From NCBI GenBank assembly GCA_964524955.1, contig CAZGEP010000004.1, positions 3,627-67,626 of the forward strand: a stretch of 64,000 nucleotides of DNA, in the 5' to 3' direction. Positions 1 through 64,000 of this stretch are shown piece after piece (within the stretch, counting starts at the first letter, position 1; the number at the start of each line of letters is the position of its first letter). This DNA comes from an uncultured Planctomycetota bacterium (GTDB lineage: Bacteria; Planctomycetota; CAZGEP01). Under the pieces are notes generated by a model, which saw only the letters and a program-made list of their open reading frames with translations, searched no databases and was not told the DNA's origin. The position numbers were made by a program, and so were the translations under genes.

Positions 1-618
1 CTGATTATGGTAGACGGTCGTGGTGAGAACATTATCTCCGTCGCTCCCGGTGCTAACTTCTCACTGAATACAGAAGACGTGGACAAGGCGGAAACAGCTT
101 TTGAAAGTGCAGCCTGCCTGCTGACACAACTTGAGATACCCGTTGATGTTGTTGAAAGAGCATTTGAAGCCGCACGAAAGAGAGACATGATTACGATCCT
201 CAATCCCGCGCCGGTTCCGAAACAGAGCATACCCGACAGCTTGCTCGAAAAAACAGACATCTTCATTCCCAACCAGATTGAGGCACAGGCCATACTTGGC
301 AGCAACATAACAGATTTGAATGAGATCGCAGCAAGACTCACTGAAAAAGGCCCCACAGATATCATCTTCACACTTGGATCCAAAGGCGCCCTGTGGATAA
401 CAGAAAGCGGAACCGCAACCGAAATTCCACCTGTCAGGGCTGAACCCGTAGATACTGTGGGAGCCGGAGACTGTTTCTGCGGCGTGCTGGCCGCCGGTCT
501 CTGTCAGGGCAAAGAAATGGAAGAAACACTCCAGTTTGCCACAGCAGCAGCGGCAATCTCCGTAACCCGTAAAGGCGCCCAGCCCTCCATGCCGCGGAAA
601 GAAGAGATTAATCTATAA
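1..618 (+). CDS. rbsK: Ribokinase / pfkB-family carbohydrate kinase, 5'-truncated by window edge
   Basis: Frame is open from nt 1. C-terminal pfkB signature 'DTVGAGDCFCG' and overall RbsK-like sequence. Confidence 0.7.
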   Translation: MIMVDGRGENIISVAPGANFSLNTEDVDKAETAFESAACLLTQLEIPVDVVERAFEAARKRDMITILNPAPVPKQSIPDSLLEKTDIFIPNQIEAQAILGSNITDLNEIAARLTEKGPTDIIFTLGSKGALWITESGTATEIPPVRAEPVDTVGAGDCFCGVLAAGLCQGKEMEETLQFATAAAAISVTRKGAQPSMPRKEEINL

Positions 619-1699
619 CAAATACAGGGCTTCTCCGACAATAAGTCTCAAGCATCAAACAGGCAAGTGCTGTGGACATAACTCGACCGCCTATACTTTC
701 CGGTCCTTTTCCCGGATCCCATGAACCTTTGTTATCTCCGTTCTCTGTATTCTGATCATCCGGGATTAACCCAAGGCGTACATCCTTGTCCCATTTACTC
801 CACATTTTCCCGTAAGAAAAAATGATTGTTACATGAGCTAAAAAAATATGCATCAGATCCCGCTCTTTCCAGGCAGGTCCTCGTGACACTTGATCGTTTA
901 CAACCTTTTTCAACCATGGTTCTCTGCAACGCCACCCCATAAATATCCGGCAAAGTCCGGCACACACCTGTGCTCGAGACCCGTCCTTCTGAATATACAA
1001 CACCTTGCCGGTCTGCGGATCTATCTTGCTCCATGCCCATCCATATGTTCCTGTGAAGTTATCTCCTGTAGTCAGAACACACCCATCTAAAAAGAATTTG
1101 CATCGCTCAAAAACCTGCTTTATTTCTTTAGGTCTTCCTCCGGCAATAAGCGCTTCCTTCAGTCCCAGGAGATGAAACGCAGTTGTAAGAATATCACTGT
1201 CACCCTTCTTTCGAAGTGCACTCCAGAATCCGAATTCATTCATTATGGAAATTGAATATTCCACTGCTCTCTCAACATTCCATTTGTATTTCCTGTCACC
1301 ACCCATTCCGAAAGAACACGCCAATGTGCTCATACAAAGACCATGGGTATATCCGGGCAATCCCTTTTCGGTGAAAGACCCGTCTGCGTTCTGCTGTTTA
1401 ACCAGCCACCTGATTCCATTACGGACAGTATTTTTGTATCTACCAATACGTTCCGTATATCCAGCACTAAGAAACGCACTTAACGCTGATGATGTAACCA
1501 GTATATCCGCATTCTCTTCACCACCGTATTTATCGCTGTCCCACCGGCCGCCCGGCTCCTGATGATCCGCCAGCCACTTCAGCCCCATCTGTAAGGGGCT
1601 GACCCTCTCGTGATTTTTCTCAGCTTCATCCGCCCATGCTGATGAAAACAACAGTGTGAATTCAAGAATCCCGATGAATATGACATAGCAGCTTTTCAT
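608..1699 (-). CDS. Secreted prenyltransferase/squalene-oxidase-repeat (alpha-alpha toroid) protein
   Basis: N-terminal signal peptide (MKSCYVIFIGILEFTLLFSSAWA). Repeated aromatic/Gly-rich PFTB-like motifs ('NADGSF', 'GGRWD'). Confidence 0.5.
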   Translation of the reverse strand: MKSCYVIFIGILEFTLLFSSAWADEAEKNHERVSPLQMGLKWLADHQEPGGRWDSDKYGGEENADILVTSSALSAFLSAGYTERIGRYKNTVRNGIRWLVKQQNADGSFTEKGLPGYTHGLCMSTLACSFGMGGDRKYKWNVERAVEYSISIMNEFGFWSALRKKGDSDILTTAFHLLGLKEALIAGGRPKEIKQVFERCKFFLDGCVLTTGDNFTGTYGWAWSKIDPQTGKVLYIQKDGSRAQVCAGLCRIFMGWRCREPWLKKVVNDQVSRGPAWKERDLMHIFLAHVTIIFSYGKMWSKWDKDVRLGLIPDDQNTENGDNKGSWDPGKGPESIGGRVMSTALACLMLETYCRRSPVFVID

Positions 1700-1956
1700 G
1701 GCAATACCTCCGGACAGGCTCTTCTCCTTTTCACTATTTAAAACGCATGCGTCTTATAAAAGTTCAGAAAAAACTGGACATACAATTCAAATTAAAATAT
1801 ACTTGTTTTAAATTCAGCGCTTGCTGCATTAACTGTTTGATGGCGATTAATTTTCTGGAAAGGACGATTGCGATATTTTTCGACAGTCATTCATTTTCAG
1901 CTATCGACCATAGACCATCGACTATCGACTGCAATTATTTCCAACCGGAGAAATCA

Positions 1957-3333
1957 ATGGATAAACGACCCAATATACTCTTTTTGATGAGTGATCAGCA
2001 TCGGGCCGATGTAACCGGATATGCAGGCAATTCTGTAATCCAAACACCTGTACTCGACCGGCTGGCAGAGACCGGCACAGTCTTCAACAATGCGTATACG
2101 CCATCTCCTGTATGCATTCCTGCGCGCCAGTGCATGATGTCCGGACAGCTGCCCAAGACCTGCAACTGCGAAGGCTGGATCGATCTCGAGTCCGGCTACC
2201 GGACCTTTGCCCGCGAATTCTCCCGCTACGCCTACAATACCTGCTGCAGTGGCAAGCTCCACCATCTGGGGCCGGATCAGATGCAGGGGTGGCGTCGTCG
2301 GATCGCACCCGATGCAGAGATATCCGACAGATATGTACCCGAGAAAATCGAAGAAGAATTTGCCCGCTACACGCCCCCGCCTGATACAGGCAAATGGTCA
2401 AATCAACGGGAGGTTGAAGAAGCACGCGCCGTGGAAGGTCCGTATCAGAAATTCGATGCCCTGGCAATGGACGCGACCATCGAATATCTTGATCGGTATT
2501 TTGATGATCCGGTCTATTGGCGGAGGGAGTGCCACTACCCCCTGCTCTTTAAGCTCAGTCTGCTTCAGCCACATTACCCCTTTTTCACAGACCAGGAGAA
2601 ATTTGAACGCTACATGCAATGCGTTCCGATTTTTCGGGAAGAGCCCTGCGACCATCCCAAACTCAGTCTCAGCCAGCAGGGAAAACCGGTTCATGTATCC
2701 GACGATGCCGTCCGACGGGCCACTGCCGCATATTACGGCATGATCGAAACAATTGACACCTATTACGGACAGGTCCTGGACAAGATCGAGTCTCTGGGCG
2801 AAAATCTGGATGAGTGGATCATTGTCTACACCAGTGATCACGGTGAAATGCTCGGCCAGCACGGCATCTGGGAAAAGACCCGTTTCTATGAAGCCAGCGT
2901 ACGCGTTCCATTAATCATCCGCTGGCCCAAACACTTCAAGGGAGGACAGACCGTCAATGAAAACGTCAACCTCTGCGATCTCTTTGCCACGCTCTGCGAT
3001 CTGACCGGCCTGGAGATCCCGGACGGTCTGGACAGCCGCAGCCTTGTACCGCTCTTAAACGGCAGGAGCTCAGGCTGGAAAAATGAATCTCTGTCGCAGA
3101 TGTGGAAGAATGAGTATATGATCAAACAGGACAGCCTCAAGTACCAGTACTACGGACCGGACATTCCCGAAGTCCTCTTTGACCTGGAGCAGGATCCGGG
3201 CGAGACAACCAATGTGATCGATTCACCGGACTACAGCCAGGCGGTCGCCCGGTTCCGAAAGCGATTATCCGAACTCGGACACGGCCCCAACGCAGACCCG
3301 GATTACGTCAATGCGGGGTACTGCGGTGCATAG
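1957..3333 (+). CDS. Sulfatase (alkaline-phosphatase superfamily), no signal peptide, FGly motif C-I-P-A-R
   Basis: 'MDKRPNILFLMSDQHRAD' N-terminus, 'CIPARQCMMSGQ' and 'SGKLHH' motifs. Internal ATG at 1957 chosen, because the ORF-track start at 1747 adds 70 non-homologous residues. Confidence 0.8.
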   Translation: MDKRPNILFLMSDQHRADVTGYAGNSVIQTPVLDRLAETGTVFNNAYTPSPVCIPARQCMMSGQLPKTCNCEGWIDLESGYRTFAREFSRYAYNTCCSGKLHHLGPDQMQGWRRRIAPDAEISDRYVPEKIEEEFARYTPPPDTGKWSNQREVEEARAVEGPYQKFDALAMDATIEYLDRYFDDPVYWRRECHYPLLFKLSLLQPHYPFFTDQEKFERYMQCVPIFREEPCDHPKLSLSQQGKPVHVSDDAVRRATAAYYGMIETIDTYYGQVLDKIESLGENLDEWIIVYTSDHGEMLGQHGIWEKTRFYEASVRVPLIIRWPKHFKGGQTVNENVNLCDLFATLCDLTGLEIPDGLDSRSLVPLLNGRSSGWKNESLSQMWKNEYMIKQDSLKYQYYGPDIPEVLFDLEQDPGETTNVIDSPDYSQAVARFRKRLSELGHGPNADPDYVNAGYCGA

Positions 3334-3465
3334 CGCCGCAAAGAGAAGACGAAAGTAGTGAGTAGAGCATGGAAGAATTGGTTGTTTTAAAAATAAACGA
3401 ATGCTTTCTGAAAAAACTCGCATTCGTTCTCTTTATTCTTAACCTTTACCAGCAGGAGCAGAAAA

Positions 3466-4830
3466 ATGGACAAACGACCGAATATCTTATTTCTGATGAG
3501 TGATGAACACCGCGCGGATGTGACCGGATATGCGGGAGACAATGTGGTCCGCACACCAGTACTCAACCGGTTGGCAGAAAGCGGTACTGTATTCTCAAAC
3601 ACCTGTACACCGGCACCGGCATGTATTCCCGCTCGCCAGTGCATGATGTCCGGACAGCTGCCCAAGACCTGCAACTGTGAGGGCTGGATTGATCTTGAGC
3701 CCGGGTATCATACATTTGCCCGGCAGTTCTCCCGCTACGCGTACAATACCTGCTGCAGCGGAAAGCTTCACCATGTAACTGAGGACCAAATGCAGGGATG
3801 GCGACGCCGAATCGCACCGGATGCGGTTGTTGCCGAAAACCATATTCCGGACAAAATTGAAGAGGAATTCAGCCGCTACAAACCCGCTCCAGATACCGGC
3901 AAATGGCCCAACCAGCGGGAACTTGAAGAAGCCCGCGGTGTGATCGGGCCGTACCAGAAATTCGACGCGCATGCCGTGGATGCAGCCATTGAATATCTGG
4001 ATCGGTATTTTGATGACGCGGTCTACCGCCGACCGGAAAATCACCGCCCATTGCTCTTTAAACTCAGCCTGCTTCAGCCGCACTATCCTTTTTTCACCGA
4101 CCCCAAACGCTTTGACTTTTATCACGACCGGGTGCCCATTTACAATGAAGAGGCCTGCGCGCATCCGGTCCTGGGCGTTACCAACCGCAACTACCGGGTC
4201 GATGTTTCGGAAGACATTATCCGTAATGCCACGGCCGCGTATTACGGAATGATTGATCAAATCGACACCTACTACGGACAGATCCTGGACAAGCTGGAGT
4301 CCCTGGGAGAAGATCTGGATGAGTGGATCATTGTGTACACCGCGGATCATGGAGATATGCTCGGACAGCACGGTATCTGGGAGAAAACAAAGTTTTACGA
4401 AGGCAGCGTTCGTGTGCCGCTGATCATCCGCTGGCCCAAAAGGTTCAAGGGAGGGCAAACGGTCTCTGAAAACGTTAATCTCTGCGACCTCTTTGCCACG
4501 CTTTGTGACCTGGCCGGACTGGACATTCCGGACGGTCTGGACAGCCGCAGCCTAATACCGCTCTTAAACGGTGACAGCTCGAACTGGCAGAATGAAAGCA
4601 TATCCCAGTGGTGTGATACATTCATGATCAAACAGGACAGTCTCAAGTACCAGTACTACGGACCGGACATTTCCGAAGTCCTCTTTGACCTGGAAAGCGA
4701 TCCCGGCGAAACAACCAATGTGATCGATTCACCGGAGTACAGTCAGGCAACAGAACGATTCCGCAAACGGCTGGCAGCACTCGGACACGGTCCCAATGCA
4801 GATCCGGATTACGTCAATGCAGGATACTGA
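3466..4830 (+). CDS. Sulfatase, tandem paralog of 1957..3333, no signal peptide
   Basis: About 75% amino-acid identity to the upstream gene, with the same CIPARQCMMSGQ motif. RBS-like 'aggagcag' upstream. Confidence 0.8.
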   Translation: MDKRPNILFLMSDEHRADVTGYAGDNVVRTPVLNRLAESGTVFSNTCTPAPACIPARQCMMSGQLPKTCNCEGWIDLEPGYHTFARQFSRYAYNTCCSGKLHHVTEDQMQGWRRRIAPDAVVAENHIPDKIEEEFSRYKPAPDTGKWPNQRELEEARGVIGPYQKFDAHAVDAAIEYLDRYFDDAVYRRPENHRPLLFKLSLLQPHYPFFTDPKRFDFYHDRVPIYNEEACAHPVLGVTNRNYRVDVSEDIIRNATAAYYGMIDQIDTYYGQILDKLESLGEDLDEWIIVYTADHGDMLGQHGIWEKTKFYEGSVRVPLIIRWPKRFKGGQTVSENVNLCDLFATLCDLAGLDIPDGLDSRSLIPLLNGDSSNWQNESISQWCDTFMIKQDSLKYQYYGPDISEVLFDLESDPGETTNVIDSPEYSQATERFRKRLAALGHGPNADPDYVNAGY

Positions 4831-5129
4831 AGCGATGCTTTACACCGCTGACCACAGAGAGCTGCTTTACCCAATCAACAGATAAGGAATAACTGATAAC
4901 AGCTTTTTAGACAGGATTGACAGGTCGGTATCGGCTGTTTCTGTTTATTAAAAAACGATATCGATACCGATTACGACAGCGAGAATATTCCAAGTGGTGA
5001 CTTCCGGGAAAAGGTGGTTTTTTGCGTTTTCTGCGCATTCTTGCGGTTAATATCTTGTTATCTCATCACTCTTCTCTCATCACCCTTTACTGCCGTTAAA
5101 AGCTATCGACCATCGACGATCGACTGCAG

Positions 5130-7823
5130 TTACTTCCCAAACACGACCTGTGCGGCCTGTCCGGAGGTGACCTTTACTTTTTTTGCCCGGGAACCGATAT
5201 CCACGTTCTTGTCTCTGACAATCACGGTTACTGTATATTCTCCGGGAGACAGTCTGGAAAAGCTGAATCTGCCGTCCGCGTCGCTGCGTGTATGGCCGAA
5301 ATACCGTGTCTTCTGATTGAAAGCACGTACGGTAATATTCGGCTGCGGTGTGCCGTCCGAAAGAATACTGCCCTCAATGCTCCCACCCTGGTCGAGTTTG
5401 ATTTCACCAAGATCCGCAGTTTCAGCCCCTATTGTTACGGTAGAGCTGTAATCCGCGTAATTCTTGTGTTTGACCGTAATCGTATACGCACCGTCTCCCG
5501 CGTTTTCCACCTTGAATAATCCATTGTCCGCAGTTACGGCTTTGAGGGCTCCCCGGGATCGGGAAGAGATTTGTCCCGTGCCCGGATACAGAGTCACGGT
5601 CGCTCCCTTTACAACTCCGGAATCACTGACAACCATTCCTTTGAGTGTATGGCCCGAACCAAGTCTGAGTTCAACATCCGTGGGAAGCACCCCTGTAGAG
5701 ATATCATATTTTGGCGACACCGCGGGCGCATATCCCTCAGCAAAGGCCTTGACTTGAACCTGTGTTATGTTCTTGCTTTTAATGGGCATTTCAAATGCAC
5801 CGTCTTCAGTGTTGAAATTCTGACGCTGCCGCGGATGGGATGTTTTTGCGTCAAGCAGCTGTATCTGAAACTTGCGGACGGCGCCACCGGTTTGGGAATC
5901 AATCACCTTGCCCTTGATCACAGGAACTCGCTCAAGAATCAATTCAAGATCTTCGCTGCCGCCGGCCACCTCCTTGACAAAACGATTGAATTCCGGATGG
6001 CGGATGCTCATCACATACGTATCCGAACGCACGTTCTGCAGTTCAAATTTGCCTTTTCTGTCGCTTCTGGCCCGGTGGGTGTCCTTGTGTATGGATTTAT
6101 CCCTGGGGGAGGCAAACACAAAGGCGTTAAAAACAGGCGTACCGTCCGGATCCTTGATAATACCGGTCACTTTGTATGCCCCTTCGTACCGAAGTTCCAG
6201 CGCGTTATCGCCCTGGTGTATTTCAACATTGCGTTTCTCTATCTTCCCGTAGGTCTTGTGAAATGCCCTGGCATTATATTTCCCGGGCATCAGACCGCTG
6301 ATGGTGAATTTTCCCGAAGCATCCGATGAGGCGCTCGCATTTCCGCCTTTGTTGTTATACAGCATGACATTCACATCCGCAACCGGTTTTCCTTCGCTGT
6401 CCATAACTGTTCCCTTGCAGGAAACACCACGGCTGAGTGTAAAATTCTTTTGGACTTCTTTGATCTTATCGAAATCCACTTTAGCCTTTTCCGAAGTATA
6501 TCCTTTAGCTTTGACCGACACCTGGACCTTGGCGTCAGGAATCCCACTGAGCGCGTACACTCCTTTTTCATCCGATGTTCCGCTGGTATTGGAAAAACGG
6601 GTTGTGGCGGCATCATAGTAGCTCACGTATATCCGTGCGTCCTTTATGGGCGTTCCGTCCTGGTCAGTGATGGTACCGGAGAGGCTGCAGCCTTTTTCAA
6701 GAGTAAACGTCACTTCGTGTTTTGCGCCAGCTTTGATGGTAACGGTCTTGTCCTCGGGCGAAAGAAATCCCTTGCACTTGAGATTCAGGGTGTAGGTTCC
6801 CTGGCCCATGGCTGTGGTAAAGGTATTGTCTGTACCCTCCAGGTTAAGGTAGTGCTTCACACTGCCGGGGGCTTTGTATCCCAGGGATATCTTCTCAAGG
6901 ACTTCATCACCAGGCGTTTTTACTCGGACTACCAGAGACGCGGCAGGCTTTAACTTCAGATCAAGTTTCTTGGGCTGGTCCTTGAGAATTGTCACACTCA
7001 TGCTCTCAATGTTCTGATACCCATCACACCGGATCGAAAAGAGCCATGATCCCTGAACCAGTCCACTAAGGGTGTAAATCCCCCTGCCATCGGTGCGCGC
7101 ACTTTTGATCTCGCCCCCTACGCTGTTTCGCAGGGTAATTGAGGCGCCACGGATAACCGCACCAGAGGCTTCGCTGCTTACAACACCGTACAGGGTGGCG
7201 CCGACCCGAAGAAGCAACGTAACGTTCGCTGGCTTTCCCGGCTCCACTACAGCCTCTTTGGGTTTGCTCTTCAAATACTCATTATGAACCACAGAAACCC
7301 GATATCGACCCGGACTGCACTTGATCTGAAAATTCCCCGAACCATCCGAGGTGGCACTGAAATCCCTGCCGCTTTTCAGATTCCGGGCGGTAATGCTTGC
7401 ATCCTTGACAAACCCTCCGGAATCGCTGCTGACTTTTCCACGCATCAATCCGGATGTTTCGCTGCCGTCTGATGGTTGAGCAGTACTATCAATCGGTGGT
7501 GCGGTTGTTTCGGTCTGGTTTCCGGTGGCGTTTGTTCCGGTTGTTGTGCGGGTACCGTTTCTGTCTGGATTACTTCTATCGGGTGTTGTCCGCCGGACAA
7601 CCGCTGGTCCGGAATGGGAGCGCCTGTTTTTATCCGTATCAACTGACGTATCCTTTGTATCACCCTTGGTTCGGGTTTCGATTGCGCTCTGGCTTTGCGG
7701 ATCGGATGGCTGTCCGGAAAAAAGGAGCATTGCGCCAATAATGATTACGCCTGTCACCCATACGCCTGCCGCTACAGCAATCAGTTGAATCTTCATGTTC
7801 CTGGTCATAGCTATGGTCTCCAT
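5130..7823 (-). CDS. Large membrane-anchored/secreted protein with about 10 tandem carboxypeptidase-regulatory-like (transthyretin-fold) domains
   Basis: N-terminal hydrophobic anchor, then a Thr/Ser/Asp-rich linker, then repeated 'G-x-V-x-D-x-x-G-x-P-I/V-x-x-A-x-V' modules. Confidence 0.5.
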   Translation of the reverse strand: METIAMTRNMKIQLIAVAAGVWVTGVIIIGAMLLFSGQPSDPQSQSAIETRTKGDTKDTSVDTDKNRRSHSGPAVVRRTTPDRSNPDRNGTRTTTGTNATGNQTETTAPPIDSTAQPSDGSETSGLMRGKVSSDSGGFVKDASITARNLKSGRDFSATSDGSGNFQIKCSPGRYRVSVVHNEYLKSKPKEAVVEPGKPANVTLLLRVGATLYGVVSSEASGAVIRGASITLRNSVGGEIKSARTDGRGIYTLSGLVQGSWLFSIRCDGYQNIESMSVTILKDQPKKLDLKLKPAASLVVRVKTPGDEVLEKISLGYKAPGSVKHYLNLEGTDNTFTTAMGQGTYTLNLKCKGFLSPEDKTVTIKAGAKHEVTFTLEKGCSLSGTITDQDGTPIKDARIYVSYYDAATTRFSNTSGTSDEKGVYALSGIPDAKVQVSVKAKGYTSEKAKVDFDKIKEVQKNFTLSRGVSCKGTVMDSEGKPVADVNVMLYNNKGGNASASSDASGKFTISGLMPGKYNARAFHKTYGKIEKRNVEIHQGDNALELRYEGAYKVTGIIKDPDGTPVFNAFVFASPRDKSIHKDTHRARSDRKGKFELQNVRSDTYVMSIRHPEFNRFVKEVAGGSEDLELILERVPVIKGKVIDSQTGGAVRKFQIQLLDAKTSHPRQRQNFNTEDGAFEMPIKSKNITQVQVKAFAEGYAPAVSPKYDISTGVLPTDVELRLGSGHTLKGMVVSDSGVVKGATVTLYPGTGQISSRSRGALKAVTADNGLFKVENAGDGAYTITVKHKNYADYSSTVTIGAETADLGEIKLDQGGSIEGSILSDGTPQPNITVRAFNQKTRYFGHTRSDADGRFSFSRLSPGEYTVTVIVRDKNVDIGSRAKKVKVTSGQAAQVVFGK

Positions 7824-7927
7824 TCACTTTTTCGGAACAGGTCCGTATACTGTCCTGAGATGATATCGTGGTCTCTGCCGGCAGAAGAAACACATCGGAT
7901 TTCTTCCACGCATATAGACGGAGCAAA

Positions 7928-8920
7928 TTACTCCGCGGGTGTATATTTTTCTCCATCCGGAGTAAAGAGCGCGCCGTCCCTGTATTTAAGCTCCGTTCCG
8001 TCCAGCAGCCGAACGCTGTCCTCACCCATGGCCATGGGCCGTTCGGAAAAGGGTTTTTTCTGGTACATGGGATCCGCCAGCAAAATCAATCTGGTTTCAT
8101 TAAAAATCATCTGGACCGTTGCGTCATCGGTACGATACGTACGATTTTCGTTCATGCACCCGTCCGGCGCTGCCTTGATTTTTTCAACTTCCTTTCCAGC
8201 ACGTTCCCAGTCATCTCCATAAATATGCAGGGAATCGGATGTATCCACATACCGGCCCAGCGACACCTCTTTGCCGATCATTCCGGAAAGCCGTTCGGCA
8301 AAGACACGCTGAAGGTCAGTGAATCCGTAGACATTCATGGGCCAGGCTTTAAACAGATCCCGGGAACGCCAGTAGGTATGCATGTTCAGCACGTATTCAT
8401 CCCCAACCGGGATTGCTCGAAACCACATTCGCTGAAAACAGGGGGCACTCTTGGTCGAATTCGGGTCATAGGCCGGTCGCCATGTAATAGCCTCAGCCCG
8501 TTTATTCGTAATATCCTTTGCCAGCATTTCCAGAATCGTATCAAACTGGTTGACACGCTGCATATTCCCCTTCTCATCCCATACCGGATACGCAAAAAGC
8601 CGCTCGTGATAGGAATACGGCCATACTGATGTTTCGGGATTGTCGTCCACCCATTTATCGTGAATTCCCTCAACCACTTCCTGGCGATAGACTTCAAGTT
8701 CCTCGGGGCCGCCGATAATGGCCTTGGGAATTCTCGGCTCACAGAACGGTTCTTCAAGAATCACGGTCACCATGGCTTCCTTGCTGGGATTTCCGTCCTC
8801 CTTGTCGTAATGCGTTGCCATGGAAACTCCCTGATCCCAGACCGCAACAAGCGCCTGTTCAAATGCCTGAGGCAGATTCTTTCCGCTGACCTGCAGTACC
8901 GGTAAATGGCCTTTTTTCAT
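7928..8920 (-). CDS. Thymidylate-synthase-family protein (divergent ThyA-like)
   Basis: 'SAPCFQRMWF' matches the ThyA catalytic Cys region. 'YWRSRDLFKAWPMNVYGF' resembles ThyA 'YQRSCDVFLGLPFNIASY'. RBS 'aaaggag' before the ATG at 8920. The ORF-track N-terminal extension was rejected. Confidence 0.55.
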   Translation of the reverse strand: MKKGHLPVLQVSGKNLPQAFEQALVAVWDQGVSMATHYDKEDGNPSKEAMVTVILEEPFCEPRIPKAIIGGPEELEVYRQEVVEGIHDKWVDDNPETSVWPYSYHERLFAYPVWDEKGNMQRVNQFDTILEMLAKDITNKRAEAITWRPAYDPNSTKSAPCFQRMWFRAIPVGDEYVLNMHTYWRSRDLFKAWPMNVYGFTDLQRVFAERLSGMIGKEVSLGRYVDTSDSLHIYGDDWERAGKEVEKIKAAPDGCMNENRTYRTDDATVQMIFNETRLILLADPMYQKKPFSERPMAMGEDSVRLLDGTELKYRDGALFTPDGEKYTPAE

Positions 8921-9056
8921 GCCCTTGACTCCTTTCAATGAATGGTTGAATTCAGGATATTTGATTACAATTATTTTACAGACTACTATTGAAAATGCAA
9001 TATATGAAGTTAAAATGTATTCAACTGAATTGCAAACAGATACATAGGGTATCCTT

Positions 9057-10697
9057 ATGCTCAACCAGCTCAGTGTACAAAACCTTGTAATTGTCCGCAG
9101 CGCGGATGTGGAACCGGGAAAAGGACTGACGGTTATCAGCGGTGAAACCGGAGCAGGAAAGACCCTGATCCTCGAAGCCATGAAACTGATCATGGGCGGC
9201 AGGGCATCGGCCAGGCTGATCGGACCGAATTGTCCGGATGCCGCGGTCACCGCCGTCTTTCAGCCGCTGGCCCATGTCAACGAATTCCTTGAAGAAACAC
9301 TGGGGATTTCCGCATCAGACACCCTCATCCTGCGCAGAAAATTATCTCCAGGCGGTAAAAGCCGAGCATGGATCAACGATGTCCCGGTCAGCCTGGCCGG
9401 TCTCAAAAGCGTGGCATGCCTGATGGTGGACCTGACCTCACAGAACGAACACCTGAAACTCTCCAGTCCCGAATATCAGCTGGATATGCTGGACCAGTAT
9501 GGTAAAGCAGTCTCGCTGCGGGATCAGTACCGCGGTATCCACGACCAATGCCTGTCGATCCGCACGAAACTGACCGAACTGGAACAGAGTGAGAACGGCA
9601 GTCTCAAGGAACTGGATTACATGACATTCCTGCTCGAAGAATTCAAGGGCGTGGACCTGGAAGAAGGGGCCTTTGACAAACTGACCCGTGAGCATACCCT
9701 GCTGTCCCAGGCCCTGGACTGGAAGGAAACCGCACGTGATGCAAGCGATGTGCTCAACGAAAAAGACGGCTCTGTCACGGAAATCCTCGGCGACCTTGAA
9801 CGCCGGCTGAACGAGGCGCCGGATGCGGAACTCGCTAACGCGGGCACCTGCTGCGCCCAGGCCCTTGAATCCATCCGCGAAGCCGCGTATATCTGTTCGG
9901 ACGCAGCGGAACGGATTGACTCTAATCCGGAACGCTTTGAAAGACTTGATGAGAAACTCTCCCGATGGCACCAGCTCATCCGAAAACACGGCGGAACCGA
10001 ACAGAGCGTTCTCAACGCCTATGCAGACATCTCCGACCGAATCGATAACCTCCGCAACCTGGGTCCCAAGCGCAAAAGAATGCTGTCCGAGCTCAAACAG
10101 GCAGAGAACGAACAGGACCGGTTGGGCAAGGAGCTGATGGAAGCCCGCAAAAAAGCCTTTAGAAAACTCTCCCGCCGCCTGAAGAAAGAACTCGCGGATC
10201 TCGGGCTTCCCAGGGTCTCGTTCAAGCTTGAATCCCGTAAACTCAAGCACGCCGGATCCGCCGGCACATTCCACCAGGAGCTTCAGATCAGCACCAACCC
10301 GGGAATCGCCCCCGGCCCCATCAAGGATGTTCCCTCCGGCGGGGAACTCTCCAGAATCATCCTGGCCATCCGTGTTGTGCTTGCTGAAAAAGAAACAACC
10401 CCGGTACTGATCTTTGACGAAGTGGACAGCGGCGTCGGCGGACGGCTGGGAAAAACCATCGGAGCCAAACTGCGCGAACTGGCAACCGACCGTACTGTAA
10501 TCGCGGTCACACATACCCCGCAGATTGCGGCCCTGGCGGACAAACAGTACATGGTAGAAAAAGTCCACGAACCCAACACAACCGGCGTTGTGGTGCGGCG
10601 GCTGGACAACCAGGACCGAATTGTTGAAATAACTGATATGCTCGGCGGAGGCAAGTCCGCTGAAAACCAGGCAAGGGAGCTGCTTGAAACCGTATGA
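9057..10697 (+). CDS. recN: DNA repair protein RecN
   Basis: Walker A 'GETGAGKT', SMC-like coiled coil and signature 'SGGELSRIILA'. Length 546 aa. Confidence 0.85.
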   Translation: MLNQLSVQNLVIVRSADVEPGKGLTVISGETGAGKTLILEAMKLIMGGRASARLIGPNCPDAAVTAVFQPLAHVNEFLEETLGISASDTLILRRKLSPGGKSRAWINDVPVSLAGLKSVACLMVDLTSQNEHLKLSSPEYQLDMLDQYGKAVSLRDQYRGIHDQCLSIRTKLTELEQSENGSLKELDYMTFLLEEFKGVDLEEGAFDKLTREHTLLSQALDWKETARDASDVLNEKDGSVTEILGDLERRLNEAPDAELANAGTCCAQALESIREAAYICSDAAERIDSNPERFERLDEKLSRWHQLIRKHGGTEQSVLNAYADISDRIDNLRNLGPKRKRMLSELKQAENEQDRLGKELMEARKKAFRKLSRRLKKELADLGLPRVSFKLESRKLKHAGSAGTFHQELQISTNPGIAPGPIKDVPSGGELSRIILAIRVVLAEKETTPVLIFDEVDSGVGGRLGKTIGAKLRELATDRTVIAVTHTPQIAALADKQYMVEKVHEPNTTGVVVRRLDNQDRIVEITDMLGGGKSAENQARELLETV

Positions 10698-12100
10698 CTG
10701 ATTCATCAAACACATCATCCAATGACTCGTCCCGGACCAAACCCAAGTTTGGAAGCCTGGCCATTAAAAAGGGCTTCATCAGCCGGGACCAAATCCAGGA
10801 ATGCTTGACTATTCAGCAGGAACTCAAACAGACCGGAGTCGATGAAAAACTCGGGAAAATTCTGATCAAACGCGGCTACATGAGCAAAGACCAGATTCTT
10901 GAGATCCTGCAGGAACAGCGCGGAATCGGACTGACCAACCTCAAGGGCTTTGAAGTCATTGACCAGCTGGGCAGTGGATCCATGGGCAGTGTATACAAAG
11001 CCAAACAGATCAGCATGAACCGATGGGTTGCCCTCAAAGTATTGTCCAAGGATCTCTCCGAAGACAGGGACTTTCTTAAGCGCTTTCTCCGGGAAGCCAA
11101 AGCCGTAGCTCGCCTGCACCATGAAAACATCGTCACTGGCCATGACATGAGGAACGAAGGAAATCTCTATTACTTTGTCATGGAATACGTTGAAGGCGAA
11201 ACCCTTAAGGACATTGTAGAAGAAAACGGTGCCTTGCCTGAAGAAAAAATCGCGGAGATTGGATATCGAATCAGTCGAGCCCTTGCACACGCGAATGAAA
11301 AAAACATGATTCACCGGGACATCAAGCCCGAAAACATCATGATAAACAACGAAAACACCCCCAAGCTCACAGACTTTGGTCTGGCCAAGATTATCGATTC
11401 CGACGCCCCGGCCCTGACCATGGCCGGAACCACCATGGGTACCCCCTATTACATGTCTCCGGAACAGGTCCGGGGGGATGAGTCTATTGACATCCGTACC
11501 GACATCTATTCTCTCGGCGCCACACTATACTATGCGCTGACCGGGACCGTGCCCTTTTACGGAAAGAATCCCATGGCGGTCATGGACATGCATCTTCGCA
11601 AACCCCTGGAACCGCCGCACCAGCGAAATACAGCTATCAGCACCCACATGAATCGGATCATCTGCAAGATGATGGAAAAAGAACCGGAAGCACGCTATGC
11701 AACACCGCATGAGCTGGCAAATGAGTTTGAACAGATGGCACCTGGTGAAACCCGTCAGACCACCCGGATTTCCCCTCCCATGCCTCCGGTTCAGTCGGAG
11801 TCGGGTCCTGCGAAAACCCACTGGGCATCCTATGTAATCATCACATTAATCGCATGCTGCGCACTGGTTTTCGGCTACCTTATAATCCATGACCAGAATC
11901 CCGCACCCAACAAGACTCAGGTAGAGATACAGAAACTTCAGACAGAACTCACTCAAATTCAGGACGAGCTCAACCAAATTGAGAAACACAACCTGACCTC
12001 AAAGGAGAATTCCCTGCTCATGAAAATTCAGGTTCGGATCACCAAAACAAAAGAAAAGCTTCAGCAGCTGGAGCAGCGCCGAAAACAGCAGCTCAAATAA
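10694..12100 (+). CDS. Ser/Thr protein kinase with an N-terminal T2SSE_N/MshEN-like domain and a C-terminal TM plus coiled coil
   Basis: Kinase motifs 'GSGSMGSVYKA', 'HRDIKPEN', 'DFGLAK', 'GTPYYMSPE'. N-terminal tandem 'LGxILxxxGxISxDQIxExL' motifs. ATGA overlap with the recN stop codon. Confidence 0.8.
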   Translation: MTDSSNTSSNDSSRTKPKFGSLAIKKGFISRDQIQECLTIQQELKQTGVDEKLGKILIKRGYMSKDQILEILQEQRGIGLTNLKGFEVIDQLGSGSMGSVYKAKQISMNRWVALKVLSKDLSEDRDFLKRFLREAKAVARLHHENIVTGHDMRNEGNLYYFVMEYVEGETLKDIVEENGALPEEKIAEIGYRISRALAHANEKNMIHRDIKPENIMINNENTPKLTDFGLAKIIDSDAPALTMAGTTMGTPYYMSPEQVRGDESIDIRTDIYSLGATLYYALTGTVPFYGKNPMAVMDMHLRKPLEPPHQRNTAISTHMNRIICKMMEKEPEARYATPHELANEFEQMAPGETRQTTRISPPMPPVQSESGPAKTHWASYVIITLIACCALVFGYLIIHDQNPAPNKTQVEIQKLQTELTQIQDELNQIEKHNLTSKENSLLMKIQVRITKTKEKLQQLEQRRKQQLK

Positions 12101-12164
12101 CAACCAAACAGGCAGTAATACGGCACGGGAAAGCCAGTAAAGAACAGGATTCGGAATCTTCACA

Positions 12165-13025
12165 ATGCCCCAGGAATTCGATACCCCAGAAAAAGATTTG
12201 AAGCGTCCCCGCTGCAGATGTTGCGATTCGTTTCTTACGGAATATCCTGTGAGCAAAATTCCATGTTCGTCGGTACAATCGGCTATGTATAAACGTGCTG
12301 CGGCATCAATGAACTATTCAAATAATCACGTTTGGGTTTGTGACGAATGCAGCATTTTCTACCCATGCGAATTCAAGCTGCGTAAATCAAAGAATAGATA
12401 CCGCTACGGCGTGCCAATGTCTGAAGTTTATTATTCTATCTTAGCATGCCCCAGATGCAACCGGCAGATCGTTTGCTCCCATATACCCCCAAAACCATAT
12501 CCTTCTTCCGCAATCTACATATGCGAACACTGTGTGCTGGATAATCCTGAAAAGACTGTATTCGGATTCACCAGGCCGGAACGATCCGAGTACATGTTTT
12601 TCACAACACTTACGTCACAGGAAACCCGCGAACGTCTTCTGGCAGGAGATACCGAAAAACCATCTCAAGCCGGTCGGCACAAACTCTTTTCCACAGGTTC
12701 GGGAACAAAGCGTTTCTCCTATCCAAGAATGATGCCCATTGATCCGCTGTATGTGACGGAAAAACTTCGGAGTCCGATCAAACAGCCCTATTTGAAGATG
12801 CTTTCATTTGCGTTTAAAATCGACCTTCAGAAAGAAGAAGAAAACCGACAGCAGCAGATTGCCGATCACATCCGCCAACACAATCTCAAGGCATGGGATT
12901 GCCCCTTTGCCGGATTCTTCAATGAAATCAAACTCGAACCCGACCACGTGCTGCTGAGCATTACCCCGTCCGGCAAAAAAGGATATCATTATATCTTCTG
13001 CGGACTCATTTGTTCAAAAACCTGA
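12165..13025 (+). CDS. Cysteine-rich hypothetical protein (multiple CxxC zinc-ribbon-like motifs)
   Basis: ORF of 286 aa with at least 6 CxxC pairs. No recognisable catalytic motif. Confidence 0.4.
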   Translation: MPQEFDTPEKDLKRPRCRCCDSFLTEYPVSKIPCSSVQSAMYKRAAASMNYSNNHVWVCDECSIFYPCEFKLRKSKNRYRYGVPMSEVYYSILACPRCNRQIVCSHIPPKPYPSSAIYICEHCVLDNPEKTVFGFTRPERSEYMFFTTLTSQETRERLLAGDTEKPSQAGRHKLFSTGSGTKRFSYPRMMPIDPLYVTEKLRSPIKQPYLKMLSFAFKIDLQKEEENRQQQIADHIRQHNLKAWDCPFAGFFNEIKLEPDHVLLSITPSGKKGYHYIFCGLICSKT

Positions 13026-13282
13026 ACAAGGCCGTCAGATTTTTCACCATATTCAATGCAGTCGCAGACCGTGCCATTGAATCCGGGAACAACGGCAAAG
13101 GCGGTTGAAGCATCTTCCCCCTCACGGATACATTCCGCGGCCTTTGACAGAGAACTCTTCATGTTCGTGCCAACAGGCAGCATCAGACTTTTTTCAATAC
13201 ACTCTTCCAGGGGCATGCCCCTGGCCAGAAGCCGGGCGTAAAGTCGGGTGATCAGCGCAAGTTTTCTGTTTCTGAAAAACAT
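12989..13282 (-). CDS. Stand-alone T2SS-F (GspF/PilC) cytoplasmic-domain-like small protein
   Basis: 97 aa. 'ARLLARGMPLEECIEK...REGEDASTAF...GEKSDGL' matches the T2SSF domain pattern. Starts 1 nt after the GspE-like gene. Confidence 0.45.
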   Translation of the reverse strand: MFFRNRKLALITRLYARLLARGMPLEECIEKSLMLPVGTNMKSSLSKAAECIREGEDASTAFAVVPGFNGTVCDCIEYGEKSDGLVQVFEQMSPQKI

Positions 13283-13283
13283 A

Positions 13284-14396
13284 TCAGATCTGCCTGTCGG
13301 GAAAAATTCTGAATACTTCCTTTTTATCCGTTACAGCTTTATCAATAAGACCGGCTGCATTTAAAGCAATGTCCATAAACCCGGAATTCTGCAAGCATTC
13401 CATGATGTCATGTTCCCCGCCGCCCTGTATGATTATATCTCTCAATCGCGGAGTAATACGAATAATCTCACCAACTGCGATCCTGCCCGAATACCCGGTC
13501 ATGCGGCACTGAGAACATCCCTTTCCCCTGCACTCCGGGCACAACCGTCGAACCAGTCGCTGGGAGAGGACGCCTTTGACCGAAGAGCCGATGTGAAAAG
13601 GCTGAACTCCCATCTGAGAGAGCCTGGGAAAGACAGCCGCTGAATTCGGAGCATGAAGTGTAGTAATGACCAGTTGACCGGTAAGGCCTGCCTGCACCGC
13701 AATCCGGGCGGTTTCCGGATCCCGGATCTCTCCGACTACAATAACCTGGGGATCCTGTCGCAGCATTCCTTTCAAGGCTTCCGCAAACCCTAATCCGCGA
13801 TGGGGATTGACTTCGGTCTGTGTTACACCTTCCAGTTCCATTTCCACCGGATCTTCAATAGTCATCACACATGTCCCCCTGCCTCTGACTGCGAGAATTT
13901 CTTTGAGCAGCGCATAAATCGTGCTCGTTTTTCCGCTGCCGGTCGGTCCACATAAAATGAGCATTCCGTCGTTCAGCAAAGACCATTGTTTAATCGTGTC
14001 ATATTGATCCTGTAAAAATCCAAGTTCTTCCAGTCCCAGAAACTGGTCGTGCTCTCGAAATACACGAACAACACAACGCTCCCCGCGTATAGTCGGGAAA
14101 GTGGCCACCCGGAACTCCACTGCGCATGCCTTGATTCCATGAGCCGGGATTCGCCCCTCCTGAGGAATGTCGGTCCGGTAGGTCAGCAATTTGGAGAGCA
14201 CCTTTAGCCGGGCCACAACCCCTTCTCGCGCAACCGCAGGCAATTGCTCTGAATCCTGAAGAACGCCGTCAATTCGAAACCGAACATTCAAGCCGACCGA
14301 GGTGGGTTCCAGGTGAACATCCGTTGCATTGGAGTTCACCGCGCCTTTTAAAATGCTTTCCACTTTTTCAACAATAGGGTATTTTTTATCATCCAC
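13284..14396 (-). CDS. GspE/PilB-family secretion ATPase, N-terminally minimal (N2 plus CTD only) with a tetracysteine motif
   Basis: Walker A 'GPTGSGKTST', Asp/His boxes and 'CPEC...CSQC' zinc motif. 370 aa. Confidence 0.8.
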   Translation of the reverse strand: MDDKKYPIVEKVESILKGAVNSNATDVHLEPTSVGLNVRFRIDGVLQDSEQLPAVAREGVVARLKVLSKLLTYRTDIPQEGRIPAHGIKACAVEFRVATFPTIRGERCVVRVFREHDQFLGLEELGFLQDQYDTIKQWSLLNDGMLILCGPTGSGKTSTIYALLKEILAVRGRGTCVMTIEDPVEMELEGVTQTEVNPHRGLGFAEALKGMLRQDPQVIVVGEIRDPETARIAVQAGLTGQLVITTLHAPNSAAVFPRLSQMGVQPFHIGSSVKGVLSQRLVRRLCPECRGKGCSQCRMTGYSGRIAVGEIIRITPRLRDIIIQGGGEHDIMECLQNSGFMDIALNAAGLIDKAVTDKKEVFRIFPDRQI

Positions 14397-14583
14397 GTCT
14401 ATTGCATAAATTTATACCAGAATTCCTTTGAATTGCGAGAAAAACTTCAAACCATCATGGACTTACTGAAGCACATATAACAATTGTAAAGAAAGACTCG
14501 GGTATAGCAATTATAACATGGCGTTTATTTTATAAACCTGTCCCCATCAGCTCGTGACAAGCATAATCAGCATACAGATTGGT

Positions 14584-14624
14584 TTAAAAAGAAAAATGGC
14601 TCCCGGTTTATACCCGGGAACCAT
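14584..14624 (-). terminator. Rho-independent terminator for the 14676..18983 gene
   Basis: 11-bp stem 'atggctcccgg/ccgggaaccat' with a 7-nt loop, followed on the minus strand by a U-run (plus-strand 'aaaaagaaaaa'). Confidence 0.55.
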
Positions 14625-14675
14625 GAATGAAAACAAAAATCATACTGTTATCACATTCAGCGATGTGATGACATA

Positions 14676-17600
14676 TCACTTCTTCTTGCCGCCTACGAAC
14701 AGCAGCCTTCCGAACAGATGGCTTGAGATCCGACAGCCTGGAACCCCTTCCCAGTGACTGGCATTGACTGAACTGCCTACATCTGCCCAGCTGCCGTAGT
14801 AATCCGGCCAGCCGTGATAGGGTTCAGTGGTCATGCGCACGACATTCATCGCCCACACATCACCGGATTTGGGTACAGTCGTGTTTAATAATGAATATGG
14901 TACGACTAGTTCAACGGCGTATCCATCGCTGATTTTGCGGCCTTTCATTTCCCAGTCCACTTTCCAGCCAGGCCATCCGTATTTGGTCAGATCTTCGCCG
15001 GCAGTCGAATATTTACGCCCCAGATAGTTCATGACCATTCGGTATGTCACTTCACCGGCCCCCTGCGTTGGATCAAAGAAAACCTGAAGGTTATCATCAC
15101 ACCAGATGGCGTCTTCAAATCCATCCTGCACCGGTGCATTGACCCTGAGTATGCGTGGATCCAACCCTTTTATTTCCGCGGCAATGTAGACGTTTTTGTC
15201 ATCATGGCAGACACGGAAATGAATGGGAAATTTCTCAGGTGCCACCTTTCCCACAGAGCGGAAACTGTGCGTCTCTTTCTGGGCGTTCTTCCAGCAGGGT
15301 TCATCAAAGACACCGTCCAGAACCGGTGCCTTGGCTGTGTATTCTGAACGGCAGACCGGCAAATACCGTTTGTGATTCAGGGTAAAACCGTTGTCGGTCT
15401 TTACTTCAACGGTAACCACAGGTGACTCTTTAAACTTGAGCGGACCGACCAGCCGGATCGTGTTCTGTCCGTTGGCTGACAGCAGGGCCTGTTCCAGATC
15501 AATCTCTGCCGGCTCCAGCGTCCACTCTTTGTTGGCGCTCAGACGTATTTTCCCCGAAGGTATCCGGGCAGCTGATGTCTGAACTCGAAGCGGCATGGTG
15601 CAGACACACTTGTCGTCTTCAATGAGAACCCGCTGGATATCCGGATGGTAGTAATTAAATTCGATCGTAACGGGTGCCGATTCTTTCAGTCTGGAGGCAA
15701 GTTTTTTTCCTTCGATCTTACTTGCTTTTTTCAGACTCTTTCCGTCATCGGTTTTAACGTTCATGGTAACTTCCAGGTTGGTCTTTTCCAGATCACTTGC
15801 CTTGCAGCTGACTGTAATCATGAATTCTCCAGCCTGTTCTGCTGTAATCGCTGCCAGATCAAAGGTATTCTGTTGAAGTTTCCACGGGCTGTTCACCTGA
15901 ACACGGATCTTGCCTGCGCTGTCCTTCACACCTTCGCGCCAGACAGCTGCCGGGACCGATACACGGCATTGTCCGTTTGCCCGGTTCACATCCGAGGCTC
16001 CCTGAAGCTGAGCAAAAAGACGCCCCTTCTTCACCGGAAAGCTGATGGGAAGTTTTCCTGCCAGCAGCGGATCCGTTGTTTTGGTAAATTCCGTTTTACC
16101 GATTACGCCGGTGGCTGTGTCTCGCAACTGAATGGTCCAGGTGCCTTTCTTACCGTTTTCCGGTATACGCAGTTTTCCCTGAGTTTTACCAGCATTCGCA
16201 ACTATATTTCTGCTCAGGAAATCACAGATCCTGCCATCCGGGTCAGTCACACTCATATGCAGCACATGACGGCCCGGCGCACCTCCGGCAGCAGCAATGC
16301 TTGCATCGTATTCGAGAAGCCCAGGATCTCCGTCTGCGGATTTGACCGATACCTGAAGATTATTGACTTTGTACGGAAGCTGCGCCAGCCAGGCAAATCC
16401 CATTGGATCGAGTTTAACAGAGACTGTTTTCTTTTCTCCAAGATACGAACCGGTACGGGAGTCATATACATGCGCTTTTTCCGGAAAAGTTACGGTTACC
16501 GGTATCAGATCCCCCTGTTTAATATTGTAGATATTCAACCGTCCGTTCGCAGTAATCGGTCCGGTCCATTTGGGCGGTGAGATTCCGGTAACGTCCTTGT
16601 AGTTATTGTGATATCGGGAGCTCTGATGCGGATACTCAAGCGGCCTTGCCTGAACATTAAAGGCCGCGTAAGCTGTCTTACCGTCTTTGAAGAGATACTG
16701 TTCAATCTGCGGAGCCGATGCGTCTTTTGCATCAACGGTTACCTGATAATACGGCTCCAGTCCGGCGGACTTCACAAGGTTCCGGGCCAGCACGCTCAAT
16801 GCTGCTCGGGCTCCGCCCAGTTCACGACCCCGGATATAGTCTGCCCAGTAGACATTCGCGCAGATTACCTGTCCTTTTCCGAATTTTCTTACAGAGAGTA
16901 CCGGGGCTTCACCGGCCTGCGCAAAGACCTCTGCTTTGCCTGCACGCAGATCCGGACAATGGACAAGCAAAGCTTCCACTTTTACGCCGTCCAGCAGTTT
17001 TGTTTTCGCACCGTCTTTCTTGCGGGTCAGTCCCTGGTAAAACGGGAAATAACCGCCGTCCATATCGCACAGGCGGAAGTTTTTCCGGTCAATTCCGGCA
17101 ATCCGTTCCAGCAGGCCGTATTGCCTGCGTTTGCACTGTGGATCCATGGAGCCCAGCGCGCCGTCTGTAATCAGGGTTCCACCGGCCTTGACCCAGTGGG
17201 TGAGCGCGTCCGCTTCTTCGTCACTCAAGGCCTCAATGCGGGACGTAAAAATCACTTTAAGATCGCTGTCCTTGAGACCCTGCTTGCGCACCTGGTCCCC
17301 GGAAACAGCGCGAGTCTGATACCCGCTGTCTTCCAGGGCAAGGCTGATGCCGGTATATGCCCGGACCATGGAATCCCGCGGCTGATGATGGAAGGTCAGC
17401 CGCCTCGGCCAGGCCGTTCCGTCCATCAGGGAGTCTGTCAGCCAGGCCATGCGCTGGCTGGCCTGGTTGTGATAGATCGCGATCGGATGCGGGGCATCTT
17501 CCGCAATCATTCGAAGCTTGCCCAGACCACGAGTCAGATCTTTAAGCGTATTTCGCAGATAGGTCATTCCCGTACCGCGAATTTTTCTTCGATCCCACAT

Positions 17601-18983
17601 ATTTCTGGCTTCTCTGAGGATAACTCCATGCCCGCCCTTTAAAAAAATGGTATTGATCACGTATCGCTGGATGGAAGGACCTCCAACAGAAACGGTCTTG
17701 GTCAAGCGTTGTTCCGGACCGCCCAGTGATGCAAACAGGTCCCAGGACATACCCAGGCCGCAGGGCTCAAACCAGTCCAGAGCACTGACCAGCTTAGCAT
17801 AATCGTATCCACCGAATGCGGACGGGTACATGGTACCCAGGATGCCGGTACGAACGGTTGGCGCGGATACGTCCGCAGCCTGCGCGCACTGCTTAAGCAG
17901 TGCGGCAAATGAATCATCCATGAATTCCCGGTGATCGGACCACGCGGAATAATTCTGGGTTTCCCATTCCGGAAACTCGTCGTGCATCAGACGGCGTTCG
18001 GGAATCATGATGCCGGCAACAATCCGCGAGATACATTCTTTATACTTTGGATTGTTCCGTGCCCGGGTCTGATTGGTCGTTTCCGGAACAACATCTTCCC
18101 ATTTCTTGAATTCCGTATCCCACTGCTTGTTCAATGCACTCAGTTTTTTATACTTCTTTTTGCACCACTCACGAAAGGCAGTCAGGGCGGTACCGGAGAT
18201 GTCAAAGTCAAAGGGGTCAGCATAGAGTGTTGTGGACGGCATTTCATGCAGACTGAACGCTGCCTGTCCACCCTTTGCACATGCGGCCGCTCTTGACTTG
18301 GCATAGCCCACGCATTTTTTGATAAAGGCCGGATCGTTGAAGCTGGGTTTCCGTTTAAGCTTAACCCGCGAGCCGGTATAATTCCCTTTTCGGTGTGCAC
18401 TCATAAATCCCCCCCATTGATTGTCGGCAAAATTCGGCCCAAACGCAAGCCCGGCTGACCCGTGAAGGTAGGATTCGTTCTTAAAGAAACAGGACCGGTA
18501 GTGCAGGCCTTCTGCACCGCCAGCCCGGTGCCCCCTGTACAGCCAGACCTGAAAATCACTCCAGGGGTCATCTTCTGTCTTCACGCCAAAACTGCTGCGC
18601 GCAAGGAGCTTTCCGGATTTGTCGACCAGTAGGATACGATTCACCGATCCGCTGGTTTCCCCGAGGGTGAAGGTTACAGGTTTGGCAGCAGCGGGCGGGG
18701 TTTTTTTCTTGGGATCCGCTGGTTTTTCCTGTGGCGCGGTTTTGAAGACAAAGGATTTGAGTATTCGGTTGCAGTTGTCGGTCACCAGAATCCGGTTGAC
18801 TCCTTTTCGGATATGCGGAACCACAGTAATTTCTTCATCAAGGCTGAACGGAGCGGAACCGGATTTACTGCCCTTGATGCTTTGTATCGCCGGAGGCGGC
18901 CCTTTTCTCCTGCGAGCCTGGACATCAATTACGGAGGCAAAAACCAGCATACCTGCAATCAAAACCGTTAGCATTTTATTCAT
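14676..18983 (-). CDS. Very large secreted protein with a GH42-like (beta-galactosidase trimerisation-like) region and a C-terminal CBM9/DOMON-like domain
   Basis: Signal peptide. 'HWVKAGGTLITDG' GH42-like motif. C-terminal 'LDGVFDEPCW...' CBM9-like domain. Start set at the MNKML codon, which follows a 'ggagagag' RBS. Confidence 0.5.
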   Translation of the reverse strand: MNKMLTVLIAGMLVFASVIDVQARRRKGPPPAIQSIKGSKSGSAPFSLDEEITVVPHIRKGVNRILVTDNCNRILKSFVFKTAPQEKPADPKKKTPPAAAKPVTFTLGETSGSVNRILLVDKSGKLLARSSFGVKTEDDPWSDFQVWLYRGHRAGGAEGLHYRSCFFKNESYLHGSAGLAFGPNFADNQWGGFMSAHRKGNYTGSRVKLKRKPSFNDPAFIKKCVGYAKSRAAACAKGGQAAFSLHEMPSTTLYADPFDFDISGTALTAFREWCKKKYKKLSALNKQWDTEFKKWEDVVPETTNQTRARNNPKYKECISRIVAGIMIPERRLMHDEFPEWETQNYSAWSDHREFMDDSFAALLKQCAQAADVSAPTVRTGILGTMYPSAFGGYDYAKLVSALDWFEPCGLGMSWDLFASLGGPEQRLTKTVSVGGPSIQRYVINTIFLKGGHGVILREARNMWDRRKIRGTGMTYLRNTLKDLTRGLGKLRMIAEDAPHPIAIYHNQASQRMAWLTDSLMDGTAWPRRLTFHHQPRDSMVRAYTGISLALEDSGYQTRAVSGDQVRKQGLKDSDLKVIFTSRIEALSDEEADALTHWVKAGGTLITDGALGSMDPQCKRRQYGLLERIAGIDRKNFRLCDMDGGYFPFYQGLTRKKDGAKTKLLDGVKVEALLVHCPDLRAGKAEVFAQAGEAPVLSVRKFGKGQVICANVYWADYIRGRELGGARAALSVLARNLVKSAGLEPYYQVTVDAKDASAPQIEQYLFKDGKTAYAAFNVQARPLEYPHQSSRYHNNYKDVTGISPPKWTGPITANGRLNIYNIKQGDLIPVTVTFPEKAHVYDSRTGSYLGEKKTVSVKLDPMGFAWLAQLPYKVNNLQVSVKSADGDPGLLEYDASIAAAGGAPGRHVLHMSVTDPDGRICDFLSRNIVANAGKTQGKLRIPENGKKGTWTIQLRDTATGVIGKTEFTKTTDPLLAGKLPISFPVKKGRLFAQLQGASDVNRANGQCRVSVPAAVWREGVKDSAGKIRVQVNSPWKLQQNTFDLAAITAEQAGEFMITVSCKASDLEKTNLEVTMNVKTDDGKSLKKASKIEGKKLASRLKESAPVTIEFNYYHPDIQRVLIEDDKCVCTMPLRVQTSAARIPSGKIRLSANKEWTLEPAEIDLEQALLSANGQNTIRLVGPLKFKESPVVTVEVKTDNGFTLNHKRYLPVCRSEYTAKAPVLDGVFDEPCWKNAQKETHSFRSVGKVAPEKFPIHFRVCHDDKNVYIAAEIKGLDPRILRVNAPVQDGFEDAIWCDDNLQVFFDPTQGAGEVTYRMVMNYLGRKYSTAGEDLTKYGWPGWKVDWEMKGRKISDGYAVELVVPYSLLNTTVPKSGDVWAMNVVRMTTEPYHGWPDYYGSWADVGSSVNASHWEGVPGCRISSHLFGRLLFVGGKKK

Positions 18984-19020
18984 ATTCACTCTCTCCATTT
19001 TCTACCTCTTCTTGTTATTG

Positions 19021-20802
19021 TTAGGGTGCGTGTTTTAATATTTCTTTTTTCAGTGAGAAACCCTTGGGACGGGGGCCATAGTGCGGCAGCGGTCTGCCAC
19101 GCTCATACGCTCCCAGATCCGGCGCCTTGCCGGTAAAGCCGTCGTTGAAATTCGGAAGCCGAACACCTTTGTCCAGGGCGTCGGAGTTCTTGCCCGGCCG
19201 CAGGTCGAAGTCCTCGGGTTTGTATACTCTTCCAACATTCTTTGGCACGGGATCCTTCATCTCAAAACAGGTTTTGTTGTCAATCAGAATCACCGGATGC
19301 CTGTTATAGATGGATGATTTCTTTGAATTAATTTTGATATACGGTCTTCCGTCCTTACCGGGAGCACCTCCGAATCCGTCGTTCTGCATGTCTGCGAATT
19401 GATACCATCCGGACTGCGTCGCATATCCGGCTCTGGAACCGATAAAGAGGTTGTTCCGCGTGATCAGGTTATCTGTACGGTCCCGGGGATCCTGATGCAG
19501 GCCCAGGCCTTTGTTTACAAAGGTGTTGTGATAGATCACCGCCCCGGAGCTTCCGCTGTTAATACTGTATATCTTCAGGGGGGCATGCGAAGAATTGTAT
19601 GCCACGTTTCGAAAAATATAGGCCGGTCCGCCACAAATCGGCTGCGTGGTGTACCCGTGACAGGTATTGATCACGCGGTTGTCGTAATACCGTGTATTGG
19701 CCAGGGTGAAGTCGGCTTCGTATCCATCATCCTCACAGATGCTCGCATCGTTGTTATGGATATCTGACGCACTCAGAAAACCATAACGGCAACCGTGAAC
19801 CCCGTCTCCAATATTTTCAAACCGGTTATAGCAGATCACATGACCGGAACCGGTGATAAATGTGCCATACCCGCCGGTAATTCCTGTACGGGGCCAGACA
19901 CCGAATCCCCGGAAATAATTATCACTGATAAAATGGTGTTGCGAGGCGTAGAATCCACCGTTATGAGCTATAAACCCAACCTTAAAACCAAGAAACCGGC
20001 ACCTTCTCAGAACCCAGTTACTTCCTTTGTGTGCGCAGATCAGGAAATGCCGATTCTGAAAGGTCACATCCTCAAACCAGATATGACTGGTGGAAACAGC
20101 GCTGACCAGGCGCCCGCCGGTTTTCCGGCTCTTGCCGCCGTTAATGATCGTCTGTTTGGCATCCGTCCCCCTGAAGATAATGGGTTTGCCGGGTTCGCCG
20201 GATGTCCGGATAGTCAGTGTTCCGTTTACATACACGCCTTTGCCCAGCAGGTAGAGCTCTCCGGCATTGGCACGGCTTACTGCAGTCTGAAGACCGCGGA
20301 TCGGATCCTTCTTTGTTCCGGTCCCACCCGGTTTGCCGTCACCCAGTGGAACAACATGATAAATTTTCATTCCTTTGGGCTCCATGGGTTCTTTCCAGGT
20401 CTTCATGTTGAGCAGTTTTTCGGCCTTGCCACCGTCCGAATCGCTGAGCATAAGCTTGACCTCATACTCTGTGTCCGGAAGCAGATCGACAATACTGCCG
20501 ACAAAGAGCCAACCTTCCTTGACGTTATGCAGGGGCGTGTGATTTTTCGGACTCCTGTCCGGACGCCCGCGTACAAGCGGCATCCCTTCGCGCCACTTAT
20601 CTGCTCCTTTCTGCCTGAACTGTACATTCACCACCGCGTTCGCGTTCTTATCTCCGAAAATTTCCCAGTGCACCCCCAGACAGTGGAGTGTGGACGGATA
20701 TTCCAGCACCTTGCCGGGCCTGGATGAATTCTTCCACTCGGCGTTAACGTTTCCGACAACAACGAACATAAAACCAAAAATTACCAACAAAAATCTCATC
20801 AT
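19021..20802 (-). CDS. Secreted right-handed parallel beta-helix protein (pectate-lyase/polysaccharide-lyase-like) with an N-terminal Fn3-like domain
   Basis: Signal peptide, 'NNDA' motif and beta-helix repeat pattern. Paralog of 20807..22597. Confidence 0.5.
   Translation of the reverse strand: MMRFLLVIFGFMFVVVGNVNAEWKNSSRPGKVLEYPSTLHCLGVHWEIFGDKNANAVVNVQFRQKGADKWREGMPLVRGRPDRSPKNHTPLHNVKEGWLFVGSIVDLLPDTEYEVKLMLSDSDGGKAEKLLNMKTWKEPMEPKGMKIYHVVPLGDGKPGGTGTKKDPIRGLQTAVSRANAGELYLLGKGVYVNGTLTIRTSGEPGKPIIFRGTDAKQTIINGGKSRKTGGRLVSAVSTSHIWFEDVTFQNRHFLICAHKGSNWVLRRCRFLGFKVGFIAHNGGFYASQHHFISDNYFRGFGVWPRTGITGGYGTFITGSGHVICYNRFENIGDGVHGCRYGFLSASDIHNNDASICEDDGYEADFTLANTRYYDNRVINTCHGYTTQPICGGPAYIFRNVAYNSSHAPLKIYSINSGSSGAVIYHNTFVNKGLGLHQDPRDRTDNLITRNNLFIGSRAGYATQSGWYQFADMQNDGFGGAPGKDGRPYIKINSKKSSIYNRHPVILIDNKTCFEMKDPVPKNVGRVYKPEDFDLRPGKNSDALDKGVRLPNFNDGFTGKAPDLGAYERGRPLPHYGPRPKGFSLKKEILKHAP
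19040..19739. repeat. Copy A of a roughly 0.7-kb near-identical direct repeat (about 600 bp are 100% identical) shared by the two beta-helix genes
   Basis: 19141..19739 is identical to 20939..21537 (offset 1798 bp). Confidence 0.85.
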
Positions 20803-20806
20803 ATTC

Positions 20807-22597
20807 TTATTCCTTTGCCTGTGGCGCGTATTTCAGTATCTCTTTTTTCAGTGAAAAGCCCCTGGGCCTTGGGCCATAGTGCGGAAGCGGTCTGCCACGC
20901 TCATACGCTCCCAGATCCGGCGCCTTGCCGGTATAACCATCGTTGAAATTCGGAAGCCGAACACCTTTGTCCAGGGCGTCGGAGTTCTTGCCCGGCCGCA
21001 GGTCGAAGTCCTCGGGTTTGTATACTCTTCCAACATTCTTTGGCACGGGATCCTTCATCTCAAAACAGGTTTTGTTGTCAATCAGAATCACCGGATGCCT
21101 GTTATAGATGGATGATTTCTTTGAATTAATTTTGATATACGGTCTTCCGTCCTTACCGGGAGCACCTCCGAATCCGTCGTTCTGCATGTCTGCGAATTGA
21201 TACCATCCGGACTGCGTCGCATATCCGGCTCTGGAACCGATAAAGAGGTTGTTCCGCGTGATCAGGTTATCTGTACGGTCCCGGGGATCCTGATGCAGGC
21301 CCAGGCCTTTGTTTACAAAGGTGTTGTGATAGATCACCGCCCCGGAGCTTCCGCTGTTAATACTGTATATCTTCAGGGGGGCATGCGAAGAATTGTATGC
21401 CACGTTTCGAAAAATATAGGCCGGTCCGCCACAAATCGGCTGCGTGGTGTACCCGTGACAGGTATTGATCACGCGGTTGTCGTAATACCGTGTATTGGCC
21501 AGGGTGAAGTCGGCTTCGTATCCATCATCCTCACAGACAAAGGCATCATTATTATGAATATCCGAAGCACTCAGAAATCCCCATGCGGTACCATGAACCG
21601 CATCCCCGATATACTCAAACCGATTGTAGCAGATTATATGACCGGATCCGGTAATCGTGGCTCCGTAACCGCCGGTAATGCCGGTTCGCGGCCACACACC
21701 GTATCCGCGGAAATAATTGTCACTGATAAAATGGTGCTGCGATGCGTAAAAACCTCCGTTATGCGCAATAAAGGCGGTCCCGAAACTCACGAACCTGCAC
21801 CGTCTGAGCACCCAGTGACTGGCCTTGTGTGCGCAGATCAGGTACTGGCGATTCTGCAAGGTTACATCTTCAAACCAGATATGACTGGTGCAGACCGCGC
21901 TGACCAGCCGGCCGCCCGTCTTATGGCTCTTGCCACCGTTGAGGATGGCTTCACCGTCACCAGCTCCCCGAAAGATAATGGGTTTACCGGGCTCACCGGA
22001 TGTTCGGATAGTCAGTGTTCCGTTTACATACACCCCTTTATGAAGCAGGAAGAGATCGCCGGCGCCGGCCCGGTCCACAGCGGTCTGAAGACCGCGGATC
22101 GGGTCTTTCGCTGTGCCGGCTCCACCCGGCTTGCCGGTGCCCAACGGCACGACATGGTAAGTCTTCATGCCTTTGGGCTCCATGGGCTCTTTCCAGGTCC
22201 TCATTGTAAGCAGCTTGTCGGCTTTTCCGCCGTCCGGATCCCTGAGCATGAGTTTGACTTCATATTCTGTATCCGGAAGCAGGTCCACAACACTTCCTGC
22301 AAAAAGCCATCCATTCTTTACATTATGAAACGGTGTACGGTTGGCATGGCTCCGGTCCGGTTGACTGCGAAAAAGCGGCATCCCCTCGCGCCACTTCGCA
22401 GCCCCCCTCTGCCTGAACTGAACATTCACTGCCGCGTTTTTATTCTTATCTCCGATAATTTTCCAGTGCACCCCCAGACAGTGAAGTGTGGACGGGTACT
22501 CCAGCACCTCTCCAGGCTCAGAGGAATCCTTCCACTCGGCAGAGACAAGCGAAGAGCAGCAGAACACAACACATAAGATAAAGGATAGAATCCTCAT
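20807..22597 (-). CDS. Secreted right-handed parallel beta-helix protein, tandem paralog
   Basis: About 75% identical N-terminal half and essentially identical C-terminal half compared with the upstream gene. Confidence 0.5.
   Translation of the reverse strand: MRILSFILCVVFCCSSLVSAEWKDSSEPGEVLEYPSTLHCLGVHWKIIGDKNKNAAVNVQFRQRGAAKWREGMPLFRSQPDRSHANRTPFHNVKNGWLFAGSVVDLLPDTEYEVKLMLRDPDGGKADKLLTMRTWKEPMEPKGMKTYHVVPLGTGKPGGAGTAKDPIRGLQTAVDRAGAGDLFLLHKGVYVNGTLTIRTSGEPGKPIIFRGAGDGEAILNGGKSHKTGGRLVSAVCTSHIWFEDVTLQNRQYLICAHKASHWVLRRCRFVSFGTAFIAHNGGFYASQHHFISDNYFRGYGVWPRTGITGGYGATITGSGHIICYNRFEYIGDAVHGTAWGFLSASDIHNNDAFVCEDDGYEADFTLANTRYYDNRVINTCHGYTTQPICGGPAYIFRNVAYNSSHAPLKIYSINSGSSGAVIYHNTFVNKGLGLHQDPRDRTDNLITRNNLFIGSRAGYATQSGWYQFADMQNDGFGGAPGKDGRPYIKINSKKSSIYNRHPVILIDNKTCFEMKDPVPKNVGRVYKPEDFDLRPGKNSDALDKGVRLPNFNDGYTGKAPDLGAYERGRPLPHYGPRPRGFSLKKEILKYAPQAKE
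20838..21537. repeat. Copy B of the beta-helix gene repeat
   Basis: See copy A. Confidence 0.85.
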
Positions 22598-22971
22598 AAC
22601 AAGTCCCTGTTCTGAAAGAGTGGAAAAAAGTATACGGAAAATGTATTTGCGTTATATACCAGCGTAAGCCAGCTTGTGTTGAAAATTTCAGAATTTCTTT
22701 TTTAAAAGTCGGTTACACAGTTTTTTACACCATGAAACCTTGATTTTTCTCTGCATACATATACAATTTACAGGTACTTCTCAGAAAGGAGAAATAATGA
22801 AAAGTCAGAATAAAATCACACGTGAAAACAAGGAGAACAGTTTTCGCATGAAATTCGGGAACATCAGGAAGAATACACCCAAAAGCACATTGATAATGCC
22901 CACGCCAATCAAACCCGTAAATATCACATAACCGCCGACAAGACTTTCCATTATATATCTGGATAAAAGGG

Positions 22972-23458
22972 TCAAACCCAGTCCACTCGCGGCAAGAACT
23001 GCTCCGCCGACAATAAAGGCAATACCATGCCCCCGCCCTCTGCATGAATCATATCCCGCAGATCATCACATAACATGTCTGCTGTTTTTACAGGAACCTG
23101 GCACTGAATGAAAAAATCACGAACCTCGCTGAGCGTTTTTCCTTTGCGAAGAATTCCTGCGGCTTCCTGCAGCAGAAATTCCATCCTGTCCTCGCTGATT
23201 ACAGGTTCTGTAGCTGTTTCTTCCGATTTCCATTCTTGGATCTGTGGCTCTTCAGCAACCGTTTTCTCTGCACTCGCCTGCGCAAAAAAGTCCGTACGAT
23301 TTTCACGAATTTCACCCTGGATACCCTGTCCACAGCAGGAGCTGCATTTCAGCTGATCCAGCCCGAAACATTCTGAACATAAACTCTTTCCGCCGACAAA
23401 ACAGGTATTGACAGCAGGTCGATCCGGATGGTTTGGACAATGCGCCATGTGTATTCTC
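22972..23458 (-). CDS. Zinc-finger (B-box/zinc-ribbon-like) protein. Probably the 5' part of a frameshifted ZnF-TM gene spanning 22781..23458
   Basis: 'MAHCPNHPDRPAVNTCFVGGKSLCSECFG'. GGGGAG RBS. A +1 frame downstream encodes two TM helices with no start codon of their own. Confidence 0.45.
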
Positions 23459-23622
23459 CCCAAGTAAGAATTCACTTGCATATAGGTATAATATAATACC
23501 GTTTTTCTGACTGTCAAGAGGGAAAACGGCATTTCCGTTTTACACTGGATATCCCTGATCGAATATATTATAATCCTCTGACTGCAGACATTGCATTCAA
23601 AACCTTTATTCGAGGATATGTA

Positions 23623-25098
23623 ATGACCGATAAACCCAACATCCTGCTGATCCACGCTGACCAGCACCGCTATGACTGTCTGGGAGCCTGCGGTAACACA
23701 GACATCAAAACACCCAATATTGACAGACTTGCGCAGGACAGCGTTGTCTTTGACAACAGTTTCTGCCCGCATCCAGTCTGCACCCCGTCGCGGTACTCTC
23801 TGCTGTGCGGCCAGTATATTCACCAGCACCTGGGCCTTACCAACACAAGTACACTTCCCCACGGCATGCCGACACTGCCCCGATCGCTCAAGGCAGAAGG
23901 GTACACGACTGCAGCGGTGGGCAAGATGCACTTTACGCCCACGTATCTGGATGTCGGGTTTGATGAAATGCAGCTGGCTGAACAGTGCGGCAAGGGCCGC
24001 TACGATGATGACTACCATCGCTGGCTGCAAGACCAGGGACTCTGCGACCGCCTGGATATGATCGACCAGGTCAATGAATTCCGGGAACGCGCCCCTGATG
24101 AATACTGGGAGAATTTCGGCGCATTCCAGTCAGACCTGGATGAAGCGCATCACTCCACAACCTGGATCGGTGACCGTGCCCTGGAAAAAATTGAATCTTG
24201 GGACAGCGGACCCAACTTTCTGATGGCAGGATTTATCAAGCCCCACCACCCCTTTGATCCGCCGGCACCATGGGATACCATGTACAATCCGGATGAACTG
24301 ACGCTTCTGCCCGGCTGGACCGAAGAACTGATTCAAGGCGATACCGGCGAATCCTTTTTTGCCTACAAAAACCTGACTGAACAATCCCTGCGCCGCGTCA
24401 TGGCGCTCTACTACGCATCCATCTCTCAGATCGACTTCCACGTTGGCCGGATGATCGACCGTCTCAAGGAAAAGGGCCTGTACGACAACACGGTGATCGT
24501 CTACACCAGCGACCACGGGGATTACATGGGATATCACCACCGCATTCTCAAAGGCTACAGAATGTTCGAACCGCTGGTGCGCGTCCCCCTTCTGATCAAG
24601 TATGCTGCGGACACGGTTCCGGCAGGCAGGGATGAACGGCTGGTGAACAACATTGACGTGGCCCCCACACTGCTTCACGCAGCACAGATCACACCGCCTG
24701 AAACCATGTCCGGCATGAACCTGACTCAAGAAAGCGATGGCCCGGATTACGTGTTCGCGGAAAAGGGCGATGAGTATATGGTCCGATCCCGGACACACAA
24801 ACTGCTGCTCAACCGCAACCCTGACAGGTCCATGTTCTTTGATCTGACGCGCGATCCGCTGGAAATGGAGAATCGCATTAACGACGATCAATACCAGACC
24901 GAGATTGCAGCACTCCGCGACCGCCTGTACGAATGGGCGCTCTTTGACAGCCGTGCAACCAATCACCTGGATCACAATGCTCCCCTGTGCCCATCAAAGA
25001 ATGTTTGTGACGGAGACACTGGACTCTATGAGCACTTCAAACCCATTATGCTGAAAAACGAAGACCAGCCCCTTGAACCGGAAACCGAGCGCAACTGA
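23623..25098 (+). CDS. Sulfatase with canonical C-T-P-S-R motif, no signal peptide
   Basis: 'CTPSRYSLLCGQ' and 'GKMHF'. RBS 'gaggat'. Confidence 0.85.
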   Translation: MTDKPNILLIHADQHRYDCLGACGNTDIKTPNIDRLAQDSVVFDNSFCPHPVCTPSRYSLLCGQYIHQHLGLTNTSTLPHGMPTLPRSLKAEGYTTAAVGKMHFTPTYLDVGFDEMQLAEQCGKGRYDDDYHRWLQDQGLCDRLDMIDQVNEFRERAPDEYWENFGAFQSDLDEAHHSTTWIGDRALEKIESWDSGPNFLMAGFIKPHHPFDPPAPWDTMYNPDELTLLPGWTEELIQGDTGESFFAYKNLTEQSLRRVMALYYASISQIDFHVGRMIDRLKEKGLYDNTVIVYTSDHGDYMGYHHRILKGYRMFEPLVRVPLLIKYAADTVPAGRDERLVNNIDVAPTLLHAAQITPPETMSGMNLTQESDGPDYVFAEKGDEYMVRSRTHKLLLNRNPDRSMFFDLTRDPLEMENRINDDQYQTEIAALRDRLYEWALFDSRATNHLDHNAPLCPSKNVCDGDTGLYEHFKPIMLKNEDQPLEPETERN

Positions 25099-25103
25099 AT
25101 AAA

Positions 25104-26717
25104 ATGAACCCTGCAACAACCCACACCATCACACCAACTGTACCCGCGCAGAAAAGCGACCGCGTCAGTCTCTGGACAGCGGTTCGGGATTTTGTTTCTT
25201 CCAGCGACCTTGTATCACCGCTGTCCAGAGAAGACCTCGAAACCATGGCTGAAGAACTCTGCACTCAGACTGGAACCGAAACACAGTATCGTGACTTCCT
25301 GATGGTGCTGCTTAATACGGAATCCTGGAAAAAAACGGTATCCATGGTTCCCTATGAACGCCGCATGCTGCTCCTGCCTCAATGCCTGCGCACCCGGTCC
25401 GACTGCCCGGCGGAAATGGATGACCTGGGTCTGCTCTGTGAAAACTGCGACCGATGTCCGCTGGGAAAAATCACGCAGCTTGCCGAAGATCTGGGGTATG
25501 TCACCCTGATTGCAGAAGGCACCACCGTGGTCACCCGGCTCTTTGAGCAGGGAAAGATCGACTGCGTGGTCGGCGCCAGCTGCATGGAAACCCTGGAAAA
25601 GACCTTTCCCCTCAGTGTACGGGAGGCAGTGCCCTCCCTGGCCGTCCCCCTGAACAGCCACGGCTGCGACAACACATCCGTGGACACAGAACAACTGATT
25701 GAAATGATCCGCCTGAGGAATCCGGACCAGACAAGAGAGCGCATCAACATCCCGTCCGTCAAAAATGAAGTACGCTCCTGGTTTGACGCCGATCAGATTG
25801 GCAGCATCCTTGAGAGCAGCCAATCTGAAACCAGCCGGATCGCCACAGACTGGGTGGCAGAAAGCGGAAAACGATGGCGCCCCATTGTTATGGCCTCTGC
25901 CTTTCAGGCGCTCTCAGAAACCACAGCACCCTTCTCAGCAACCATAAAGAAAGCAGCCACTGCAGTGGAATGCTTTCACAAGGCATCCCTGGTTCACGAT
26001 GACATTGAAGACAATGACACCCTGCGAAACGGGCATCAGACCCTGCACCGCAGACACGGAATCCCCATTGCACTGAACATCGGCGATTATCTGATCGGCG
26101 AAGGCTACCGCTTGATCTCCAGTCTGGACCTGGACAGCCAACGCAAATGCCAGATGCTTTCCATTGCCTCTCAATGTCATCACACGCTCTGTCTGGGACA
26201 GGGAGAAGAACTCGCTATGCTAAAGGCTGATCTTCCACCCACACCACATAAACTCCGAGAAATATTCGCCAACAAGACATCACCGGCATTTGAGACCGGG
26301 CTTCGGCTCGGAGCAGCCTGCGCAAATGCAGACAGCAAAACCCATCCGATACTCTCCGCCTACAGCAGCGCCATTGGCATTGCCTATCAGATCAATGATG
26401 ATCTCCACGATCTTAACACAGACACCATAGAAGCCAATCCTGCTGTACTCAAAACATCATTTCTCCTTGCCATGGCCTGGGAATCCGCTAAAGAGGCAGA
26501 GCGAAAGGATCTTGCTCAATTCTGGAACAACCCCAATGCAGACACAAATAAAGAAAGACTGCTCTGCATTCTTAATCAGCTGAATATCCGGGAACAGGCT
26601 TCTGATATTATTGAAACGTATCAGCGTACAGCTCTGGAATCACTCAGACCTCTACAGAATACAGATCTGAAAATCCTTCTCTGGCGCCTCAGTCACAGAA
26701 TTTTTGAGGATGAGTAG
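25104..26717 (+). CDS. Fusion protein: N-terminal Cys-rich domain of unknown function (DUF116-like?) plus a C-terminal trans-isoprenyl diphosphate synthase domain
   Basis: FARM 'DDIED' and SARM 'DDLHD' motifs in the C-terminal 270 aa. The N-terminal about 260 aa have a CxxCxxC cluster. Starts 6 nt after the sulfatase stop. Confidence 0.6.
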   Translation: MNPATTHTITPTVPAQKSDRVSLWTAVRDFVSSSDLVSPLSREDLETMAEELCTQTGTETQYRDFLMVLLNTESWKKTVSMVPYERRMLLLPQCLRTRSDCPAEMDDLGLLCENCDRCPLGKITQLAEDLGYVTLIAEGTTVVTRLFEQGKIDCVVGASCMETLEKTFPLSVREAVPSLAVPLNSHGCDNTSVDTEQLIEMIRLRNPDQTRERINIPSVKNEVRSWFDADQIGSILESSQSETSRIATDWVAESGKRWRPIVMASAFQALSETTAPFSATIKKAATAVECFHKASLVHDDIEDNDTLRNGHQTLHRRHGIPIALNIGDYLIGEGYRLISSLDLDSQRKCQMLSIASQCHHTLCLGQGEELAMLKADLPPTPHKLREIFANKTSPAFETGLRLGAACANADSKTHPILSAYSSAIGIAYQINDDLHDLNTDTIEANPAVLKTSFLLAMAWESAKEAERKDLAQFWNNPNADTNKERLLCILNQLNIREQASDIIETYQRTALESLRPLQNTDLKILLWRLSHRIFEDE

Positions 26718-26738
26718 ACCGAAAGACAAGGCGTTGCT

Positions 26739-28184
26739 ATGACATCCTGGTCAATGATTTTTGGAATCTTACTGATACTGACATTGCCGATATATGGTCT
26801 GTGGAGTATCGTTGGCGCACTCAGTAGTTTTCACCTTGAAAAATCGTATAAACTGGATATCATCAAAAAAACATGCAATTTTTTGAAGGCACTCAAGCCG
26901 TTGAAAACAACTCATACAATTATTACCGGTGACAGTCGCCAGATGAATCTGGTAGAGGATCAATCCGTTCAGCTTGTCATTACATCACCGCCCTATTGGC
27001 AACTCAAAGATTACGGAACTGAAAACCAGATCGGTTTTCATGAAGATTATGAAACGTATATCAACAATCTGAATATAGTCTGGAAAGAATGTTACCGTGT
27101 GCTGGAAAACGGCTGCCGTTTATGTATAAATATCGGTGATCAGTTTGCCAGAGCAGTTTATTACGGCAGATATAAAATCATTCCAATTCGTACGGAAATC
27201 ATCAAGTTTTGTGAAAGCATTGGATTTGATTACATGGGAGCCGTTATCTGGCAGAAACACACCACAACAAATACAACCGGTGGTGCCTCCTTAATGGGGA
27301 GCTACCCAACACCTCGAAACGGTATCGTATCTATTGATTATGAATTTATTCTCCTATTCAAGAAACTTGGAAAACCTTTAAGGGTCAAAAAAGAGGTCAA
27401 GAATGAGTCAAAGTTGACCAAGGAAGAATGGAAAGAATATTTTTCCGGACACTGGACATTCGGCGGCATACGGCAGAACGGCCACATTGCCATGTTTCCT
27501 GAAGAACTGCCCAAACGATTGATTAAAATGTTCGCTTTTGTCGGAGAAACGGTCCTAGATCCATTTATGGGAAGCGGAACCACAAGCCTTGCAGCCAGAA
27601 ATCTGAACAGGAATTCGATTGGGTATGAAGTCAACCCGGAATTCATTACAGTAGCCAAAGAAAAACTGAATATCGACCAGGGTGATTTTTTCGGCACAGA
27701 GTATCTCTTCAAGAACGACCATTTTAGTCTGAATGTCAACAAAGAGTTGTCTTCTTTGCCGTATCGTTTCAGAGATCCCCACCAACTGGACAAAAAGACT
27801 GACCCAAGAATGATGCAGTTCGGTTCAAAAATAAACAATTCTGCATCTGAAAGAGAAACCTATTATTCTGTAAAAGAGATCATCAGCCCGGAACTGATTA
27901 AATTAAGCAATGGAATTATCATACGCCTGATCGGTGTAAAAGAGAAACCAAATGTCAACGGAAAAGCAACACAATTCCTTAAAACTAAAACAAAGGGACA
28001 GAGGGTTTTCTTAAAATATGACACCCAGAAACACGATGAAGACAATCACTTGATGTGCTATTTGTATTTAAAAAATAAAACATTTATCAATGCCCATCTG
28101 ATAAAAACCGGCCTTGTAGAACCGGATTGTTCGATGAGCTTCAAATACAAAGATAAATTTATGCGCCTGGGAGTGGGAGAATAA
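26739..28184 (+). CDS. Beta-class DNA methyltransferase (N4-C or N6-A) fused to a C-terminal staphylococcal-nuclease (SNase)-like domain
   Basis: Motif IV 'TSPPY' precedes motif I 'DPFMGSGTT'. C-terminal 'IIRLIGV...GKATQFL...VFLKYD...NAHLIKTGLVEPD' is SNase-like. AT-rich. Confidence 0.7.
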   Translation: MTSWSMIFGILLILTLPIYGLWSIVGALSSFHLEKSYKLDIIKKTCNFLKALKPLKTTHTIITGDSRQMNLVEDQSVQLVITSPPYWQLKDYGTENQIGFHEDYETYINNLNIVWKECYRVLENGCRLCINIGDQFARAVYYGRYKIIPIRTEIIKFCESIGFDYMGAVIWQKHTTTNTTGGASLMGSYPTPRNGIVSIDYEFILLFKKLGKPLRVKKEVKNESKLTKEEWKEYFSGHWTFGGIRQNGHIAMFPEELPKRLIKMFAFVGETVLDPFMGSGTTSLAARNLNRNSIGYEVNPEFITVAKEKLNIDQGDFFGTEYLFKNDHFSLNVNKELSSLPYRFRDPHQLDKKTDPRMMQFGSKINNSASERETYYSVKEIISPELIKLSNGIIIRLIGVKEKPNVNGKATQFLKTKTKGQRVFLKYDTQKHDEDNHLMCYLYLKNKTFINAHLIKTGLVEPDCSMSFKYKDKFMRLGVGE

Positions 28185-28820
28185 ATGGCCAAGGAATGGA
28201 TATTAAACAGCGCAATGAACCGTTTCCAGCTGAATTTCAAACGAAATGTTGGCCCTACATCAGAAAGCATACGGGCGTGCGAGCCAAAGACCCTGGAAGA
28301 GTGGAAAGCGTATTATTTCCGGGAAGTTCGGAGCAAAGACCACATCATTGATCTTGGCAAGAAACTTTACATCAAGATTACGGAAGTCATTCAAGCCGAA
28401 GTCGAGCAAATAACAGAGCAAGACTGCATAGACTATATGCTGAAGATGGTCGTTGAGAGAACATTTGATGGATACATCACTGAAATCAAAACGATATACG
28501 GACAAATAGAAAAAGAACTGGGATGCAAGGTAAAACCTTCATCGGATGAATGGGACAGAAAGTTCAACGTGGATTTCTTTATTAAAGTAAACGACTATTA
28601 TCTTGGCCTTCAGATCAAACCGGTAAACGAGGGCATTCAGCTCTCACAAATATATAAAGAAAAAGATCTTCAGAAAACAAGCCATCAGAAATTCACTGAT
28701 CAATTCGGCGGTCAAGTCTTTTATATCTTTTCTACCAAAGTCAGTGGAAATAAAATTATTAAAAATCCGGAAGTTATTGACGAAATCCGAAACGAAATCA
28801 CCCGGCTTAACCATGCCTGA
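28185..28820 (+). CDS. Putative type II restriction endonuclease (PD-(D/E)xK-like), partner of the upstream methyltransferase
   Basis: The ATG abuts the methyltransferase stop (TAAATG). AT-rich. Candidate 'E-x-D...D-x12-Q-I-K' catalytic arrangement. No other family recognised. Confidence 0.4.
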   Translation: MAKEWILNSAMNRFQLNFKRNVGPTSESIRACEPKTLEEWKAYYFREVRSKDHIIDLGKKLYIKITEVIQAEVEQITEQDCIDYMLKMVVERTFDGYITEIKTIYGQIEKELGCKVKPSSDEWDRKFNVDFFIKVNDYYLGLQIKPVNEGIQLSQIYKEKDLQKTSHQKFTDQFGGQVFYIFSTKVSGNKIIKNPEVIDEIRNEITRLNHA

Positions 28821-29685
28821 TCTCTTTGCCCGAATGATTCAGACCGCTTCATATTCAACAGAGCAGCTTGAGCCGGATGCACGTGAAGACATCACCTCAT
28901 TCATCCTCAACTGCATGAATCCGGACGGCGGTTTTCAGGGGCGTTCTGAGGAAAGCGACCTCTATTACACCTGCTTTGCGCTCATGTCCCTTCATGCGCT
29001 TGGAAAAACAATGCCCGAAGACACAACCGACTGGCTCATCAGCCAGGCCGCGAAGCCGCCAACAGATCGGGTCCACCTCGCCTCACTGATCCTATGCCTT
29101 GAAATAACCGGACAGGCTCAGAAGGCAAACCTGCTGCGAAAAAAACTCCAGCCATCCTGTGCGGACATTCTACACTGCAAAATATCAGGCAGCAAAAACA
29201 CTGAAAACCTGTACAGCATATTCCTGTCCATGCTCTGTATGAAACCCCCGGAAGATACCGTACCGAACGCTCAAAGACTGACCCGGGAGCTTGAGACGTT
29301 TCAAGTCCGAAACAAAACCTATGCCAACGAACCCGGCAGCAGCCAGTGCAGTACGCCGGCCACAGCCGCGGCCCTGGCAATTCTTTTCGCACTCAACATT
29401 ACGCCGGATCCCCGGACAATCAACCACCTGATAACCATGCATGAGAAGACCGGTGGATTCAGGGCCGCGGAACTCACCCCACTTCCTGACCTGCTCTCCA
29501 CCGCCACAGCCCTCTTCTCGATCAGTCTCCACCAGAGCATACCGCAAGCTATCAAGAAGCCGTGCCTGACGTTTATCCAGGACTGCTGGCTGAAAAACGG
29601 GGGCTTCTGCGGCAGCCTTGTGGATGATATGCCGGACTGCGAGTATACCTTTTACGGACTGCTGGCGCCGGGATGCGTTGGTTAA
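28813..29685 (+). CDS. Prenyltransferase/squalene-oxidase-repeat (PFTB-like alpha-alpha toroid) protein, cytoplasmic
   Basis: Repeated 'GGF' and aromatic motifs. The start overlaps the REase stop codon (ATGCCTGA). Confidence 0.5.
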   Translation: MPDLFARMIQTASYSTEQLEPDAREDITSFILNCMNPDGGFQGRSEESDLYYTCFALMSLHALGKTMPEDTTDWLISQAAKPPTDRVHLASLILCLEITGQAQKANLLRKKLQPSCADILHCKISGSKNTENLYSIFLSMLCMKPPEDTVPNAQRLTRELETFQVRNKTYANEPGSSQCSTPATAAALAILFALNITPDPRTINHLITMHEKTGGFRAAELTPLPDLLSTATALFSISLHQSIPQAIKKPCLTFIQDCWLKNGGFCGSLVDDMPDCEYTFYGLLAPGCVG

Positions 29686-30552
29686 AGACAGTCGATGGTC
29701 AATGGTCTATGGCTAATTGCGCTGAAAACCTCCGAATTGACAGGATAAAGAATGACAAAGTATGCATCGCACGGTCGCCGCAGGCATGCAGTTGATCCGT
29801 CCGCTGACGGAAGACACAGGGGCACGGAGAAAAACAACAGCTAAAGATTTTCAACAACGAAATAGACGAAATAAACGAAAAAACTGCATTGAAAACAGAA
29901 TTATGGGAACGCTGAAGATGCAAGAGACGCTATCAAAAGATCAGCACTGCCACAGCCGGTCATGGCCCGGCGCGTCCGGGGCATCCAGGAGCAGCCGACA
30001 CCGATTACGTCCTTATCCGTATATCCTGTTTATCCTGTAAATCCTGTCCAATTCTCTTTCTTTTTGTTGTTCTGAACTAAGACAAAATAGTAGACGGGAT
30101 TGACGGGTCGGCGGAGCCTTGTTTTTGATCCGCCTAGGCGGAATTGACAGGATGAGAAAAGAACAGAACTCTCCTTGTTCTGCGATTTCAGACTGTCAAT
30201 AAAAAGATGAATCCGCTCATCAAGCGTTTTCTCCCGGTTCTGGCTGGAAAGCAAAATAAACTTACTCGCCCAGATTGCGTGAAACTTAATAGTAGACGGT
30301 TTTACCAGTTTTTTATCCTCTAGATACTGCTGAAATTCTTTCAGAACAGCCCTAATATATTCGTTTCTCCTTAATAGGCAAAGTAAATGCTATTAAAATA
30401 TAGTCATACTATCATACATTCCAATTCGAATATTTCAAAAAAATAATTTTTTATTTGACACGGTTCAGTGGTTTTATAAAATTTACCGTTGTCAGAAATC
30501 ATAACTGTAACCTATACACACTAAATTGTTCCCGTCGCGCTGCGCGCGACGG

Positions 30553-30709
30553 GAACGGCGAGTTGAGGGCTTCGCCCCTCGCCCGATTAGTTCCCTGCGC
30601 GCTGATTCGCGCGCCGAGAACAAATCGTTCGAGGGGTCCATTGGCCTATCAACTCCGGGCGCTGAAGCGCCCTCCGATGATAGGTCAACGGCCCCTCAAC
30701 TCGCCGTTC
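30553..30709. repeat. GC-rich, multi-hairpin palindromic element (MITE/REP-like) with about 17-bp terminal inverted repeats
   Basis: Left TIR 'gaacggcgagttgaggg' and right TIR 'ccctcaactcgccgttc'. Internal hairpins include 'gagggcttcgcccctc', 'gcgcgctgattcgcgcgc' and 'gggcgctgaagcgccc'. Confidence 0.5.
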
Positions 30710-30720
30710 GAAGCAAGAGA

Positions 30721-30942
30721 ATGAAGAAACTGAATCGCGAAGAATTGATCATCCTTGTTCAACGCATCATGGATGTCGATGGCACAGAAGAAGAGATCGA
30801 CCAGATGATGGACACATTGGAGGCCAACGTGATCCACCCGGAAGTCTCCGATCTGATATTCTACTCAAAGAAGGAAGACCCGGCCGCAGAGGAGATCGTG
30901 GACGAAGCACTGGCTTACAAGCCCATCATTCTTGGGCCGTGA
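30721..30942 (+). CDS. Colicin/pyocin DNase immunity protein (Im7/Im9 family)-like small protein
   Basis: 73 aa. '...HPEVSDLIFYSKKEDP..EEIV' parallels Im9 '...[23 protein letters not shown]'. Confidence 0.55.
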   Translation: MKKLNREELIILVQRIMDVDGTEEEIDQMMDTLEANVIHPEVSDLIFYSKKEDPAAEEIVDEALAYKPIILGP

Positions 30943-31112
30943 GCGAGACTTCGAACAAGGTCGGTGGAGCGTACGGCTAAAGCCGCCGCTCACCGACGGC
31001 GTTCGCCGGAAAAAGACAGAGATTCCGCAGATTTTCTACGATTTCCGTAAAGCTATGGACCCGAAGATGGGTCTATACTCATAGCAAAGGAAATTTCTGC
31101 AAGGACAACGAC

Positions 31113-32066
31113 ATGAAAGACTTGGCGAAAACCATACAAAACGCCTGTTCTGGCGACCTATACTCATTCGGCAGACTTGTCACCTATTATCAGGATATGG
31201 CATACGCTTATGCGTACTCGCTTTTAGGCGACTTCCATCTTGCCCAAGACGCTACCCAGGAAGCATTTATTGATTCCTATCGGCACCTATCATCGCTTCG
31301 GGTTCCCGAAGCGTTCCCCGGGTGGTTTCGACGGATTGTGCTCAAGCACTGTAATCGACTCACCAGAGGCAAGAGCATACAAACCCTGCCGCTTGACGTG
31401 GCGGGAGAGCAGGAGAGTCCCGAACTGCGGCCCGACGAGGTGCTGATTCGGAGTGAAATACGCTCTTCCGTTCTTGGCGCACTACGGGCGTTGTCTCAGG
31501 ATCAACGGACCGTAGCCTCACTTTACTATATCAACGGCTATTCCCAAGCCGAGGTAGCCGATTTTCTCGATGTGCCGAAAACAACTGTAAACAATCGCCT
31601 TCATGCCGCAAGGCGACGACTAAAGGAAAGGATGGTCACCATGGTGCAGCAAGAACTGACGAACAATGCTCTGCCAAAGGACGAGTTCTGCCACGTAGTG
31701 CTAGACAAGCTCTCGAAGCAACAGGCGGGCCTGATGGCCGGCAGTCCAGTCAACAAGTTTGCCGATCTTGTCATTACCCAAGCCCTGCACGACAAGTGCA
31801 AGCAGATGAGCCTATCCCTCGATGAGAATGGCACCGTCTGCCTGAGTGCACTGTATGATCGCGAATGGAAGGAATGGGCTCCGCCTCCAGCTCGCATCAT
31901 CCCTGCGCTTCTTTCGTTTTTGGCTGCCGCTGCAACATCGGATTCAAACTCCGACGAGTTGGCTGCAGAACTTCCTTTTGTTGCGTCAGATGGTCAGAAG
32001 TACATCGCAACCATCGAGGTGAAGAACATTACCGTCGGGATCACGTTGCCGGAAACGGGGCACTGA
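31113..32066 (+). CDS. ECF-type RNA polymerase sigma factor with a roughly 140-aa C-terminal extension
   Basis: Region 2 'DATQEAFIDSYR' and region 4 'LSQDQRTVASLYYINGYSQAEVADFLDVPKTTVNNRLHAARRRLKE'. Extra C-terminal domain of unknown fold. Confidence 0.7.
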   Translation: MKDLAKTIQNACSGDLYSFGRLVTYYQDMAYAYAYSLLGDFHLAQDATQEAFIDSYRHLSSLRVPEAFPGWFRRIVLKHCNRLTRGKSIQTLPLDVAGEQESPELRPDEVLIRSEIRSSVLGALRALSQDQRTVASLYYINGYSQAEVADFLDVPKTTVNNRLHAARRRLKERMVTMVQQELTNNALPKDEFCHVVLDKLSKQQAGLMAGSPVNKFADLVITQALHDKCKQMSLSLDENGTVCLSALYDREWKEWAPPPARIIPALLSFLAAAATSDSNSDELAAELPFVASDGQKYIATIEVKNITVGITLPETGH

Positions 32067-32166
32067 TTGATCCGGCGAACAACCACATTCAGCATATTGT
32101 CGCTGGCGCGCCAGATGCTGATGTGAAGCGTTATGTGCAAGAAGACAAAAGGAGAAATCAAAGAAT

Positions 32167-32757
32167 ATGAGCGTAGAATTACTTTCTGACTTTATCAGAG
32201 AAAAATATGAGGTGCATGAATGGAAACATGCGTGTGCCATATTGAAAGAGGATTTTACGAACGAATGGAATGATATTATATCTGTATTGGAAAGTTTTCG
32301 CCTAAAAAAGAGTTGGATTACAACTCCAGGAGGCAGGAAATCAAAGGTTTCTGCATATATTGATGGCTATTTATATGATAGGGATTGGGTTGAAAAAGAA
32401 TTTGAGACGAAAGTGACTGTTGATGATCATACAATGGACACACCAACTCATAAAATCGACTGTTTTAAAAATAGAGTGGCTCTTGAAATTGAGTGGAACA
32501 ACAAGGACCCTTTTTATGACCGAGACCTAAATAATTTCAGATTACTGTTTGATTTACGTGCAATTAGCGTTGGAGTGATCATTACACGCTGTGAAGATCT
32601 TCAAGATATTTTCAATGATTTGGGAAGAGGGGCATCTTATGGTGCATCTACAACGCATATGGGGAAATTACTCCCAAGGATTGAAGGTGGAAGTGGAGCT
32701 GGTTGTCCACTCGTTGTTTTTGGAATATCAAAATCACTTTATGTGGAGGATTGCTAA
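32167..32757 (+). CDS. Type II restriction endonuclease of the BglII/BamHI/BstYI family
   Basis: 'KIDCFKNRVALEIEWNNKDPFYDRDLNNFRLL' aligns with BglII 'DIDFGKRDTLVEVQFSNYPFLLNNTVRSELF' (D-x8-E-x-E/Q). RBS 'aaaggag'. AT-rich. Confidence 0.6.
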   Translation: MSVELLSDFIREKYEVHEWKHACAILKEDFTNEWNDIISVLESFRLKKSWITTPGGRKSKVSAYIDGYLYDRDWVEKEFETKVTVDDHTMDTPTHKIDCFKNRVALEIEWNNKDPFYDRDLNNFRLLFDLRAISVGVIITRCEDLQDIFNDLGRGASYGASTTHMGKLLPRIEGGSGAGCPLVVFGISKSLYVEDC

Positions 32758-32759
32758 TT

Positions 32760-33410
32760 ATGAACGCATCTGATGATCTGTTAAATTTTATTGGAAAAAG
32801 AAAATTTTCAACAATACTTGCTGACCCTCCATGGCAGTTTCAAAACAGGACGGGCAAAATGGCACCAGAGCATAAAAGGTTATCTCGGTACCCTACGATG
32901 AAATTACAAGAAATTAAAGATTTGCCGGTTGAAGCTATTGCGGAAGACCGAGCACATCTTTATTTGTGGGTTCCAAATGCACTTTTATCTGAAGGCATGC
33001 AAGTTATGGAGAATTGGGGATTTAAATATAAAACAAATCTAATATGGTACAAGATTAGAAAAGACGGCGGCCCCGATAGAAGAGGTGTTGGATTTTATTT
33101 TAGAAATGTGACTGAAATAATTCTTTTTGGTGTTCGGGGCAAGAATATCAGAACACTACAACCCGGAAGAAGTCAGGAAAACATTATATCATCAAGAAAA
33201 AGAGAACACAGTAGAAAACCAGATGAACAATATGATTTAATTGAATCTTGTAGTTGGGGACCTTTCTTAGAACTTTTTGGTAGAGGGCCAAGAGAAGGCT
33301 GGACAACTTGGGGCAATCAGGCAGAAGAATATACCCCTGATTGGGAAACATATTCAAACCATTCTAATGGGGATAGAATAATACCGTTTAAGAAAGTCAG
33401 GACAGGTTAA
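32760..33410 (+). CDS. MT-A70-family N6-adenine DNA methyltransferase
   Basis: 'ILADPPWQF' (DPPW) motif. RBS 'ggagga'. Starts 3 nt after the REase stop. Confidence 0.7.
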   Translation: MNASDDLLNFIGKRKFSTILADPPWQFQNRTGKMAPEHKRLSRYPTMKLQEIKDLPVEAIAEDRAHLYLWVPNALLSEGMQVMENWGFKYKTNLIWYKIRKDGGPDRRGVGFYFRNVTEIILFGVRGKNIRTLQPGRSQENIISSRKREHSRKPDEQYDLIESCSWGPFLELFGRGPREGWTTWGNQAEEYTPDWETYSNHSNGDRIIPFKKVRTG

Positions 33411-33423
33411 TCACTAGAATCGT

Positions 33424-34269
33424 ATGCATTATTATACGCAAAACTATAACAATGTGATGGATTTTGAGCGATCATGCATGGTTGCAGAAGAAGCTAATCC
33501 ACCATTCTATTATGATGTTTCTAATGGAATAAAACTATATAATGCAGACACTTTTTCATTTTTCAAAAATATACCAGATGGTTGTGTTGATCTAATATTT
33601 GCCGATCCTCCGTATTTCCTGTCTTCAGGAGGTATAACTTGCCATAGTGGTAAAATGGAAAATGTAAATAAGGGGGAATGGGATAAATCAAAACCAATTG
33701 AGGAAATTCACAATTATAACAAACAGTGGCTATCAGAGTGCAATCGTATTTTGAAAAAGCATGCTACTATTTGGGTTTGTGGAACATTTCACAATATTTT
33801 TTCTGTCGGATTCGCTTTGCAAGAATTAGATTTTAAAATATTAAACAATATAGTGTGGGAAAAGAAAGATCCTCCGCCGAATTTAACAAAAAAATACTTT
33901 GTCCATGCTTCTGAACATCTTCTTTGGGCATCAAAAACAAAATATTCTAAGCATATCTTTCATCAAGATGCTCTCAAAGAAGTTTCAAACGGGGAACCAA
34001 TGAAGTCTGTATGGAGGGATATATGGAAATTGCCATCAGTAGATCATTTAGAGAAAGTTTTTGGTAAACACCCAACACAAAAACCAGAAGAGGTTATTCG
34101 GAGAGCAGTGCTTGCATCAAGTAATATTGGGAGTCTGGTTTTCGATCCATTTTGTGGTAGTGGGACAACAGGAGTTGTCTGTAGAAGAATGAACAGAAGG
34201 TTTGTTGGCGTTGATAATAATTTAAAGTACTTGGATATCGCAAAAAAAAGAATAGCATCAGTAAAATGA
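33424..34269 (+). CDS. Beta-class DNA methyltransferase (N4-cytosine or N6-adenine; DPPY)
   Basis: Motif IV 'FADPPY' precedes motif I 'DPFCGSGTTG'. Confidence 0.7.
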   Translation: MHYYTQNYNNVMDFERSCMVAEEANPPFYYDVSNGIKLYNADTFSFFKNIPDGCVDLIFADPPYFLSSGGITCHSGKMENVNKGEWDKSKPIEEIHNYNKQWLSECNRILKKHATIWVCGTFHNIFSVGFALQELDFKILNNIVWEKKDPPPNLTKKYFVHASEHLLWASKTKYSKHIFHQDALKEVSNGEPMKSVWRDIWKLPSVDHLEKVFGKHPTQKPEEVIRRAVLASSNIGSLVFDPFCGSGTTGVVCRRMNRRFVGVDNNLKYLDIAKKRIASVK

Positions 34270-34367
34270 AAAATAGAGAGAAATTGCACATAACAAATCA
34301 CTGCACTGGATTTTTACTCCGCTGCGCTCCGTAAAAACCAGTGAGTTCAGTCGTTGGCGCCACTGCA

Positions 34368-35801
34368 ATGAATAAAAACAAGCCAAATATCATTCTGTTC
34401 ATCACGGAACAACACCGCGGTGACTGTCTCGGCATAGAAAACCACCCCGTGTTGATGACCCCGAACATGGACGCCATCGCGGGCGCGGGCGTCCGTTTCA
34501 CCCGGGCCTACTCCAACTGTCCGACCTGCATTGCCGCGCGACGCACGATTCTGTCCGGCCAGTTCCCCCCCACCCACGGTATGGTCGGATATCAGGAGGA
34601 TGTACCCTGGGAAATCGAGGACACCCTTCCTGCGGTCCTGTCGAAAGCGGGTTACGAAACCGCCTGGATCGGACGCAGCATGCACCAGTACCCGATCGAC
34701 AAACCGTTCGGGTTCGAGCACTACGTCCGAAGCGGGCTCGACGCGGCGAGCCCCTACATGCGTTTCTTTCGCGAACGCCGACCCGACGACTGGGAAGCCC
34801 AATTCGGCACCGGCATCAGGAACAACGATTGGACCTCGCGGCCCTGGCATTTGGACGAGGACCTGCATCACACGAGCTGGACGGTCCATGAAGCGTTGCG
34901 CTTTCTCAGAGACCGCGATACGACGCGGCCCTTCTTCCTGGTGGTTTCGTTCCTTGCCGCCCATCCGCCCCTGGTGCCGCCCGCGTTCTACCTGGAGCGC
35001 TACATCCGCACCGGAGTTCCTGATCCCGTGATCGGCGACTGGGCCGAGCCGCCTCCCAATGGCGGCAAGGGGCTGGATATCGGCGGACACCGGGTGGACC
35101 TGAAAGGGGAAGCCCTGCTATGCGCGCGAGCCGGCTACTACGGGCTAATCAACCACATGGACGATCACATCCGCCGCCTCCTTAACCCCGTGGCCGGAGT
35201 GGACCGCATGACGGGCAACAACACGGCCGTCATGCTGACAAGCGACCATGGCGAGATGCTTGGCGACCACTATCGGTGGCACAAGGTCGTCCCCTACGAG
35301 CCGTCCGCGCGCATCCCGATGCTGCTGCGTGCTCCGGCACACTTCGGAATCGAGCCCGGAACCGTGATCGACCGGCCCGTTTGCCTGACGGACGTCATGC
35401 CGACGTTGCTCGACCTGGCGGGCACGCCCGTGCCGCCAGGCGTAGAGGGACTGAGCCTCTTGCCGCTGCTACGCGGCGAAGAGACATCCTGGCGCGACTA
35501 TCTTCACATCGAACATGCGCCCATGCACCATGCGCTGACGGATGGTCGGGAAAAATATGTCTGGTTCGTCACCGACGGCCGCGAGCAGCTCTTCTGCCTG
35601 GACAACGATCCCTCGGAGTGCCATGATCTGGCCGGTTGTCCCGCGGCAGCGGAACGCCTATCACACTGGCGGGGACGAATGATTCAGGAACTGGACGGCC
35701 GCCCGGAGGGTTTCTGTGATAGCGGAACCCTCATTCCCGGCAGTGAGTACAAACCTGTGTGCTCGCGCGCCAACAAGCCGGATGCTCGCGACGGCTCATA
35801 G
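34368..35801 (+). CDS. Sulfatase, no signal peptide, variant FGly motif C-I-A-A-R
   Basis: 'MNKNKPNIILFITEQHRGD' and 'CPTCIAARRTILSGQ'. High GC. Confidence 0.75.
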   Translation: MNKNKPNIILFITEQHRGDCLGIENHPVLMTPNMDAIAGAGVRFTRAYSNCPTCIAARRTILSGQFPPTHGMVGYQEDVPWEIEDTLPAVLSKAGYETAWIGRSMHQYPIDKPFGFEHYVRSGLDAASPYMRFFRERRPDDWEAQFGTGIRNNDWTSRPWHLDEDLHHTSWTVHEALRFLRDRDTTRPFFLVVSFLAAHPPLVPPAFYLERYIRTGVPDPVIGDWAEPPPNGGKGLDIGGHRVDLKGEALLCARAGYYGLINHMDDHIRRLLNPVAGVDRMTGNNTAVMLTSDHGEMLGDHYRWHKVVPYEPSARIPMLLRAPAHFGIEPGTVIDRPVCLTDVMPTLLDLAGTPVPPGVEGLSLLPLLRGEETSWRDYLHIEHAPMHHALTDGREKYVWFVTDGREQLFCLDNDPSECHDLAGCPAAAERLSHWRGRMIQELDGRPEGFCDSGTLIPGSEYKPVCSRANKPDARDGS

Positions 35802-35839
35802 CCGCGCGAGATCCGCGACGTTCGCTCAACTGAAGAAAC

Positions 35840-37159
35840 ATGGAGATGTGCATGACACATAAGAATATCCTCCTAATTACGACAGATCAGCAGAGTTCCA
35901 CCATGCTAAGCTGCAGCGGTAATCCTGACCTGCACACACCACACATTGATACATTGGCGTCGGATGGTGTGCGCTTCGAAAAAGCATATGCAGCCCAACC
36001 GCTTTGTATTCCACAACGCTGTTCTTGGTACACGGGCCTCATGCCACACCGCCACGGAATTACTTTCAATGTGACAAACAAAGACATCCAGGCAGAATCA
36101 ATGATGGGGCAGATATTTCGGGACGCGGGCTACGCAACCGGATATTCCGGAAAGTGGCACATCAATACTTCGCCTGAAAACAAACCATTCCACGGATTTG
36201 AGTGGATGAACAATATCCGGTGCAACGGTGCAGACGCGGGGATTGCGGCTGACTTTGAAACGTTTCTCAGTATGAATTGTGACCGACCGTTCATCTTTTC
36301 AGCCTCATTCAATAATCCCCATAACATATGTGAAGCCGCTCGCGGAGGCCCATTTCCCGACGGCGAACCGGGCTTGCCAGAGAATACGAACCAGTTGCCT
36401 CGACTTCCGGAGAATTTCGGCGTGCCCGAAAGGGAACCTTCCGTGATCCGCGAAGTGCAAAATATGTTGAGAATAAGTAACTATCCAACGAGCAACTGGG
36501 ACGAGATGCGATGGCGTCTGCACCGCTGGTTCTACTGCCGACTTACGGAAATTGTAGACAGGCGCATTGGCGGGCTTCTTGAAACCCTGCAACAAAGAGG
36601 TCTGAGCGACAACACGCTTATTGTCTTTACTAGTGATCATGGAGACGGCAACGCCCACCACCAATGGAACCAGAAACAGGTATTGTATGATGAATCGGCG
36701 AGGGTGCCCTTTATTGTGAGCCGGCCAGGTAGCAGAATGAATCGTCTCGACGGAAAACAGCTCGTCAATACAGGGATTGATCTCATTCCTACATTATGCG
36801 GGCTTGCCGAGATTGACTGTCCGCCTCACCTGGATGGTCATGATTGGTCCGAGGCGTTGTCAAACGACGATCTTCCATCACGGCGAGACCATGTGATTAT
36901 CGAGACGGAATTTGGAACGTTCGGAAAGCCATTGGGGTATCGGGGACGGGCGGTGCGCACTGGGCGCTATAAATACATGGTTTATGATCGGGGTGAAAAC
37001 CGTGAGTATTTTTGCGATATGAATAACGACCCCGGCGAGACTATCAACCTTGCCGGCATCCCTGACCATCAAGAGGAATTGCTTAGTCACCGCGCCCTTC
37101 TGCGCGACTATATAGCCAAAACCGACGACATATTTCCTGTTGAGATGCTACCGGCTTAA
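35840..37159 (+). CDS. Sulfatase, no signal peptide (C-I-P-Q-R)
   Basis: 'NILLITTDQQ', 'CIPQRCSWYTG' and 'GKWHI'. Confidence 0.8.
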   Translation: MEMCMTHKNILLITTDQQSSTMLSCSGNPDLHTPHIDTLASDGVRFEKAYAAQPLCIPQRCSWYTGLMPHRHGITFNVTNKDIQAESMMGQIFRDAGYATGYSGKWHINTSPENKPFHGFEWMNNIRCNGADAGIAADFETFLSMNCDRPFIFSASFNNPHNICEAARGGPFPDGEPGLPENTNQLPRLPENFGVPEREPSVIREVQNMLRISNYPTSNWDEMRWRLHRWFYCRLTEIVDRRIGGLLETLQQRGLSDNTLIVFTSDHGDGNAHHQWNQKQVLYDESARVPFIVSRPGSRMNRLDGKQLVNTGIDLIPTLCGLAEIDCPPHLDGHDWSEALSNDDLPSRRDHVIIETEFGTFGKPLGYRGRAVRTGRYKYMVYDRGENREYFCDMNNDPGETINLAGIPDHQEELLSHRALLRDYIAKTDDIFPVEMLPA

Positions 37160-37274
37160 CTGTTGTCCTTGATCATAGGCAAATTAACGAAGAGGGAAAT
37201 AGCAGGAGCGAACAAGCCGTTGCTCGCGACGGCTTATAGCCGCACGAGAACGGCGAGTTCGGAGACAAGACAAT

Positions 37275-38396
37275 ATGCTAAAATATTTATTGGCCTCACT
37301 GCTTCTGTGCTTCTCTCTTGTCTATGGCAAGGAGATCTCGCAGTGGCAGAGGAACAAGCGCAGCCTTCTGACAAACTTCAACAACATGTATCAGCCGTGT
37401 GTCGTAGAAACTGGGGGCAAGTATCCCTATAAGATGTGGTTTTTCGGCTGGGCGGCTGCCAGGACGAACCCCGGTTGGCCGGGGTGCGATGCGATATTTC
37501 ACGCACGTTCAAAAGATCTGAAGACCTGGGAAGTCTACAGCCAGGACGGGAAATGGGATACCACCATGAATCCAAAGGCCTGGGTGCCTGTCCTTCACGC
37601 CAGCGACCGCTGGTACGATGCCTGGCATGTCGGCGACCCGTCCGTTGTGCTCAGAGACGGCAAGTTGTTCATGGCCTACAGCGCCACATCCAAGCACTTC
37701 AGTAAGCGTGAAGGCTATCCCGCCACTATGGTGCAGTGTGTCATGGGGGCGGTATCCGAAGATGGTATTCACTGGAAAAAAACCCAGCAGCCTCTCCTGA
37801 TTCGCGCTGGTGACACCGCCAACCCTGAGCCCGAACAGGAACGGATCGGCGATTTCCACCGCCCATGCCTGCTCTGGGATAAAGGGAAATGGCGACTCTG
37901 GTTTGATTACTGGTTGCCCGGCAAGGGGGTCTGCATGGGCTACGCAGAGAACAAAGGGGATTTTGCGGCCGCAGGCGGTTTCAAAATCCAGAACGACCTT
38001 ACGCAACCGCTGATTGAGGGCTGGCCGAACCCTGACATCATCCGTATCGGTGAGACCTACCACAGTTTTTCCGATGCCCCTGGATATCCTGGTGAATCGG
38101 GGTGGAAGGGACGACAGCTCCGCGAAGCAGTTTCGAAAGACGGTATCACCTGGGAACTGCGCGACTTTATTCCTCCAGACGAGGACACCGATGCTAATCA
38201 CGTTCCACAGGCCTTTACCACGACCCTTGATGGCAAGCGCTGGCTCTATATCTTCTATGCCACCCAGATTGGTAACGGGCTAAACGATGGGAGGTACCAC
38301 TTTGAGTACAACCGCATACGGGCGATGCGACGACCAATCGACAACTCCGAACAATCTCCTGCAGGCGACAGCCTAAAGGCCGCGCCTGAGGAGTAG
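37275..38396 (+). CDS. Secreted glycoside hydrolase, 5-bladed beta-propeller type (GH43/GH117/GH130-like)
   Basis: Signal peptide. 'WHVGDPSVVLRDGKLFMAYSA' matches the GH43-like propeller motif. Confidence 0.45.
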   Translation: MLKYLLASLLLCFSLVYGKEISQWQRNKRSLLTNFNNMYQPCVVETGGKYPYKMWFFGWAAARTNPGWPGCDAIFHARSKDLKTWEVYSQDGKWDTTMNPKAWVPVLHASDRWYDAWHVGDPSVVLRDGKLFMAYSATSKHFSKREGYPATMVQCVMGAVSEDGIHWKKTQQPLLIRAGDTANPEPEQERIGDFHRPCLLWDKGKWRLWFDYWLPGKGVCMGYAENKGDFAAAGGFKIQNDLTQPLIEGWPNPDIIRIGETYHSFSDAPGYPGESGWKGRQLREAVSKDGITWELRDFIPPDEDTDANHVPQAFTTTLDGKRWLYIFYATQIGNGLNDGRYHFEYNRIRAMRRPIDNSEQSPAGDSLKAAPEE

Positions 38397-38418
38397 CGTT
38401 CGAACAAAAGGAGCCACT

Positions 38419-40167
38419 ATGAGGAACTCACAATTGGAATTGGATCTTTCCAGAATCGCTTTCAGCCGTTATGAAAGCAATCTCGCGATTTGCGTTTGCG
38501 GCCAATCGAAAGCGCTGTGGCTACGTCACATCTATGGCGGCAGAGCAACAAATCTATTCCGCCTGGATGTTATGGGCTTCTCGGGCATTACAAATCCAAC
38601 GGTTCGTGCCGTTCCCGGGTTAATGTGGTTGTCCGACACTCATGGCCGAATCGAGATCGTGATGCCGGAACCAAACACGATCCGCATCCGCAGTCATAGG
38701 ATGAATCTGCACCTTGTCGGCTCGGATTCACGTCGGTGTGATTTGATGATTCCGGCAGCCGACGATCAATGGCGATGCATTATGAGCAGAGCAAAACTCC
38801 TGTTCACGCCGATTTCCGGGACCATGAAGGTAGAAGCTCCTTGGATGCCAGCGAAGGGCACGAAGCAAAAGCATCATGGCACCCATCCGATCCATGTTAC
38901 GATTGATGGTGATTCTGATGAATGGGAGTTTCAGATCAACACCTATGAGAGCGAGATAAACCCTCCGGTTATCCGTAGCCGTTTCGCCGAAGCGCACCGA
39001 CAGAGCAAAGAGTCCTTCGCCTTTTGGCTCAGGAATACAACTTCTGTGCCGGAACGGTATCAGCCGGCTCGCGAATTGGCGGCCTATGTCGGTTGGTCGG
39101 CTGTCGTTCCGGCCGCCGGGAACTACCATGCGCCATCGATGCTCATGAGCAAAAACTGGATGGTGAATACCTGGAACTGGGATAACTATATCAACGCTTG
39201 GGCGAGTGTCTACCGCGATCCGGATTTTGCCTGGGACCAGTTTATGTTGCACATCCGGCATCAGCATCCGACTGGTGGTCTGGGCGATGGCATCAACGAG
39301 CAAAGCATCGGTTGGTCCTACACCAAGCCCCCTGTGCATGGATGGATCCTGCGACGGATGGCGGAAGCCAACCCCGCCATCGACCGCACGCGTATAGCTC
39401 AGGTGTATGAGCCAATATGTCGATGGACGGAGTGGTGGTTTCGCTATCGCGATGACGATGATGACGGCATCTGCCAGTATCACCACGGTAACGACAGCGG
39501 ATGGGATGATGCCACGGCATTTGACATCGGCTGTCCCAATGAGGCGCCGGACCTCAATGCGCTTCTGATCCTGCAGATGGATGCGCTCGGCGAATTCGCA
39601 CAATGCCTCGGTAAACATGACGAGGCAGCGGTTTGGGGCAACCGCTCACGTGAAATGCTGGAACGCTTCGTGGAACACAGTTGGCGCGAAGGACGGTTCG
39701 CCGCCATGGTCAGCGGGAGCCATGCCTATGATCCCGGGAACCAGTGTTTGTTGAGCTATATCCCCTTGGTACTCGGGAGCCGATTGCCGAAGGCAATTCG
39801 GAAAGAGATGATTTGTGGCCTGATGCGGCAGGGAGGATTTCTAACAGAATGGGGGCTGGCCACGGAATCAGTTGACAGCCCGGACTACCTGTCTTGTGGC
39901 TACTGGCGTGGATCGATTTGGCCACCGCCTATGTTGATGATCGTGGACGGCTTACACGATGCCGGGGAGAATGAGCTTTCGGAGGACCTTGCCGAGCGCT
40001 TTTGCCGATTGGTGGCCACACACGGCTTCGGTGAGAACCACGATGCGCTCACTGGCGAGATTCATTACGACCCGGCATACACGTGGTCAGCGAGTGTGTT
40101 TCAGCTGTTCGCACACTTGTATCTGCATGACAGAACAAAAGAACAAGAATCAAGTTCTCCTGGTTGA
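38419..40167 (+). CDS. Cytoplasmic (alpha/alpha)6-barrel glycoside hydrolase (GH63/GH37/GH15-like)
   Basis: Trp-rich 'NTWNWDNYINAW' and 'GNDSGWDDATAFD' motifs typical of alpha-alpha-toroid glycosidases. No signal peptide. Confidence 0.4.
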   Translation: MRNSQLELDLSRIAFSRYESNLAICVCGQSKALWLRHIYGGRATNLFRLDVMGFSGITNPTVRAVPGLMWLSDTHGRIEIVMPEPNTIRIRSHRMNLHLVGSDSRRCDLMIPAADDQWRCIMSRAKLLFTPISGTMKVEAPWMPAKGTKQKHHGTHPIHVTIDGDSDEWEFQINTYESEINPPVIRSRFAEAHRQSKESFAFWLRNTTSVPERYQPARELAAYVGWSAVVPAAGNYHAPSMLMSKNWMVNTWNWDNYINAWASVYRDPDFAWDQFMLHIRHQHPTGGLGDGINEQSIGWSYTKPPVHGWILRRMAEANPAIDRTRIAQVYEPICRWTEWWFRYRDDDDDGICQYHHGNDSGWDDATAFDIGCPNEAPDLNALLILQMDALGEFAQCLGKHDEAAVWGNRSREMLERFVEHSWREGRFAAMVSGSHAYDPGNQCLLSYIPLVLGSRLPKAIRKEMICGLMRQGGFLTEWGLATESVDSPDYLSCGYWRGSIWPPPMLMIVDGLHDAGENELSEDLAERFCRLVATHGFGENHDALTGEIHYDPAYTWSASVFQLFAHLYLHDRTKEQESSSPG

Positions 40168-40267
40168 GCGTAGAGATGAAAGTGATCGTTCGAACCATCA
40201 GGTGCAGGCGACGCTTGACAGCGCGCCTCAACTCGCCGTTGGGCGAACCCCAAGAAGAGTTTTATAA

Positions 40268-40570
40268 ATGGCTTTGATTAAGTGTCCTGAATGCAATAAT
40301 GACGTATCGACCTCGGCAGCGTCGTGTCCCAAATGTGGCGCACCTATAGCGTCACAAACTAGCCGCATCACCGAACCAACAATACCGAGGGGAAAAGTAC
40401 AATGCGGGCATTGCCGGGCAATCGTAAAACCTCAAAAAATGGAAGCTGGATGTAGCTCACTGATCATAGCTATACTACTTCTCTGCCTTGGTATTATCCC
40501 TGGAGTAATCTATATCATTTGGGAAAGTAGCAGAAAACAATGTCCAAACTGCAAACTGCCAATAAAGTGA
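40268..40570 (+). CDS. Zinc-ribbon domain protein with a C-terminal TM helix
   Basis: 'CPECNN...CPKCG' and 'CGHC...CPNC', plus a hydrophobic stretch 'LIIAILLLCLGIIPGVIYIIW'. Confidence 0.5.
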   Translation: MALIKCPECNNDVSTSAASCPKCGAPIASQTSRITEPTIPRGKVQCGHCRAIVKPQKMEAGCSSLIIAILLLCLGIIPGVIYIIWESSRKQCPNCKLPIK

Positions 40571-40582
40571 ACGACGCCCAAC

Positions 40583-40611
40583 AACGGTTGAGGGCTTCGC
40601 CCCTCGCCGTT
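40583..40611 (+). repeat. GC-rich hairpin 'aacggttgagggcttcgcccctcgccgtt', a copy of the repeat family at 30563..30583
   Basis: The 21-mer 'ttgagggcttcgcccctcgcc' is identical at 30563 and 40588. Lies 13 nt after the zinc-ribbon gene stop. Confidence 0.6.
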
Positions 40612-40675
40612 GGACCAGCCATATCGATAGCCAGACCGAATCTGTGGCGCAGGGCGCGAAGCGAGTATTCAGAGT

Positions 40676-43471
40676 ATGTCAAACCATTGGTACAACATCG
40701 AAGGCTGTCTGACATTCTATCGTGATCTGAAAGGGGTAGAGCAGTGGCTCATACGCGGCCACAAGGAGTTACCCACCTCGGACTTCAGCGGGCTTCTCGA
40801 TACTGTCATGCGTTGGCTAGTTGACAACCCAGCGTATGGCGACATCGCGGCGGATGTTGTTCAGCTCCTCTCCGGGTACGACCCCAAATACACTGCGCAG
40901 TGGCACGAGGCTGAGGAGGCCCGCAGGCGTGAAGCGGAACTCCGCGCACGAGAGATACAGGAAGCACAGGAACGCCGGAAGAAGGAAACTGAACTACTCG
41001 CACAGCAGCAACGAGAGGCTGAGGCGCGTCAAAGACGTGAGCGCAAACTTGCGGAGAAAAAGCAGGCACTCATGGACCGTTGCCACGAGTGGTTTCAGAC
41101 GGACTTCCTTACAGCGGACAGGCGCTTCAGAGACGATGCCGACCGCAAGCTGCTAACGGCTCGTGAGTATTCTGAGTTGAAGACAGCCTTTGTCCAGGGT
41201 TGGGTCCACACAGAGCTTCACCTGTCGCTTGATATCGAGCAGGCTCAGGCGGTCGCCGGTGGACCCCGCGACATGCTGGTTGTTGCCAGAGCGGGTGCTG
41301 GTAAGACCCGCACGCTAGTCACCCGCGCCGTCTTTCTCCAGAAGCACTGCGGTGTCCCGCCTGCCGCCCTGCTTCTGCTTGCGTTCAATCGCGATGCTGC
41401 GCGGGAAATGCAGCAGCGGCTGCATGAAGCCTTGGGTGGCGATTTGCCACACATCATGACCTTCCACGCATTGGCCTATGCGTTGGTGCATCCGGACGAG
41501 GAACTCGTCTATGACAAGCCCTCAGCCGGAAGTCTCGGCCACAGCCGTGCGATTCAACAAGCCATCGATGAACACCTGCAGGCGGACCGGTACCGTGCCA
41601 TGATCCGCGACCTGATGCTCTTGCACTTCAAAGATGATTGGGAGCGCATAGTTGCCGGTGGGTTCAACCTGCCAATCGAGGAGTTGATCGAATACCGGCT
41701 GGCATTGCCGCGCGAGACTCTGAGGGGCGAGTACGTCAAGTCCTTCGGAGAGAGACTAATCGCCAACACACTCTTTCAGAACGACGTGGAATACAAATAC
41801 GAACGAAACTATCGGTGGAATGGCGTCAACTACCGGCCCGACTTCACTATCCTGCTGCCCGGACGGCGTGGCGTTGTAATCGAGTACTTTGGTCTCGAAG
41901 GTGAACGCGACTACGATGAGATGTCAGCAGACAAGCGGGCGTTTTGGGCTTCCCGCCAGGGTTGGACCCTGATCGAATTCTACCCACAAGATATTGCATC
42001 TCAAGGTGTTGATGGTTTTACCGAGTGCATTGTGAAGCGTTTAGCTGATGCCGGGGTCACAACTCGTTCTCTTTCAGATGACGAAATATGGCAGCGCATT
42101 CGCAGACGGGCCATCGACAGTTTCACAGGCGCAGTTCGGTCGTTAGTCAGTCGCTGCCGGAAACTGAACCTAACGGGCGAGCAGTTGGCTGGCTTAATCG
42201 ACGGTCATACCCCGATTACTGAAGCAGAACGGTTGTTTCTGGCTGTGGGAGCGTCTGTATACGTTGCGTATCTGGAGCGCCTCCGGTCTTCTCAACAAGA
42301 GGATTTCGACGGCCTGATGTGGAGGGCAATCACCTTGGTGGATTCTGGCCATAGCCAGTTTGCACGGGACAGAGGGCGCGAGCGCGGAGACTTGCGTAGA
42401 ATCCGCCATGTGCTGGTAGATGAGTTTCAGGACTTCTCTCAGATGTTCTACCGCATGGTGCAAGGGATTCGGACACTCAGTCCGCACGCCGACTTCTTCT
42501 GTGTGGGTGACGACTGGCAAGCAATCAACGGCTTTGCTGGCTCGGACTTGAGATTCTTCCGTGAGTTCAGCGAATTGTTCCGAGAGCCAACAACCTTTAC
42601 CGTCAGCACCAATTATCGTTCACCAGCAGGAGTTGTTGAACTCGGGAATGCCCTGATGGTAGGACGCGGGAGTCCCGCCAAGCCACACCGAGAAGACGCC
42701 GGGTGTGTGAGACTGGCAGACTTAGGCAGTTTCATGCCGTCACCCGCCGAACGAGCACGACATGAAGGGGATGATGCGACCCCATTTCTGCTTCGGCTGA
42801 TTCGGCGGTTGCTTGATTGTGGCGATTCCATCGTGCTCCTCTCGCGACGTAACGGCGTTCCTTGGTATGTGAAGTACCATGCTGACCTGCCAGCCGCTGT
42901 CGATGGGCTTGAACGCTTCGCTGAGCACATCCGCATGTTCTTACCGGAAGACGAGCGCGGCCGCCTGACCGCCTCGACTGCCCACCGGTACAAAGGCCGT
43001 GAACGAGAGGCTGTAATCATACTCGACGCCGACGAAGGCTGCTATCCTCTCATCCATCCCAACTGGGAATTCCTCCGAGTGTTTGGCGATACGTTGGAAG
43101 CCATTGAGTCAGAGGAGCGCCGGCTATTTTACGTGGCGCTGACCCGATCCCAGAAGACGCTGGTCGTTCTTGTCGAGAGCGAGAGGCGCGAAAGCCCTTA
43201 CCTGAGAGAGATCAAAACGCGCGAGGATATTCAAGCAATCGAATGGGAGCAACTCCGCCCAGTGCCTTCGCTTGATGGCGACAGACTGGAAGTGCACGTG
43301 TCAAATGCATATGAGGTCCACAATGAACTGGCGGCGCAGGGATATCGATGGGAGGAGGGCCAGAAGTACTGGTATCGTCTGGTGATGGCGGAAGGTTTCG
43401 ACTTGCGCAACCTGAAGCGTCAAGCGTGGGCGCGACAGGGCGTGTGTATCGACGGGTTACTGTTTTCTTAA
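40676..43471 (+). CDS. UvrD/Rep-like SF1 helicase with an embedded Vsr/DUF559-like PD-(D/E)xK nuclease-like domain and an N-terminal coiled coil
   Basis: Motif I 'ARAGAGKTRT', II 'VLVDEFQDFS', III 'VGDDWQAINGFAGSD', IV 'TNYRS', V/VI 'TAHRYKGRE...LFYVALTRSQKTL'. Insert at about aa 345-440, 'NYRPDFTILLPGRRGVVIEYFG'. Confidence 0.7.
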   Translation: MSNHWYNIEGCLTFYRDLKGVEQWLIRGHKELPTSDFSGLLDTVMRWLVDNPAYGDIAADVVQLLSGYDPKYTAQWHEAEEARRREAELRAREIQEAQERRKKETELLAQQQREAEARQRRERKLAEKKQALMDRCHEWFQTDFLTADRRFRDDADRKLLTAREYSELKTAFVQGWVHTELHLSLDIEQAQAVAGGPRDMLVVARAGAGKTRTLVTRAVFLQKHCGVPPAALLLLAFNRDAAREMQQRLHEALGGDLPHIMTFHALAYALVHPDEELVYDKPSAGSLGHSRAIQQAIDEHLQADRYRAMIRDLMLLHFKDDWERIVAGGFNLPIEELIEYRLALPRETLRGEYVKSFGERLIANTLFQNDVEYKYERNYRWNGVNYRPDFTILLPGRRGVVIEYFGLEGERDYDEMSADKRAFWASRQGWTLIEFYPQDIASQGVDGFTECIVKRLADAGVTTRSLSDDEIWQRIRRRAIDSFTGAVRSLVSRCRKLNLTGEQLAGLIDGHTPITEAERLFLAVGASVYVAYLERLRSSQQEDFDGLMWRAITLVDSGHSQFARDRGRERGDLRRIRHVLVDEFQDFSQMFYRMVQGIRTLSPHADFFCVGDDWQAINGFAGSDLRFFREFSELFREPTTFTVSTNYRSPAGVVELGNALMVGRGSPAKPHREDAGCVRLADLGSFMPSPAERARHEGDDATPFLLRLIRRLLDCGDSIVLLSRRNGVPWYVKYHADLPAAVDGLERFAEHIRMFLPEDERGRLTASTAHRYKGREREAVIILDADEGCYPLIHPNWEFLRVFGDTLEAIESEERRLFYVALTRSQKTLVVLVESERRESPYLREIKTREDIQAIEWEQLRPVPSLDGDRLEVHVSNAYEVHNELAAQGYRWEEGQKYWYRLVMAEGFDLRNLKRQAWARQGVCIDGLLFS

Positions 43472-43679
43472 ATTGTTTATCCATAATTCTGCCTCCATAT
43501 CGATATAACCGGCCGAGGTAAAACGTAACTCGGAAAAAATAAAAAAATATTGGAATTGTTATTTTATTAAACAAGCAGCGGACTGACAGGGAAAAGTGCT
43601 TGATGTAAAAGATACGTATACGCGAAAAGCGATATCAGACAGGGAAAGAGAAAGGTATTATCCTCTCCCTGGCAACACG

Positions 43680-43726
43680 TTACAAAAATATAACCGCCAC
43701 AGCATACTGCCGTGGCGGTTATATTT
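43680..43726 (-). terminator. Rho-independent terminator for 43772..47551
   Basis: Perfect 15-bp stem 'aaatataaccgccac/gtggcggttatattt' with an 11-nt loop, followed on the minus strand by a U-run. Confidence 0.6.
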
Positions 43727-43771
43727 ACGTGATGTTTATTCTTTCGACGAAACTGCGAAACATACCATCTA

Positions 43772-46700
43772 TTATTTATAACCGAGAATGATGTCTCCGA
43801 GCATGGTGGCTGTTTCGGCTGTCTTTCCTTTCTTTCCGCGTTTTCGTCCCACTTTCAAGACCAGGGACCAGGTAGTTTCGTCACCCGGTTTGTAGTAGGC
43901 CTTGAACACGGAAAGCGGAATGCGAAGTTCGGCCTGCCAGCGGCCGGGTTCGCTCTTGACCCGACGGTACCATTTGAAATTACAGGAGGCATTTCCGCCA
44001 AAGGAGTCAAACTGTTTGCCGATGCTGTTTAAGGCCAGGCGATAGGTCTTGCCGGTTCCGGACTTGGGTGTAATGTCCAGACAGACATAATCATCGGTCT
44101 TTAATACACCGTTGTTGTCCCGGCGCGTGCATCGGGCAATGGGCTTGCGGTTCTTTTCCAGCTGATTCTCGATCCGAAACCAGAGCGCGTCTTCTGAAAG
44201 CAGGAAAGCGGCCTTGCTTTTCTGCTGTGCCGGTTTTCCCTTGACCAGGAATTCGGTCAGGTCTCTGGCCTTTTTCCAGGCGGCTTCGCTGAGTTCTCCG
44301 TCCAGTTCAGGCGCTTTCCGGGTAAAGAGTGGTAACAGGGAAAAGGTGTAGGCCAGTTTTTCAGCCTTTTTGCCTTTCAAGTCCATTCCGACAACCAGGG
44401 GACAGATTTCCGGCGCGTCTTTGATCCTGTCAAAATCACGATGCACGGTAAAGATCCGGGTGTGTTCGGAAAGATGATCCAGTCCACGAATCGGCATTGT
44501 TGGGAATGGGACGGACCATCCATTGGCGGCAAAAGATAAATCTCCATCTGCAAAGGATTTGTCCACGCGCTCAATTGCAATGCGGAATTCAGCGCGTTTC
44601 TTTCCGCTGGCTGTGTCTGTGATCCGAAAGGCATCCTTTCGGACATCCAGAATCACGCCCGTGTTTTTGTAGCTGTCCCGTGTCACGATCGTAGTGTACC
44701 GCGGGTCTACGCTCTTTTTTTCAATCGTCCTGATCACTTCAAAACCCGTGACACAGTCCCGGAATACAGCGGTCCAGGTTCCCTGCGGATCGTTCATACA
44801 GAGCGGAATTTCGCCTTGAGCGACACCACCGGGCGCGTTCAGGTTCTGACAGTAATTCTCCCGGCAGACTCCTCTGGGATCAAAGACCTCGACATGTACG
44901 ACGTGCTCCATAGCAGACCCGTCTGTGTCCAGTGCTGCCTTAAAATGCCAGGGATACGACTCACCGAGTTCAACATTGAATCCCTTGACTTTGTACGGCA
45001 GTGCTGCAAAGACATATCCCTCCACCGGAATCATCTCATAGTCAAATTCATCGACCTCGCCCAGATAGGTTCCTCTGCGGCAGTCATAGATATGCCGCTT
45101 CCAGGGAACGTTCACGCGAACCGACAGATTCGCGGAAGAGTCCAGACCGGAAATTTTAGTCGCGCCCAGCTGATCCTGCGTAATTTTGGCATTGACCACA
45201 ATGCTGAAGAGATCCATGCCCTTGCGTTTGTACATGAAACGCTGTACCACGTGCCGGTCTTTTCCAGTCGTTGGGTCCAGCACTGTAATCTGTTTTTTGA
45301 CACCTGCCATGTCCAGCAGGTTGCGGGTAAGGGCACGCAGATTGGGTCCGATCTCGCGTTTGTCATTCAACCGTTTCTGCTGATAATCCATCCAGGAGAT
45401 GTTGGTATAGATAAACTTGCCTTTTCCGTAAGGATTCACGATCATGGCCGGAGCTCCGCCCGCGTCGGCCAGTGCTGCGGCGCCGCGACGCACTTTGATG
45501 CCCGGCTCCACGATGCGCAGTTCATCGATTCCAGCGTCCTTGAACAGGTCCGCGTATTTCGCGCCTTTGTTAAACGTAACAGGACTCTTTGCCTTTTTTA
45601 GCCATTCTTTGTTCCTGGCTTTCATGATATGGCTCTGTTTGGGACAGAAGGAACCATTGACTTCGGCAACAATGTAATTTTCCCGTTCAATTCCAAACGC
45701 ATCATCCAGCTGTCCCTTTTTCAGGCGTTTGCCGTGTTCGTCAAAGCAGGCGGTCATGTTGTCGGCCACGCAGACTCCGCCCTTCTTGACCCACTTGCGG
45801 ATCGCTTTGACCTCGTCCTCAGACATGGCACACGTTTTGTTCAAAACCAGAAGCTTGAATCCCTGCTTTTCCAGTGCTCCGTCCAGCAACCGCTCATCAT
45901 CCACAAACTTATACAACAGTCCGCTGTCTTCAAAGACCTTCATCCAGGAGAGACGGTTCTTGAGCAGACAGGAGTGACTGCTCTCGTAGGAACTGTAGCG
46001 ACGCGGCCAGGTAGAGGCGTCCACTTCCGAATCCAGCATCCAGTGAACCCGGATCGACGGCTGCGAATAGTAGATCGCGACCGGGTCGTTCTGAATCACG
46101 GAGGGCACCATGACTTTGCCCAGACCATCGTGAAGTTCGTGAAAAAAATTGCGCATGGCTCGTCCATAGCTCCAGAGAATCACACCGTCGTCTCCCCGCA
46201 GAAAGAAGCGCCACAGTACGTACTTGGATTTATCGGTACTACCGAAATTGGTTCGGACCGAACGCAGGTCCGGCCGGGCAAAGGAGCGAATTACGTCCCT
46301 GGAGCCACCCCAGTCATAGGCCTCGCAATACGTCATTTCCTTGAGCAGCAGGGGCCAGTTCCAGCCCGACCAGGCCAGCGGGGCCTGGCCACCCACAAAT
46401 CCCGCATATGTTTCAGGTATTTGTTCTTTGATGATTTTATAATACATGGCCAGAAAATCCGCCCAGTGTTCGTCCACAAACTGAATTCGATCCCAAAGCG
46501 CGGAGAAGTTCTCGCTGCCCGGATCACAGAACTGTTCCGCGGTCAGTTCGAACCGGCCCACTCCCGGCACCAGCTTTCCCTTGAGATATGGCGTATGCTT
46601 CATCTTGGCGTCATCAATGGTATCCGGCATCACCTCGTCCCAGGTTTTGAAGTGGGTGTCCCACTGTTTATTCAGCTCCTTCACGGATTTATATCGCGTC

Positions 46701-47551
46701 TGGAGCCATTCCCGGAACCGCTTGATGCAGTGCTCACAGAAACAGAAGTCAAAGGGGTTGCCCATGGCTGTGTATCCGAGTTCATCCCGGACATCCACGC
46801 CAAGGGGACAGTTGATGCGGCTTCCCTTGATTCCCTTGACCCGGCCGATATCAAAATTATTTTTTACATCATCGGGATTGTTGGTGCAGGGTTTACGAAT
46901 CAGGTACTTGCGGTCGCGTGTCCGTTCATACGGCGCGGAATACGGTTTGATGAATCTCCGGTGCAAGAAGAGTCCGCCAACCAACTCCCCAATATACCGG
47001 CGCATGTTGTTCAGCGAAAGATTGTCTGAGCAGTAACAGCCGCCGCCAAAGATTCCTGCGTCCATATTATAGTGATAGTCACTGCTGATTCGCCAGTACT
47101 TCATGACCTCGTATTCTCCCCACCACTCTTTGGGCCGCACACCGAAACGGCAGGTGCCGATCTGGCGCGGTTTGGCTTTGGCATTCCCGGGAACGGTCTC
47201 TACGATCAGGTAGTTGATAATGGCGGTTGGAAAGTTTACTGTCATGGTTCCCTTGTGCGTGGCCGCTTCTGCTTTAAATTCCGTTTCCCTGATAATCCGG
47301 CAGAAGGAATCGCACCAGATCAGGCGATACGTTTCCCCGGCCTTGAGTTTGCTTGCCGTGAATGTCAGCGTGTCCCCCTTAAAGTAAAGCACTTTGTCCA
47401 CATGAAGATTCCGGGCGCGCCCTGCTCCCCCGGCCCCCAGCTTGTCCAGGGCGTGCAGCGGAAGAACCGAGCAGAGCACAAAGCCCAGCAGACATATCAC
47501 TCGTATACCGATCCGGTGTATTCTATTTTGTTTAATTCGCATACCATTCAT
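43772..47551 (-). CDS. Very large secreted protein, paralog of 14676..18983 (GH42-like region plus C-terminal CBM9/DOMON-like domain)
   Basis: Signal peptide. 'IRKWVKKGGVCVADN' GH42-like motif. C-terminal 'PELDGELSEAAWKKA...' CBM9-like domain. Confidence 0.5.
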   Translation of the reverse strand: MNGMRIKQNRIHRIGIRVICLLGFVLCSVLPLHALDKLGAGGAGRARNLHVDKVLYFKGDTLTFTASKLKAGETYRLIWCDSFCRIIRETEFKAEAATHKGTMTVNFPTAIINYLIVETVPGNAKAKPRQIGTCRFGVRPKEWWGEYEVMKYWRISSDYHYNMDAGIFGGGCYCSDNLSLNNMRRYIGELVGGLFLHRRFIKPYSAPYERTRDRKYLIRKPCTNNPDDVKNNFDIGRVKGIKGSRINCPLGVDVRDELGYTAMGNPFDFCFCEHCIKRFREWLQTRYKSVKELNKQWDTHFKTWDEVMPDTIDDAKMKHTPYLKGKLVPGVGRFELTAEQFCDPGSENFSALWDRIQFVDEHWADFLAMYYKIIKEQIPETYAGFVGGQAPLAWSGWNWPLLLKEMTYCEAYDWGGSRDVIRSFARPDLRSVRTNFGSTDKSKYVLWRFFLRGDDGVILWSYGRAMRNFFHELHDGLGKVMVPSVIQNDPVAIYYSQPSIRVHWMLDSEVDASTWPRRYSSYESSHSCLLKNRLSWMKVFEDSGLLYKFVDDERLLDGALEKQGFKLLVLNKTCAMSEDEVKAIRKWVKKGGVCVADNMTACFDEHGKRLKKGQLDDAFGIERENYIVAEVNGSFCPKQSHIMKARNKEWLKKAKSPVTFNKGAKYADLFKDAGIDELRIVEPGIKVRRGAAALADAGGAPAMIVNPYGKGKFIYTNISWMDYQQKRLNDKREIGPNLRALTRNLLDMAGVKKQITVLDPTTGKDRHVVQRFMYKRKGMDLFSIVVNAKITQDQLGATKISGLDSSANLSVRVNVPWKRHIYDCRRGTYLGEVDEFDYEMIPVEGYVFAALPYKVKGFNVELGESYPWHFKAALDTDGSAMEHVVHVEVFDPRGVCRENYCQNLNAPGGVAQGEIPLCMNDPQGTWTAVFRDCVTGFEVIRTIEKKSVDPRYTTIVTRDSYKNTGVILDVRKDAFRITDTASGKKRAEFRIAIERVDKSFADGDLSFAANGWSVPFPTMPIRGLDHLSEHTRIFTVHRDFDRIKDAPEICPLVVGMDLKGKKAEKLAYTFSLLPLFTRKAPELDGELSEAAWKKARDLTEFLVKGKPAQQKSKAAFLLSEDALWFRIENQLEKNRKPIARCTRRDNNGVLKTDDYVCLDITPKSGTGKTYRLALNSIGKQFDSFGGNASCNFKWYRRVKSEPGRWQAELRIPLSVFKAYYKPGDETTWSLVLKVGRKRGKKGKTAETATMLGDIILGYK

Positions 47552-48429
47552 CAGTCAGCCTCCTCAATAAGCCCGAGAGTAAACGCCAGCACACCAAACC
47601 GGTCCGGCATATGTGTCTTCCAGCTCCTGCTCCAGGACATTTCGCCCACATGATGGCGAAACCGGAAAAAATTCACTCCCCAGAGCTTGGGAAATTTCTT
47701 ACCCGCAGGAACCAGACTGTTCAGCGGGATCGCCATTTCTATCAGGTATAATCCCTTCTTTCCAAGCTTGGTTTTAACTTTGGTTTCCGGATCCCAGTTG
47801 ATTTCATCTACTTCAAACGCGTCATAAAGCGTTCCCAATGTATTGACAATGATGTGATAGTAATCCCCGTGCTTGCGTGTGGCACCGGGCTGAAGCAGAA
47901 ATTCATGGTAAGCGTCTTCCCAGGTATGATCATCCCACATGGCCTGGTCGCGCTCCTTGATACGGCTCATTCGGTTAAACCGAGCCTGAAAATCAAACTT
48001 ATGTAATTCTTCTTTCATATAACTGGCTGGATCCAGACTCGGCTCTCTGCACTGGTACGTGATGTAGAGATACCCGGGATCGGTCAGCACAAAAACCTTG
48101 GCCGGATATTTCTTTGCAATATCACCTGCACCCGCATTGCGCTGAAGCGTAAACTGGGCAGCGTCCTTGTACAGGTCATCCAGGTCTCCGTCAATCGCTG
48201 GGCCTTTCTTTACATGCGGAACCACGGCAAACGGGACTGTATATTTTTTTGCTTTCTTTCCCTTTCCCTCGGTCCGGGAGGCTGCTTTCTCAGCGTCAGC
48301 CTTGAGCGCGGCTTTCTGCGCGTCACTGATTTTTTTAAACGGCCTGGCCGGATCTTCGGCTGCAACCGTTCCTGCGCTCATCACGCAGAAAATAATTAAT
48401 AAAAACCATTTTATTTCACCCATACCCAT
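47551..48429 (-). CDS. Secreted stand-alone CBM9/DOMON-like carbohydrate-binding protein
   Basis: Signal peptide. 'VPHVKKGPAIDGDLDDLYKDAAQF' and 'WGVNFFR'. One-nucleotide overlap with the downstream large gene. Confidence 0.45.
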   Translation of the reverse strand: MGMGEIKWFLLIIFCVMSAGTVAAEDPARPFKKISDAQKAALKADAEKAASRTEGKGKKAKKYTVPFAVVPHVKKGPAIDGDLDDLYKDAAQFTLQRNAGAGDIAKKYPAKVFVLTDPGYLYITYQCREPSLDPASYMKEELHKFDFQARFNRMSRIKERDQAMWDDHTWEDAYHEFLLQPGATRKHGDYYHIIVNTLGTLYDAFEVDEINWDPETKVKTKLGKKGLYLIEMAIPLNSLVPAGKKFPKLWGVNFFRFRHHVGEMSWSRSWKTHMPDRFGVLAFTLGLIEEAD

Positions 48430-48686
48430 ATATAACTCCTTCCAAATAAGTAGAATCTGCCATTAAAGACACATCAAGCAAAGATATAAATCTATTCGTC
48501 TATACCTGTTGGAAGCAATATGTGTTGATTTTTTTTAAAATTTTTTACCGCCAATTTACTATGACTATTAATTGATTCAAAATAAATCTCATCTTAACTT
48601 CATCTTAACAAAAAGATTATATATTGTATCCAACATCGTGCAATCGTACTATATATTCCCATTTAAGATCCTATCGGAGAATGAAA

Positions 48687-51059
48687 ATGACAAAGGTTGA
48701 CCTGCATGTTCACTCGCAGTATTCAAAACACCCGTCGGAATGGTTTCTCAAGCGGATCGGTGCCCAGGAATCCTATACGGACATTGAGCACATTTACCGG
48801 ACTGCCAAGAAAAACGGCATGACATATGTTACGATCAGTGATCACAACACCATTGAGGGTGCGCTGCGCTTGAATAAATCTCATCCGAGGGACACTTTTG
48901 TCAGCGCGGAGATGACCGCGTATTTTCCGGAAAACGGCTGCAAGATCCACGTTCTGGTCTTTGACATTGACGAACATCACTTCCGGGAGATCGACCGGCT
49001 GCGGAGCAACATTTATGATTTGCGCGATTATCTGCGCGATAACAACATCGCCTGCTCTGTAGCGCATGCCACGTACAACATCAATAACAAGCTGAACATG
49101 GATGTTCTGGAAAGACTCATTCTGCTTTTTAATGTTTTCGAAACCATTAACGGAAACCGCAGCTATGCCTTCAACCAGGTTTGGAACAGCGTACTCCACA
49201 GCCTGGACCCGGATGACATCAGCGAGCTCTACGAAAAGTACAGTATCGAACCCTGGGGCGATACCCCCTGGATCAAGGGATTTACCGGCGGATCCGATGA
49301 TCATGCCGGACTTCTAATCGGGACCACGTATACCAAGACCGGCAATCCGGAATCGGATATGAAGGAGTTTCTCAACAATATCCGCTCGCGAAAGACCTAT
49401 CCCGAAGGCGGAGACAATGACTTCAAATCCTTTGCGCTCTCGCTGTACAAAATCGCCTATGAATTCTATAAGACCAATTCCGGCAACAAGGGCGGGCGGT
49501 TCTGGAATCTGCTCAATGACATGATCTTTGAAGATAAAAAACCCGGATTTCTGGAACGCATGTCGGTAAAAAAGATCCGTACCGGAAACAATGATCAGGA
49601 CCGGGTGATCTATCAGTTTATTCAAAATTTCATTGAAGGCCTGGGCTCCTTTAATGATGGAAACGTGCATCAATACATCAGCAACATTTATGACAACGTG
49701 GCCACCCTGACGGATGATTTCTTCCAGATCATGCTCACCTCCATGGAAAAAGATTTAAAGTCCGGGGATCCGGCCAGGCTCTTCCGAAATCTTTCCGCGT
49801 TCCTGCCCGTGCTTTTCATGTCCACACCGGTTTTTTCCGCCTTTTATCACCAGAACCGGGAACGGGATCTGATTGAAGCCGTGGAAAAGAAATACCTGAA
49901 CAGGGAACGTTCCGATACACGAAAGATCCTCTGGTTCACGGACACGATTGATGATGTTAACGAGGTTACGGTTACACTTAAAAAGACCGCATGGATGGCA
50001 TACAATACCAACAAGAACCTCAAACTCGTCTTCTGCAACAAAAACGGTGAGGTCAACGGAAACACGCCTCCCAATCATATCAACCTTGAGAATGTGTACT
50101 CGTATTCGCCGGATTACTACAACTGCTTTTCCGTTCAGGTTCCGTCTATCCTCAAGTCGATTAATATCATTCACTCCGAACAGCCCGATGAAATAATTAT
50201 TTCCACCCCCGGTCCGATGGGAATCCTGGGCCTTATCTGCGCCAAGCTGCTCAAAGTGCGCTGCCGCGGAATCTACCATACTGATTTCCGGATTATGGCC
50301 GAACGAATCACCGATGATGAATCCGTTGCCTGTCTGGTCGAGGGATACATCCGCTGGTTCTACTCTCAGATGGATGAAGTCCGGGTGCCGTCCGATGAAT
50401 ACATTCGCATCCTCGGAGAACGGGGGTACGACAGAACCCGTCTTAAGAAGTCAAAACGCGGTTTGGACATGAACGTTTTCAAGTACAATGAAAAGTACCG
50501 GAAGGAGCTCAAGGAAAAACACTCCCTGAATGGAGGCATCACAGTACTGTACGCAGGCCGCGTCAGTTATGAAAAAAATATCGGATTTCTCAATGTGCTC
50601 TTTGATGAACTCACGGCCGAAGCCGGCGACATCCGTTTGATTATTGCCGGCAGCGGTCCGGCACTGGAGGAAATGAAAACGAACCTTTCCTCAAAAAAGA
50701 ACATCCTCTTCACCGGTGAACTCAAACGCGAGGATATGATCAAGTATTATTCCCTGGCCGACCTGTTTATATTTCCCAGTGCGTTTGAAACTTTTGGCAT
50801 GTTCATCCTGGAGGCCCAGGCCTGCGGTCTTCCCGTGCTGGTCACGGACCAGGGAGGCCCCAGGGAACTGGTGGAAAGCGGCACCACCGGATATGTGCTG
50901 CCGCTTCAGAAAGAATTGTGGAAGGATAAAATACGTCACTTCTCCCAACTGCTCCAAAACGATCCGGAAAAATATATTCGTCTCAGGCAAGCCTGCCGAA
51001 AGAATGTCGAAACCCGCTTCAGCTGGCAGACCGCACTCAAGGATATTGTGGAGACGTAA
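48687..51059 (+). CDS. Fusion protein: N-terminal PHP (polymerase/histidinol-phosphatase) domain plus a C-terminal GT1/GT4 glycosyltransferase
   Basis: 'VDLHVHSQYS...TISDHNT' PHP motifs. C-terminal 'GRVSYEKN...IAGSGP...FPSAFETFGMFILEAQACGLPV' is GT4-like. RBS 'ggaga' 6 nt before the ATG at 48687. Confidence 0.6.
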   Translation: MTKVDLHVHSQYSKHPSEWFLKRIGAQESYTDIEHIYRTAKKNGMTYVTISDHNTIEGALRLNKSHPRDTFVSAEMTAYFPENGCKIHVLVFDIDEHHFREIDRLRSNIYDLRDYLRDNNIACSVAHATYNINNKLNMDVLERLILLFNVFETINGNRSYAFNQVWNSVLHSLDPDDISELYEKYSIEPWGDTPWIKGFTGGSDDHAGLLIGTTYTKTGNPESDMKEFLNNIRSRKTYPEGGDNDFKSFALSLYKIAYEFYKTNSGNKGGRFWNLLNDMIFEDKKPGFLERMSVKKIRTGNNDQDRVIYQFIQNFIEGLGSFNDGNVHQYISNIYDNVATLTDDFFQIMLTSMEKDLKSGDPARLFRNLSAFLPVLFMSTPVFSAFYHQNRERDLIEAVEKKYLNRERSDTRKILWFTDTIDDVNEVTVTLKKTAWMAYNTNKNLKLVFCNKNGEVNGNTPPNHINLENVYSYSPDYYNCFSVQVPSILKSINIIHSEQPDEIIISTPGPMGILGLICAKLLKVRCRGIYHTDFRIMAERITDDESVACLVEGYIRWFYSQMDEVRVPSDEYIRILGERGYDRTRLKKSKRGLDMNVFKYNEKYRKELKEKHSLNGGITVLYAGRVSYEKNIGFLNVLFDELTAEAGDIRLIIAGSGPALEEMKTNLSSKKNILFTGELKREDMIKYYSLADLFIFPSAFETFGMFILEAQACGLPVLVTDQGGPRELVESGTTGYVLPLQKELWKDKIRHFSQLLQNDPEKYIRLRQACRKNVETRFSWQTALKDIVET

Positions 51060-51219
51060 AACTGCTTTTGAGAAAACGGAAAAGAGAATTCGACAGGATT
51101 AACAGGATCGACTGGATAAAAAAAGGATTTCTTGTCGTGCTGAAACGTAATTCTGCTTTTCATTGCGTCATCCTGGCCTGAACATCCTTGCGGATTTTGA
51201 ATTCATAATTTATATCTTT

Positions 51220-52686
51220 TCATTTTTCCTTACCCGCACCCAGAATCTGGGCAAGATTGGTTCTGACACGCAGCAGAATCTGGCTCTCTTCTCTGACAGC
51301 GGTAACCTGGATATTCTGGGACAGAATTCCGCTGAAAATTTTAAGAGGTACGGGCAATTCCGGTGATTCGCCGGAAACCTGGATCAAATGGAGAATGCTG
51401 GTGCTGGTATAAAAAGAAAGAGGCTGTCGGAGTTCTCCGTTGATGGGCTTTGCAGCGGCCTTTTCCAACAGGGAGCCGTCTGCCAGTTTTTCCAGCAGAG
51501 GAATGCTCCCCAATGCAAAGAAACTCTCTGTAAGCAGAAAACCAACCTTGCCTTTGATGTAGAGGCTCGCTTTGGCAATCGTCTTTTTTTCCGGCTGCTT
51601 TTTCCAGCGCTCAAAGAGCAGGTTCAAACTGGTTTCCAGTGCTTTACGGTTCTTGATGCCTGTCAGAAGAGCGGAATCGTTCATGGGAGTGGAAAAAAGA
51701 ATCAACTCTCTCTCAAAATATCCAAGAAAGGTCTCCAGATTCACATCCGAGACGGCTTCGAATTCGCGGATCTCGGTATTGTATTCTTCAAGAATTTCCG
51801 GATCAATGGATGCAACAATGGTCTTGTAAAGCCTGATCAGGTCTTTGCCGGAATTCATGGACTTGGCGATCACTGACCCGTCTGCCGGAAGTCGTACCGC
51901 CAGGCGGAGCGTTTGAGGCTTGCAGAATAAGAAGGCGGGGAGTCCGCGGTTTATATTCTTTGTTCCAACTGCAGCCCGAATTCCCTGGCTGTCCAGGCTG
52001 GCAGCAGCGCTGGTGAAGACTTCAAGGTTAAGAGAATCCATTAACCGATTAATAAAGCCCTTTCGCGGTGAAGCGATATGCATACTCATTATCGTACGGA
52101 GTATGGTTTCCAGATCTGCCCAGGCGATCAAGGGCGCCTGGTTATTGATCTGATTGTACCGCTGCAGAAAATGCGGCGCATCCTTGATCCCTCCGTTTCC
52201 GCGAAGCGTTCCGGACGCTGCTCCCTGTGCAATGGCTTCACTGTTGGAAAACCACACCCAGTGTTTACCATGGCTGAGAAAGCCCAGCGTCCGTCCTCCG
52301 CGTTTGTTGCTTACAGGTCCGGATGTATTCTCCGGCAGTGTGACGTTCAGCTGTTTCTGAAAGGGCCAGACCTTAAGAACCCGGTTCCATGATCCGGGCA
52401 TCTCCTTTGTCTTTGCGCCAACAAGAAACTTTACATTGTCTCCCTTGCCAATTTCAAGCAGGGCAATCAGAAGCTCATCATCCAGTTCTTTCATCACATC
52501 GGGTGTCAGACCAACCATCGGACCGAACATACGGAGCATGGGCCAGGACTTGTACCCGCGAACATATACAAACGCACGGGTGTGAGAAGGAAGCTGCCGC
52601 AGGGCCCGGGGAAATTCTACTGTATCTGCACCAAAGCACATTCCAGCAGTCACAACAAAGAGCATGCATATCAGTAATTGTTTCAT
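51220..52686 (-). CDS. Secreted hypothetical protein
   Basis: Signal peptide MKQLLICMLFVVTAGMCFG. Last gene of the sigma/anti-sigma operon. Confidence 0.4.
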   Translation of the reverse strand: MKQLLICMLFVVTAGMCFGADTVEFPRALRQLPSHTRAFVYVRGYKSWPMLRMFGPMVGLTPDVMKELDDELLIALLEIGKGDNVKFLVGAKTKEMPGSWNRVLKVWPFQKQLNVTLPENTSGPVSNKRGGRTLGFLSHGKHWVWFSNSEAIAQGAASGTLRGNGGIKDAPHFLQRYNQINNQAPLIAWADLETILRTIMSMHIASPRKGFINRLMDSLNLEVFTSAAASLDSQGIRAAVGTKNINRGLPAFLFCKPQTLRLAVRLPADGSVIAKSMNSGKDLIRLYKTIVASIDPEILEEYNTEIREFEAVSDVNLETFLGYFERELILFSTPMNDSALLTGIKNRKALETSLNLLFERWKKQPEKKTIAKASLYIKGKVGFLLTESFFALGSIPLLEKLADGSLLEKAAAKPINGELRQPLSFYTSTSILHLIQVSGESPELPVPLKIFSGILSQNIQVTAVREESQILLRVRTNLAQILGAGKEK

Positions 52687-54071
52687 TGAAGTTCTCCCTG
52701 TTTGGGGTTGTATTTGTATTGGATAACGATTCCTCTCTCATCTCTTCCCGTACCCCCGTCATCCTTCATGTTCGGCCCTGCACTGTACAGGATAAATCCG
52801 TCAAGGCTGCGCTTGTAAAGGAACGGTTTCCCCGTAAAGGGATCCGCAAGTCCTGCAGCACCTGCGATCTCATCCAGTTTCTGCGGCCATGCCTTATTCT
52901 CCAGATAAAATTCCCGCAATCTGCAGAGCACTTGAATCAGTAGAAACTTGGCTTTACACTTGATCATACTTGCTTTGGTTCTGGATAACGCAGGCAGAAG
53001 CATACGGGCAAGAAAATTCCAGTCCGGAATGGATTCCAGCAGTCGTTTATCAAAATCTATCCCGTGCAGTTCCACCATTTCAGGGTACGGCAAAACAACA
53101 ATCTCAATTATCTGGTCATAGAAACGTTCCAGATCCCGGATCATCAGACGGTCTGGATAGAGTATTGAAAACAGCTTACCCACCGCAGCCCTTCCATCTG
53201 AACCGATATTTTCGGTCCCGGGAATTCGAAGCCCGAGTACCTGACTGTACATATCCAGATCCATTCCACTCTGCCTGAATATCTGTCCGCAGGTTGTAAT
53301 ACCGAATATCTTCTCATACCCCATATATTTCTCTGGCTTAGGGACGTATTTGCTGTTTTCTGCTGCAAGCATCCGAATTTTCTGAAGTGTTGCAAGGTCC
53401 GCATTCTCTGACAACACTGCCATCTCAATAAAATCATGCGTCATGGCAAGCATGGCTGAACGGACCAGGCCGCCGATCAGAGTTACTTCATGCTCCAGGG
53501 ACTGGCTCATGCAATAAAGCATCCGGATATCACTGAGAACACCGTCCATATTATTTGTATGCAGTCTGTATGCTGCGCGTGCAATTACCAGCCGGGTCAG
53601 GGTTCTCATGCCGGTAATATGTGGCAGCAGCATGCCGGCCATCATCTCCTTTCCTCTTGAATCCATGGGAAAGGCGCAGCTATGCTTGGCTGCTGCATGT
53701 TCAAGAATTTCATAGGTCCGGACATTCGTCTCAATCAGTTCTTCCAGTCCTTTGCCGTCCGCCCATTGATACTTTTTATCGCCGCTGAGAAAGTTTTCGT
53801 ATGCTTTCTTTATATTAAGCATCACTTCCTTTGATGGAATTTTCATAACATTCATCGCCTGGATATAATCATAGGCAGCGTTGTCATCTCTGGGGATATC
53901 CGGGTAATCCGTAAATCCCATTTCTCGGATTTCAGCAACGGTCAGCACGGAAAAGGTTCTTCCGTCAACCGTTACTTGTTCCCGACCGTCTGCGGCCGGT
54001 TCATCACCAAACATAGGAACCAGCCAGGCTGCGAACAGGCAGATAAGCAGCGGTTTCTTAATAGAGTTCAT
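52683..54071 (-). CDS. Secreted hypothetical protein
   Basis: Signal peptide. ATGA overlap with the downstream gene and 14-nt overlap with the upstream anti-sigma gene. Confidence 0.4.
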   Translation of the reverse strand: MNSIKKPLLICLFAAWLVPMFGDEPAADGREQVTVDGRTFSVLTVAEIREMGFTDYPDIPRDDNAAYDYIQAMNVMKIPSKEVMLNIKKAYENFLSGDKKYQWADGKGLEELIETNVRTYEILEHAAAKHSCAFPMDSRGKEMMAGMLLPHITGMRTLTRLVIARAAYRLHTNNMDGVLSDIRMLYCMSQSLEHEVTLIGGLVRSAMLAMTHDFIEMAVLSENADLATLQKIRMLAAENSKYVPKPEKYMGYEKIFGITTCGQIFRQSGMDLDMYSQVLGLRIPGTENIGSDGRAAVGKLFSILYPDRLMIRDLERFYDQIIEIVVLPYPEMVELHGIDFDKRLLESIPDWNFLARMLLPALSRTKASMIKCKAKFLLIQVLCRLREFYLENKAWPQKLDEIAGAAGLADPFTGKPFLYKRSLDGFILYSAGPNMKDDGGTGRDERGIVIQYKYNPKQGELQ

Positions 54072-54642
54072 CGTTTTCCTCCTTGAATATATGTCGGGTC
54101 ATTGGTAAGGTGCGTAACCGGTATCCGGCATCCTTCACAACCGGTTGGTCATTCGGTTTCCGGTTAAAGAGCTGATAGACCACGGTGCGGGGACCACGCA
54201 CACTGGCACGGGCTTCCGCAAGGGCTTTCTCGCTCTGCTCAACTTTGCTTTTAAGCGTTGCGTTCTCTGCTCTCTGTTCATTGAGTTCCTGATCCAGATA
54301 GCGGATTTCACTGGACAGCGTACCGAGAAAGTATCCCATGATCATGCATCCTGCCATTAAACAGGCTGCCAGTGCCGCCAGCAAGGTTCGTCCGGATCGT
54401 TTCGCCGGACTGACCGGATCATCATTGATACCCAGATCCAGATCTGAGCGTTCTTCGGCCATAACCGGTTCATCACCGCGACAGGCATCCTGAAGCATGC
54501 GGTCCAGATCCCCGAACAAAGCCTGCTCGCGCGCGCACTCTTTGCATCCGGAGATATGGTCACGAAGAGCCCGTTCCTCTTCATTGCTTCGGTCCATGGC
54601 ATGAACTGTAAGCAATTCTCTGATTTTTTTGCAGTCCATCAT
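54058..54642 (-). CDS. Anti-sigma factor (zinc-finger, single TM)
   Basis: 'HISGCKECAREQ' zinc motif. TM 'LLAALAACLMAGCMIMGYFLG'. Directly downstream of the ECF sigma gene. Confidence 0.6.
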   Translation of the reverse strand: MMDCKKIRELLTVHAMDRSNEEERALRDHISGCKECAREQALFGDLDRMLQDACRGDEPVMAEERSDLDLGINDDPVSPAKRSGRTLLAALAACLMAGCMIMGYFLGTLSSEIRYLDQELNEQRAENATLKSKVEQSEKALAEARASVRGPRTVVYQLFNRKPNDQPVVKDAGYRLRTLPMTRHIFKEENDELY

Positions 54643-54663
54643 GTTTCCTCCTAATGAGAGTGT

Positions 54664-55200
54664 TCATCGAATCAGCCTTTCTCTGAGCAGTGCCCGGGCT
54701 TCACTCAGACGGGATCGGACACGTCCATGAGACATGCTGAGCAGACTGGCCATTTCCTGACCACTGAATCCTTCCTGATAGCGCATCAGTACCAGCTGTT
54801 TCATATCCTCGGGCAGGGACTCCACGGTCTTCCGGACCTGGATCACGGTTTCATTCTGCTCGGCGACAACTGCCGGATCCTGAGTTCGGTTCTGAATAAA
54901 TTCATCGGTCGTTTTCGCGGATAAGCCGTCAGCTTTCTTTCTGCGCATCCGGCTGATCAGCTTGAGCAGAATTCCGTACAGCCAGGTGTATACCGCAGAA
55001 TCGCCTCTGAATTTGTGGGCATACTGAACCGCAACCACAAACGTATCCTGACAAAGGTCTTCCGCATCATGCCGATTCCCAGTGTACGAAAGTGCGGCCG
55101 CATGCAGCCGGTCATAAAACATATTGTTCAGCCAGGTCAGCGCATCATCCCGACTTTTGCTCAAGTGTTCTCTGAATAGTTCGTTCTGGTTCATTGGCAA
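54664..55200 (-). CDS. ECF RNA polymerase sigma factor (sigma-24 family)
   Basis: Region 2 'DAEDLCQDTFVVAVQYAHKF' and region 4 'LVLMRYQEGFSGQEMASLLSMSHGRVRSRLSEAR'. Confidence 0.8.
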   Translation of the reverse strand: MPMNQNELFREHLSKSRDDALTWLNNMFYDRLHAAALSYTGNRHDAEDLCQDTFVVAVQYAHKFRGDSAVYTWLYGILLKLISRMRRKKADGLSAKTTDEFIQNRTQDPAVVAEQNETVIQVRKTVESLPEDMKQLVLMRYQEGFSGQEMASLLSMSHGRVRSRLSEARALLRERLIR

Positions 55201-55284
55201 TTGTTTCCTGGCTGCTTGATTCCGGATCCGTTACACCCGTTTAGTGTTGGTTCGAAGTAAAATGTTCGGGAAAAAATAATTTTC

Positions 55285-56136
55285 TCATCCCATATTTACC
55301 AGCGTGGCGGCCAGTGCACCAAGTATAATCCCTGCAATCTGACGATGGGTAATGCGTTCTTTCCAAATCAAAACCGCCAGGAAGGCGGTCAGGATGATAT
55401 TACAGACTGTTTTGGTCGGAAAGAAGACGATTCCCTCCAGATGCTCCAGGGCCTTGATAAATGTATACACGCCGATTACGTTTAAAACCGCCATCAGCAG
55501 TCCGGAACGGGTTTCTGCAGAGAAAACGCTCCAGTGCCTGCCCTCTTTAAACACAAGCAATGCCATTGCTCCCGTCGCGTAGATCCAGAACATGTAGTTG
55601 GAAATCAGACACAATCGACTGGCGTATTCATATTCGGAGATCACCTTGCTGGCCACCTGGGTCAGACCGGTACAGAAGGAAGCTGTCAGAACCAGCATCA
55701 TCCACCGCTTCCGGTTGCCGGTCACCTGAAGACGAAGGTTTCCAAAGAGAACAACACAGGGCAGCATCAGCAGAATACCGGAAATCTGAAGCACAGAAGG
55801 GATCTCGTTCCAGAAAAAGATCGAAGCCACCAGCGGAATCACCACAGACAGCCCCACAAACGTCCAGCCTACAGCCAGACCGCCCTGGGCCATGGCAAAG
55901 AAGAAAGTCCGCATGGCCGTGAACAGGCAGATACCCGCAGCCACACCGGTAATAATCAGTTTCGGTTCCGGGATCATGCCGCCGCTAATAATCAAACCCG
56001 CAACCGCGACAATCAAAGCGGCCAGGTACATGGTCAGCTGAACCGATGGGGTGTAGCATTTGCGTTCGCCTGAAGCTACTTTATAGCAGAGACTGAACAG
56101 GGTTATTGAAAGGATATGAAAAAAAAGATACGCCAT
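55285..56136 (-). CDS. EamA/DMT-family transporter (about 10 TM helices)
   Basis: 283-aa polytopic membrane protein with two similar halves. Confidence 0.45.
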   Translation of the reverse strand: MAYLFFHILSITLFSLCYKVASGERKCYTPSVQLTMYLAALIVAVAGLIISGGMIPEPKLIITGVAAGICLFTAMRTFFFAMAQGGLAVGWTFVGLSVVIPLVASIFFWNEIPSVLQISGILLMLPCVVLFGNLRLQVTGNRKRWMMLVLTASFCTGLTQVASKVISEYEYASRLCLISNYMFWIYATGAMALLVFKEGRHWSVFSAETRSGLLMAVLNVIGVYTFIKALEHLEGIVFFPTKTVCNIILTAFLAVLIWKERITHRQIAGIILGALAATLVNMG

Positions 56137-56145
56137 ATCGGTTTG

Positions 56146-57540
56146 CTACACTGAATCGTTTTCGCGGGACTCAATAAATGTTCTGTGTAGCGCTTCCAGT
56201 GCTTTCTGTTCATCCGCGGCCTTGATTACAAAGGGCAGGGCAATATCGGATCCGCCGTCGGAGATCACTTCGACATTCACTCCGGTTTCATACACGGAAT
56301 TGAATGTACGGCCGGCAATGCCCGGTGTTTCCCGAAGCGCCTCCCCCACAAGGCATATCAGGGAAACATCAATCATGGTTTCAATCCGATGAATAATGCC
56401 GTCGCGAAGTTTTTCCAATATAGCCACAGCCCGGTCTGCCTGGCTGGCGTCTATGACCAGGGAAAAACTGGCCATGGACGCGGCCATGGTGTATACATTA
56501 ATATCCTCTTCTCCAAGCCGGTCAAATACCTGTGAGGCCAGTCCGGAGGTGTTGGCCATGGCCGGGCCGTACAGGCTGACCAGGGCCACGTCCCGTTTGG
56601 CTGCCACACTCTGAATCACCCATTCCTTGGAAATATCCTTGTCGCTGATCAGTGATCCCGGTGCCTGGGGATCATACAGATTCTTAACCAGGATCGGGAT
56701 GTCCCGGAGTACGGCCGGTTCCACAATTCGCGGGTGCAGAATCTTGGCTCCGAAATATGCCAGCTCAGCGGCTTCATTGTAACTGAGGCGTCTGACATTT
56801 TTTGCCGCGGGCACGACCTTGGGATCCGCGCTCATGAATCCGGGAACATCTTTCCAGACTTCAAGTCGGTCGGCTTCAAGTGCGTAGGCGATAATGGCCG
56901 CGCTGTAATCGCTGCCGCCCCGCCCGAAGGTAGTCACGCTTCCGTCGGCTGCGCAGCCGAAGTAACCGGTAATGACGGGTATGGCCCCGGCTTCCAGTTC
57001 CGGCACCAGTTTTTCTTTGAGGTTTTTTTCCACCTGATCCATGACCGGGGTAGCGGCCCCGTATTTGCCGTCCGTCAAAATGCCCAGTTCATCGCCGTCA
57101 TACGCATTGGACCGCAATCCACGCGTACGAAGATGTCCGGCAAGGATAGAGGCGGAAAACCGCTCGCCGCAACTGATAATGTAATCATTCATGCGCGGAG
57201 TCAGCTCTTCGGTATAGGATACGCCGTACAAACACTTTTCCAGTCTGCTTATTTTGGCTCTCAGCCGGTCCAGTGTGTCCATGCGTATGGTTTCATCCAA
57301 TATAATTTCTGCTGCTACCGCGTGATGACGCTCTGTAAGTTTCTGGATACAAGGATCAATTACTGCTTCATCCTTGAGGGCCTGTGCGGTTACCTCATGG
57401 AGTTGATCCGTGACTCCCTGGATCGCTGAGAGCACAATGGCTACACGGTCTTCTGATGCATGGGTTTCAATTACATCGCCGGCCAGCTTCATGGATTGGC
57501 CGTCACTGACTGTTCCGCCTCCAAATTTCATAACTTTCAT
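56146..57540 (-). CDS. lysC: Aspartate kinase
   Basis: 'MKFGGGTV' N-terminus, amino-acid kinase fold and tandem C-terminal ACT domains. Confidence 0.85.
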   Translation of the reverse strand: MKVMKFGGGTVSDGQSMKLAGDVIETHASEDRVAIVLSAIQGVTDQLHEVTAQALKDEAVIDPCIQKLTERHHAVAAEIILDETIRMDTLDRLRAKISRLEKCLYGVSYTEELTPRMNDYIISCGERFSASILAGHLRTRGLRSNAYDGDELGILTDGKYGAATPVMDQVEKNLKEKLVPELEAGAIPVITGYFGCAADGSVTTFGRGGSDYSAAIIAYALEADRLEVWKDVPGFMSADPKVVPAAKNVRRLSYNEAAELAYFGAKILHPRIVEPAVLRDIPILVKNLYDPQAPGSLISDKDISKEWVIQSVAAKRDVALVSLYGPAMANTSGLASQVFDRLGEEDINVYTMAASMASFSLVIDASQADRAVAILEKLRDGIIHRIETMIDVSLICLVGEALRETPGIAGRTFNSVYETGVNVEVISDGGSDIALPFVIKAADEQKALEALHRTFIESRENDSV

Positions 57541-57753
57541 AATTCGTTCCTCTGATTGGGTTCTGTTACCATTCTATACCATAATTGTTTCTGTCAGAAT
57601 TACCGAGTTTATTTATACCAAAAACATTCCCGATTGCGAGAAAAAGATCACCCATACCTTTCCTTTTAACTTGTGTTATATGCTGCGTCAAATATAATGA
57701 AAATGTTTCCAGAATAAAACCAGGGCTTCTTATGCACGAAAGGAAGATGACGA

Positions 57754-58716
57754 ATGGGAAAACCTGATGACAGCTGTGAAATCACTTATCACAAAGGAAA
57801 TGATCTCTTTTGCGAAGGAGATGAACCGGATCATCTCTACATTATCAAGTACGGAGAAGTCGGCATATACAAGATTGATAAAAACGGACAGGAAGTTATG
57901 ATTGACACGGTCAGGGAGGGAAATGTAATTGGTGAAATGGCCCTTTTTGACGACAAACCTCGATCAGCCACGGTACGTGCAAACCGACTCACACGGGTGG
58001 TACGGGTTCCGAAAAAAGAATTTCTCAAACGTATCAACAAAATGCCCGGCTGGCTGGCCAGCATTGTTCGAATCATTATCAAACGCCTTCGCATCTCCAA
58101 CTCACGATTCACCGAATCCGCCAATCGCAGTTTCAGCGCAAATGTCTCATACCTTCTCACCTACATCTCCGAACGGTATTGCACAGACTCCGAAACCGGA
58201 CTGACCCTGAACATCGATACAGCGACCAAGGAAATTCAGAAAATACTCAACCTGGATTACAATACAGTCAAGGAATGCTACGATGAACTGGCAGCTAAGA
58301 ATATCATTACTCTGAGTAGAAATAAGATGATGATTCCGGACCCCAACCTGCTGTACGAGTATTACAGATACAAAGAAGGTCTACTGAACCCGGACGCGCT
58401 GCCAAAACTCAGTACAACCACTCGAAAGGTTGCGGACGCGCTCATGGACTATACGCAGACCCGTGGAACCCAGAAAAAAGACGGTGTCATGATCCCCTAT
58501 ATGATGTTCTGCAAAGACTGCCGGAAAATGTATGGTGTACACGCTGATGCATCCGCGATGAATGAGCTTGCAAGCGTCGGCTTGATCGCTATTACACCCG
58601 AACCGCCTGCATCCGGCAAAGAAATAAAAGATGAAGATAAGGACATTTATGTGTACACGGAGAAGCTGAAAATTCTTTTTCGAAAAACACGAATTCTTGA
58701 GATGTTTGCTCGTTGA
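57754..58716 (+). CDS. Cyclic-nucleotide-binding-domain regulatory protein
   Basis: 'LFCEGDEPDHLYIIKYGEVGIY...IGEMALF...RSATVRA' cNMP-binding fold. RBS 'aaggaag'. Confidence 0.6.
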   Translation: MGKPDDSCEITYHKGNDLFCEGDEPDHLYIIKYGEVGIYKIDKNGQEVMIDTVREGNVIGEMALFDDKPRSATVRANRLTRVVRVPKKEFLKRINKMPGWLASIVRIIIKRLRISNSRFTESANRSFSANVSYLLTYISERYCTDSETGLTLNIDTATKEIQKILNLDYNTVKECYDELAAKNIITLSRNKMMIPDPNLLYEYYRYKEGLLNPDALPKLSTTTRKVADALMDYTQTRGTQKKDGVMIPYMMFCKDCRKMYGVHADASAMNELASVGLIAITPEPPASGKEIKDEDKDIYVYTEKLKILFRKTRILEMFAR

Positions 58717-58729
58717 GAACTTCATCCGG

Positions 58730-59563
58730 TCAATCCTGCCGGAAATCCGTTGGAACCATTCCAATTGTTTTCTTGAATATCCTGGCAAAATAATTCGGGT
58801 CTTCATACCCGCATCGATACGCAATCTCGGAAATGCGCATATCCGTCTCCTTGAGAAGTGACATGGCCTTCTGCAGCCGGAGGGAGTTGAGATACTCTTT
58901 GGGAGACATGCCCATCTTTTTTTTAAATACCCGGGTCAGGCTGCTTCGGTTGAGCTCCACCTCTATACTGAGTTCATTCACCGAAAGAAGAGGATCTTCA
59001 TATCGCTGTTCCATCAGTTCAACACATTCACCGACTGCATTTTCTTCTCTTCGAATAACCCCAATCGATCCACAGGCCCGGGTCAGAACGCTGTATGCGA
59101 TTGCCGATGCCCGTCTCTCACCGTTTGGCGAAACGTCCCGCAGACATGCCTCCAGCTGAATAAAGAGTTCCTGGGGACACTCTCCGGCCTGAACTACTTT
59201 TCGCCCAAGTCCTAAGGCCTTAACCGTCTGAACATTCACGGGACCGTCCAGTGTCAGCCAACGATATTCCCAGACTCGGCTCACGGTCCGGATATAGTGC
59301 CGGTCACCAGGCAAATACAGAAATACCTGGCTGGGTTGCAGTACAAACGTCTTGTTGCGAAAAGTAAACTCCCCCTTTCCCTGAATCCCCCAGAAAAGTT
59401 GAACAAAGTTCTTATTCCTTCCTTCTTCAATCCGTTCCGGGCAAAAGCGGTAATGACCGGCAGACCGAGCGCCGAACGGCAGCGGAATCCCCGGCGAAGT
59501 ATTAACACGATAAATTAATCTCTTAAATGTCTCTTCCGTATCTGCCATAACGCAATCCTGCAA
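58730..59563 (-). CDS. AraC-family transcriptional regulator (cupin plus HTH)
   Basis: C-terminal 'ISEIAYRCGYEDPNYFARIFKKTIGMVPTDFR'. Divergent from the GH4 gene. Confidence 0.8.
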   Translation of the reverse strand: MQDCVMADTEETFKRLIYRVNTSPGIPLPFGARSAGHYRFCPERIEEGRNKNFVQLFWGIQGKGEFTFRNKTFVLQPSQVFLYLPGDRHYIRTVSRVWEYRWLTLDGPVNVQTVKALGLGRKVVQAGECPQELFIQLEACLRDVSPNGERRASAIAYSVLTRACGSIGVIRREENAVGECVELMEQRYEDPLLSVNELSIEVELNRSSLTRVFKKKMGMSPKEYLNSLRLQKAMSLLKETDMRISEIAYRCGYEDPNYFARIFKKTIGMVPTDFRQD

Positions 59564-59748
59564 AGAGATAAATATAATCGCGAAGCGACCGGATAATCAT
59601 TTCTTACAAAATTTCAACTATGCAACATTTGTCTTGTTTATTATACATTATTCCTGTTGATAATATCTGCCTATGCTGTATATTTTATTCAAGTTCAATT
59701 TATTTCAAGCAACATTTATCTTTAACCTGTTCGTGAAGGAGAAAAAAT

Positions 59749-61122
59749 ATGAGCGGTCCCAAAATTGCAGTTATCGGAGCAGGCAGCTATTTTTTTGGCA
59801 GAGAAATCATCTATAAGGCAGCATCCAGTCCAGTTCTGAATAACGGAACCCTTGCCCTTGTGGACATTGACAAAAAGGTCCTAAAAACTATGAAACAGCT
59901 TGCTGTCCGTGTTCTGGCCAAATCAAAGAACACAGTGAAAATCACCGCAGATACGGATTACAAGAAAGCGGTCAAGAGCGCGGACTTTGTGGTACTCACG
60001 TTTTCATGGCAGAATGCACATTACCGGGGTATAGATACCGAGATCGCTCAAAAACACGGCATCCGCATGTGCAGTTCTGACACCATCGGGCCGGGCGGCG
60101 TCTTTCGGGCCATGCGGGAAATCCCCAAGGCCGTGGAAATTGCCAGGTACACGGCCCGGGTAAGCCCTTCAGCCTGGGTCATCAATTTTATCAATCCAAC
60201 CGCTGTACTGGGTATGGCCCTTCGCAGTTATGCTCCGGAAATCCGAAGCTTTGCGCTGTGCGATGGACTGCACGAACCGCGCTGCACGCTCAGATACCTT
60301 CAAATGGCCGGCATGCTTCCCTTTGACGCCAACGAAATACCAGCAGAGGTATGGGCCGGCTTAGACCTGAAGATCACCGGTGTAAATCACTGCACCTGGG
60401 TCATCCGATTCAATTATAAAGGAAAGAACATGCTTCCTGCCCTGCGGAATTTCCTGGTCAAAAAGGTGCGTGAAGAGAAAAAAAATAACAGTGACAAAGC
60501 CAAGGGACGGTTCAACAGAGCCTACACGCTCAAACTTCTCGACATCTACGGTGCCTATCCGAATCAGATTGGCCATACCAAGGAATACGTACCGTTTTTT
60601 CAGGGATATGGCAATGCACCTGTAAAGCCCGAACCAATTATATGCTTTAACGCGAATCGCAGGGCCGAAGAAATGGCCCAGGCCTGGGAAATAACAGAAA
60701 AGTATGCTTCCGGAAAGCTCAGCGTACCGCATTTTATGAAAAATACAAAATCGGATCACGCCAGCGATATCATTGAATCCATGTGGGGAAACTTGCGCAA
60801 GCCCTTTTACGTGAACACATCCAACAACGGTGCGGTACCGAATATGCCGGATGATGCCTTTCTTGAGTTGCGAAGCGATCTGGATCTGCAGGGAGCCCGT
60901 CCCCAGCCGGCGTGCGATATGCCCAGAGGTATTCTGGCACTTCAGCACCAGGTACTGGACACGCATGAACTGACCGCACAAGCGGCCATGACCGGTGATA
61001 AGAAAGTGCTGCGCCGCGCCATGCTCACAGATCCGATCTGCAACAATATTGAAGATGCGGACGCCTGCATCAAAGACCTGCTGGCTGCTCAGAAAGAAGC
61101 CCTGCCCCGGTACTGGTATTGA
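59749..61122 (+). CDS. Glycoside hydrolase family 4 (NAD-dependent alpha-glucosidase/galactosidase-like)
   Basis: 'KIAVIGAGSYFFG' Rossmann N-terminus and the 'GVNHCTW' GH4 motif. Confidence 0.75.
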   Translation: MSGPKIAVIGAGSYFFGREIIYKAASSPVLNNGTLALVDIDKKVLKTMKQLAVRVLAKSKNTVKITADTDYKKAVKSADFVVLTFSWQNAHYRGIDTEIAQKHGIRMCSSDTIGPGGVFRAMREIPKAVEIARYTARVSPSAWVINFINPTAVLGMALRSYAPEIRSFALCDGLHEPRCTLRYLQMAGMLPFDANEIPAEVWAGLDLKITGVNHCTWVIRFNYKGKNMLPALRNFLVKKVREEKKNNSDKAKGRFNRAYTLKLLDIYGAYPNQIGHTKEYVPFFQGYGNAPVKPEPIICFNANRRAEEMAQAWEITEKYASGKLSVPHFMKNTKSDHASDIIESMWGNLRKPFYVNTSNNGAVPNMPDDAFLELRSDLDLQGARPQPACDMPRGILALQHQVLDTHELTAQAAMTGDKKVLRRAMLTDPICNNIEDADACIKDLLAAQKEALPRYWY

Positions 61123-61124
61123 TT

Positions 61125-62471
61125 TCACTGCTCTGACACAGCCGGCAGGATCTCGGGTTCGTTTTCTCCGGCGTGAACCATCCGGCGCTTGAGCCGTTCG
61201 GCCAGATCCGCCCGAACCTGTGCGTACGCCGGATCCCGGACCAGGTTGTTTTTTTCGTGCGGATCTTCATTCAGGTCGTAGAGGAAATCTTCCACATAGC
61301 GATCACTTGCCGCGTCATTTCGAGCGTCTTTATCCGGAGCCGTTACCGAGTATTTCCAGCGGTCTGTCCGGACAGCCCTCCCTACCTGGCTCTCGCTGAT
61401 CTGAATAAAGACCTCCTGCGGCCAGTTGGCGTTATCCCCTTCTGCCAGACGGTTCAACGAATTGCCTTTCATGGACTCGGGCGGCTGAACTCCCCCGCTA
61501 TTAAGGATGGCGGGAGGCAGATCCATCAGACTTACCAGGTCCCTCACTTCGTTTCCGCCGGTAAAGCCGGGGCCGCGGATCACCATGGGAATCCGCACGC
61601 ATCCCTCATGACAGGAGCGTTTGTATTCCCGGTTACGGGTACGGAAATGAGATCCATGGTCACTGGTGTAAATCACAAGGGTATCTTCGAGAATGCCTTT
61701 GGCTTCCAGGGTATCAAGAATTCGACCAAGATTGGTATCCAGACTGTTGATGCATCCCAGGTAATCGGGATACTCTTCCCGCCAGTCTCCTTCGGTTTCC
61801 GCAAGGTCTCCGGGAACGGTGAAGTTCTTATACGTTTCTTTGGATCCATGCGGACCTTCATAATGTTTGTGGTCATTCTGGTGATGCGGTTCAATGTAGG
61901 AAACAAAGAGAAAGAACGGATCCGGCTTGTCATAGTCGTTGAGATAGTTAATCACCCAGTCGGTCTGGGCGTCGGCCCGGTATCGGCCCTCAGGAAAATC
62001 AACCCGCTCCATTTCGCTGTTAAACATGTATCCGTCATAGGAGTGAGATGTGGACTCCAGTGTATCGGAGGCCAACCAGAAATCCTTATATCCGCCGCGA
62101 CGCTCCGGCGGAACCGCACGTATTCTGAAATCGTCTTCACCGCCGATGGGGCCAAAAGAGGCCAGATGCCACTTGCCGATATATCCCACGCTGTAACCAC
62201 TGTCTGATAAATGATGGGCAATGGTCTTTTCGTCCATAGGAAGCATGCGGTGATTGGTAAAACAGCCCATTTCCGTGGGATATTTTCCGGTCTGAAGGGC
62301 TGCCCGGGCCGGTCCGCAGACCGGCTGGCAGGTAAATGCGTTCCGGAATAAGACGCCTTCGGATGCCATGCGGTCAAGGTTTGGAGTCAGGTTAAGCTGC
62401 TGGCCATAACACCCGACAGTGTCCCAACGCTGTTGATCGCTGAAAAAGAATAGAATGTTCGGTTTCTTCAT
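61125..62471 (-). CDS. Sulfatase (C-G-P-A-R), no signal peptide
   Basis: 'MKKPNILFFFSDQQRWD', 'CGPARAALQTGKYP' and 'GKWHL'. RBS 'gggagg'. The ORF-track 16-aa N-terminal extension was rejected. Confidence 0.8.
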   Translation of the reverse strand: MKKPNILFFFSDQQRWDTVGCYGQQLNLTPNLDRMASEGVLFRNAFTCQPVCGPARAALQTGKYPTEMGCFTNHRMLPMDEKTIAHHLSDSGYSVGYIGKWHLASFGPIGGEDDFRIRAVPPERRGGYKDFWLASDTLESTSHSYDGYMFNSEMERVDFPEGRYRADAQTDWVINYLNDYDKPDPFFLFVSYIEPHHQNDHKHYEGPHGSKETYKNFTVPGDLAETEGDWREEYPDYLGCINSLDTNLGRILDTLEAKGILEDTLVIYTSDHGSHFRTRNREYKRSCHEGCVRIPMVIRGPGFTGGNEVRDLVSLMDLPPAILNSGGVQPPESMKGNSLNRLAEGDNANWPQEVFIQISESQVGRAVRTDRWKYSVTAPDKDARNDAASDRYVEDFLYDLNEDPHEKNNLVRDPAYAQVRADLAERLKRRMVHAGENEPEILPAVSEQ

Positions 62472-62472
62472 T

Positions 62473-63753
62473 TCAGAACCTCCCGGCAATAAAGGTAACG
62501 AGGATGTAGTAAAAGACAAAAGCTCCGCACAGCACCAGGAGTACGGGCCGGATCAGAAAACGATATGCATCGCTCATACGAACGGAGAAATACTCATTGG
62601 TTACAAGCAGGCAGATATGCACGGGTGAGAGCAGCATGCCCATGTATCCGGATGCATAGGCAACCATGGTATAAGCCATCAGCTGCCCCGGAGGCAAATC
62701 GCTGAGTAACCCCATGACAATGGGAAAGCTCGCACCCACAAATCCGATGGCCAGTCCGGTGATGATACCGGAGAGAAAGGGAATCAGGATTGCGATTCCG
62801 AGAAGACTGACATGGACTGAATCCATATCCTGCTTGACCTGAGCAACAATATTCCCCGAACTCAGATCTGCTTCAAGAATCCGCGAAAAAAGTCGGATTC
62901 CGATTACCAGTATGACAAAGCCCCATATCTTTTTATTTCTGGCTATATTCTTCCATTCCACAAAGGAAACTCTTCGCTGGAAATGCATCCAGGCAAGTGC
63001 TGGAATCAGTGCGACGGATATGGGAAAAAACTTACCCGGCAGGTGCTCCTTGAAAATGTAGAGAATCAGGGTTCCGGATATGGTCAGGATAATCGGAATC
63101 ATGGGGTAAATCAGACGAAAAAAAGATCCGCGGGATTTGTCTGCAGAAACAGCATCTGTAATCCGAACACCGCGCAAGAGAAAAAGGCTTCCGGCAGTAA
63201 CGGAAAGAATTGTTAATGGAATCTGAACCGAGAAAAACTGCCACATCTCCAGCCCGGACAGGTCAAAGGCCAGAATAACACCGGGATAGAGCGGCCACCA
63301 GTACTCCCACATATGCCGAAACCAGTAATTAATTGCCGCTTTGCGGGCGGGTTTGATCTCAGATTTCCCGTCACAGGCATTGACCATGGGTGCGGAAAAA
63401 ACCGCTCCCCCGGGCATGGGGAGCAGTCCAATGATCGCAGGGAGCATGGCCATCCGTATGCGCGCACTTTTGACAAGGTTTCCCAGCTCCCGGACAATGG
63501 CACGGGTATCCCCGCTCTTTTCCATAAATCCGCTGAGAACCACGATCATGACCACCACCCAGATCAACAGGAGTGTATCCCGTTCCAGCAGGCAGGAAAA
63601 ACCGATAACAAATGAATCAGAGGGTGAGAGCCCGAACCAGATACCCATCAGCAGACCGCCCAGCGTCATGCTCAGACCGAGATTGAGCTTAAGCCGGTTC
63701 AGGAGCAGTATCAGGATAAAGACAAGCAGAACTTTAAAGGTTGGCGGTATCAT
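62473..63753 (-). CDS. Polytopic membrane permease (DUF401/ion-transporter-superfamily-like), co-oriented with the sulfatase
   Basis: 426 aa and at least 10 predicted TM helices. Its stop lies 1 nt from the sulfatase start. Confidence 0.4.
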   Translation of the reverse strand: MIPPTFKVLLVFILILLLNRLKLNLGLSMTLGGLLMGIWFGLSPSDSFVIGFSCLLERDTLLLIWVVVMIVVLSGFMEKSGDTRAIVRELGNLVKSARIRMAMLPAIIGLLPMPGGAVFSAPMVNACDGKSEIKPARKAAINYWFRHMWEYWWPLYPGVILAFDLSGLEMWQFFSVQIPLTILSVTAGSLFLLRGVRITDAVSADKSRGSFFRLIYPMIPIILTISGTLILYIFKEHLPGKFFPISVALIPALAWMHFQRRVSFVEWKNIARNKKIWGFVILVIGIRLFSRILEADLSSGNIVAQVKQDMDSVHVSLLGIAILIPFLSGIITGLAIGFVGASFPIVMGLLSDLPPGQLMAYTMVAYASGYMGMLLSPVHICLLVTNEYFSVRMSDAYRFLIRPVLLVLCGAFVFYYILVTFIAGRF

Positions 63754-63766
63754 CAGTTATCCGGAT

Positions 63767-64000
63767 TTATTCCGTGATAAAGCCGGTAAAGTTTTCGGAA
63801 AACAGATGCCGGACATCCCGCTGTATTTCTTCTTCCGAGACAGTCCATCCTGCATCCAGGATATCCGCATATTTTTCGAACAGAACTTCGGAGAGAATCT
63901 TCCGGGAATGGTTCCATTTGTAAATCAGCTGATCCAGGACCCGTGCATCGGAGTGCTGCGGCACAAAAGAGGTGCCCAGGACTTCAATACGTTCCCGGGT
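63767..64000 (-). CDS. Hypothetical protein, 5'-truncated by the window edge
   Basis: The open frame continues to the window end. The ORF-track 'M' is a GTG internal codon. Confidence 0.3.
   Translation of the reverse strand, partial: TRERIEVLGTSFVPQHSDARVLDQLIYKWNHSRKILSEVLFEKYADILDAGWTVSEEEIQRDVRHLFSENFTGFITE

Follow-up and report, generated by a model that had tools for sequence, protein, structure and literature searches.

A probable two-gene bacterial isoprenoid module, composed of a DUF116–prenyl diphosphate synthase fusion and a small toroid protein and split by a restriction–modification cassette

The 64-kb window, that is, the whole stretch of DNA analyzed here, rather probably contains one reduced copy of a widespread and uncharacterized bacterial isoprenoid module of two genes, into which a restriction–modification (R-M) system has been inserted and beside which a sulfatase gene lies by chance or by recent rearrangement. 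The two genes, that we named FUS and TOR, encode a fusion of a DUF116 domain with a trans-polyprenyl diphosphate synthase and an alpha/alpha-toroid protein, respectively. They are probably the invariant core of the module and are probably translationally coupled. The identity of their domains, the integrity of the catalytic motifs, purifying selection on both genes, and their strong reciprocal linkage are established, and in the lineage of the window FUS and TOR alone are still together. The ORF list of the window confirmed the boundaries previously given for the sulfatase, FUS, and TOR genes (23623–25098, 25104–26717, and 28813–29685). The features of the locus are the following:

23623..25098, + strand: Cys-type sulfatase with a CTPSR motif and no signal peptide (PF00884, E = 3.7e-51)
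25104..26717, + strand: FUS, 537-aa fusion of DUF116 and trans-polyprenyl diphosphate synthase (Pfam and NCBIfam scans)
25251..25709, + strand: DUF116 domain of FUS, aa 50–202 (PF01976)
25833..26543, + strand: polyprenyl synthase domain of FUS, aa 244–480 (PF00348)
26739..26822, + strand: remnant of a native gene for a small membrane protein, first ~27 codons (GILLILTLPIYGLWSIV; DNA and protein similarity to L081:9399-9998)
26823..28184, + strand: type II DNA methyltransferase with an SNase-like C-terminal region (PF01555, E = 2e-43)
28185..28820, + strand: MjaI-type type II restriction endonuclease (PF09568, E = 2e-48; PADLOC REase_II, E = 3e-25)
28813..29685, + strand: TOR, 290-aa cytoplasmic single-barrel alpha/alpha-toroid (PF00432, AF2, Foldseek)

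Domains and motifs of FUS and TOR

The 7127 homologues of FUS all share the DUF116+polyprenyl_synt architecture. A sequence-only reading had described the N-terminal half as Cys-rich and possibly DUF116-like; the HMM search of 25104..26717 found PF01976 and PF00348, with no match of the N-terminal domain to a housekeeping family, and the PF01976 match spans the full length of the profile (positions 4–155 of 155, E = 2.1e-31, 109 bits vs. 25). Seven Cys residues (94, 101, 112, 115, 118, 160, and 188) are invariant among 71 sequences, in line with the description of DUF116 in PMC5898192 (at least six conserved Cys, including a CxxCxxC). The CxxCxxC corresponds to C112-x2-C115-x2-C118 (nt 25437–25457). 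To judge from this conservation, the Cys set is a probable Fe-S or other metal site, although the same pattern could bind Zn or be structural. The DUF116 fold is predicted to be flavodoxin/Rossmann-like, and no solved relative was found. This prediction agrees with the electron-transfer role predicted for DUF116 by Makarova et al. (2015, PMC5898192), who also noted the Pirellula staleyi fusion. This protein, Psta_0175 (DUF116, arCOG02078/COG1852), has the same two-domain architecture as FUS, and the DUF116 fusions of that study share with FUS the CxxCxxC motif, further conserved Cys residues, and the predicted flavodoxin-like fold. In contrast, the stand-alone DUF116 proteins of archaea have two transmembrane helices at the N-terminus, whereas FUS has no hydrophobic stretch in aa 1–90 and its DUF116 domain is preceded by a soluble segment of three amphipathic helices (AF2). 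The DUF116–synthase fusion, of which FUS is a further member, has been known since 2015 and is still uncharacterized; neither the toroid partner nor the larger cluster presented below was described in that work. According to a figure legend, a stand-alone DUF116 gene is found in a terpenoid cluster of a Bipolaricaulota isolate, together with IspH, squalene-hopene cyclase, HpnH, and polyprenyl synthetase.

The C-terminal half is, as had been proposed, a trans-isoprenyl diphosphate synthase (PF00348, E = 1.6e-40, 139.4 bits vs. a gathering threshold of 27). Both Asp-rich motifs read in its translation, DDIED (aa 299–303, nt 25998–26012) and DDLHD (aa 432–436, nt 26397–26411), are invariant or nearly so across the family, and the IPP/diphosphate-binding residues are invariant (G255-K-R-W-R-P260, R308 after the first motif, K391-T392, and Q429 before the second). 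These motifs and the IPP-binding residues align with those of the best PDB relative, the GGPP synthase of Pyrococcus horikoshii, a short-chain trans-IPPS (1wy0, E = 1.5e-24), from which FUS differs by its 240-aa N-terminal Cys-rich domain. In 1wy0, chain length is limited by a Tyr at position −5 relative to the first Asp-rich motif, whereas FUS has an Ala there and a Phe at −8. These two residues suggest a product of C20 or longer, because the small Ala sits at −5; the −5 rule derives from mutagenesis of other IPPS subfamilies and may not transfer to FUS. FUS is 77% identical to the fusion of L081, the closest relative of the window, with a dN/dS of 0.14 between the two orthologues.

The assignment of 28813..29685 to the prenyltransferase-repeat alpha/alpha-toroids was borne out by PF00432 (49.3 bits vs. 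a cutoff of 26.5). We placed the start of TOR at ATG 28813 and not at GTG 28744 because its homologues, 2710 in number, align from about 28828 onward. The dN/dS relative to the L081 orthologue is 0.21. The AF2 model (pLDDT 92) comprises 13 helices, and its Foldseek matches are GGTase and FTase beta subunits and class II cyclases, with TM-scores of 0.4–0.6. D49, D85, D226, D275, and E277 are invariant, as are many aromatic residues, and C276 and H88 are nearly so. The DxDD acid motif is absent from TOR: PDLLSTA aligns to PDADDTA of the squalene-hopene cyclase (SHC)-like family encoded next to TOR in related loci in the best hhalign match (probability 85%), the register of these toroid repeats being ambiguous and other registers existing. 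A second sulfatase–toroid adjacency, reported at 608..4830, is real only in part. The ORF 608–1699 lies on the opposite strand and carries a signal peptide; its sole match, SQHop_cyclase_C, is sub-threshold (24.9 bits vs. 26.1), and an hhalign probability of 4.6% against the TOR family marks it as an unrelated secreted protein.

Linkage of FUS and TOR and the inserted cassette

Among the informative loci, which come from many phyla, 48 of 68 have TOR directly 3' of FUS and co-oriented with it according to HMM searches (50/72 by tblastn), and the three TOR-centered look-ups all retrieved FUS upstream. The modal spacer is about 14–20 nt, an approximate value based on tblastn coordinates. In most relatives, the pair belongs to a larger cluster, whose members were identified with Pfam and NCBIfam: ferredoxin-like genes, a radical-SAM or B12-radical-SAM gene, FUS, TOR, and a DxDD-bearing SHC-like cyclase. 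Radical SAM and Fer4 genes are found near FUS in 43 and 49 of 62 loci, respectively, and CobW and GcvH-like genes in 21/53. The cyclase is present in 34/64 loci, always accompanied by TOR. It is 600–650 aa long, keeps the DxDD motif (PDADDTA), and scores 105 bits against a hopene-cyclase cutoff of 431. The module is not rigid, since TOR is missing after FUS in 20 of the 68 loci and a nearby cyclase in about half. An SHC-like clade from PVC and Acidobacteria has been described as functionally unknown, and its genomic context points to a non-squalene precursor (Santana-Molina et al. 2020, PMC7306690; preprint PMC12324236). Its taxa (PVC/Acidobacteriota) overlap with those of the FUS–TOR loci carrying a cyclase, and we infer from taxa and description that the cyclases next to FUS–TOR are this clade.

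The window differs from these clusters, as no match to the Fer4, radical-SAM, or SHC-like cyclase families was found anywhere in its 64 kb. Either this lack of redox partners weakens the case that DUF116 needs them, or the partners lie elsewhere in the genome. FUS and TOR are in the usual order and on the same strand, but are split by a 2.1-kb R-M cassette. The insert (26739–28820, ~2 kb) associates adjacent genes for a type II DNA methyltransferase and an MjaI-type endonuclease, each with family matches. Its left junction is marked by the remnant at 26739..26822, with which the methyltransferase ORF now begins. The remnant resembles the start of a 199-aa ORF of L081 (L081:9399-9998), which is Cys-rich, lineage specific, and located between FUS and TOR; the similarity ends at about 26822. 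The methyltransferase family match (PADLOC MTase_II PDLC03259, 574 bits, aa 57–476) begins at ORF residue 57, about nt 26907. At the other end, L081 homology resumes at about 28804–28808, and the stop codon of the endonuclease gene overlaps the ATG of TOR. The GC content of the cassette is 39.5% versus 53–55% in the flanks. This horizontally acquired MjaI-type cassette replaced the small native gene between FUS and TOR and damaged neither of them. Like MjaI-type systems, whose specificity is CTAG, it combines a PF09568 endonuclease with MTase_II matches, and it may have the same specificity. It differs from those systems in its methyltransferase ORF, which is chimeric and owes its 5' end to a host gene.

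Sulfatase, prenyltransferase, cyclase, and housekeeping alternatives

The sulfatase stop codon and the FUS start codon are separated by 5 nt (25099–25103); the order and adjacency of the two genes were correctly reported, and the gap had been given as 6 nt. This spacing suggests co-transcription in this genome. A promoter-like site (23546–23574) is found only upstream of the sulfatase gene, and there is no strong + strand terminator before 29685. On this basis the sulfatase, the fusion, and the toroid could be read as a single functional operon for the synthesis or remodeling of a sulfated isoprenoid lipid, a proposal that we consider highly improbable. An upstream sulfatase is also found in L081 and L009, but the L009 enzyme is a different paralogue (30% identity), and in L081, where the sulfatase is 87% identical to that of the window, a gene for a 761-aa PcRGLX-like protein separates it from the fusion. 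Of the 53 loci in which 5 kb or more of the sequence upstream of FUS is available, one has a co-directional sulfatase before FUS, and a sulfatase occurs anywhere at the locus in 6/80. In L008, the FUS–TOR pair stands alone between opposite-strand genes. Moreover, sulfatases hydrolyze sulfate esters and do not build them, and no sulfotransferase is present. The window harbors six sulfatase genes, a density that by itself would give adjacency a chance of roughly 10%. Proteins resembling beta-helix lyases and glycoside hydrolases are also encoded near the locus. Most likely, the sulfatase is part of the surrounding glycan-degradation set, and chance or a recent rearrangement placed it next to FUS. 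We therefore do not count it among the conserved members of the module. Linkage in related genomes, the check proposed in the sequence-only reading, thus speaks against the sulfatase and in favor of the synthase and the toroid. The terpenoid module of the sequence-only reading is thus retained for the conserved synthase–toroid pair, but its sulfatase component and the sulfo-lipid idea are not.

TOR and FUS themselves can be interpreted in other ways. The best sequence-profile matches of TOR are the RabGGTase, GGTase-III, and FTase beta subunits (E = 3.4e-11), also recovered by Foldseek, with which it shares the single alpha/alpha barrel and GGF...D.(Y/C)Y repeats. TOR might accordingly be a protein or peptide prenyltransferase that puts the FUS product on a Cys of a target, and in keeping with this D275, C276, E277, and H88 are found at the N-termini of helices, the usual location of Zn ligands in prenyltransferases. 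In addition, the gene between FUS and TOR in L081 encodes a Cys-rich protein of 199 aa. This function is nevertheless doubtful. The TM-scores are modest, beta subunits measure 330–440 aa against 290 for TOR, and no alpha-subunit gene (PPTA repeats) is found among the Pfam-annotated neighbors in L081, L083, and L085 or the scanned ORFs of the window, TOR being paired with a prenyl synthase instead. Despite the conservation of D275-C276-E277 and H88, the canonical Asp/Cys/His Zn triad (D-x-C ... H) cannot be placed in the ambiguous repeat register; Leu and Tyr occupy what we take, from inspection of the repeat motifs by eye, to be the positions of the Cys and His ligands. Nor is there a conserved candidate substrate gene, the 199-aa ORF being restricted to one lineage. 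It is unlikely, too, that TOR is a monodomain class II terpene cyclase and the pair a complete pathway to cyclic terpenoids. This proposal draws on the similarity of TOR to MstE of Scytonema (PDB 6sbb-6sbf), a one-barrel toroid of similar size that acts on a prenyl chain (TM 0.57–0.58), on matches to drimenyl diphosphate synthase, on the adjoining prenyl synthase gene, and on invariant acidic residues that cluster around the mouth of the barrel. However, identity to MstE is about 12%, and D-L-L-S at the position aligned to DxDD provides no general-acid Asp. Furthermore, the true DxDD cyclase comes beside TOR and never replaces it (34/34), which argues for a different role of TOR. Lastly, FUS resembles typical long-chain synthases in having small residues at −4 and −5 relative to the first Asp-rich motif, and its family is broadly distributed and subject to purifying selection; FUS might then be a housekeeping medium- or long-chain synthase, for instance for the menaquinone side chain, with DUF116 as a regulatory appendage and TOR unrelated. 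We judge this very unlikely, as FUS falls far below every NCBIfam equivalog cutoff (16 matches, covering GGPP, FPP, hexa-, hepta-, and octaprenyl and solanesyl synthases and the encapsulin cargo prenyltransferase; best score 119.8 bits vs. 450), is tightly and reciprocally linked to TOR and frequently to cyclase and radical-SAM genes, and has no quinone-pathway genes in its neighborhoods.

Proposed pathway and products

For the FUS–TOR module, we propose that the synthase domain of FUS would add IPP units to an allylic diphosphate until the chain reaches C20 or more. The DUF116 domain, holding a putative Fe-S cluster on the CxxCxxC and the four further invariant Cys, may carry out or gate a redox reaction within this one polypeptide. 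TOR would receive the hydrophobic chain in its aromatic-lined barrel and transfer or process it by chemistry other than DxDD protonation, and, where present, the SHC-like cyclase would cyclize the resulting non-squalene polyprenoid. Chain length, Fe-S content, and TOR activity are all predictions here. In Bacillus, the sesquarterpene pathway (HepS/HepT, YtpB, and SqhC; cited in PMC7306690) reportedly relies on a dedicated polyprenyl diphosphate synthase to supply an SHC-family cyclase with a regular non-squalene chain, in the manner proposed here for the full FUS–TOR cluster. It differs by its restriction to Bacillota and by the lack of DUF116, small toroid, radical-SAM, and ferredoxin genes.

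A more far-reaching interpretation, quite unlikely in our view, takes these elements together. As a new type of Fe-S enzyme domain, DUF116 would act directly on the allylic diphosphate that the fused synthase makes, for example by reductively removing or coupling the diphosphate in the manner of IspH/IspG, and would yield a regular head-to-tail polyprene held by TOR. In full clusters, the SHC-like cyclase would convert this polyprene to polycyclic lipids distinct from both hopanoids and sterols, and the cyclase-less pair of the window would make the linear intermediate or a derivative. Tricyclic terpanes are orphan sedimentary biomarkers, for which tricyclohexaprenol is the postulated precursor. 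We know of no producer of tricyclohexaprenol and no gene for it, and we found no gene-level literature report on the origin of either compound. If this interpretation were true, orphan sedimentary biomarkers such as these terpanes could have their long-sought biological origin in the products of such clusters.

The fused synthase and its toroid partner

The genes of the window were defined by an ORF map and by Pfam and NCBIfam scans, which confirmed almost exactly the description given by the sequence-only reading. Those discussed here are as follows.

Genes of the FUS-TOR locus
23623-25098: Cys-type sulfatase of 491 aa without signal peptide (PF00884, E 3.7e-51)
25104-26717, + strand: FUS, 537 aa, fusion of DUF116 (PF01976, aa 50-202, 109 bits) with a trans-polyprenyl diphosphate synthase (PF00348, aa 244-480, 139 bits)
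between FUS and TOR, first ORF: type II DNA methyltransferase (PF01555; PADLOC MTase_II, 574 bits)
between FUS and TOR, second ORF: MjaI-type restriction endonuclease (PF09568, E 2e-48)
28813-29685, + strand: TOR, 290 aa, Prenyltrans protein (PF00432, 49.3 bits vs a cutoff of 26.5)

Both halves of FUS are thus what had been proposed, a DUF116-like N-terminal domain and a synthase whose Asp-rich motifs, DDIED and DDLHD, lie at aa 299-303 and 432-436. FUS belongs to a large and tightly conserved family: it matched 7127 database proteins, and all the matches listed share the DUF116 plus polyprenyl_synt architecture. With 42-47% identity, they occur in Kiritimatiellae, Verrucomicrobiota, Planctomycetota, Acidobacteriota, and further groups. 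A library clustered at 50% identity contains 769 representatives with DUF116 at E <=1e-3, and most of the best 150 of these have the length of a fusion protein. According to Makarova et al. 2015 (PMC5898192), DUF116 (arCOG02078) is a Cys-rich, probably flavodoxin-like, metal-binding domain with a predicted role in electron transfer; its fusion to a polyprenyl synthetase in Pirellula staleyi (Psta_0175) is mentioned there in passing. The Cys pattern of FUS and its architecture agree with this account. Our search of the literature on DUF116, PF01976, and COG1852 found only this genomics note and one figure legend. In this legend, a stand-alone DUF116 gene of a Bipolaricaulota isolate lies beside genes for IspH, a squalene-hopene cyclase, HpnH, and a polyprenyl synthetase, an independent hint of a link between DUF116 and terpenoid metabolism. 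The FUS architecture had therefore been noticed previously, and none of its thousands of homologues is characterized. For the permanent fusion of a prenyl synthase to a probable Fe-S domain, there is no characterized precedent.

In alignments of 22 and 71 members, the DUF116 cysteines C94, C101, C112-x2-C115-x2-C118, C160, and C188 are invariant or nearly so, as are the synthase motifs GKRWRP, ECFHKASLVHDDIED, R308, KT, and GxxYQxxDDxxD. With all the classical motifs kept, the synthase domain is very probably an active chain-elongating enzyme. We could not equate it with a named isoprenyl diphosphate synthase, as FUS scores under the cutoff of every named NCBIfam synthase and matches no equivalog. 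The nearest solved structure is 1wy0, the GGPP synthase of Pyrococcus horikoshii (E 1.5e-24). Mutagenesis of other synthases ties the residues before the first Asp-rich motif to product length. The fifth residue before this motif is a Tyr in 1wy0, whereas it is an invariant Ala in FUS, which has a Phe three residues further back. By analogy, these two residues suggest a product of C20 or longer.

The Prenyltrans assignment of TOR also stood. Its homologues align from about position 28828, which makes the ATG at 28813 the true start. The AlphaFold model (pLDDT 92) is a single alpha/alpha barrel of 13 helices. By sequence profiles and Foldseek, the nearest groups are the beta subunits of RabGGTase, GGTase-III, and FTase and the class II terpene cyclases, among them drimenyl diphosphate synthase and MstE, a cyclase of one domain, with TM-scores of 0.4-0.6 for the structural matches. 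Membership in neither group is supported. A prenyltransferase beta subunit would be expected from the first resemblance, but there is no alpha-subunit gene nearby and the Zn triad is not assignable. As for a class II cyclase, the invariant PDLLSTA of TOR aligns to the PDADDTA of the SHC-like cyclase homologue encoded downstream of TOR in many relatives, and the general-acid Asp is therefore absent; this profile-profile alignment has a probability of 85%, and the repeats allow alternative registers. The invariant residues of TOR are D49, D85, D226, D275, E277, and many aromatics, H88 and C276 being near-invariant, and the charged ones are located at helix N-termini, where the alpha/alpha-toroid fold normally builds its active site. 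As neither membership holds and conserved residues occupy the usual active site, we favor a prenyl-binding role for TOR, which may have its own chemistry or serve in hand-off. The tight linkage of the two genes suggests that TOR works in a complex with FUS.

Conservation of the FUS-TOR pair and its neighbors

The neighborhood was analyzed in 80 loci from species-representative genomes. Neighbors were scored first with the proteins of the window and then with HMMs derived from a de novo clustering of the flanking ORFs.

Neighbors of FUS in related loci
TOR homologue, directly downstream of FUS, same strand: 48 of 68 informative loci
600-650-aa SQHop_cyclase_N/C protein with intact DxDD (PDADDTA), after TOR: 34 of 64 loci, never without TOR
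radical-SAM or B12-radical-SAM gene, upstream of FUS: 43 of 62 loci
4Fe-4S ferredoxin-like genes, upstream of FUS: 49 of 62 loci
CobW-type GTPase and GcvH-like protein, upstream of FUS: 21 of 53 loci

The synthase and the toroid protein had been read as an isoprenoid module, and the position of TOR in most informative loci shows that this module is conserved. The commonest FUS-TOR spacer is approximately 14-20 nt. Conversely, in look-ups centered on TOR on long contigs, FUS is immediately upstream in three of three cases and the cyclase downstream in two. The pair is present in many PVC bacteria, Acidobacteriota, and other environmental bacteria, with at least 594 GTDB species representatives matched. 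It forms the constant core of a cluster with an SHC-like cyclase.

This neighboring cyclase is not a hopene cyclase (105 bits vs a cutoff of 431), nor is the neighboring radical-SAM protein HpnH (43 bits vs 225). By its length, its kept catalytic motif, and its taxa, rather than by placement in a published tree, the cyclase appears to fit the SHC-like clade, which the literature on terpenoid evolution explicitly describes as of unknown function. According to Santana-Molina et al. 2020 (PMC7306690), this clade probably uses a non-squalene precursor.

A NifS-like gene is another frequent neighbor of FUS. Many relatives (e.g., the loci L024, L036, L069, and L073) carry upstream a conserved string of genes for a cysteine desulfurase (NifS-like), a GTPase (CobW-type), a GcvH-like protein, and two ferredoxin-like proteins, one small and one of ~290 aa. 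None of these NifS-like, GcvH-like, CobW-type, or ferredoxin-like accessory proteins matched an NCBIfam equivalog. The conservation of the string suggests a dedicated cofactor or metal-centre maturation.

The sulfatase and the glycan-degradation genes

The sulfatase stop codon is separated from the FUS start by 5 nt, and there is no obvious terminator between the sulfatase and the FUS-TOR genes. Co-transcription of the sulfatase and isoprenoid genes is thus plausible here. A functional tie is not supported: by tblastn and HMM searches over the 80 loci, a sulfatase is present anywhere in only 6, and a co-directional upstream sulfatase in 1 of the 53 loci with enough upstream sequence. The one other direct adjacency, in L009, involves a paralogue 30% identical to the sulfatase of the window, and in L081, the closest relative, a 761-aa PcRGLX-like gene lies between the orthologous sulfatase and FUS. 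The window encodes six sulfatases, amid beta-helix lyase-like, glycoside-hydrolase-like, and carbohydrate-binding proteins. Together with the rarity of an upstream sulfatase, this argues that the 23623-25098 gene belongs to the glycan-degradation background of the genome. Of the module initially proposed, the isoprenoid part is upheld by the FUS-TOR linkage and the sulfatase drops out; the window likewise lends no support to a link with sulfated lipids. The second sulfatase-toroid adjacency, reported at 608-4830, is unrelated to TOR: the ORF at 608-1699 (- strand), divergent from a sulfatase, encodes a secreted 363-aa protein with toroid-type repeats, whose sole match, to SQHop_cyclase_C, is below threshold.

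Upstream of the 23623-25098 sulfatase, two paralogues of ~595 aa are encoded in tandem at 19021-22597 (- strand), with weak matches to the beta-helix families Chondroitinase_B/NosD. A giant GH42-like/CBM9 protein is encoded at 14676-18998 and an MGH1-like hydrolase at 38419-40167. With the six sulfatases, these genes point to a lifestyle of sulfated-glycan degradation.

An interrupted and reduced locus

The methyltransferase, which carries an SNase-like tail, and the endonuclease form a type II restriction-modification cassette spanning 26739-28820, and the stop codon of the endonuclease gene overlaps the start codon of TOR. The window and L081 are homologous up to ~26822 and again from ~28804-28808. 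L081 has at this place (9399-9998) an ORF for a 199-aa Cys-rich membrane protein with an N-terminal hydrophobic helix. Codons 1-27 of the methyltransferase ORF (GILLILTLPIYGLWSIV) correspond to the beginning of this ORF and are thus host-derived; the methyltransferase family match starts at residue 57. The GC content is 39.5% in the cassette vs 53-55% in the flanks. The homology break, the host-derived 5' end, and the low GC indicate that a horizontally acquired cassette took the place of most of a small native gene and spared FUS and TOR. The 199-aa ORF matched nothing in Pfam, NCBIfam, or PADLOC and is absent from the other loci. It shows no similarity to the MjaI endonuclease, of which it is not a remnant, and, being lineage-specific, it does not qualify as a conserved third component, other loci having other ORFs there.

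Small selfish or accessory modules have landed repeatedly at the FUS-TOR junction, which tolerates their insertion. Verrucomicrobiota loci carry Doc/Fic-like toxin and small antitoxin-like ORFs there (L006, 9882; L011, 9674/9911; L016, 2391/2509; L029, 9678/9893), and another locus an MFS transporter gene (L045, 9583). CTAG, the MjaI-type target, occurs 10 times in the 64 kb vs 28.5 expected from an order-2 Markov model and 249 from base composition; one site, at 27555, is inside the cassette. About 2.5 kb further on, a second restriction-modification island (32167-34269) encodes a BglII-type endonuclease and two methyltransferases, one MT-A70 and one N6_N4; it lies where the GC content of the window is lowest (~37%), directly upstream of two more sulfatase genes. 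Before an ECF sigma-factor gene (31113-32066) are a perfect GC-rich hairpin with a 13-bp stem (30528-30556) and a 17-nt inverted repeat (30553-30569/30693-30709); an overlapping ORF (30526-30942) has a weak colicin/pyocin-immunity match. An Rfam scan of 22-32 kb of the window gave no match, the hairpin included.

No ferredoxin, radical-SAM, CobW, GcvH-like, or SHC-like gene was detected within the 64-kb window, whose module is the FUS-TOR core only. This minimal state is common to L081 (77% identity for the fusion, 71% for the toroid protein, and 87% for the sulfatase), to L008, from a Victivallaceae MAG, where FUS-TOR stands alone flanked by opposite-strand genes, and probably to L009. In a rough neighbor-joining tree without support values, these minimal loci group with full-cluster loci, so the minimal form looks derived. 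Compared with L081, dN/dS is 0.14 for FUS and 0.21 for TOR, indicating purifying selection. FUS-TOR can therefore persist under such selection without adjacent cyclase and redox genes. With its locus, the window adds a new member, both reduced and interrupted, to a known but functionally unsolved family.

We propose that the synthase domain would make an all-trans prenyl diphosphate of C20 or longer, and that the fused DUF116, probably with an Fe-S cluster, would perform or control a redox step on or near this product before the chain is handed to TOR. In full clusters, the radical-SAM and ferredoxin proteins and the SHC-like cyclase might then modify and cyclize it to a polycyclic non-squalene lipid. 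In the literature on tricyclic-terpane biosynthesis, we found no gene-level work. Solving the function of FUS would establish a new branch of isoprenoid lipid chemistry in bacteria, and might also yield new biomarkers.

Follow-up and report, generated by a model that had tools for sequence, protein, structure and literature searches.

The 64-kb stretch of DNA analysed here (the window) contains a 2.1-kb segment, 26718–28820, that has a GC content of 0.398, while the other 2.1-kb intervals average 0.511 ± 0.025 (z = −4.4) and none of them falls below 0.453. Two plus-strand open reading frames (ORFs) of 481 aa (26739–28184) and 211 aa (28185–28820) occupy this segment. The TAA stop codon of the first directly abuts the ATG of the second (28182–28187), and the second ends in an overlap with the start of a host gene. 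The initial annotation had described an AT-rich type II restriction-modification (R-M) cassette with a TAAATG junction and a stop/start overlap with the host gene; the composition and both junctions were confirmed, and matches of the two proteins to the Pfam families RE_MjaI and N6_N4_Mtase bear out the R-M assignment. No small HTH ORF that might encode a controller (C) protein was found in 26718–28820, where the methyltransferase (M) and restriction (R) genes abut. The features of the locus are listed in Table 1.

Table 1. Features of the R-M cassette and the adjoining host genes (positions in the window)
Feature	Position	Strand	Details
DUF116-polyprenyl synthase fusion, upstream host gene, intact	25104..26717	+	Pfam DUF116 + polyprenyl_synt
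AT-rich cassette leader	26718..26900	+	183 bp, host synthase stop to probable methyltransferase start
Beta-class N4/N6 DNA methyltransferase	26901..28184	+	Probable m4C at CTAG; 427 aa from TTG 26901
SNase-fold (OB) domain of methyltransferase	27852..28184	+	Basic, pI 9.4; without SNase catalytic residues
MjaI-family Type II restriction endonuclease	28185..28820	+	211 aa, PD-(D/E)xK fold
REase stop / host prenyltransferase-like start overlap, ATGCCTGA	28813..28820	+	TGA 28818-28820, ATG 28813-28815
Prenyltransferase beta-like (alpha-alpha toroid), downstream host gene	28813..29685	+	Pfam Prenyltrans E = 6e-13

The 211-aa protein, originally suggested to be a restriction endonuclease (REase), does belong to a nuclease family. 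It matched Pfam RE_MjaI (PF09568) with an E value of 2e-48 (164.8 bits, cut-off 22.7) over profile positions 1–157 of 164, and in a BLASTP comparison it was 26% identical over 164 aa (E = 2e-10) to the REase of the MthZI system on plasmid pFZ1. The D-x12-Q-I-K arrangement seen in the initial annotation is present as D130-x12-Q143-I-K145 and is invariant in 30 close homologs; D130 and K145, both conserved in R.MthZI, are candidate catalytic residues. The protein has the alpha-beta-beta-beta-alpha-beta core of the PD-(D/E)xK fold, one strand of which opens with an acidic residue while the following one carries x-K. The acidic middle residue of the canonical (D/E)-x-K is missing, this position being Q143 here and Ser in R.MthZI. 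The motif is a variant, and a second acidic residue must be at some other position. The stop codon of close homologs aligns with GCC 28815–28817, making the REase one codon longer here, and on this alignment its last codons and stop are host-derived sequence. The C-terminal tail is variable among the homologs. Single-sequence PDB searches returned nothing useful for the REase or for the C-terminal domain of the methyltransferase. The exact REase sequence had no match in the contig index, and no homologs were found on phages or, at E ≤ 1e-5 with the REase as query, on plasmids; the pFZ1 copy was found via the methyltransferase.

The methyltransferase matched Pfam N6_N4_Mtase (PF01555, E = 2e-43) and PDB entry 2zie (E = 4e-53), and the PADLOC model MTase_II PDLC03259 covers it end to end, including a C-terminal staphylococcal nuclease (SNase)-like domain (E = 1.8e-173). 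Using the numbering of the 481-aa ORF, from which 54 is subtracted to obtain that of the 427-aa protein, SPPY (residues 83–86) lies N-terminal to DPFMGSGTT (274–282), the motif order of the beta class to which the initial annotation had assigned it. The catalytic domain extends to approximately residue 311 and is joined by a conserved linker of about 60 residues (~312–370) to the SNase-fold domain (~372–481). Alignment with M.MthZI showed 34% identity (E = 1e-40) over residues 1–257, so that homology to the CTAG-specific m4C group (M.MthZI, M.MjaI and M.BfaI) takes in both the catalytic and the target-recognition region.

The 481-aa gene model first used for this protein is probably 54 codons too long. 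The reading frame is open from ATG 26739, and the additional 54 codons encode a hydrophobic stretch that is missing from M.MthZI and from most of the aligned homologs, which begin at the residue aligned to L55. Three homologs start later, at M69, and one (P0154) has an N-terminal extension that is unrelated in sequence. Because the homologs lack the first 54 codons and DNA similarity to cassettes in other hosts begins at 26902, the true start is probably TTG 26901 and the extension is probably untranslated. A longer, 481-aa protein is formally still conceivable, as an SD-like AAGG is also found upstream of ATG 26739. The leader that precedes TTG 26901 resembles the cassette and not the host in composition (GC 0.40) and shows no similarity at the DNA level to the cassettes of other hosts.

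M.MjaI and M.MthZI are m4C enzymes acting on CTAG and MjaI is CTAG-specific (PMC5867850, PMC11033074, PMC2615612), and the SPPY motif also fits an m4C enzyme (PMC5867850). By homology to these characterized archaeal enzymes, at 26% (REase) and 34% (methyltransferase) identity, the product of the methyltransferase is most likely N4-methylcytosine in CTAG. In the window, CTAG was found 10 times where shuffles predict 114, a depletion of approximately 11-fold, and it has the lowest value of the 16 palindromic 4-mers (Markov O/E 0.35). As bacteria are commonly poor in CTAG whatever their R-M systems, the depletion is consistent with the system and not diagnostic of it. An enzyme pair of the same family, inserted at the same place, could recognize a sequence other than CTAG, in which case the depletion would be an unrelated general bacterial bias. 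The low identity to R.MthZI and M.MthZI, the replacement of the putative catalytic Q143 by Ser in R.MthZI and the presence of a CTAG at 27555, inside the methyltransferase gene itself, leave some room for this. We nevertheless consider it unlikely, given that the REase and the methyltransferase each have their homolog in one characterized CTAG system, that the Pfam family was defined on a CTAG enzyme, that SPPY suits m4C formation and that CTAG is by far the most depleted of the palindromic 4-mers.

A sigma-70-like promoter match (TTGAAA-16-TATCAT) was found at 26836–26863 in the leader, an AT-rich stretch that would have arrived together with the module. Because no terminator-like site was found on the plus strand across the cassette, co-transcription with the host genes is also probable. 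Once expressed, the methyltransferase would place m4C in CTAG on host DNA and the endonuclease would cut unmethylated CTAG in incoming DNA. The cassette is predicted to be active, but it could instead be a decaying or silenced remnant in which the endonuclease is inactive or unexpressed and the methyltransferase survives as an orphan. The native stop of the REase has been lost and its end fused to host sequence, and MjaI and MthZI are poorly expressed in some contexts (PMC2615612). However, neither ORF is truncated, frameshifted or interrupted by a premature stop, the query keeps the shared residue at each position that does not vary in the alignments of close homologs, and a good ribosome-binding site, GGGAG, precedes the REase ATG. 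With a tail that varies among homologs, an extension of one residue is unlikely to matter. A remnant is thus quite improbable, and an intact, potentially active system is preferred.

The host genes on either side are also intact. The synthase gene ends at TAG 26715–26717, and the C-terminus of its product is where that of its closest Kiritimatiellae relatives is found. When 80 related loci were compared, the prenyltransferase-like gene was directly adjacent to the synthase gene, on the same strand, in 45 (median gap 13 nt). There was no downstream prenyltransferase match in the other 35, of which seven had <1.3 kb of downstream sequence and 28 had 3–8 kb. Among the cassette-free loci, 13 have a 4-nt overlap between the stop of the synthase gene and the start of its downstream neighbour, and in two, L003 (ATGTCTGA) and L059 (GTGTCTAG), this overlap is 8 nt. 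By comparison with these, ATGCCTGA probably represents the stop/start overlap that the two host genes had ancestrally. The adjacency of the flanking genes spans Kiritimatiellae, Verrucomicrobiota and Planctomycetota, and the cassette was present in none of the 80 loci. The initial annotation had placed the cassette within a sulfatase/isoprenoid operon. The interruption of neighbouring host genes holds, and the conserved pair is that of the synthase and prenyltransferase-like genes; the sulfatase is not part of the conserved neighbourhood.

Insertion between a conserved host gene pair is thus supported by the comparison of loci. The module would have entered within the few nucleotides where the synthase and prenyltransferase-like genes normally overlap, and the endonuclease would have lost its own stop, so that termination now occurs at the TGA overlapping the host ATG. 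Neither target-site duplications, flanking direct or inverted repeats nor a mobility gene were found at the ends of the cassette, and there is no tRNA in the 64-kb window; because flanking repeats and tRNA are absent, no mechanism of integration is proposed.

The R-M proteins are 76–77% identical to proteins from other phyla, while the best homolog of the flanking synthase anywhere was 47% identical (one genome per species; a collection of 5.8 billion proteins). Unrelated hosts carry the same M→R module, with defence and mobile genes around it. Composition and cross-phylum identity together support horizontal acquisition of the cassette. It could also be argued that there was no insertion, and that the cassette is a long-term resident whose low GC reflects selection on R-M genes and not recent transfer. 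The cassette joins the host gene seamlessly, homologous cassettes are everywhere AT-richer than their hosts, suggesting that AT-richness may be intrinsic to the module, and no empty site in a near relative could be shown because the closest homolog of the flanking gene is only 47% identical. This is very unlikely in view of the immediate adjacency, frequently with overlap, of the flanking genes in all three of these lineages, the absence of the cassette from all 80 loci, and R-M proteins whose similarity to those of other phyla far exceeds that of the host proteins tested. The insertion had been described as old, and nothing suggests this. The composition is unameliorated (GC3 0.43–0.46 in the R-M genes and 0.57–0.66 in the flanking genes) and the high identity of the R-M genes across phyla does not point to it either. 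We conclude, with good though not complete confidence, that this is a horizontally acquired Type IIP module of the MjaI/MthZI family, with probable CTAG specificity, inserted at the junction of the synthase and prenyltransferase-like genes.

The C-terminal domain of the methyltransferase has the SNase OB fold, as the initial annotation had recognized. A shallow hhalign comparison with SNase using 12 sequences gave a probability of 2.4% and was replaced by a profile of the domain built from 63 diverse family members. The reference residues in SNase are the Ca2+ ligands D21, D40 and T41, the general base E43, and R35 and R87. In the profile alignment D40 is replaced by K/R, E43 by P and R87 by N or a variable residue, T41 is variable, and retention is limited to R35 (R/K) and, in part, D21 (E/D/N). 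On the basis of the alignment and a model, the domain is probably without catalytic function. That it is an active nuclease, making the methyltransferase a bifunctional modification-cleavage enzyme, is hardly credible, since against the genuine fold, the retention of R35 and often an acidic D21 position and a match to the NCBIfam thermonuclease NucI (E = 1e-7) stand the substitutions at D40, E43 and R87, a separate dedicated REase encoded next door, and the precedent of the inactive SNase folds well known in Tudor-SN and eTudor proteins (PMC7641849). Fusion of a methyltransferase to such a domain had been thought uncommon, but it is the rule in the bacterial family. All 119 close homologs among the matches listed align across the C-terminal region, and most of these carry a precomputed SNase hit. 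Judged from these alignments, the tail is standard in the bacterial branch, and the archaeal prototype M.MthZI lacks it. No publication on the fusion came up in literature searches.

With the Ca2+-binding and catalytic residues lost, the most likely role of this basic domain is a non-catalytic one, in binding DNA or as a tether. It might anchor the methyltransferase on DNA for full protection of a very frequent 4-bp site, it might stand in for a C protein by autoregulating the M-R transcript, or it might hold the partner endonuclease in check. Separately, because the endonuclease took over the host stop/start overlap, expression of the downstream host gene may have become dependent on a selfish module. 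That the dead SNase/OB domain and its linker have a specific function, one not described in the papers searched, and that the host gene has become dependent in this way, is offered tentatively and is rather doubtful.

The main value of these findings lies in annotation. The 211-aa ORF can be assigned to the MjaI family, CTAG and m4C are proposed for the pair, a corrected start is proposed for the methyltransferase, and the 'thermonuclease family protein' label that some pipelines put on these methyltransferases is probably misleading. The locus also illustrates cleanly how an R-M module can lie in the overlap of two translationally coupled host genes, neither of which is damaged.

The cassette is an ordinary R-M system of the well-populated MjaI/MthZI family. 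Its REase shares the family RE_MjaI with MthZI from Methanothermobacter plasmid pFZ1 and MjaI from Methanocaldococcus jannaschii (MJ0984), and M.MthZI is likewise a beta-class SPPY enzyme, similar across the catalytic domain and with the same MKTTH N-terminus (PMC5867850, PMC2615612). These sequences are distant from the cassette, for which the same specificity is presumed. M.MthZI (355 aa) lacks the SNase-like domain, and the MthZI genes in pFZ1 are convergent, whereas those found here are co-directional and abutting. Staphylococcal nuclease and the SN domains of Tudor-SN/eTudor proteins differ in that the domain here is fused to a DNA methyltransferase and, by its residues, is not a nuclease. 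Much closer are the bacterial 'long-form' modules of Bacteroidota, Marinimicrobia, Desulfobacterota, Calditrichia and Lentisphaeria (PADLOC PDLC03259 / REase_II PDLC03450), with 72–78% protein identity and approximately 68–72% DNA identity across both genes, the same M→R order, a methyltransferase of 413–430 aa and the SNase-like tail. In some of these copies M and R are separated by a further small ORF that is not found here, and the modules usually lie amid toxin-antitoxin genes, AbiEii, GmrSD, IS66 or an integrase fragment, whereas this cassette lies between two overlapping biosynthetic genes. The mode of insertion has already been described for R-M systems acting as mobile elements in operon-like clusters (Furuta, Abe & Kobayashi 2010, PMC2853133). 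Though there is no long target duplication or flanking repeat here, the case they described is alike in that a Type II R-M unit is found at a translation start/stop junction with the target genes intact.

The AT-richness that the initial annotation had noted for the segment holding the methyltransferase gene and the 211-aa ORF was confirmed and is well past chance. GC content over 26718–28820 was 0.398; across the rest of the 64 kb, windows of 2.1 kb averaged 0.511 ± 0.025 (z = −4.4), and the lowest had 0.453. GC3 was 0.43–0.46 in the two cassette genes and 0.57–0.66 in the flanking genes. Both gene junctions described there were also seen in the raw sequence: the methyltransferase TAA is followed without a gap by the ATG of the 211-aa ORF (28182–28187), and the TGA of the latter (28818–28820) overlaps the ATG of the next gene (28813–28815), as ATGCCTGA.

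Features of the restriction-modification (R-M) cassette and neighbouring DNA
Feature	Position	Strand	Description
DUF116-polyprenyl synthase fusion	25104–26717		Upstream host gene
Methyltransferase	26739–28184	+	481 aa, ORF call
N-terminal extension	26739–26900	+	54-aa strongly hydrophobic, transmembrane-like peptide (MTSWSMIFGILLILTLPIYGLWSIVGALSSF...); SD-like AAGG ahead of its ATG
Linker	27672–27851		ORF residues 312–371, between methylase and SNase-like domains
REase	28185–28820	+	211 aa, ORF call, abuts preceding ORF
Prenyltransferase beta-like	28813–29685		Downstream host gene
Intergenic region	30000–30500		AT-rich (GC about 0.39), several strong promoter-like sites
Genes between cassettes	30526–32066		138-aa ORF, colicin/pyocin-immunity-like match (PF01320, E = 4e-5); ECF-type sigma factor, 317 aa
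Second R-M cassette	32167–34269	+	GC 0.35–0.37, GC3 0.26–0.29
BglII-family REase			Second cassette; 196 aa, PF09195, E = 8e-46
MT-A70 methyltransferase			Second cassette; 235-aa ORF, overlaps REase end
CcrM-like N6_N4 methyltransferase			Second cassette; 281 aa

The 211-aa protein matched Pfam RE_MjaI (PF09568) over nearly the entire profile (E = 2e-48), as well as PADLOC Type II REase models. It had 4751 homologs; those among the matches listed were 71–77% identical and came from Marinimicrobia, Desulfobacterota, Bacteroidales and others, several being labelled 'MjaI family restriction endonuclease'. The PD-(D/E)xK-like D-x12-Q-I-K arrangement proposed initially lies in the correct structural place. 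When compared with R.MthZI, the REase of Methanothermobacter plasmid pFZ1, D130 and K145 were conserved but Q143 aligned with a Ser, and the predicted motif is a variant one. The methyltransferase matched Pfam N6_N4_Mtase (E = 2e-43) and has the beta-class motif order, with SPPY N-terminal of DPFMGSGTT. Among solved structures, Thermus TTHA0409 methylase (2zie) came closest (E = 4e-53), ahead of N4-cytosine methyltransferases.

The methyltransferase probably lacks the 54-codon hydrophobic extension that ATG 26739 would add. Seven of 11 aligned close homologs, about 424–430 aa long, begin at the residue matching L55 (TTG 26901), to which the start of M.MthZI, the pFZ1 methyltransferase, also aligns, and DNA similarity to the cassettes of other hosts begins at 26902. 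Three shorter models in the same set start at M69, and one homolog (P0154) has an unrelated N-terminal extension. The extension is probably an untranslated leader, and the 183-bp stretch it belongs to (26718–26900), which has a cassette-like GC of 0.40 and includes a sigma-70-like match (TTGAAA-16-TATCAT, 26836–26863), probably came with the module. Weak SD-like motifs precede both candidate starts, so the longer form keeps some standing, and the extension might conceivably anchor the methyltransferase in the membrane or form a small leader peptide instead.

The fusion of a methyltransferase to an SNase-like domain had been thought uncommon, which does not hold for this family. All 119 close homologs among the matches listed (72–78% identical) align over the C-terminal region, most with a precomputed SNase match beside the methylase domain, and the full protein is covered by a 423-position PADLOC Type II MTase model (E = 1.8e-173). 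For M.MthZI and the shorter PADLOC models, the match is confined to the catalytic domain. The family thus has two forms, one short and archaeal-type, the other long and bacterial. The SNase-like domain was present in 689 clusters at 50% identity and, in 10 sampled clusters, its commonest partner was an N6_N4 methylase (six of 10, five of these with a Pfam SNase match). A 63-sequence profile of the domain was aligned to nuclease A (hhalign E = 8e-7, 109 columns). In the profile, D40 is replaced by Lys/Arg, E43 by Pro and R87 by Asn or a variable residue, T41 is variable, D21 is E/D/N and only R35 is still basic. The nuclease active site is thus lost, a pattern known from eTudor proteins, whose SNase folds are inactive (PMC7641849). 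The domain is basic (pI 9.4), and its most likely role is non-catalytic DNA binding or tethering. On its own, the linker preceding it is predicted to be disordered, but its many invariant residues (L340, Y342, F344, D346, D351, K352, D355, P356, F361, G362, S363 and I365) suggest folding against a partner, either the catalytic domain, DNA or the REase.

By their Pfam matches, the genes on either side of the cassette are the synthase fusion gene and the prenyltransferase beta-like gene; the cassette is inserted precisely at the junction of these two genes, which normally overlap. Scanning one genome per species recovered 80 synthase loci from Kiritimatiellae, Verrucomicrobiota and Planctomycetota, all with at most 47% identity. 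The prenyltransferase-like gene lies directly downstream on the same strand in 45 of them, and neither R-M gene was found in any of the 80. The two genes are separated by a median of 13 nt. Their stop and start codons overlap in some loci, by 4 nt (GTGA, ATGA or TTGA) in 13 and by 8 nt in two, ATGTCTGA (L003, Kiritimatiellae) and GTGTCTAG (L059). In light of these overlaps, ATGCCTGA seems to be the stop/start overlap of the ancestral host genes. Close REase homologs have their stop codon at the position of GCC 28815–28817, and DNA similarity to them ceases by 28808; the native stop of the REase thus appears to have been lost, with the gene now ending at the old host TGA. As the synthase C-terminus (...RIFEDE*) stops at the same point as in its closest relatives, both host genes are intact. 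Type II R-M units inserting into operon-like clusters at start/stop sites have been described (PMC2853133).

No repeats, tRNA or mobility genes were found at the cassette ends. No terminator-like site was found on the + strand across the cassette either, and this absence makes co-transcription with the host genes plausible. In about 11 related loci (L030, L036, L005, L010, L011, L018, L026, L049 and L078 among them) the two host genes are ~0.3–1.3 kb apart; L030 has a 412-aa ORF without a Pfam match between them (5355–6593), and the gap of about 640 nt in L010 lacks any ORF of at least 80 aa. The junction may be a recurrent insertion site or the site of an optional third gene.

The R-M proteins are 76–77% identical to proteins from other phyla, while no homolog of the host synthase above 47% identity was found in a 5.8-billion-protein collection, which is strong evidence that the cassette was gained horizontally. 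The insertion proposed initially stands, but not its age, as the composition is un-ameliorated and the nearest synthase homolog leaves no close relative for dating. Nor was the suggested sulfatase/isoprenoid operon upheld: sulfatase matches occurred in only five of the 80 loci, were weak (25–28% identity) and lay at least 1 kb away.

A second, even AT-richer R-M cassette lies 3.3 kb downstream. Given the overlap of its MT-A70 ORF with the end of the REase, that methyltransferase may actually start further downstream. The BglII-like REase had no PADLOC match, and AGATCT is not depleted in the window (14 sites, about 15 expected from base composition). The intergenic region between the cassettes contains two of the ten CTAG sites of the window. 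The entire stretch of 26.7–34.3 kb may have been pieced together from acquired DNA. The surrounding regions (20807–25098 and 34341–40167) contain many sulfatases (23623–25098, 34341–35801, 35840–37159) and abundant glycoside-hydrolase or chondroitinase-like genes, and the best matches of the genes flanking the cassette were in Kiritimatiellae. Together these suggest a sulfated-polysaccharide-degrading PVC-group host that would have no close sequenced relative.

The methyltransferase-REase module was also found in unrelated hosts, amid toxin-antitoxin genes, AbiEii, GmrSD, IS66 and an integrase fragment. In each of the three host contexts that were compared, it was AT-richer than its flanks, and in two the difference was marked. 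Some of these modules have an extra small ORF between the two genes (5346–5999 in L081/L082, 5681–5998 in L085–L087; 217 or 105 aa, with no Pfam match), which is absent from the cassette in the window.

CTAG occurred 10 times in the window, where dinucleotide-preserving shuffles gave an expectation of 114, and no other of the 16 palindromic 4-mers was as depleted (maximal-order Markov O/E 0.35, at least 0.81 for the others). As CTAG is commonly scarce in bacteria for other reasons, this counts as support for a CTAG target but does not settle it. Plasmid pFZ1 encodes M.MthZI (355 aa) and a convergent annotated MjaI-family REase, and MthZI is a characterized CTAG system. Aligned with M.MthZI, the methyltransferase of the window shows 34% identity (E = 1e-40) from the first residues on, with MKTTH common to both. 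We consider it likely that the cassette recognizes CTAG and modifies it as m4C. The m4C CTAG methyltransferases M.MjaI, M.MthZI and M.BfaI are beta-class enzymes of 303–364 aa with SPPY (PMC5867850, PMC11033074), MthZI cleaves at C/TAG (PMC11033074) and MjaI (MJ0984) is active and specific for CTAG (PMC2615612). The cassette is an apparently intact Type IIP R-M module of this MjaI/MthZI family, in the bacterial long form.

Follow-up and report, generated by a model that had tools for sequence, protein, structure and literature searches.

Intergenic hairpins in an uncultured PVC-superphylum bacterium very probably delimit a CALIN-type integron gene-cassette array

Why should GC-rich, strongly folding hairpins recur between the genes of one short stretch of a bacterial chromosome, in which base composition jumps from gene to gene? 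The stretch lies in the 64-kb DNA analyzed here (hereafter, the window), which comes from an uncultured bacterium of the PVC superphylum; even its nearest sequenced relative is only ~47% identical at the protein level in a backbone gene. An earlier note had described it as a horizontally assembled accessory/defence island of higher GC content, spanning positions 30400–43500 and bounded by repeat hairpins. We conclude with high confidence that the + strand of 30529–40609 is a CALIN-type integron gene-cassette array in the chromosome. Piecewise horizontal assembly stands, but it produced an integron cassette array, an already known type of gene-capture element, rather than a generic repeat-bounded island; and the true borders are those of the attC array.

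The hairpins themselves were found at all five places where they had been reported. They do lie at junctions, and each is an attC site (sites are named in Table 1). Positions 30553–30569 and 30693–30709 form a perfect 17-nt inverted repeat, a long-range stem that arises because the right half of site A-b pairs with the left half of site A-a, and the block 30520–30725 folds with z = −10.6. A 29-nt unit occurs at both 35783 and 37221, and a 22-mer is identical at 30562 in A-a and at 40587 in E, each with 0 matches in shuffled sequences; AACGGCGAGTTGAGG is located at 40226. Four more sites of the same kind (A2, S3, S4, and S7) were absent from the earlier note. Within the window, GC-rich, strongly folding spacers of this kind are confined to 30.5–40.6 kb; most other spacers have 26–47% GC and weak folds, the exceptions being 13026–13283 (51% GC, −22.7 kcal/mol) and a hairpin at 43677–43735.

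Successive sites are linked by a chain rule: once reverse-complemented, the R′ 7-mer of a site (GTTNNNN) is identical to the R″ of the next (NNNNAAC), over 7/7 positions and in 9/9 links; within a single site, R′ and R″ match at only 3–6 of the 7. The link from A-a to A-b holds at 5/7 positions only. In a control, chain links between unrelated junctions were seen in 5.5% of cases, mostly through A/T-rich, low-complexity 7-mers. The rule is the signature of crossover at G↓TT (the arrow marks the crossover point), and the first six bases of every cassette complement the start (R″) of its own attC. GC change-points (32131, ~34400, and 35826) agree with the crossovers at 32130/31, 34353/54, and 35820/21, the G↓TT of S3 coinciding with the first of them. 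In metagenome arrays with the same attC family, three links held at 7/7 positions and one at 6/7.

The triplets AAC (end of R″) and GTT (start of R′) are present in 10/10 window sites. In an alignment of 20 sites (19 distinct rows), the three triplet pairs were standard in 18, 19, and 18 rows, the exceptions including the R′ of metagenome contig L026 and that of L027:1985–2053. These triplets are the sole sequence treated as universal across attC (Cury 2016, PMC4889954; Nivina 2016, PMC5027507). The extended consensus RYYYAAC/GTTRRRY was not found in the window sites, which agree with it at ~2/4 variable positions on average, the chance level; only site E fits it in full. The R-box consensus of the present family is instead nnCGAAC/GTTCGnn. 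Folded as bottom-strand DNA, the sites form an R-box stem of 5–6 bp, an internal loop, an L stem, and a terminal loop of 3–4 nt. On its arm facing the AAC triplet, the L stem has two bulges of one base each, spaced 7 nt apart. Counted from the outer R″ end, a numbering that we assume to be equivalent to the published one, C and S7 have their bulges at 16 and 23, B at 17 and 24, S3 at 16 and 23/24, A2 at 18 and 23/24, and S4 and D at 23. All sites have T as the inner bulged base, which in A2 and S3 belongs to a two-base loop; the bulged base closest to the R box is C, or A in S3, in place of the usual G. In attC sites at large, extrahelical bases stand on the L″ arm alone, with the first and last ~7–8 nt from each other and a conserved T as the outermost. 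The bulge and hairpin geometry agrees with that of published attC sites (Nivina 2016, PMC5027507; Bouvier 2009, PMC2727003). Seven sites measure 56–72 nt, compared with ~57–141 nt for published sites, those in Nivina 2016 (PMC5027507) being 57 nt and longer; E (40 nt) and A-a (~47 nt) fall below this range and may be decayed.

Covariation agrees with this fold: across the 20 sites, 16 of 22 stem pairs show compensatory changes and 90.9% of cells are paired. The covariation score was 0.435, compared with 0.108 in shuffled alignments (0/500 reached the observed value) and 0.05–0.08 in slid controls. A covariance model trained on four sites ranked D, E, and S3 as its top non-training matches, and the R2 model, which includes metagenome sites, recovered S4, S3, D, A-b, and E (E-values in Table 1) with no further match in a search space of 128 kb. 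In the window search, covariance-model matches were confined to 30529–40609 and to the + strand.

The array occupies ~10 kb. Every ORF has the same orientation with its own attC at the 3′ end, and each unit is a promoterless cassette comprising a short leader, one ORF (three in the R-M unit), and an attC. The leader is 14–36 nt in seven cassettes and 111 nt in the sigma-factor cassette. The long cassettes here measure 1.1–2.2 kb; the usual integron cassette is smaller.

Table 1. Features of the cassette array and its upstream flank (window positions; attC entries give R″ ... R′)
Feature	Site or ORF	Cassette	Strand	Remarks
Candidate promoter TTGACA-16-TAAAAT	30455..30482		+	11/12 consensus matches; 46 nt upstream of first core site
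Whole cassette array	30529..40609		+	first to last G↓TT crossover; 8 gene cassettes and 2 ORF-less units
First core site GTTCCCG, left array border	30528..30534		+	complement CGGGAAC opens next site
attC-like site A-a, ORF-less	30550..30596		+	CGGGAAC ... GTTCCCT; ~47 nt, short, E-like; parsed by inspection
attC site A-b, ORF-less	30615..30712		+	98 nt; CGAGAAC ... GTTCGAA; R2 model match 30611–30716, E 0.086
Colicin/pyocin-immunity-like protein, 73 aa	30721..30942	30707–31001	+	PF01320, 24 bits, E 4e-5; weak
attC site A2	30950..31007		+	58 nt; TTCGAAC ... GTTCGCC
ECF sigma factor with C-terminal extension	31113..32066	31002–32130	+	Sigma70_r2/r4, TIGR02937
attC site S3	32074..32136		+	63 nt; GGCGAAC ... 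GTTATGT; R2 model E 4.5e-4
Type II R-M, three ORFs	32167..34269	32131–34353	+	36.4% GC; PADLOC MTase_II
BglII-family endonuclease (R-M cassette)	32167–32757		+	PF09195 E 8e-46
MT-A70 methyltransferase (R-M cassette)	within 32703–33410		+	PF05063 E 7e-33
N6/N4 CcrM-like methyltransferase (R-M cassette)	33424–34269		+	PF01555 E 2e-57
attC site S4	34288..34359		+	72 nt, AT-rich; ACATAAC ... GTTGGCG; R2 model E 8e-5
Sulfatase	34368..35801	34354–35820	+	62.8% GC cassette; same cassette in L030, 95.3% nucleotide identity
attC site B	35768..35826		+	59 nt; CGCCAAC ... GTTCGCT; sulfatase stop codon lies inside
Second sulfatase	35840..37159	35821–37257	+	domain match
attC site C	37207..37263		+	57 nt; AGCGAAC ... 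GTTCGGA
373-aa protein	37275..38396	37258–38398	+	GH130-like similarity faint only, below thresholds
attC site S7	38346..38404		+	59 nt; TCCGAAC ... GTTCGAA; overlaps 3′ end of ORF
MGH1-like glycoside hydrolase	38419..40167	38399–40238	+	PF22422 E 1e-48
attC site D	40189..40244		+	56 nt; TTCGAAC ... GTTGGGC; R2 model E 0.039
Zinc-ribbon/LITAF-like membrane protein, 100 aa	40268..40570	40239–40609	+	domain match
attC-like site E, last site, right array border	40576..40615		+	40 nt; GCCCAAC ... GTTGGAC; weak model score, chain rule supports

The compositional mosaic reported for this stretch is real, yet it is local, cassette by cassette. Against a backbone reference of 31 genes (mean 51.2% GC, sd 2.8), the R-M cassette is indeed AT-rich (z = −5.4, GC3 26–29%) and the first sulfatase cassette GC-rich (z = +4.2, GC3 76%), and the jumps in GC fall on cassette borders. 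A higher-GC island was not confirmed: 30400–43500 has 51.9% GC, compared with 50.0% in the rest of the window, and no array-wide atypical composition was found, the array (50.9%) being close to the backbone. The flanks 29686..30500 and 43472..43771 are AT-rich as noted (41.8% and 38.3%), as are most window spacers. The helicase gene at 40676..43471, which had been counted among the GC-richer genes along with the sulfatase, has 56.5% GC (z = 1.9) and a GC3 of 62% inside the backbone range; it lies outside the array.

Most of the gene content given earlier was confirmed, namely the R-M system, a UvrD-type helicase, the ECF sigma factor, and a pair each of sulfatase and GH-like genes. The immunity assignment is weak, scoring 24 bits where the cut-off is 21.2, and the nuclease part of the supposed helicase-nuclease was not found in domain searches. 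PADLOC matched a defence-system model, type II R-M, in one of the eight gene cassettes; the cargo is mostly metabolic (sulfatases and GH-like genes) or regulatory. The helicase gave GajB-model PADLOC matches (1e-32), but its best NCBIfam match is helicase IV, and we rejected a Gabija system, as no GajA was found beside it; its neighbors are the Zn-ribbon protein and a GH42-like gene. At 26739–28820, outside the range of the earlier note, lies a further AT-rich R-M cassette (39.7% GC, z = −4.2); it has no attC and is a separate insertion.

Further evidence came from metagenomes. The same attC family was found on nine contigs, several of which carry multi-site arrays obeying the chain rule, and on L027 the array adjoins a divergent, 5′-truncated integron integrase (TIGR02249 positions 188–313 of 315, E 2e-46). 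Relatives of the first sulfatase share 94%, 82%, and 80% identity, versus 47% for the backbone gene. The copy on L030 is flanked by attC sites of the same family (81.6 and 51.9 bits) and has different neighbors; its homology extends over 1465 bp (window 34352–35816), breaking on the left exactly at GTTGGCG (G↓TT) and on the right 4 nt before G↓TT. Judged from these sequences, the sulfatase cassette appears to move as a unit between arrays.

By the established integron mechanism, an IntI integrase, encoded elsewhere or since lost, would recognize the folded bottom strand of attC and cut the AAC triplet after its second A, the point that reads G↓TT on the top strand, so that cassettes would be inserted, excised, and reshuffled one by one. 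Their donors would have differed in GC while all using the same attC family. The promoter-like site upstream of the array could drive its transcription, possibly as a Pc-like promoter.

We assigned the array to the CALIN type because the window contains neither an integrase nor a tRNA. No integron integrase or intI pseudogene was found in the 64 kb using Phage_integrase, TIGR02249, Pfam, NCBIfam, tblastn, and BLASTP against IntI N-domains, and no attI, which is not recognizable by sequence, could be recognized in the window. Hence, of the intI, attI, and Pc that stand beside the array in a complete integron, we found a promoter-like site only. It is nonetheless somewhat short of an even chance that the array belongs to, or is served by, a complete integron that this genome carries, with intI and attI outside the window. 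These could lie on the other 7.7 kb of the 71,734-bp source contig or on another contig, or have been split off by rearrangement, in which case the 840-bp AT-rich upstream stretch would be a platform remnant. Around half of CALINs occur in replicons or genomes encoding IntI (Cury 2016, PMC4889954); the link of the family to intI on L027 and the strong promoter-like site shortly before the first core site point the same way. Against it, Pfam, NCBIfam, tblastn, and BLASTP against IntI N-domains found no intI fragment in 29686–30527. This possibility is a variant of the CALIN reading, not an alternative to it.

Two readings without integrons must also be weighed. The hairpins are GC-rich imperfect palindromes between co-directional genes, several copies share sequence, and no matching family was found in Rfam, all of which would suit REP/BIME-like or MITE-like palindromes, terminators, or mRNA stabilizers within a mosaic of unrelated transfers. 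REPs and terminators would not be expected to obey the 9/9 chain rule, to keep the AAC/GTT triplets conserved, to carry bulges on one side only, to be linked to an integron integrase, or to show homology that ends exactly at G↓TT. T-tracts do not follow the stems, terminator-like sites number 20 versus 19.2 in shuffled sequences, and the R2 model found no copies elsewhere in the window, which leaves this reading very improbable. In the other reading, a phage-type integrase inserted a classical genomic or defence island in one piece beside a tRNA, and repeats were added later; this could explain why R-M, immunity-like, and UvrD-type helicase genes, the last with GajB-like matches, stand within 13 kb. 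However, no tRNA, island-type integrase, or flanking direct repeats were found in the window, the defence content dwindles to a single cassette, and the helicase, which stands without GajA, most resembles helicase IV/UvrD and is backbone-like in composition. The idea is contradicted by the cassette-by-cassette structure, with composition that differs between cassettes rather than being uniform, and we consider it scarcely credible.

As in CALINs, at least two attC sites lie less than 4 kb apart, the clustering threshold of Cury 2016 (PMC4889954), the largest gap between the ten sites being 2.2 kb; cassettes are co-oriented, no intI is within reach, and the cargo is mostly non-resistance. With ten sites, the array is among the larger CALINs, 83% of which have fewer than six (IntegronFinder; Cury 2016, PMC4889954). 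Unlike other CALINs, it has a deep-branching PVC host, long cassettes with sulfatases and GH-like genes, and its own R-box consensus with C at the first extrahelical position. It resembles sedentary chromosomal integrons (the Vibrio cholerae superintegron with its VCR, Xanthomonas) in its chromosomal location, its mutually similar attC, and the toxin–antitoxin cassettes common in arrays of its family (HigBA, ParE, and PIN in L020, L022, and L023); and an R-M system as a cassette is already known, the XbaI system (cited in Ghaly 2023, PMC10661359). It differs in lacking an adjacent intI/attI platform, in being far shorter than vibrio arrays, and in the spread of similarity among its attC, from almost the same in B and C to very different in S3 and S4. 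The recombination-site architecture is that of mobile class 1–5 integrons, and the 7-nt spacing of extrahelical bases is that of attC-aadA7 (G16/T23; Nivina 2016, PMC5027507), but resistance genes, a transposon or plasmid context, and an integrase are absent. REPs, for all their likeness as short palindromes, delimit no exchangeable units, follow no chain rule, and are associated with RAYT transposases, not IntI.

What might such arrays do for their hosts? Four of the eight gene cassettes here carry sulfatase or GH-like genes, same-family cassettes on L019, L030, and L031 are of sulfatase, BNR sialidase-like, and GDSL esterase type, and one sulfatase cassette is common to two arrays at 95% identity. 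For these reasons we raise the tentative and rather doubtful suggestion that integrons with this attC family regularly serve PVC polysaccharide degraders, with a genomic GC of ~46–69%, to exchange genes for sulfatases and glycan degradation. If so, cassette capture would help to build the sulfatase and CAZyme repertoires of these bacteria, which are very large and variable.

The window has a GC content of 50.4%, and its backbone genes, taken gene by gene, one of 51.2 ± 2.8% (n = 31). Within it, the earlier note had described the stretch from 30400 to 43500 as a compositionally mosaic, higher-GC island. The mosaic was borne out, with the restriction-modification (R-M) block of the array far below the backbone and the sulfatase cassette far above it, but the region as a whole, at 51.9% GC, hardly exceeds the 50.0% of the remaining window. 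The GC change-points (32131, ~34400, and 35826) match crossovers of an integron cassette array that occupies positions 30529-40609 of the forward strand and comprises eight gene cassettes and two units without an ORF.

Coordinates and base composition of features in the window (z relative to the backbone genes)
Feature	Position	GC	z
R-M block in array (BglII-type)	32131-34353	36.4% (GC3 26-29%)	-5.4
Sulfatase cassette	34354-35820	62.8% (GC3 76%)	+4.2
Second R-M block, outside the noted island range	26739-28820	39.7%	-4.2
Helicase (comparison)	40676-43471	56.5%	1.9
attC site missing from the earlier list	30615-30712
attC site missing from the earlier list	30950-31007
attC site missing from the earlier list	32074-32136
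attC site missing from the earlier list	34288-34359
attC site missing from the earlier list	38346-38404
Sulfatases	1.7, 3.5, 23.6, 34.4, 35.8, and 61 kb
GH42-like/CBM9 giants	14.7 and 43.8 kb
Very large GH42-like gene, with CBM9	14676-18998
Very large GH42-like gene	43772-47551
CBM9-like gene adjoining the latter	47551-48429
Chondroitinase-B-like paralogues, in tandem	19021-20802 and 20807-22597

The GC-rich hairpin repeats that had been noticed at five junctions were present at all five, far above chance expectation. Spacers between 30.5 and 40.7 kb have a high GC content and fold strongly, except for 34270-34367 (45% GC, -15.8 kcal/mol), and those in the remaining window are mostly AT-rich and weakly folding, the exceptions being 13026-13283 and a hairpin at 43677-43735. 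Each array spacer element is laid out as NNNNAAC, ~5 nt, stem…stem, 5-6 nt, and GTTNNNN. As integron attC sites share this arrangement (R''-L''…L'-R', in which the R boxes are outer and the L boxes inner), we read the hairpins as attC sites. The window contains ten of them, and the first of the five that had been overlooked sits within a complex block at 30.5 kb that was taken for a single hairpin. The most plausible reading of that block is a pair of stacked attC units without ORFs, A-a and A-b, whose complementary halves pair to form its 17-bp long-range stem.

The integron integrase, IntI, cuts at G|TT, so that a cassette carries at its start the TTNNNN left by the preceding site and at its end its own attC, the R'' box of which is complementary to that start. 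In all nine links of the window, the reverse complement of R' is identical to the following R'' over 7/7 positions, and the two R boxes within a site agree at only 3-6 of the seven. Among unrelated junction pairs, which served as a control, such links arise in 5.5%, nearly all of them A/T-rich low-complexity 7-mers. This chain rule is the decisive test of attC identity. When folded, the bottom strands form an R box of 5-6 bp, which a small internal loop separates from an L stem, and end in a loop of 3-4 nt; the L-stem arm opposite AAC has two single-base bulges at a distance of 7 nt, the inner one always being T. They thereby agree with the published attC geometry of extrahelical bases, an unpaired central spacer, and a variable terminal structure (PMC2727003, PMC5027507); they depart from it only in the first bulged base, C in place of the customary G. 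With a covariance model trained on four sites, the top matches outside the training set were sites D, E, and S3, and a broader model matched S4, S3, D, A-b, and E, with no others on either strand of the window. A search of Rfam found no family. The L-box filter of a sequence-agnostic scan for AAC…GTT hairpins was too strict, and several true sites were missed, making the scan a rough negative control only. The ORF at 31865-32170 ("hyp101", 101 aa), which overlaps the 3' end of the sigma-factor gene, contains site S3, and has no family match, is probably spurious.

The same attC family occurs elsewhere. Nine JGI metagenome contigs with a GC content of 46-69% contain the 29-nt core common to sites B and C, and several of them carry multi-site arrays obeying the chain rule. 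In an alignment of 20 sites, which was fitted to the structure of the model and is therefore biased towards it, 90.9% of cells are paired, compensatory changes are seen in 16 of 22 pairs, and the covariation score is 0.435, compared to 0.108 in shuffles (0/500 reach 0.435) and 0.05-0.08 in slid controls, which are nevertheless flat. The cargo of the same-family arrays, among it HigBA, ParE, PIN, HNH, a GDSL esterase, a trypsin-like peptidase, BNR sialidase-like proteins, and sulfatases, is typical of chromosomal integrons, with glycan-degrading enzymes in addition. On one contig (L027, 68.6% GC), the attC array and a 5'-truncated integron integrase are divergently oriented, the latter matching positions 188-313 of the 315 of TIGR02249 (E 2e-46; XerD only 84 bits). 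Two integrase-bearing genomes, L028 and L029, yielded just one weak site, and this narrow attC family was not found in them.

All relatives of the L027 integrase among the matches listed are annotated as short (114-223 aa), and on the long contigs intI is broken into two ORFs, one N-terminal with Phage_int_SAM_4 and one C-terminal with Phage_integrase (L028, 7240-8579; L029, 7187-8582). In L028, an 87-aa GIY-YIG ORF lies between, or overlaps, the two parts. The split could be due to insertion of a homing endonuclease or intron, or to intI having repeatedly become a pseudogene in this clade. Sites of the attC type are known targets of group II introns. By eye, an ORF on another compared sequence (L026, reverse complement 1174-1668) resembles a group II intron reverse transcriptase and adjoins a same-family attC; in L029, an RVT_1/GIIM gene directly follows intI.

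The left border of the array is the core GTTCCCG (30528) and the right border is site E, with R' at 40609-40615. The helicase gene that follows was considered as a last cassette and rejected, as the expected R'' box, GTCCAAC, is missing from 43472-43771, where no model match was obtained either. The protein is closest to helicase IV/UvrD/PcrA. The earlier note had counted it among the island genes as a GC-rich "helicase-nuclease"; however, its composition is within the backbone range, it shows no nuclease domain, no GajA partner was found and, together with its UvrD-type affinity and the lack of a downstream attC, these features place it outside the array. Its N-terminal extension of ~185 aa aligns with helicase IV (HelD-type), its core is split by an insertion (the Pfam match of residues 188-635 spans just ~270 profile positions), and residues 346-427 match the PADLOC candidate family PDC-S68. 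The AT-rich hairpin at 43677-43735, with 28-nt arms and a GC core (AAAAATATAACCGCCAC...GTGGCGGTTATATTT), lies between the convergent helicase and GH42-like genes and looks like a bidirectional intrinsic terminator without kinship to the attC family.

Upstream of the array, a prenyltransferase-like gene is followed by 840 AT-rich bp (29686-30527, 41.8% GC) with no recognisable gene. At 30455-30482, 46 nt before the array, a near-consensus sigma-70 element is the strongest promoter-like match in the region and a putative promoter. The 840-bp stretch also contains two exact copies of GAATTGACAGGAT (29734 and 30141) and a degenerate inverted one (30032). The stretch could conceivably be an attI/intI platform in decay; no remnant of intI was detectable in it. 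A stop-to-stop fragment on the reverse strand (30389-30033), considered as the SAM-like N-terminal domain of IntI, was discarded after Pfam, NCBIfam, and BLASTP against the IntI N-domains of L028 and L029 all came back empty. There is neither a tyrosine recombinase nor a tRNA in the 64-kb window. Under the IntegronFinder definition, the array is a CALIN (PMC4889954), and its recombination activity is predicted from sequence.

For the GC-rich cassette sulfatase, there are relatives with 94%, 82%, and 80% identity; the backbone polyprenyl synthase has none above 47% among 5.8 billion proteins searched. On a contig with the same cassette (L030), the 94% copy lies between two same-family attC sites (81.6 and 51.9 bits), and its neighbours, a BNR_2 gene and a hypothetical gene, differ from those in the window. 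Nucleotide homology (95.3%) extends over window positions 34352-35816, where the predicted cassette is 34354-35820. At the left edge there is no relation before the core GTTGGCG and full identity from the core on; at the right edge, homology passes through the cassette's own attC and ends 4 nt before G|TT. These findings are direct evidence that the cassette is mobile. The 80% homologue (L032, 1849-3246) is on a contig of 60% GC and has no attC, in keeping with a GC-rich lineage as the source of the cassette; its context may be the non-mobile ancestral setting.

The second R-M block is of type II, with genes for an MjaI-type endonuclease and for an N6/N4 methyltransferase that ends in a SNase-like domain. 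Its insertion point lies precisely between the DUF116-polyprenyl synthase and prenyltransferase-like genes; two distant relatives, L016 (a Kiritimatiellae MAG) and L018, have these two genes immediately next to each other. The block was rejected as an integron cassette, having no attC at either end, and therefore represents an independent insertion by another route; no recombinase was found in it. A PDB sequence search with an R-M endonuclease gave no match, and the specificities of the R-M systems are putative.

The window belongs to a sulfatase- and glycoside-hydrolase-rich, PVC-type genome. Since sulfatase and GH genes are found across it, they are backbone-type content and not specific to the island. 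The backbone polysaccharide-degradation genes are locally duplicated, in contrast to the cassette-borne ones. Relatives of the MGH1-like GH in a scan of genome contigs are ≤65% identical, and the only gene order that they share with it is a loose association of GH and sulfatase genes.

Both integron arrays and CALINs are familiar elements that are also recorded in Verrucomicrobia and Planctomycetes (PMC4889954), and the array, for which the evidence is computational throughout, is another instance of this type. R-M systems as cassettes are documented for XbaI, according to a work cited in PMC10661359. We found no mention of sulfatase or GH-like cargo in the papers searched, an absence that is no proof. 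Less usual are the host lineage, without a close sequenced relative, the long cassettes coding for sulfatase and GH-like proteins, the R-box consensus CGAAC/GTTCG with C at the first extrahelical position, two very short attC sites, and an attC family common to hosts of widely differing GC content. A vague "mosaic island" is replaced by a precise mechanism that accounts for all junctions and GC jumps to the base, and an integron array is added from a lineage without close relatives among sequenced genomes. The cargo of the array is unusual, in that the cassettes are large and encode sulfatases, glycoside hydrolases, an ECF sigma factor, and an R-M system of three genes, and its natural attC variants (C for G, very short sites) are a source for probing the requirements of IntI. 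Should cassettes of this kind prove common, integrons would offer marine and sediment polysaccharide degraders a tangible route for trading sulfatases and CAZymes.

Follow-up and report, generated by a model that had tools for sequence, protein, structure and literature searches.

The attC sites of integron cassettes are usually 57–141 bp long, and the first bases of a cassette (TT... of R') are expected to be complementary to R'' of its own attC; for many of the gene-less cassettes of Vibrio and Treponema an internal promoter has been shown. Folded attC sites are characterized by an unpaired central spacer, by extrahelical bases on the R''–L'' arm and by a variable terminal structure, which is branched in the Vibrio cholerae repeats, or VCRs (PMC2727003). 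The strand recombined by integron integrases is the bottom strand, and when the extrahelical bases are removed recombination persists with a relaxed choice of strand (PMC2727003). Paralogous, conserved non-coding cassettes of Vibrio have been proposed as selfish elements (PMC1382264). Gene-less Vibrio cassettes, for which size-matched controls were 450–650 bp, frequently have promoter activity and contain non-coding cargo besides attC, and some of them affect the expression of neighbouring cassettes (PMC11014356).

Here we describe a 178-bp element in a 64-kb stretch of DNA (the window, by which the whole stretch analysed is meant) that is very probably a gene-less integron cassette, consisting solely of an outsized, branched attC-type site and placed first in a chromosomal integron that has decayed. 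The integron platform and the parts of the element are:

30180–30374, minus strand: remnant of an integron integrase gene, comprising the first ~65 codons, with no start codon and the rest deleted (BLASTP)
30411–30482, both strands: putative divergent sigma-70-like promoter pair (consensus scan, 11/12 and 10/12 matches)
30455–30482, plus strand: Pc-like site TTGACA-16-TAAAAT, reading into the cassettes
30438–30411, minus strand: Pint-like site, reading toward the integrase remnant
30495–30528, plus strand: attI-like site ending ...CTAAATTG, crossover after G30528 (alignment with intact platforms)
30529–30706, plus strand: the element (TTCCCG...CTCGCCG), very probably a 178-bp gene-less cassette made up of a recombination site only
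30528–30556, plus strand: 13-bp hairpin, first bases (R' side, GTTCCCGTCGCGC) paired with the R'' side (GCGCGACGGGAAC)
30553–30709, plus strand: attC-type three-way junction, outer stem 30553–30569/30693–30709
30574–30636, plus strand: arm 1 of the three-way junction (minimum-energy fold)
30637–30692, plus strand: arm 2 of the three-way junction (minimum-energy fold)
30706–30712, plus strand: R' of the element, GTTCGAA

Between 30.2 and 40.6 kb the window holds a chromosomal integron whose integrase is dead. A minus-strand peptide that goes undetected with Pfam alone aligns by BLASTP to residues 1–65 of the intact 443-aa integrase of locus L128 (32% identity, E = 1e-11), and the window thus holds an intI stump, running from 30374 to 30180 on the strand opposite to the element and 150 bp upstream of it. 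A tblastn search with the same peptide against loci L001–L004 returned only noise. Intact integrases, oriented divergently and ~450 bp from elements of the attI-adjacent class, are present in five related loci (L019, L036, L128, L092 and L121), and score 416–426 bits (the L128 protein 416) against TIGR02249, 'integron integrase', for which the cut-off is 265. These proteins, which are 45–47% identical to IntI1, form a clade with a ~110-residue N-terminal extension in which there is no Pfam domain.

We infer from the consensus matches that the divergent sites at 30411–30482, located in AT-rich sequence, act as promoters; an AT-rich stretch with -10-like boxes lies at an equal distance from the crossover in the intact platforms L036, L128, L019 and L092, and in L002 this stretch is bordered by a 5'-truncated integron integrase, recognized by six-frame inspection. 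The attI-like site aligns with the sequence '...CCGATCCnGTATA(A/T)TAATTG|TT' beside the intact intI genes of the same five loci, reading ...GTATAATAATTG|TT next to the L128 and L036 integrases, and it aligns also with L061, where it stands directly before an ORF cassette.

The element itself folds strongly. The 17-nt arms at 30553–30569 (GAACGGCGAGTTGAGGG) and 30693–30709, reported as terminal inverted repeats in an earlier note on this DNA, were found in a repeat scan to be exactly complementary, and the same scan (30200–31200) identified two long imperfect palindromes between them. The plus strand has a predicted folding energy of -122.8 kcal/mol, compared with -74.5 ± 4.6 for shuffles (z -10.6), and the minus strand one of -131.5 kcal/mol (z -11.4), shuffles being far exceeded on both strands. 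Of the internal hairpins described previously, 'gcgcgc...gcgcgc' and 'gggcgc...gcgccc' do cap the tips of the arms, but 'gagggcttcgcccctc' forms no hairpin of its own in the minimum-energy fold: its GAGGG closes the outer stem and its GCCCCTC opens arm 1, and the anatomy is therefore that of an outer stem and two long arms meeting in a three-way junction.

The hairpin described as a separate structure immediately upstream is present, though longer than it was given, with 13-bp arms at 30528–30540 and 30544–30556. The second of these (GCGCGACGGGAAC) is the exact complement of the first (GTTCCCGTCGCGC), which is the relation of an R'' to the start of its own cassette: the first 12 bases of the element (TTCCCGTCGCGC) pair with GCGCGACGGGAA, whose end is the AAC of R'', across a 3-nt TGC loop. 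It is this pairing of the first 12 bases with their own R'' side that appears as a 'separate' upstream hairpin. When the element is folded as an excised circle, 76–79% of its bases are predicted to be paired, the hairpin and the outer stem stacking as one ~26-bp helix. Beyond the 3-nt loop between start and R'' there is no cargo space, and since the length of the element differs by 1–9 nt among subtypes, no reading frame is kept. A consensus scan recognized no sigma-70-like site inside 30529–30706. The 64-kb window contains no second full copy, the element being confined there to one locus.

Searches against Rfam gave no match for the element at gathering or permissive threshold, the best sub-threshold hit being a microRNA hairpin matched by chance at 26 bits, and the Rfam scan proposed in the earlier note yielded 0 matches in the window at gathering threshold. 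Hammerhead, retron, IS110 bridge-RNA and Y-RNA identities, suggested by shape, were dropped because conserved cores and partner genes are absent and also because the integron context explains the ends of the element.

Relatives were sought in genomes and in metagenomes. The genome scan (exact 19-mer, one genome per species) recovered the full element in one Proteobacteria MAG and in two Syntrophales/Syntrophus MAGs, the Syntrophales MAG having a shortened form as well, on another of its contigs. The relatives, in these MAGs and in the metagenome contigs, are 75–87% identical, and the window copy has 87% identity to that of the Proteobacteria MAG. Near-identity in alignment A1 extends from the hairpin to ...CTCGCCGTT, with none beyond, and in arm 2 the window and MAG copies differ by changes that compensate each other. 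Downstream of the element the MAG loci contain small unrelated ORFs, parted by imperfect palindromes ending in GTTGGGC, GTTAGC, GTTCGGT and similar sequences, which identifies these loci as integron cassette arrays.

The metagenome scan, with a pattern taken from arm 1, yielded at least 151 instances (97 of them full length among the matches listed) spread over at least 120 contigs of sediment, sludge and digester origin, with up to four per contig at spacings of 0.6–6.8 kb. As all relatives were found through the arm 1 pattern, the conservation of arm 1 reflects ascertainment, and copies outside integrons could be missed only if they lacked arm 1. In multi-copy contigs the copies are uniformly oriented, in the same direction as the cassette ORFs, and for 88 of the 107 unique right ends among the matches listed an ORF of 50 codons or more on the same strand follows within 120 nt. 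Six 17-mer matches in viral contigs are chance matches inside coding sequence, without the element architecture.

The structure is conserved by compensatory change. A consensus computed with RNAalifold from 34 representatives of less than 93% identity (alignment A2) recovers the hairpin, the outer stem and both arms as 50 pairs, of which 17 have changes on both sides. Paired cells amount to 95.6%, against 87.7% in shuffles (0/500 as high), doubly changed cells number 123 against 41 in shuffles, and slid registers reach at most 46% paired. In the hairpin the change is seen directly, GTTCGG/CCGAAC (UA) being present in 21 of the 34 and GTACGG/CCGTAC (AU) in 12.

This stable and covarying fold is also what would be expected of a structured RNA, namely a 5' leader, riboregulator or small RNA that originates at the Pc-like promoter and influences how the cassette or cassettes downstream are expressed. 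The earlier note had offered a structured RNA as an option; moreover, the promoter-like site (11/12) lies 46 nt upstream, at least 27 relatives are likewise placed right after attI, and gene-less cassettes with an effect on the expression of their neighbours are known (PMC11014356). We nevertheless consider it improbable. The bottom strand, complementary to a sense transcript, is the more stable in all 60 unique R''-to-R' sequences, the mean margin being 12.9 kcal/mol under DNA parameters and 20.8 kcal/mol under RNA parameters; the 60 are related variants and not independent trials, and all subtypes agree. Counts of G-T versus A-C pairs on a MAFFT alignment were not decisive on strand choice.

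Because the bottom strand folds better and a sense transcript would have the top-strand sequence, a role as a DNA site is favoured over one as a sense RNA, and the predicted folding bias agrees with use of the bottom strand by the integrase. In addition, at least 77 copies are deep in arrays, after other attC sites; the genes downstream of the copies are mutually unrelated; the lack of an Rfam match and of any promoter-like site within the element counts against an RNA; and an RNA would leave the coincidence of the ends with recombination points unexplained. A passive effect of the element on the translation of the next gene is compatible with its being a cassette.

That coincidence is seen at both ends, the similarity among relatives in alignments beginning at G|TT and ending at G|TT. 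At the right end GTT is present in 97 of the 97 full copies among the matches listed, followed by A/C/G, G/T, G/C/A and C/T and then by unrelated sequence, the invariant part thus being ...CTCGCCGTT plus an RRRY-like box. The possibility raised in the earlier note that the element is simply the 5'UTR of the Im9-like gene is contradicted by the same 97 relatives, which diverge directly after GTT and have unrelated genes downstream.

Two classes of left flank were distinguished: in the first, with at least 27 instances, it reads '...GTATA(A/T)TAATTG|T(T/A)CGG', and in the second, with at least 77, it is the 3' end of an ordinary attC, '...GCTGATTTnnnCG|TTCGG'. One subfamily has GTA and not GTT at its left boundary. 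Since full-length integron integrases are found beside the first class, its flank can be identified as attI.

Several pairs of loci differ in the presence of the element. L061 has an integrase of like type and an identical attI ('...CCGATCCCGTATATTAAATG|TTGGGCGCC...') with an ORF cassette immediately adjoining and no element; the cassette directly downstream of the element in L011 is preceded in L039 by an ordinary attC, and the same is true of L039 compared with L020; and L112 and L020 have left flanks in common, with the element next in one and another cassette next in the other. Every one of these junctions (L061, L011/L039, L039/L020, L112/L020) is exactly at G|TT. Judged from these sequence comparisons, the element is a unit that inserts and excises independently at the crossover points and is not part of attI.

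They bear directly on the reading of the element as part of the platform, that is, as an extended structured attI or an accessory site and not a cassette, which is very improbable. Such a reading draws on the position of the element directly after the attI-like sequence, in the window as in at least 27 metagenomic instances, and on its being the first unit in five of the five intact platforms retaining it that were inspected in detail; but L061, with the same integrase type and attI, has its ORF cassette directly next, at least 77 copies follow an ordinary attC within arrays (up to four per contig), and the polymorphisms of left and right flanks are those of a unit that comes and goes. L061 and the internal copies largely refute it.

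The boundaries also bear on the MITE/REP-like identity proposed in the earlier note. It is borne out that the element is discrete, non-coding, mobile and repeated, that it has terminal inverted repeats and that its secondary structure is conserved. Still less probable than a platform part, however, is a MITE mobilised by a transposase, or an extragenic palindrome of the REP/BIME type, in spite of the perfect terminal inverted repeats, the nested palindromes, the absence of an ORF and the many copies in metagenomes. The check for a target-site duplication that had been suggested found none (flanks ..AAATTG | TTCGAAG..), and both ends coincide with integron crossover points (G|TT), the right flank resembling GTTRRRY. 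Orientation is single within each contig and matches that of the cassette ORFs, and every inspected locus is a cassette array or attI, as read from MAGs and metagenome contigs and not from complete genomes, so that dispersal outside arrays is possible. No transposase or RAYT gene adjoins the element in the loci for which ORFs were listed, and no RAYT gene was seen in the window.

At least seven ordinary cassettes come after the element and extend to ~40.6 kb:

30707–31001, plus strand: Im9-like immunity-protein cassette; gene 30721–30942, 73 aa, colicin/pyocin-immunity-like
30949–31007, plus strand: ordinary attC of the Im9-like cassette; R'' CTTCGAAC at 30949–30956 is exactly complementary to the cassette start GTTCGAAG
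31002–32130, plus strand: ECF sigma factor cassette (Pfam sigma-70 r2/r4), attC ending GTTATGT
32073–32080, plus strand: R'' CGGCGAAC, complementary to the ECF sigma cassette start GTTCGCCG
32131–34353, plus strand: restriction-modification cassette, 2.2 kb, with a BglII-type restriction enzyme and two DNA methyltransferases
34286–34294, plus strand: R'' GCACATAAC, complementary to the restriction-modification cassette start GTTATGTGC
34354–35820 and 35821–37257, plus strand: two sulfatase cassettes (Pfam Sulfatase)
35767–35774, plus strand: R'' GCGCCAAC, exact complement of the sulfatase 1 cassette start GTTGGCGC
37206–37213, plus strand: R'' GAGCGAAC, exact complement of the sulfatase 2 cassette start GTTCGCTC
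37258–40238, plus strand: two-gene glycoside-hydrolase cassette, R' = GTTGGGC
40239–40609, plus strand: zinc-ribbon/LITAF-like membrane-protein cassette, attC ending GTTGGAC
40575–40582, plus strand: R'' CGCCCAAC, complementary to the zinc-ribbon cassette start GTTGGGCG

The Im9-like protein matches Pfam Colicin_Pyocin (PF01320) with 24.9 bits, the cut-off being 21.2, and in the fold of its cassette's attC there are an unpaired 3x3 spacer and a single extrahelical base. The proteins of the restriction-modification cassette match Endonuc-BglII, MT-A70 and N6_N4_Mtase, and its attC ends in GTTGGCG. In six of the seven cassettes after the element the start has an exact complement of 8–9 nt in its own R''; the match is partial in the glycoside-hydrolase cassette, the boundary of which is the least certain because its R'' (..TCGAAC at 40190–40195) is only partly complementary. 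Across all loci, 44 of 212 cassettes have their own R'' downstream at 8 nt, compared with 10 for mismatched controls. After the UvrD-like gene (40676–43471) no attC is recognizable, and the end of the array is thus undefined.

Since the cassette starts match their own R'', the three 'partial copies' that the earlier note had placed elsewhere in the window are parts of the attC sites of other cassettes. The repeats as such are real: the 21-mer has an exact second occurrence at 40588–40608 (chance expectation 0), and the arm of the terminal repeat recurs at 40225–40241 with 2 mismatches and at 37248–37264 with 3, four matches being observed against 0.15 expected. The 21-mer lies inside the short attC (40575–40615) of the zinc-ribbon cassette, the 'TIR core' at 40226–40240 is the 3' arm of the glycoside-hydrolase cassette attC, and the 'variant' at 37248–37264 is the 3' end of the sulfatase 2 attC. 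Related pieces are therefore present in the window, but as attC sites of the same array; the element shares homology, in its outer part, with those at 40226 and 40588.

That the element is instead an accessory second attC of the cassette upstream, a composite double site with no mobility of its own, is as improbable as a MITE, for although within arrays it always stands directly after an ordinary attC and in some contigs (e.g. L039) alternates regularly with ORF cassettes, it follows attI with no cassette upstream at array starts (the window and at least 27 instances), the same attC 3' ends directly precede other cassettes elsewhere, and the later cassettes of the window and of L003 have ordinary attC sites only.

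As a gene-less cassette, the element has the context of an attC, lying in a one-directional array with an integron integrase gene (here a remnant) and attI adjoining, and it has one of the three structural hallmarks, a branched terminal structure. There is no unpaired central spacer in the window copy, whose R box runs into the perfect 17-bp stem, and no extrahelical base in either the window copy or subtype A. In the commonest subtype the consensus leaves two bases unpaired on the L'–R' arm, and the single-sequence fold shows instead a 1x1 mismatch ~14 bp from the R box; neither of these irregularities is a canonical extrahelical base on the R''–L'' arm. The R' of the window copy, GTTCGAA, deviates from GTTRRRY at two positions, and of its R'', CGGGAAC, only the AAC fits RYYYAAC, the relatives having ACCGAAC. 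The length from R'' to R', ~157–163 nt, is above the usual attC range.

The closest likeness is to the VCRs (123–128 bp), which are repeated, highly similar recombination sites in chromosomal cassette arrays, with a long stem formed from both ends and a branched terminal structure (PMC2727003), bounded by R'' and R', with a G|TT crossover and with the bottom strand the relevant one. The VCRs, however, terminate gene-bearing cassettes, whereas the element is a cassette by itself, and it has neither their unpaired central spacer of 5 nt nor their three extrahelical bases, but a perfect 17-bp stem and a length of ~160 nt. With the gene-less cassettes of the Vibrio superintegron it shares the lack of an ORF, the occurrence of several copies per array, conservation between hosts and restriction to integrons; it differs from them in having no cargo and no promoter-like site, and in having hosts from different phyla.

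Like a MITE, the element is short, non-coding, structured and multi-copy, with its recombinase encoded elsewhere, but MITEs depend on a transposase, whereas the element would be moved by a tyrosine recombinase acting on a folded single strand, makes no target-site duplication and, in the loci inspected, is found only at attI and attC. The integron cassette array is the niche also of group IIC-attC introns and IS1111-attC elements; these are 1.3–2 kb, code for a reverse transcriptase or transposase of their own and use attC as their insertion site, whereas the element has no coding content and its boundaries are cassette crossover points. A literature search of incomplete coverage found no description of attC-only or 'empty' cassettes or of this family, which is weak evidence of novelty. 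As gene-less paralogous cassettes and branched attC sites are already known, the element extends a known system and does not constitute a new one.

The movement of such a cassette can be envisaged as follows. An integron integrase would excise the unit as a circle, in which the hairpin and the outer stem would join into one continuous helix of ~26 bp capped by the three-way junction, and the folded bottom strand would then recombine with attI, giving the first position as in the window, or with another attC. Because it has no gene and reaches up to four copies within a few kb, the element most likely propagates as a selfish integron passenger, by analogy with the relation of MITEs to transposons; it would most likely be a selfish, or at least non-coding, mini-cassette. 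The window is without an integrase, and its copy is thus a fossil, unable to move. The only present effect of this copy is likely to be a very stable structure in the leader of a transcript from the Pc-like promoter, before the Im9-like gene, with an effect on expression of that gene that is possibly negative.

A broader proposal, which we hold to be possible but would not quite back, is that attC-only mini-cassettes of ~178–190 bp, fully self-paired as circles, are cargo-less integron parasites found across phyla in anoxic sediments and digesters, often in the newest, attI-proximal slot, alternating with gene cassettes and recombined without spacer or extrahelical bases. If that were true, it would point to relaxed or different recognition rules for the integrase clade with the ~110-residue N-terminal extension. 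Loss of extrahelical bases is reported to relax strand choice (PMC2727003), and the orientation of the element is nevertheless uniform in multi-copy contigs. If it is indeed recombined, the element would be an abundant natural substrate without canonical spacer or extrahelical bases and with a fixed orientation, on which the rules of attC recognition could be tested, and it is a concrete candidate for a 'selfish cassette'. It serves in addition as an annotation marker for the integron, in which the ECF sigma factor, the complete restriction-modification system, the sulfatases and the glycoside hydrolases are mobile cassettes.

All genes between 23.6 and 43.5 kb are on the plus strand. They form an unusual assortment, comprising an ECF sigma factor, a restriction enzyme of BglII type accompanied by two methylases, sulfatases, glycoside hydrolases, a zinc-ribbon protein and a UvrD-like helicase, and the GC content of the region varies from 0.35 to 0.61 per kb. 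The remainder of the window is chromosomal-looking, with RecN-like, Ser/Thr kinase and aspartokinase genes and many sulfatases.

Full-length integron integrases linked to the element family (the element being a 178-bp gene-less attC-type cassette with a hairpin, an outer stem and arms 1 and 2) occur in metagenome loci such as L128 and L036, and several MAG loci have an integrase that is truncated or absent:

L128 9088-10419 (-) and L036 2784-4163 (-): integron integrases, 443-459 aa
L002 1859-2326 (-), L003 4167-4350 and L001 3290-3700: MAG loci with the integrase truncated or absent

These integrases carry an N-terminal extension of ~110 residues, within which no Pfam domain was found, followed by the standard SAM-like and catalytic domains. 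The integrase remnant in the window matches the start of this extension. In L002 the C-terminal ~150 aa alone are retained, and in L003 the housekeeping genes pdxS/pdxT/yhbY lie immediately upstream. Several MAG loci keep both the AT-rich attI-proximal stretch and the element despite the truncated or absent integrase, which points to repeated loss of intI while the array stays. The position expected for most of intI in the window holds short repeats, among which GAATTGACAGGAT(A/G)A is present twice and one run on the minus strand reads GGACAGGATTTACAGGATAAACAGGATA:

29735-29760, 30005-30045 and 30135-30160: CAGGAT-based repeats, in the 500-bp gap between a prenyltransferase gene and the intI stump

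The element itself has recurrent deletion variants:

L004 2945-3065, L032, L127 and L124; L014 and L059/L104/L106/L114: deletion variants of the element

In one of them arm 2 is missing along with the right outer arm, and the terminus is ...TCGAGCCGTTGGCG; others lack the hairpin and/or the left outer arm and are joined to the preceding attC. Identical variants are found in separate samples, and they are therefore propagated forms, not assembly errors. In L038 (reverse complement), on the downstream side of the arm-1 match, tandem 'GGGGGTGAGTAGGGGACG' / 'GGGTAGACTAGGGGACGCCCTTAAATAA' repeats break up a copy after arm 1; they may be the end of a further inserted element.

Many of the metagenome contigs (L011-L130) start or stop within the element, and a contig end lies no more than 75 nt away in 15 of the 151 instances among the matches listed. 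A multi-copy repeat that disrupts short-read assemblies behaves in this way, and the number of copies per array is thus underestimated.

An entire BglII-type restriction-modification system forms a single 2.2-kb integron cassette in the window, with a GC content of 0.35-0.40:

32131-34353: BglII-type cassette (restriction enzyme, MT-A70 and N4/N6 methyltransferase), with a 9-nt R'/R'' complement at its ends

Another low-GC stretch (0.40; 26739-28820) encodes a DNA methylase that has an SNase-like tail, together with a restriction enzyme of the MjaI type. The two are flanked by a polyprenyl synthase/DUF116 gene and the prenyltransferase gene; as they split two genes that look like partners, this suggests a restriction-modification module inserted immediately upstream of the integron.

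Two sulfatase genes and a glycoside-hydrolase gene pair (34354-40238), bounded by attC sites, look like the host's ordinary polysaccharide-degradation genes and are apparently carried on integron cassettes, 1.4-3 kb in size; the attC sites of the two sulfatase cassettes are homologous to one another. Further along, an inverted repeat (43677-43735; 28-nt arms, 82% complementary, 3-nt loop) sits in an AT-rich gap between a UvrD-like gene and a convergent 1259-aa glycoside hydrolase gene, and is probably a bidirectional terminator that marks where the cassette region stops on this side.
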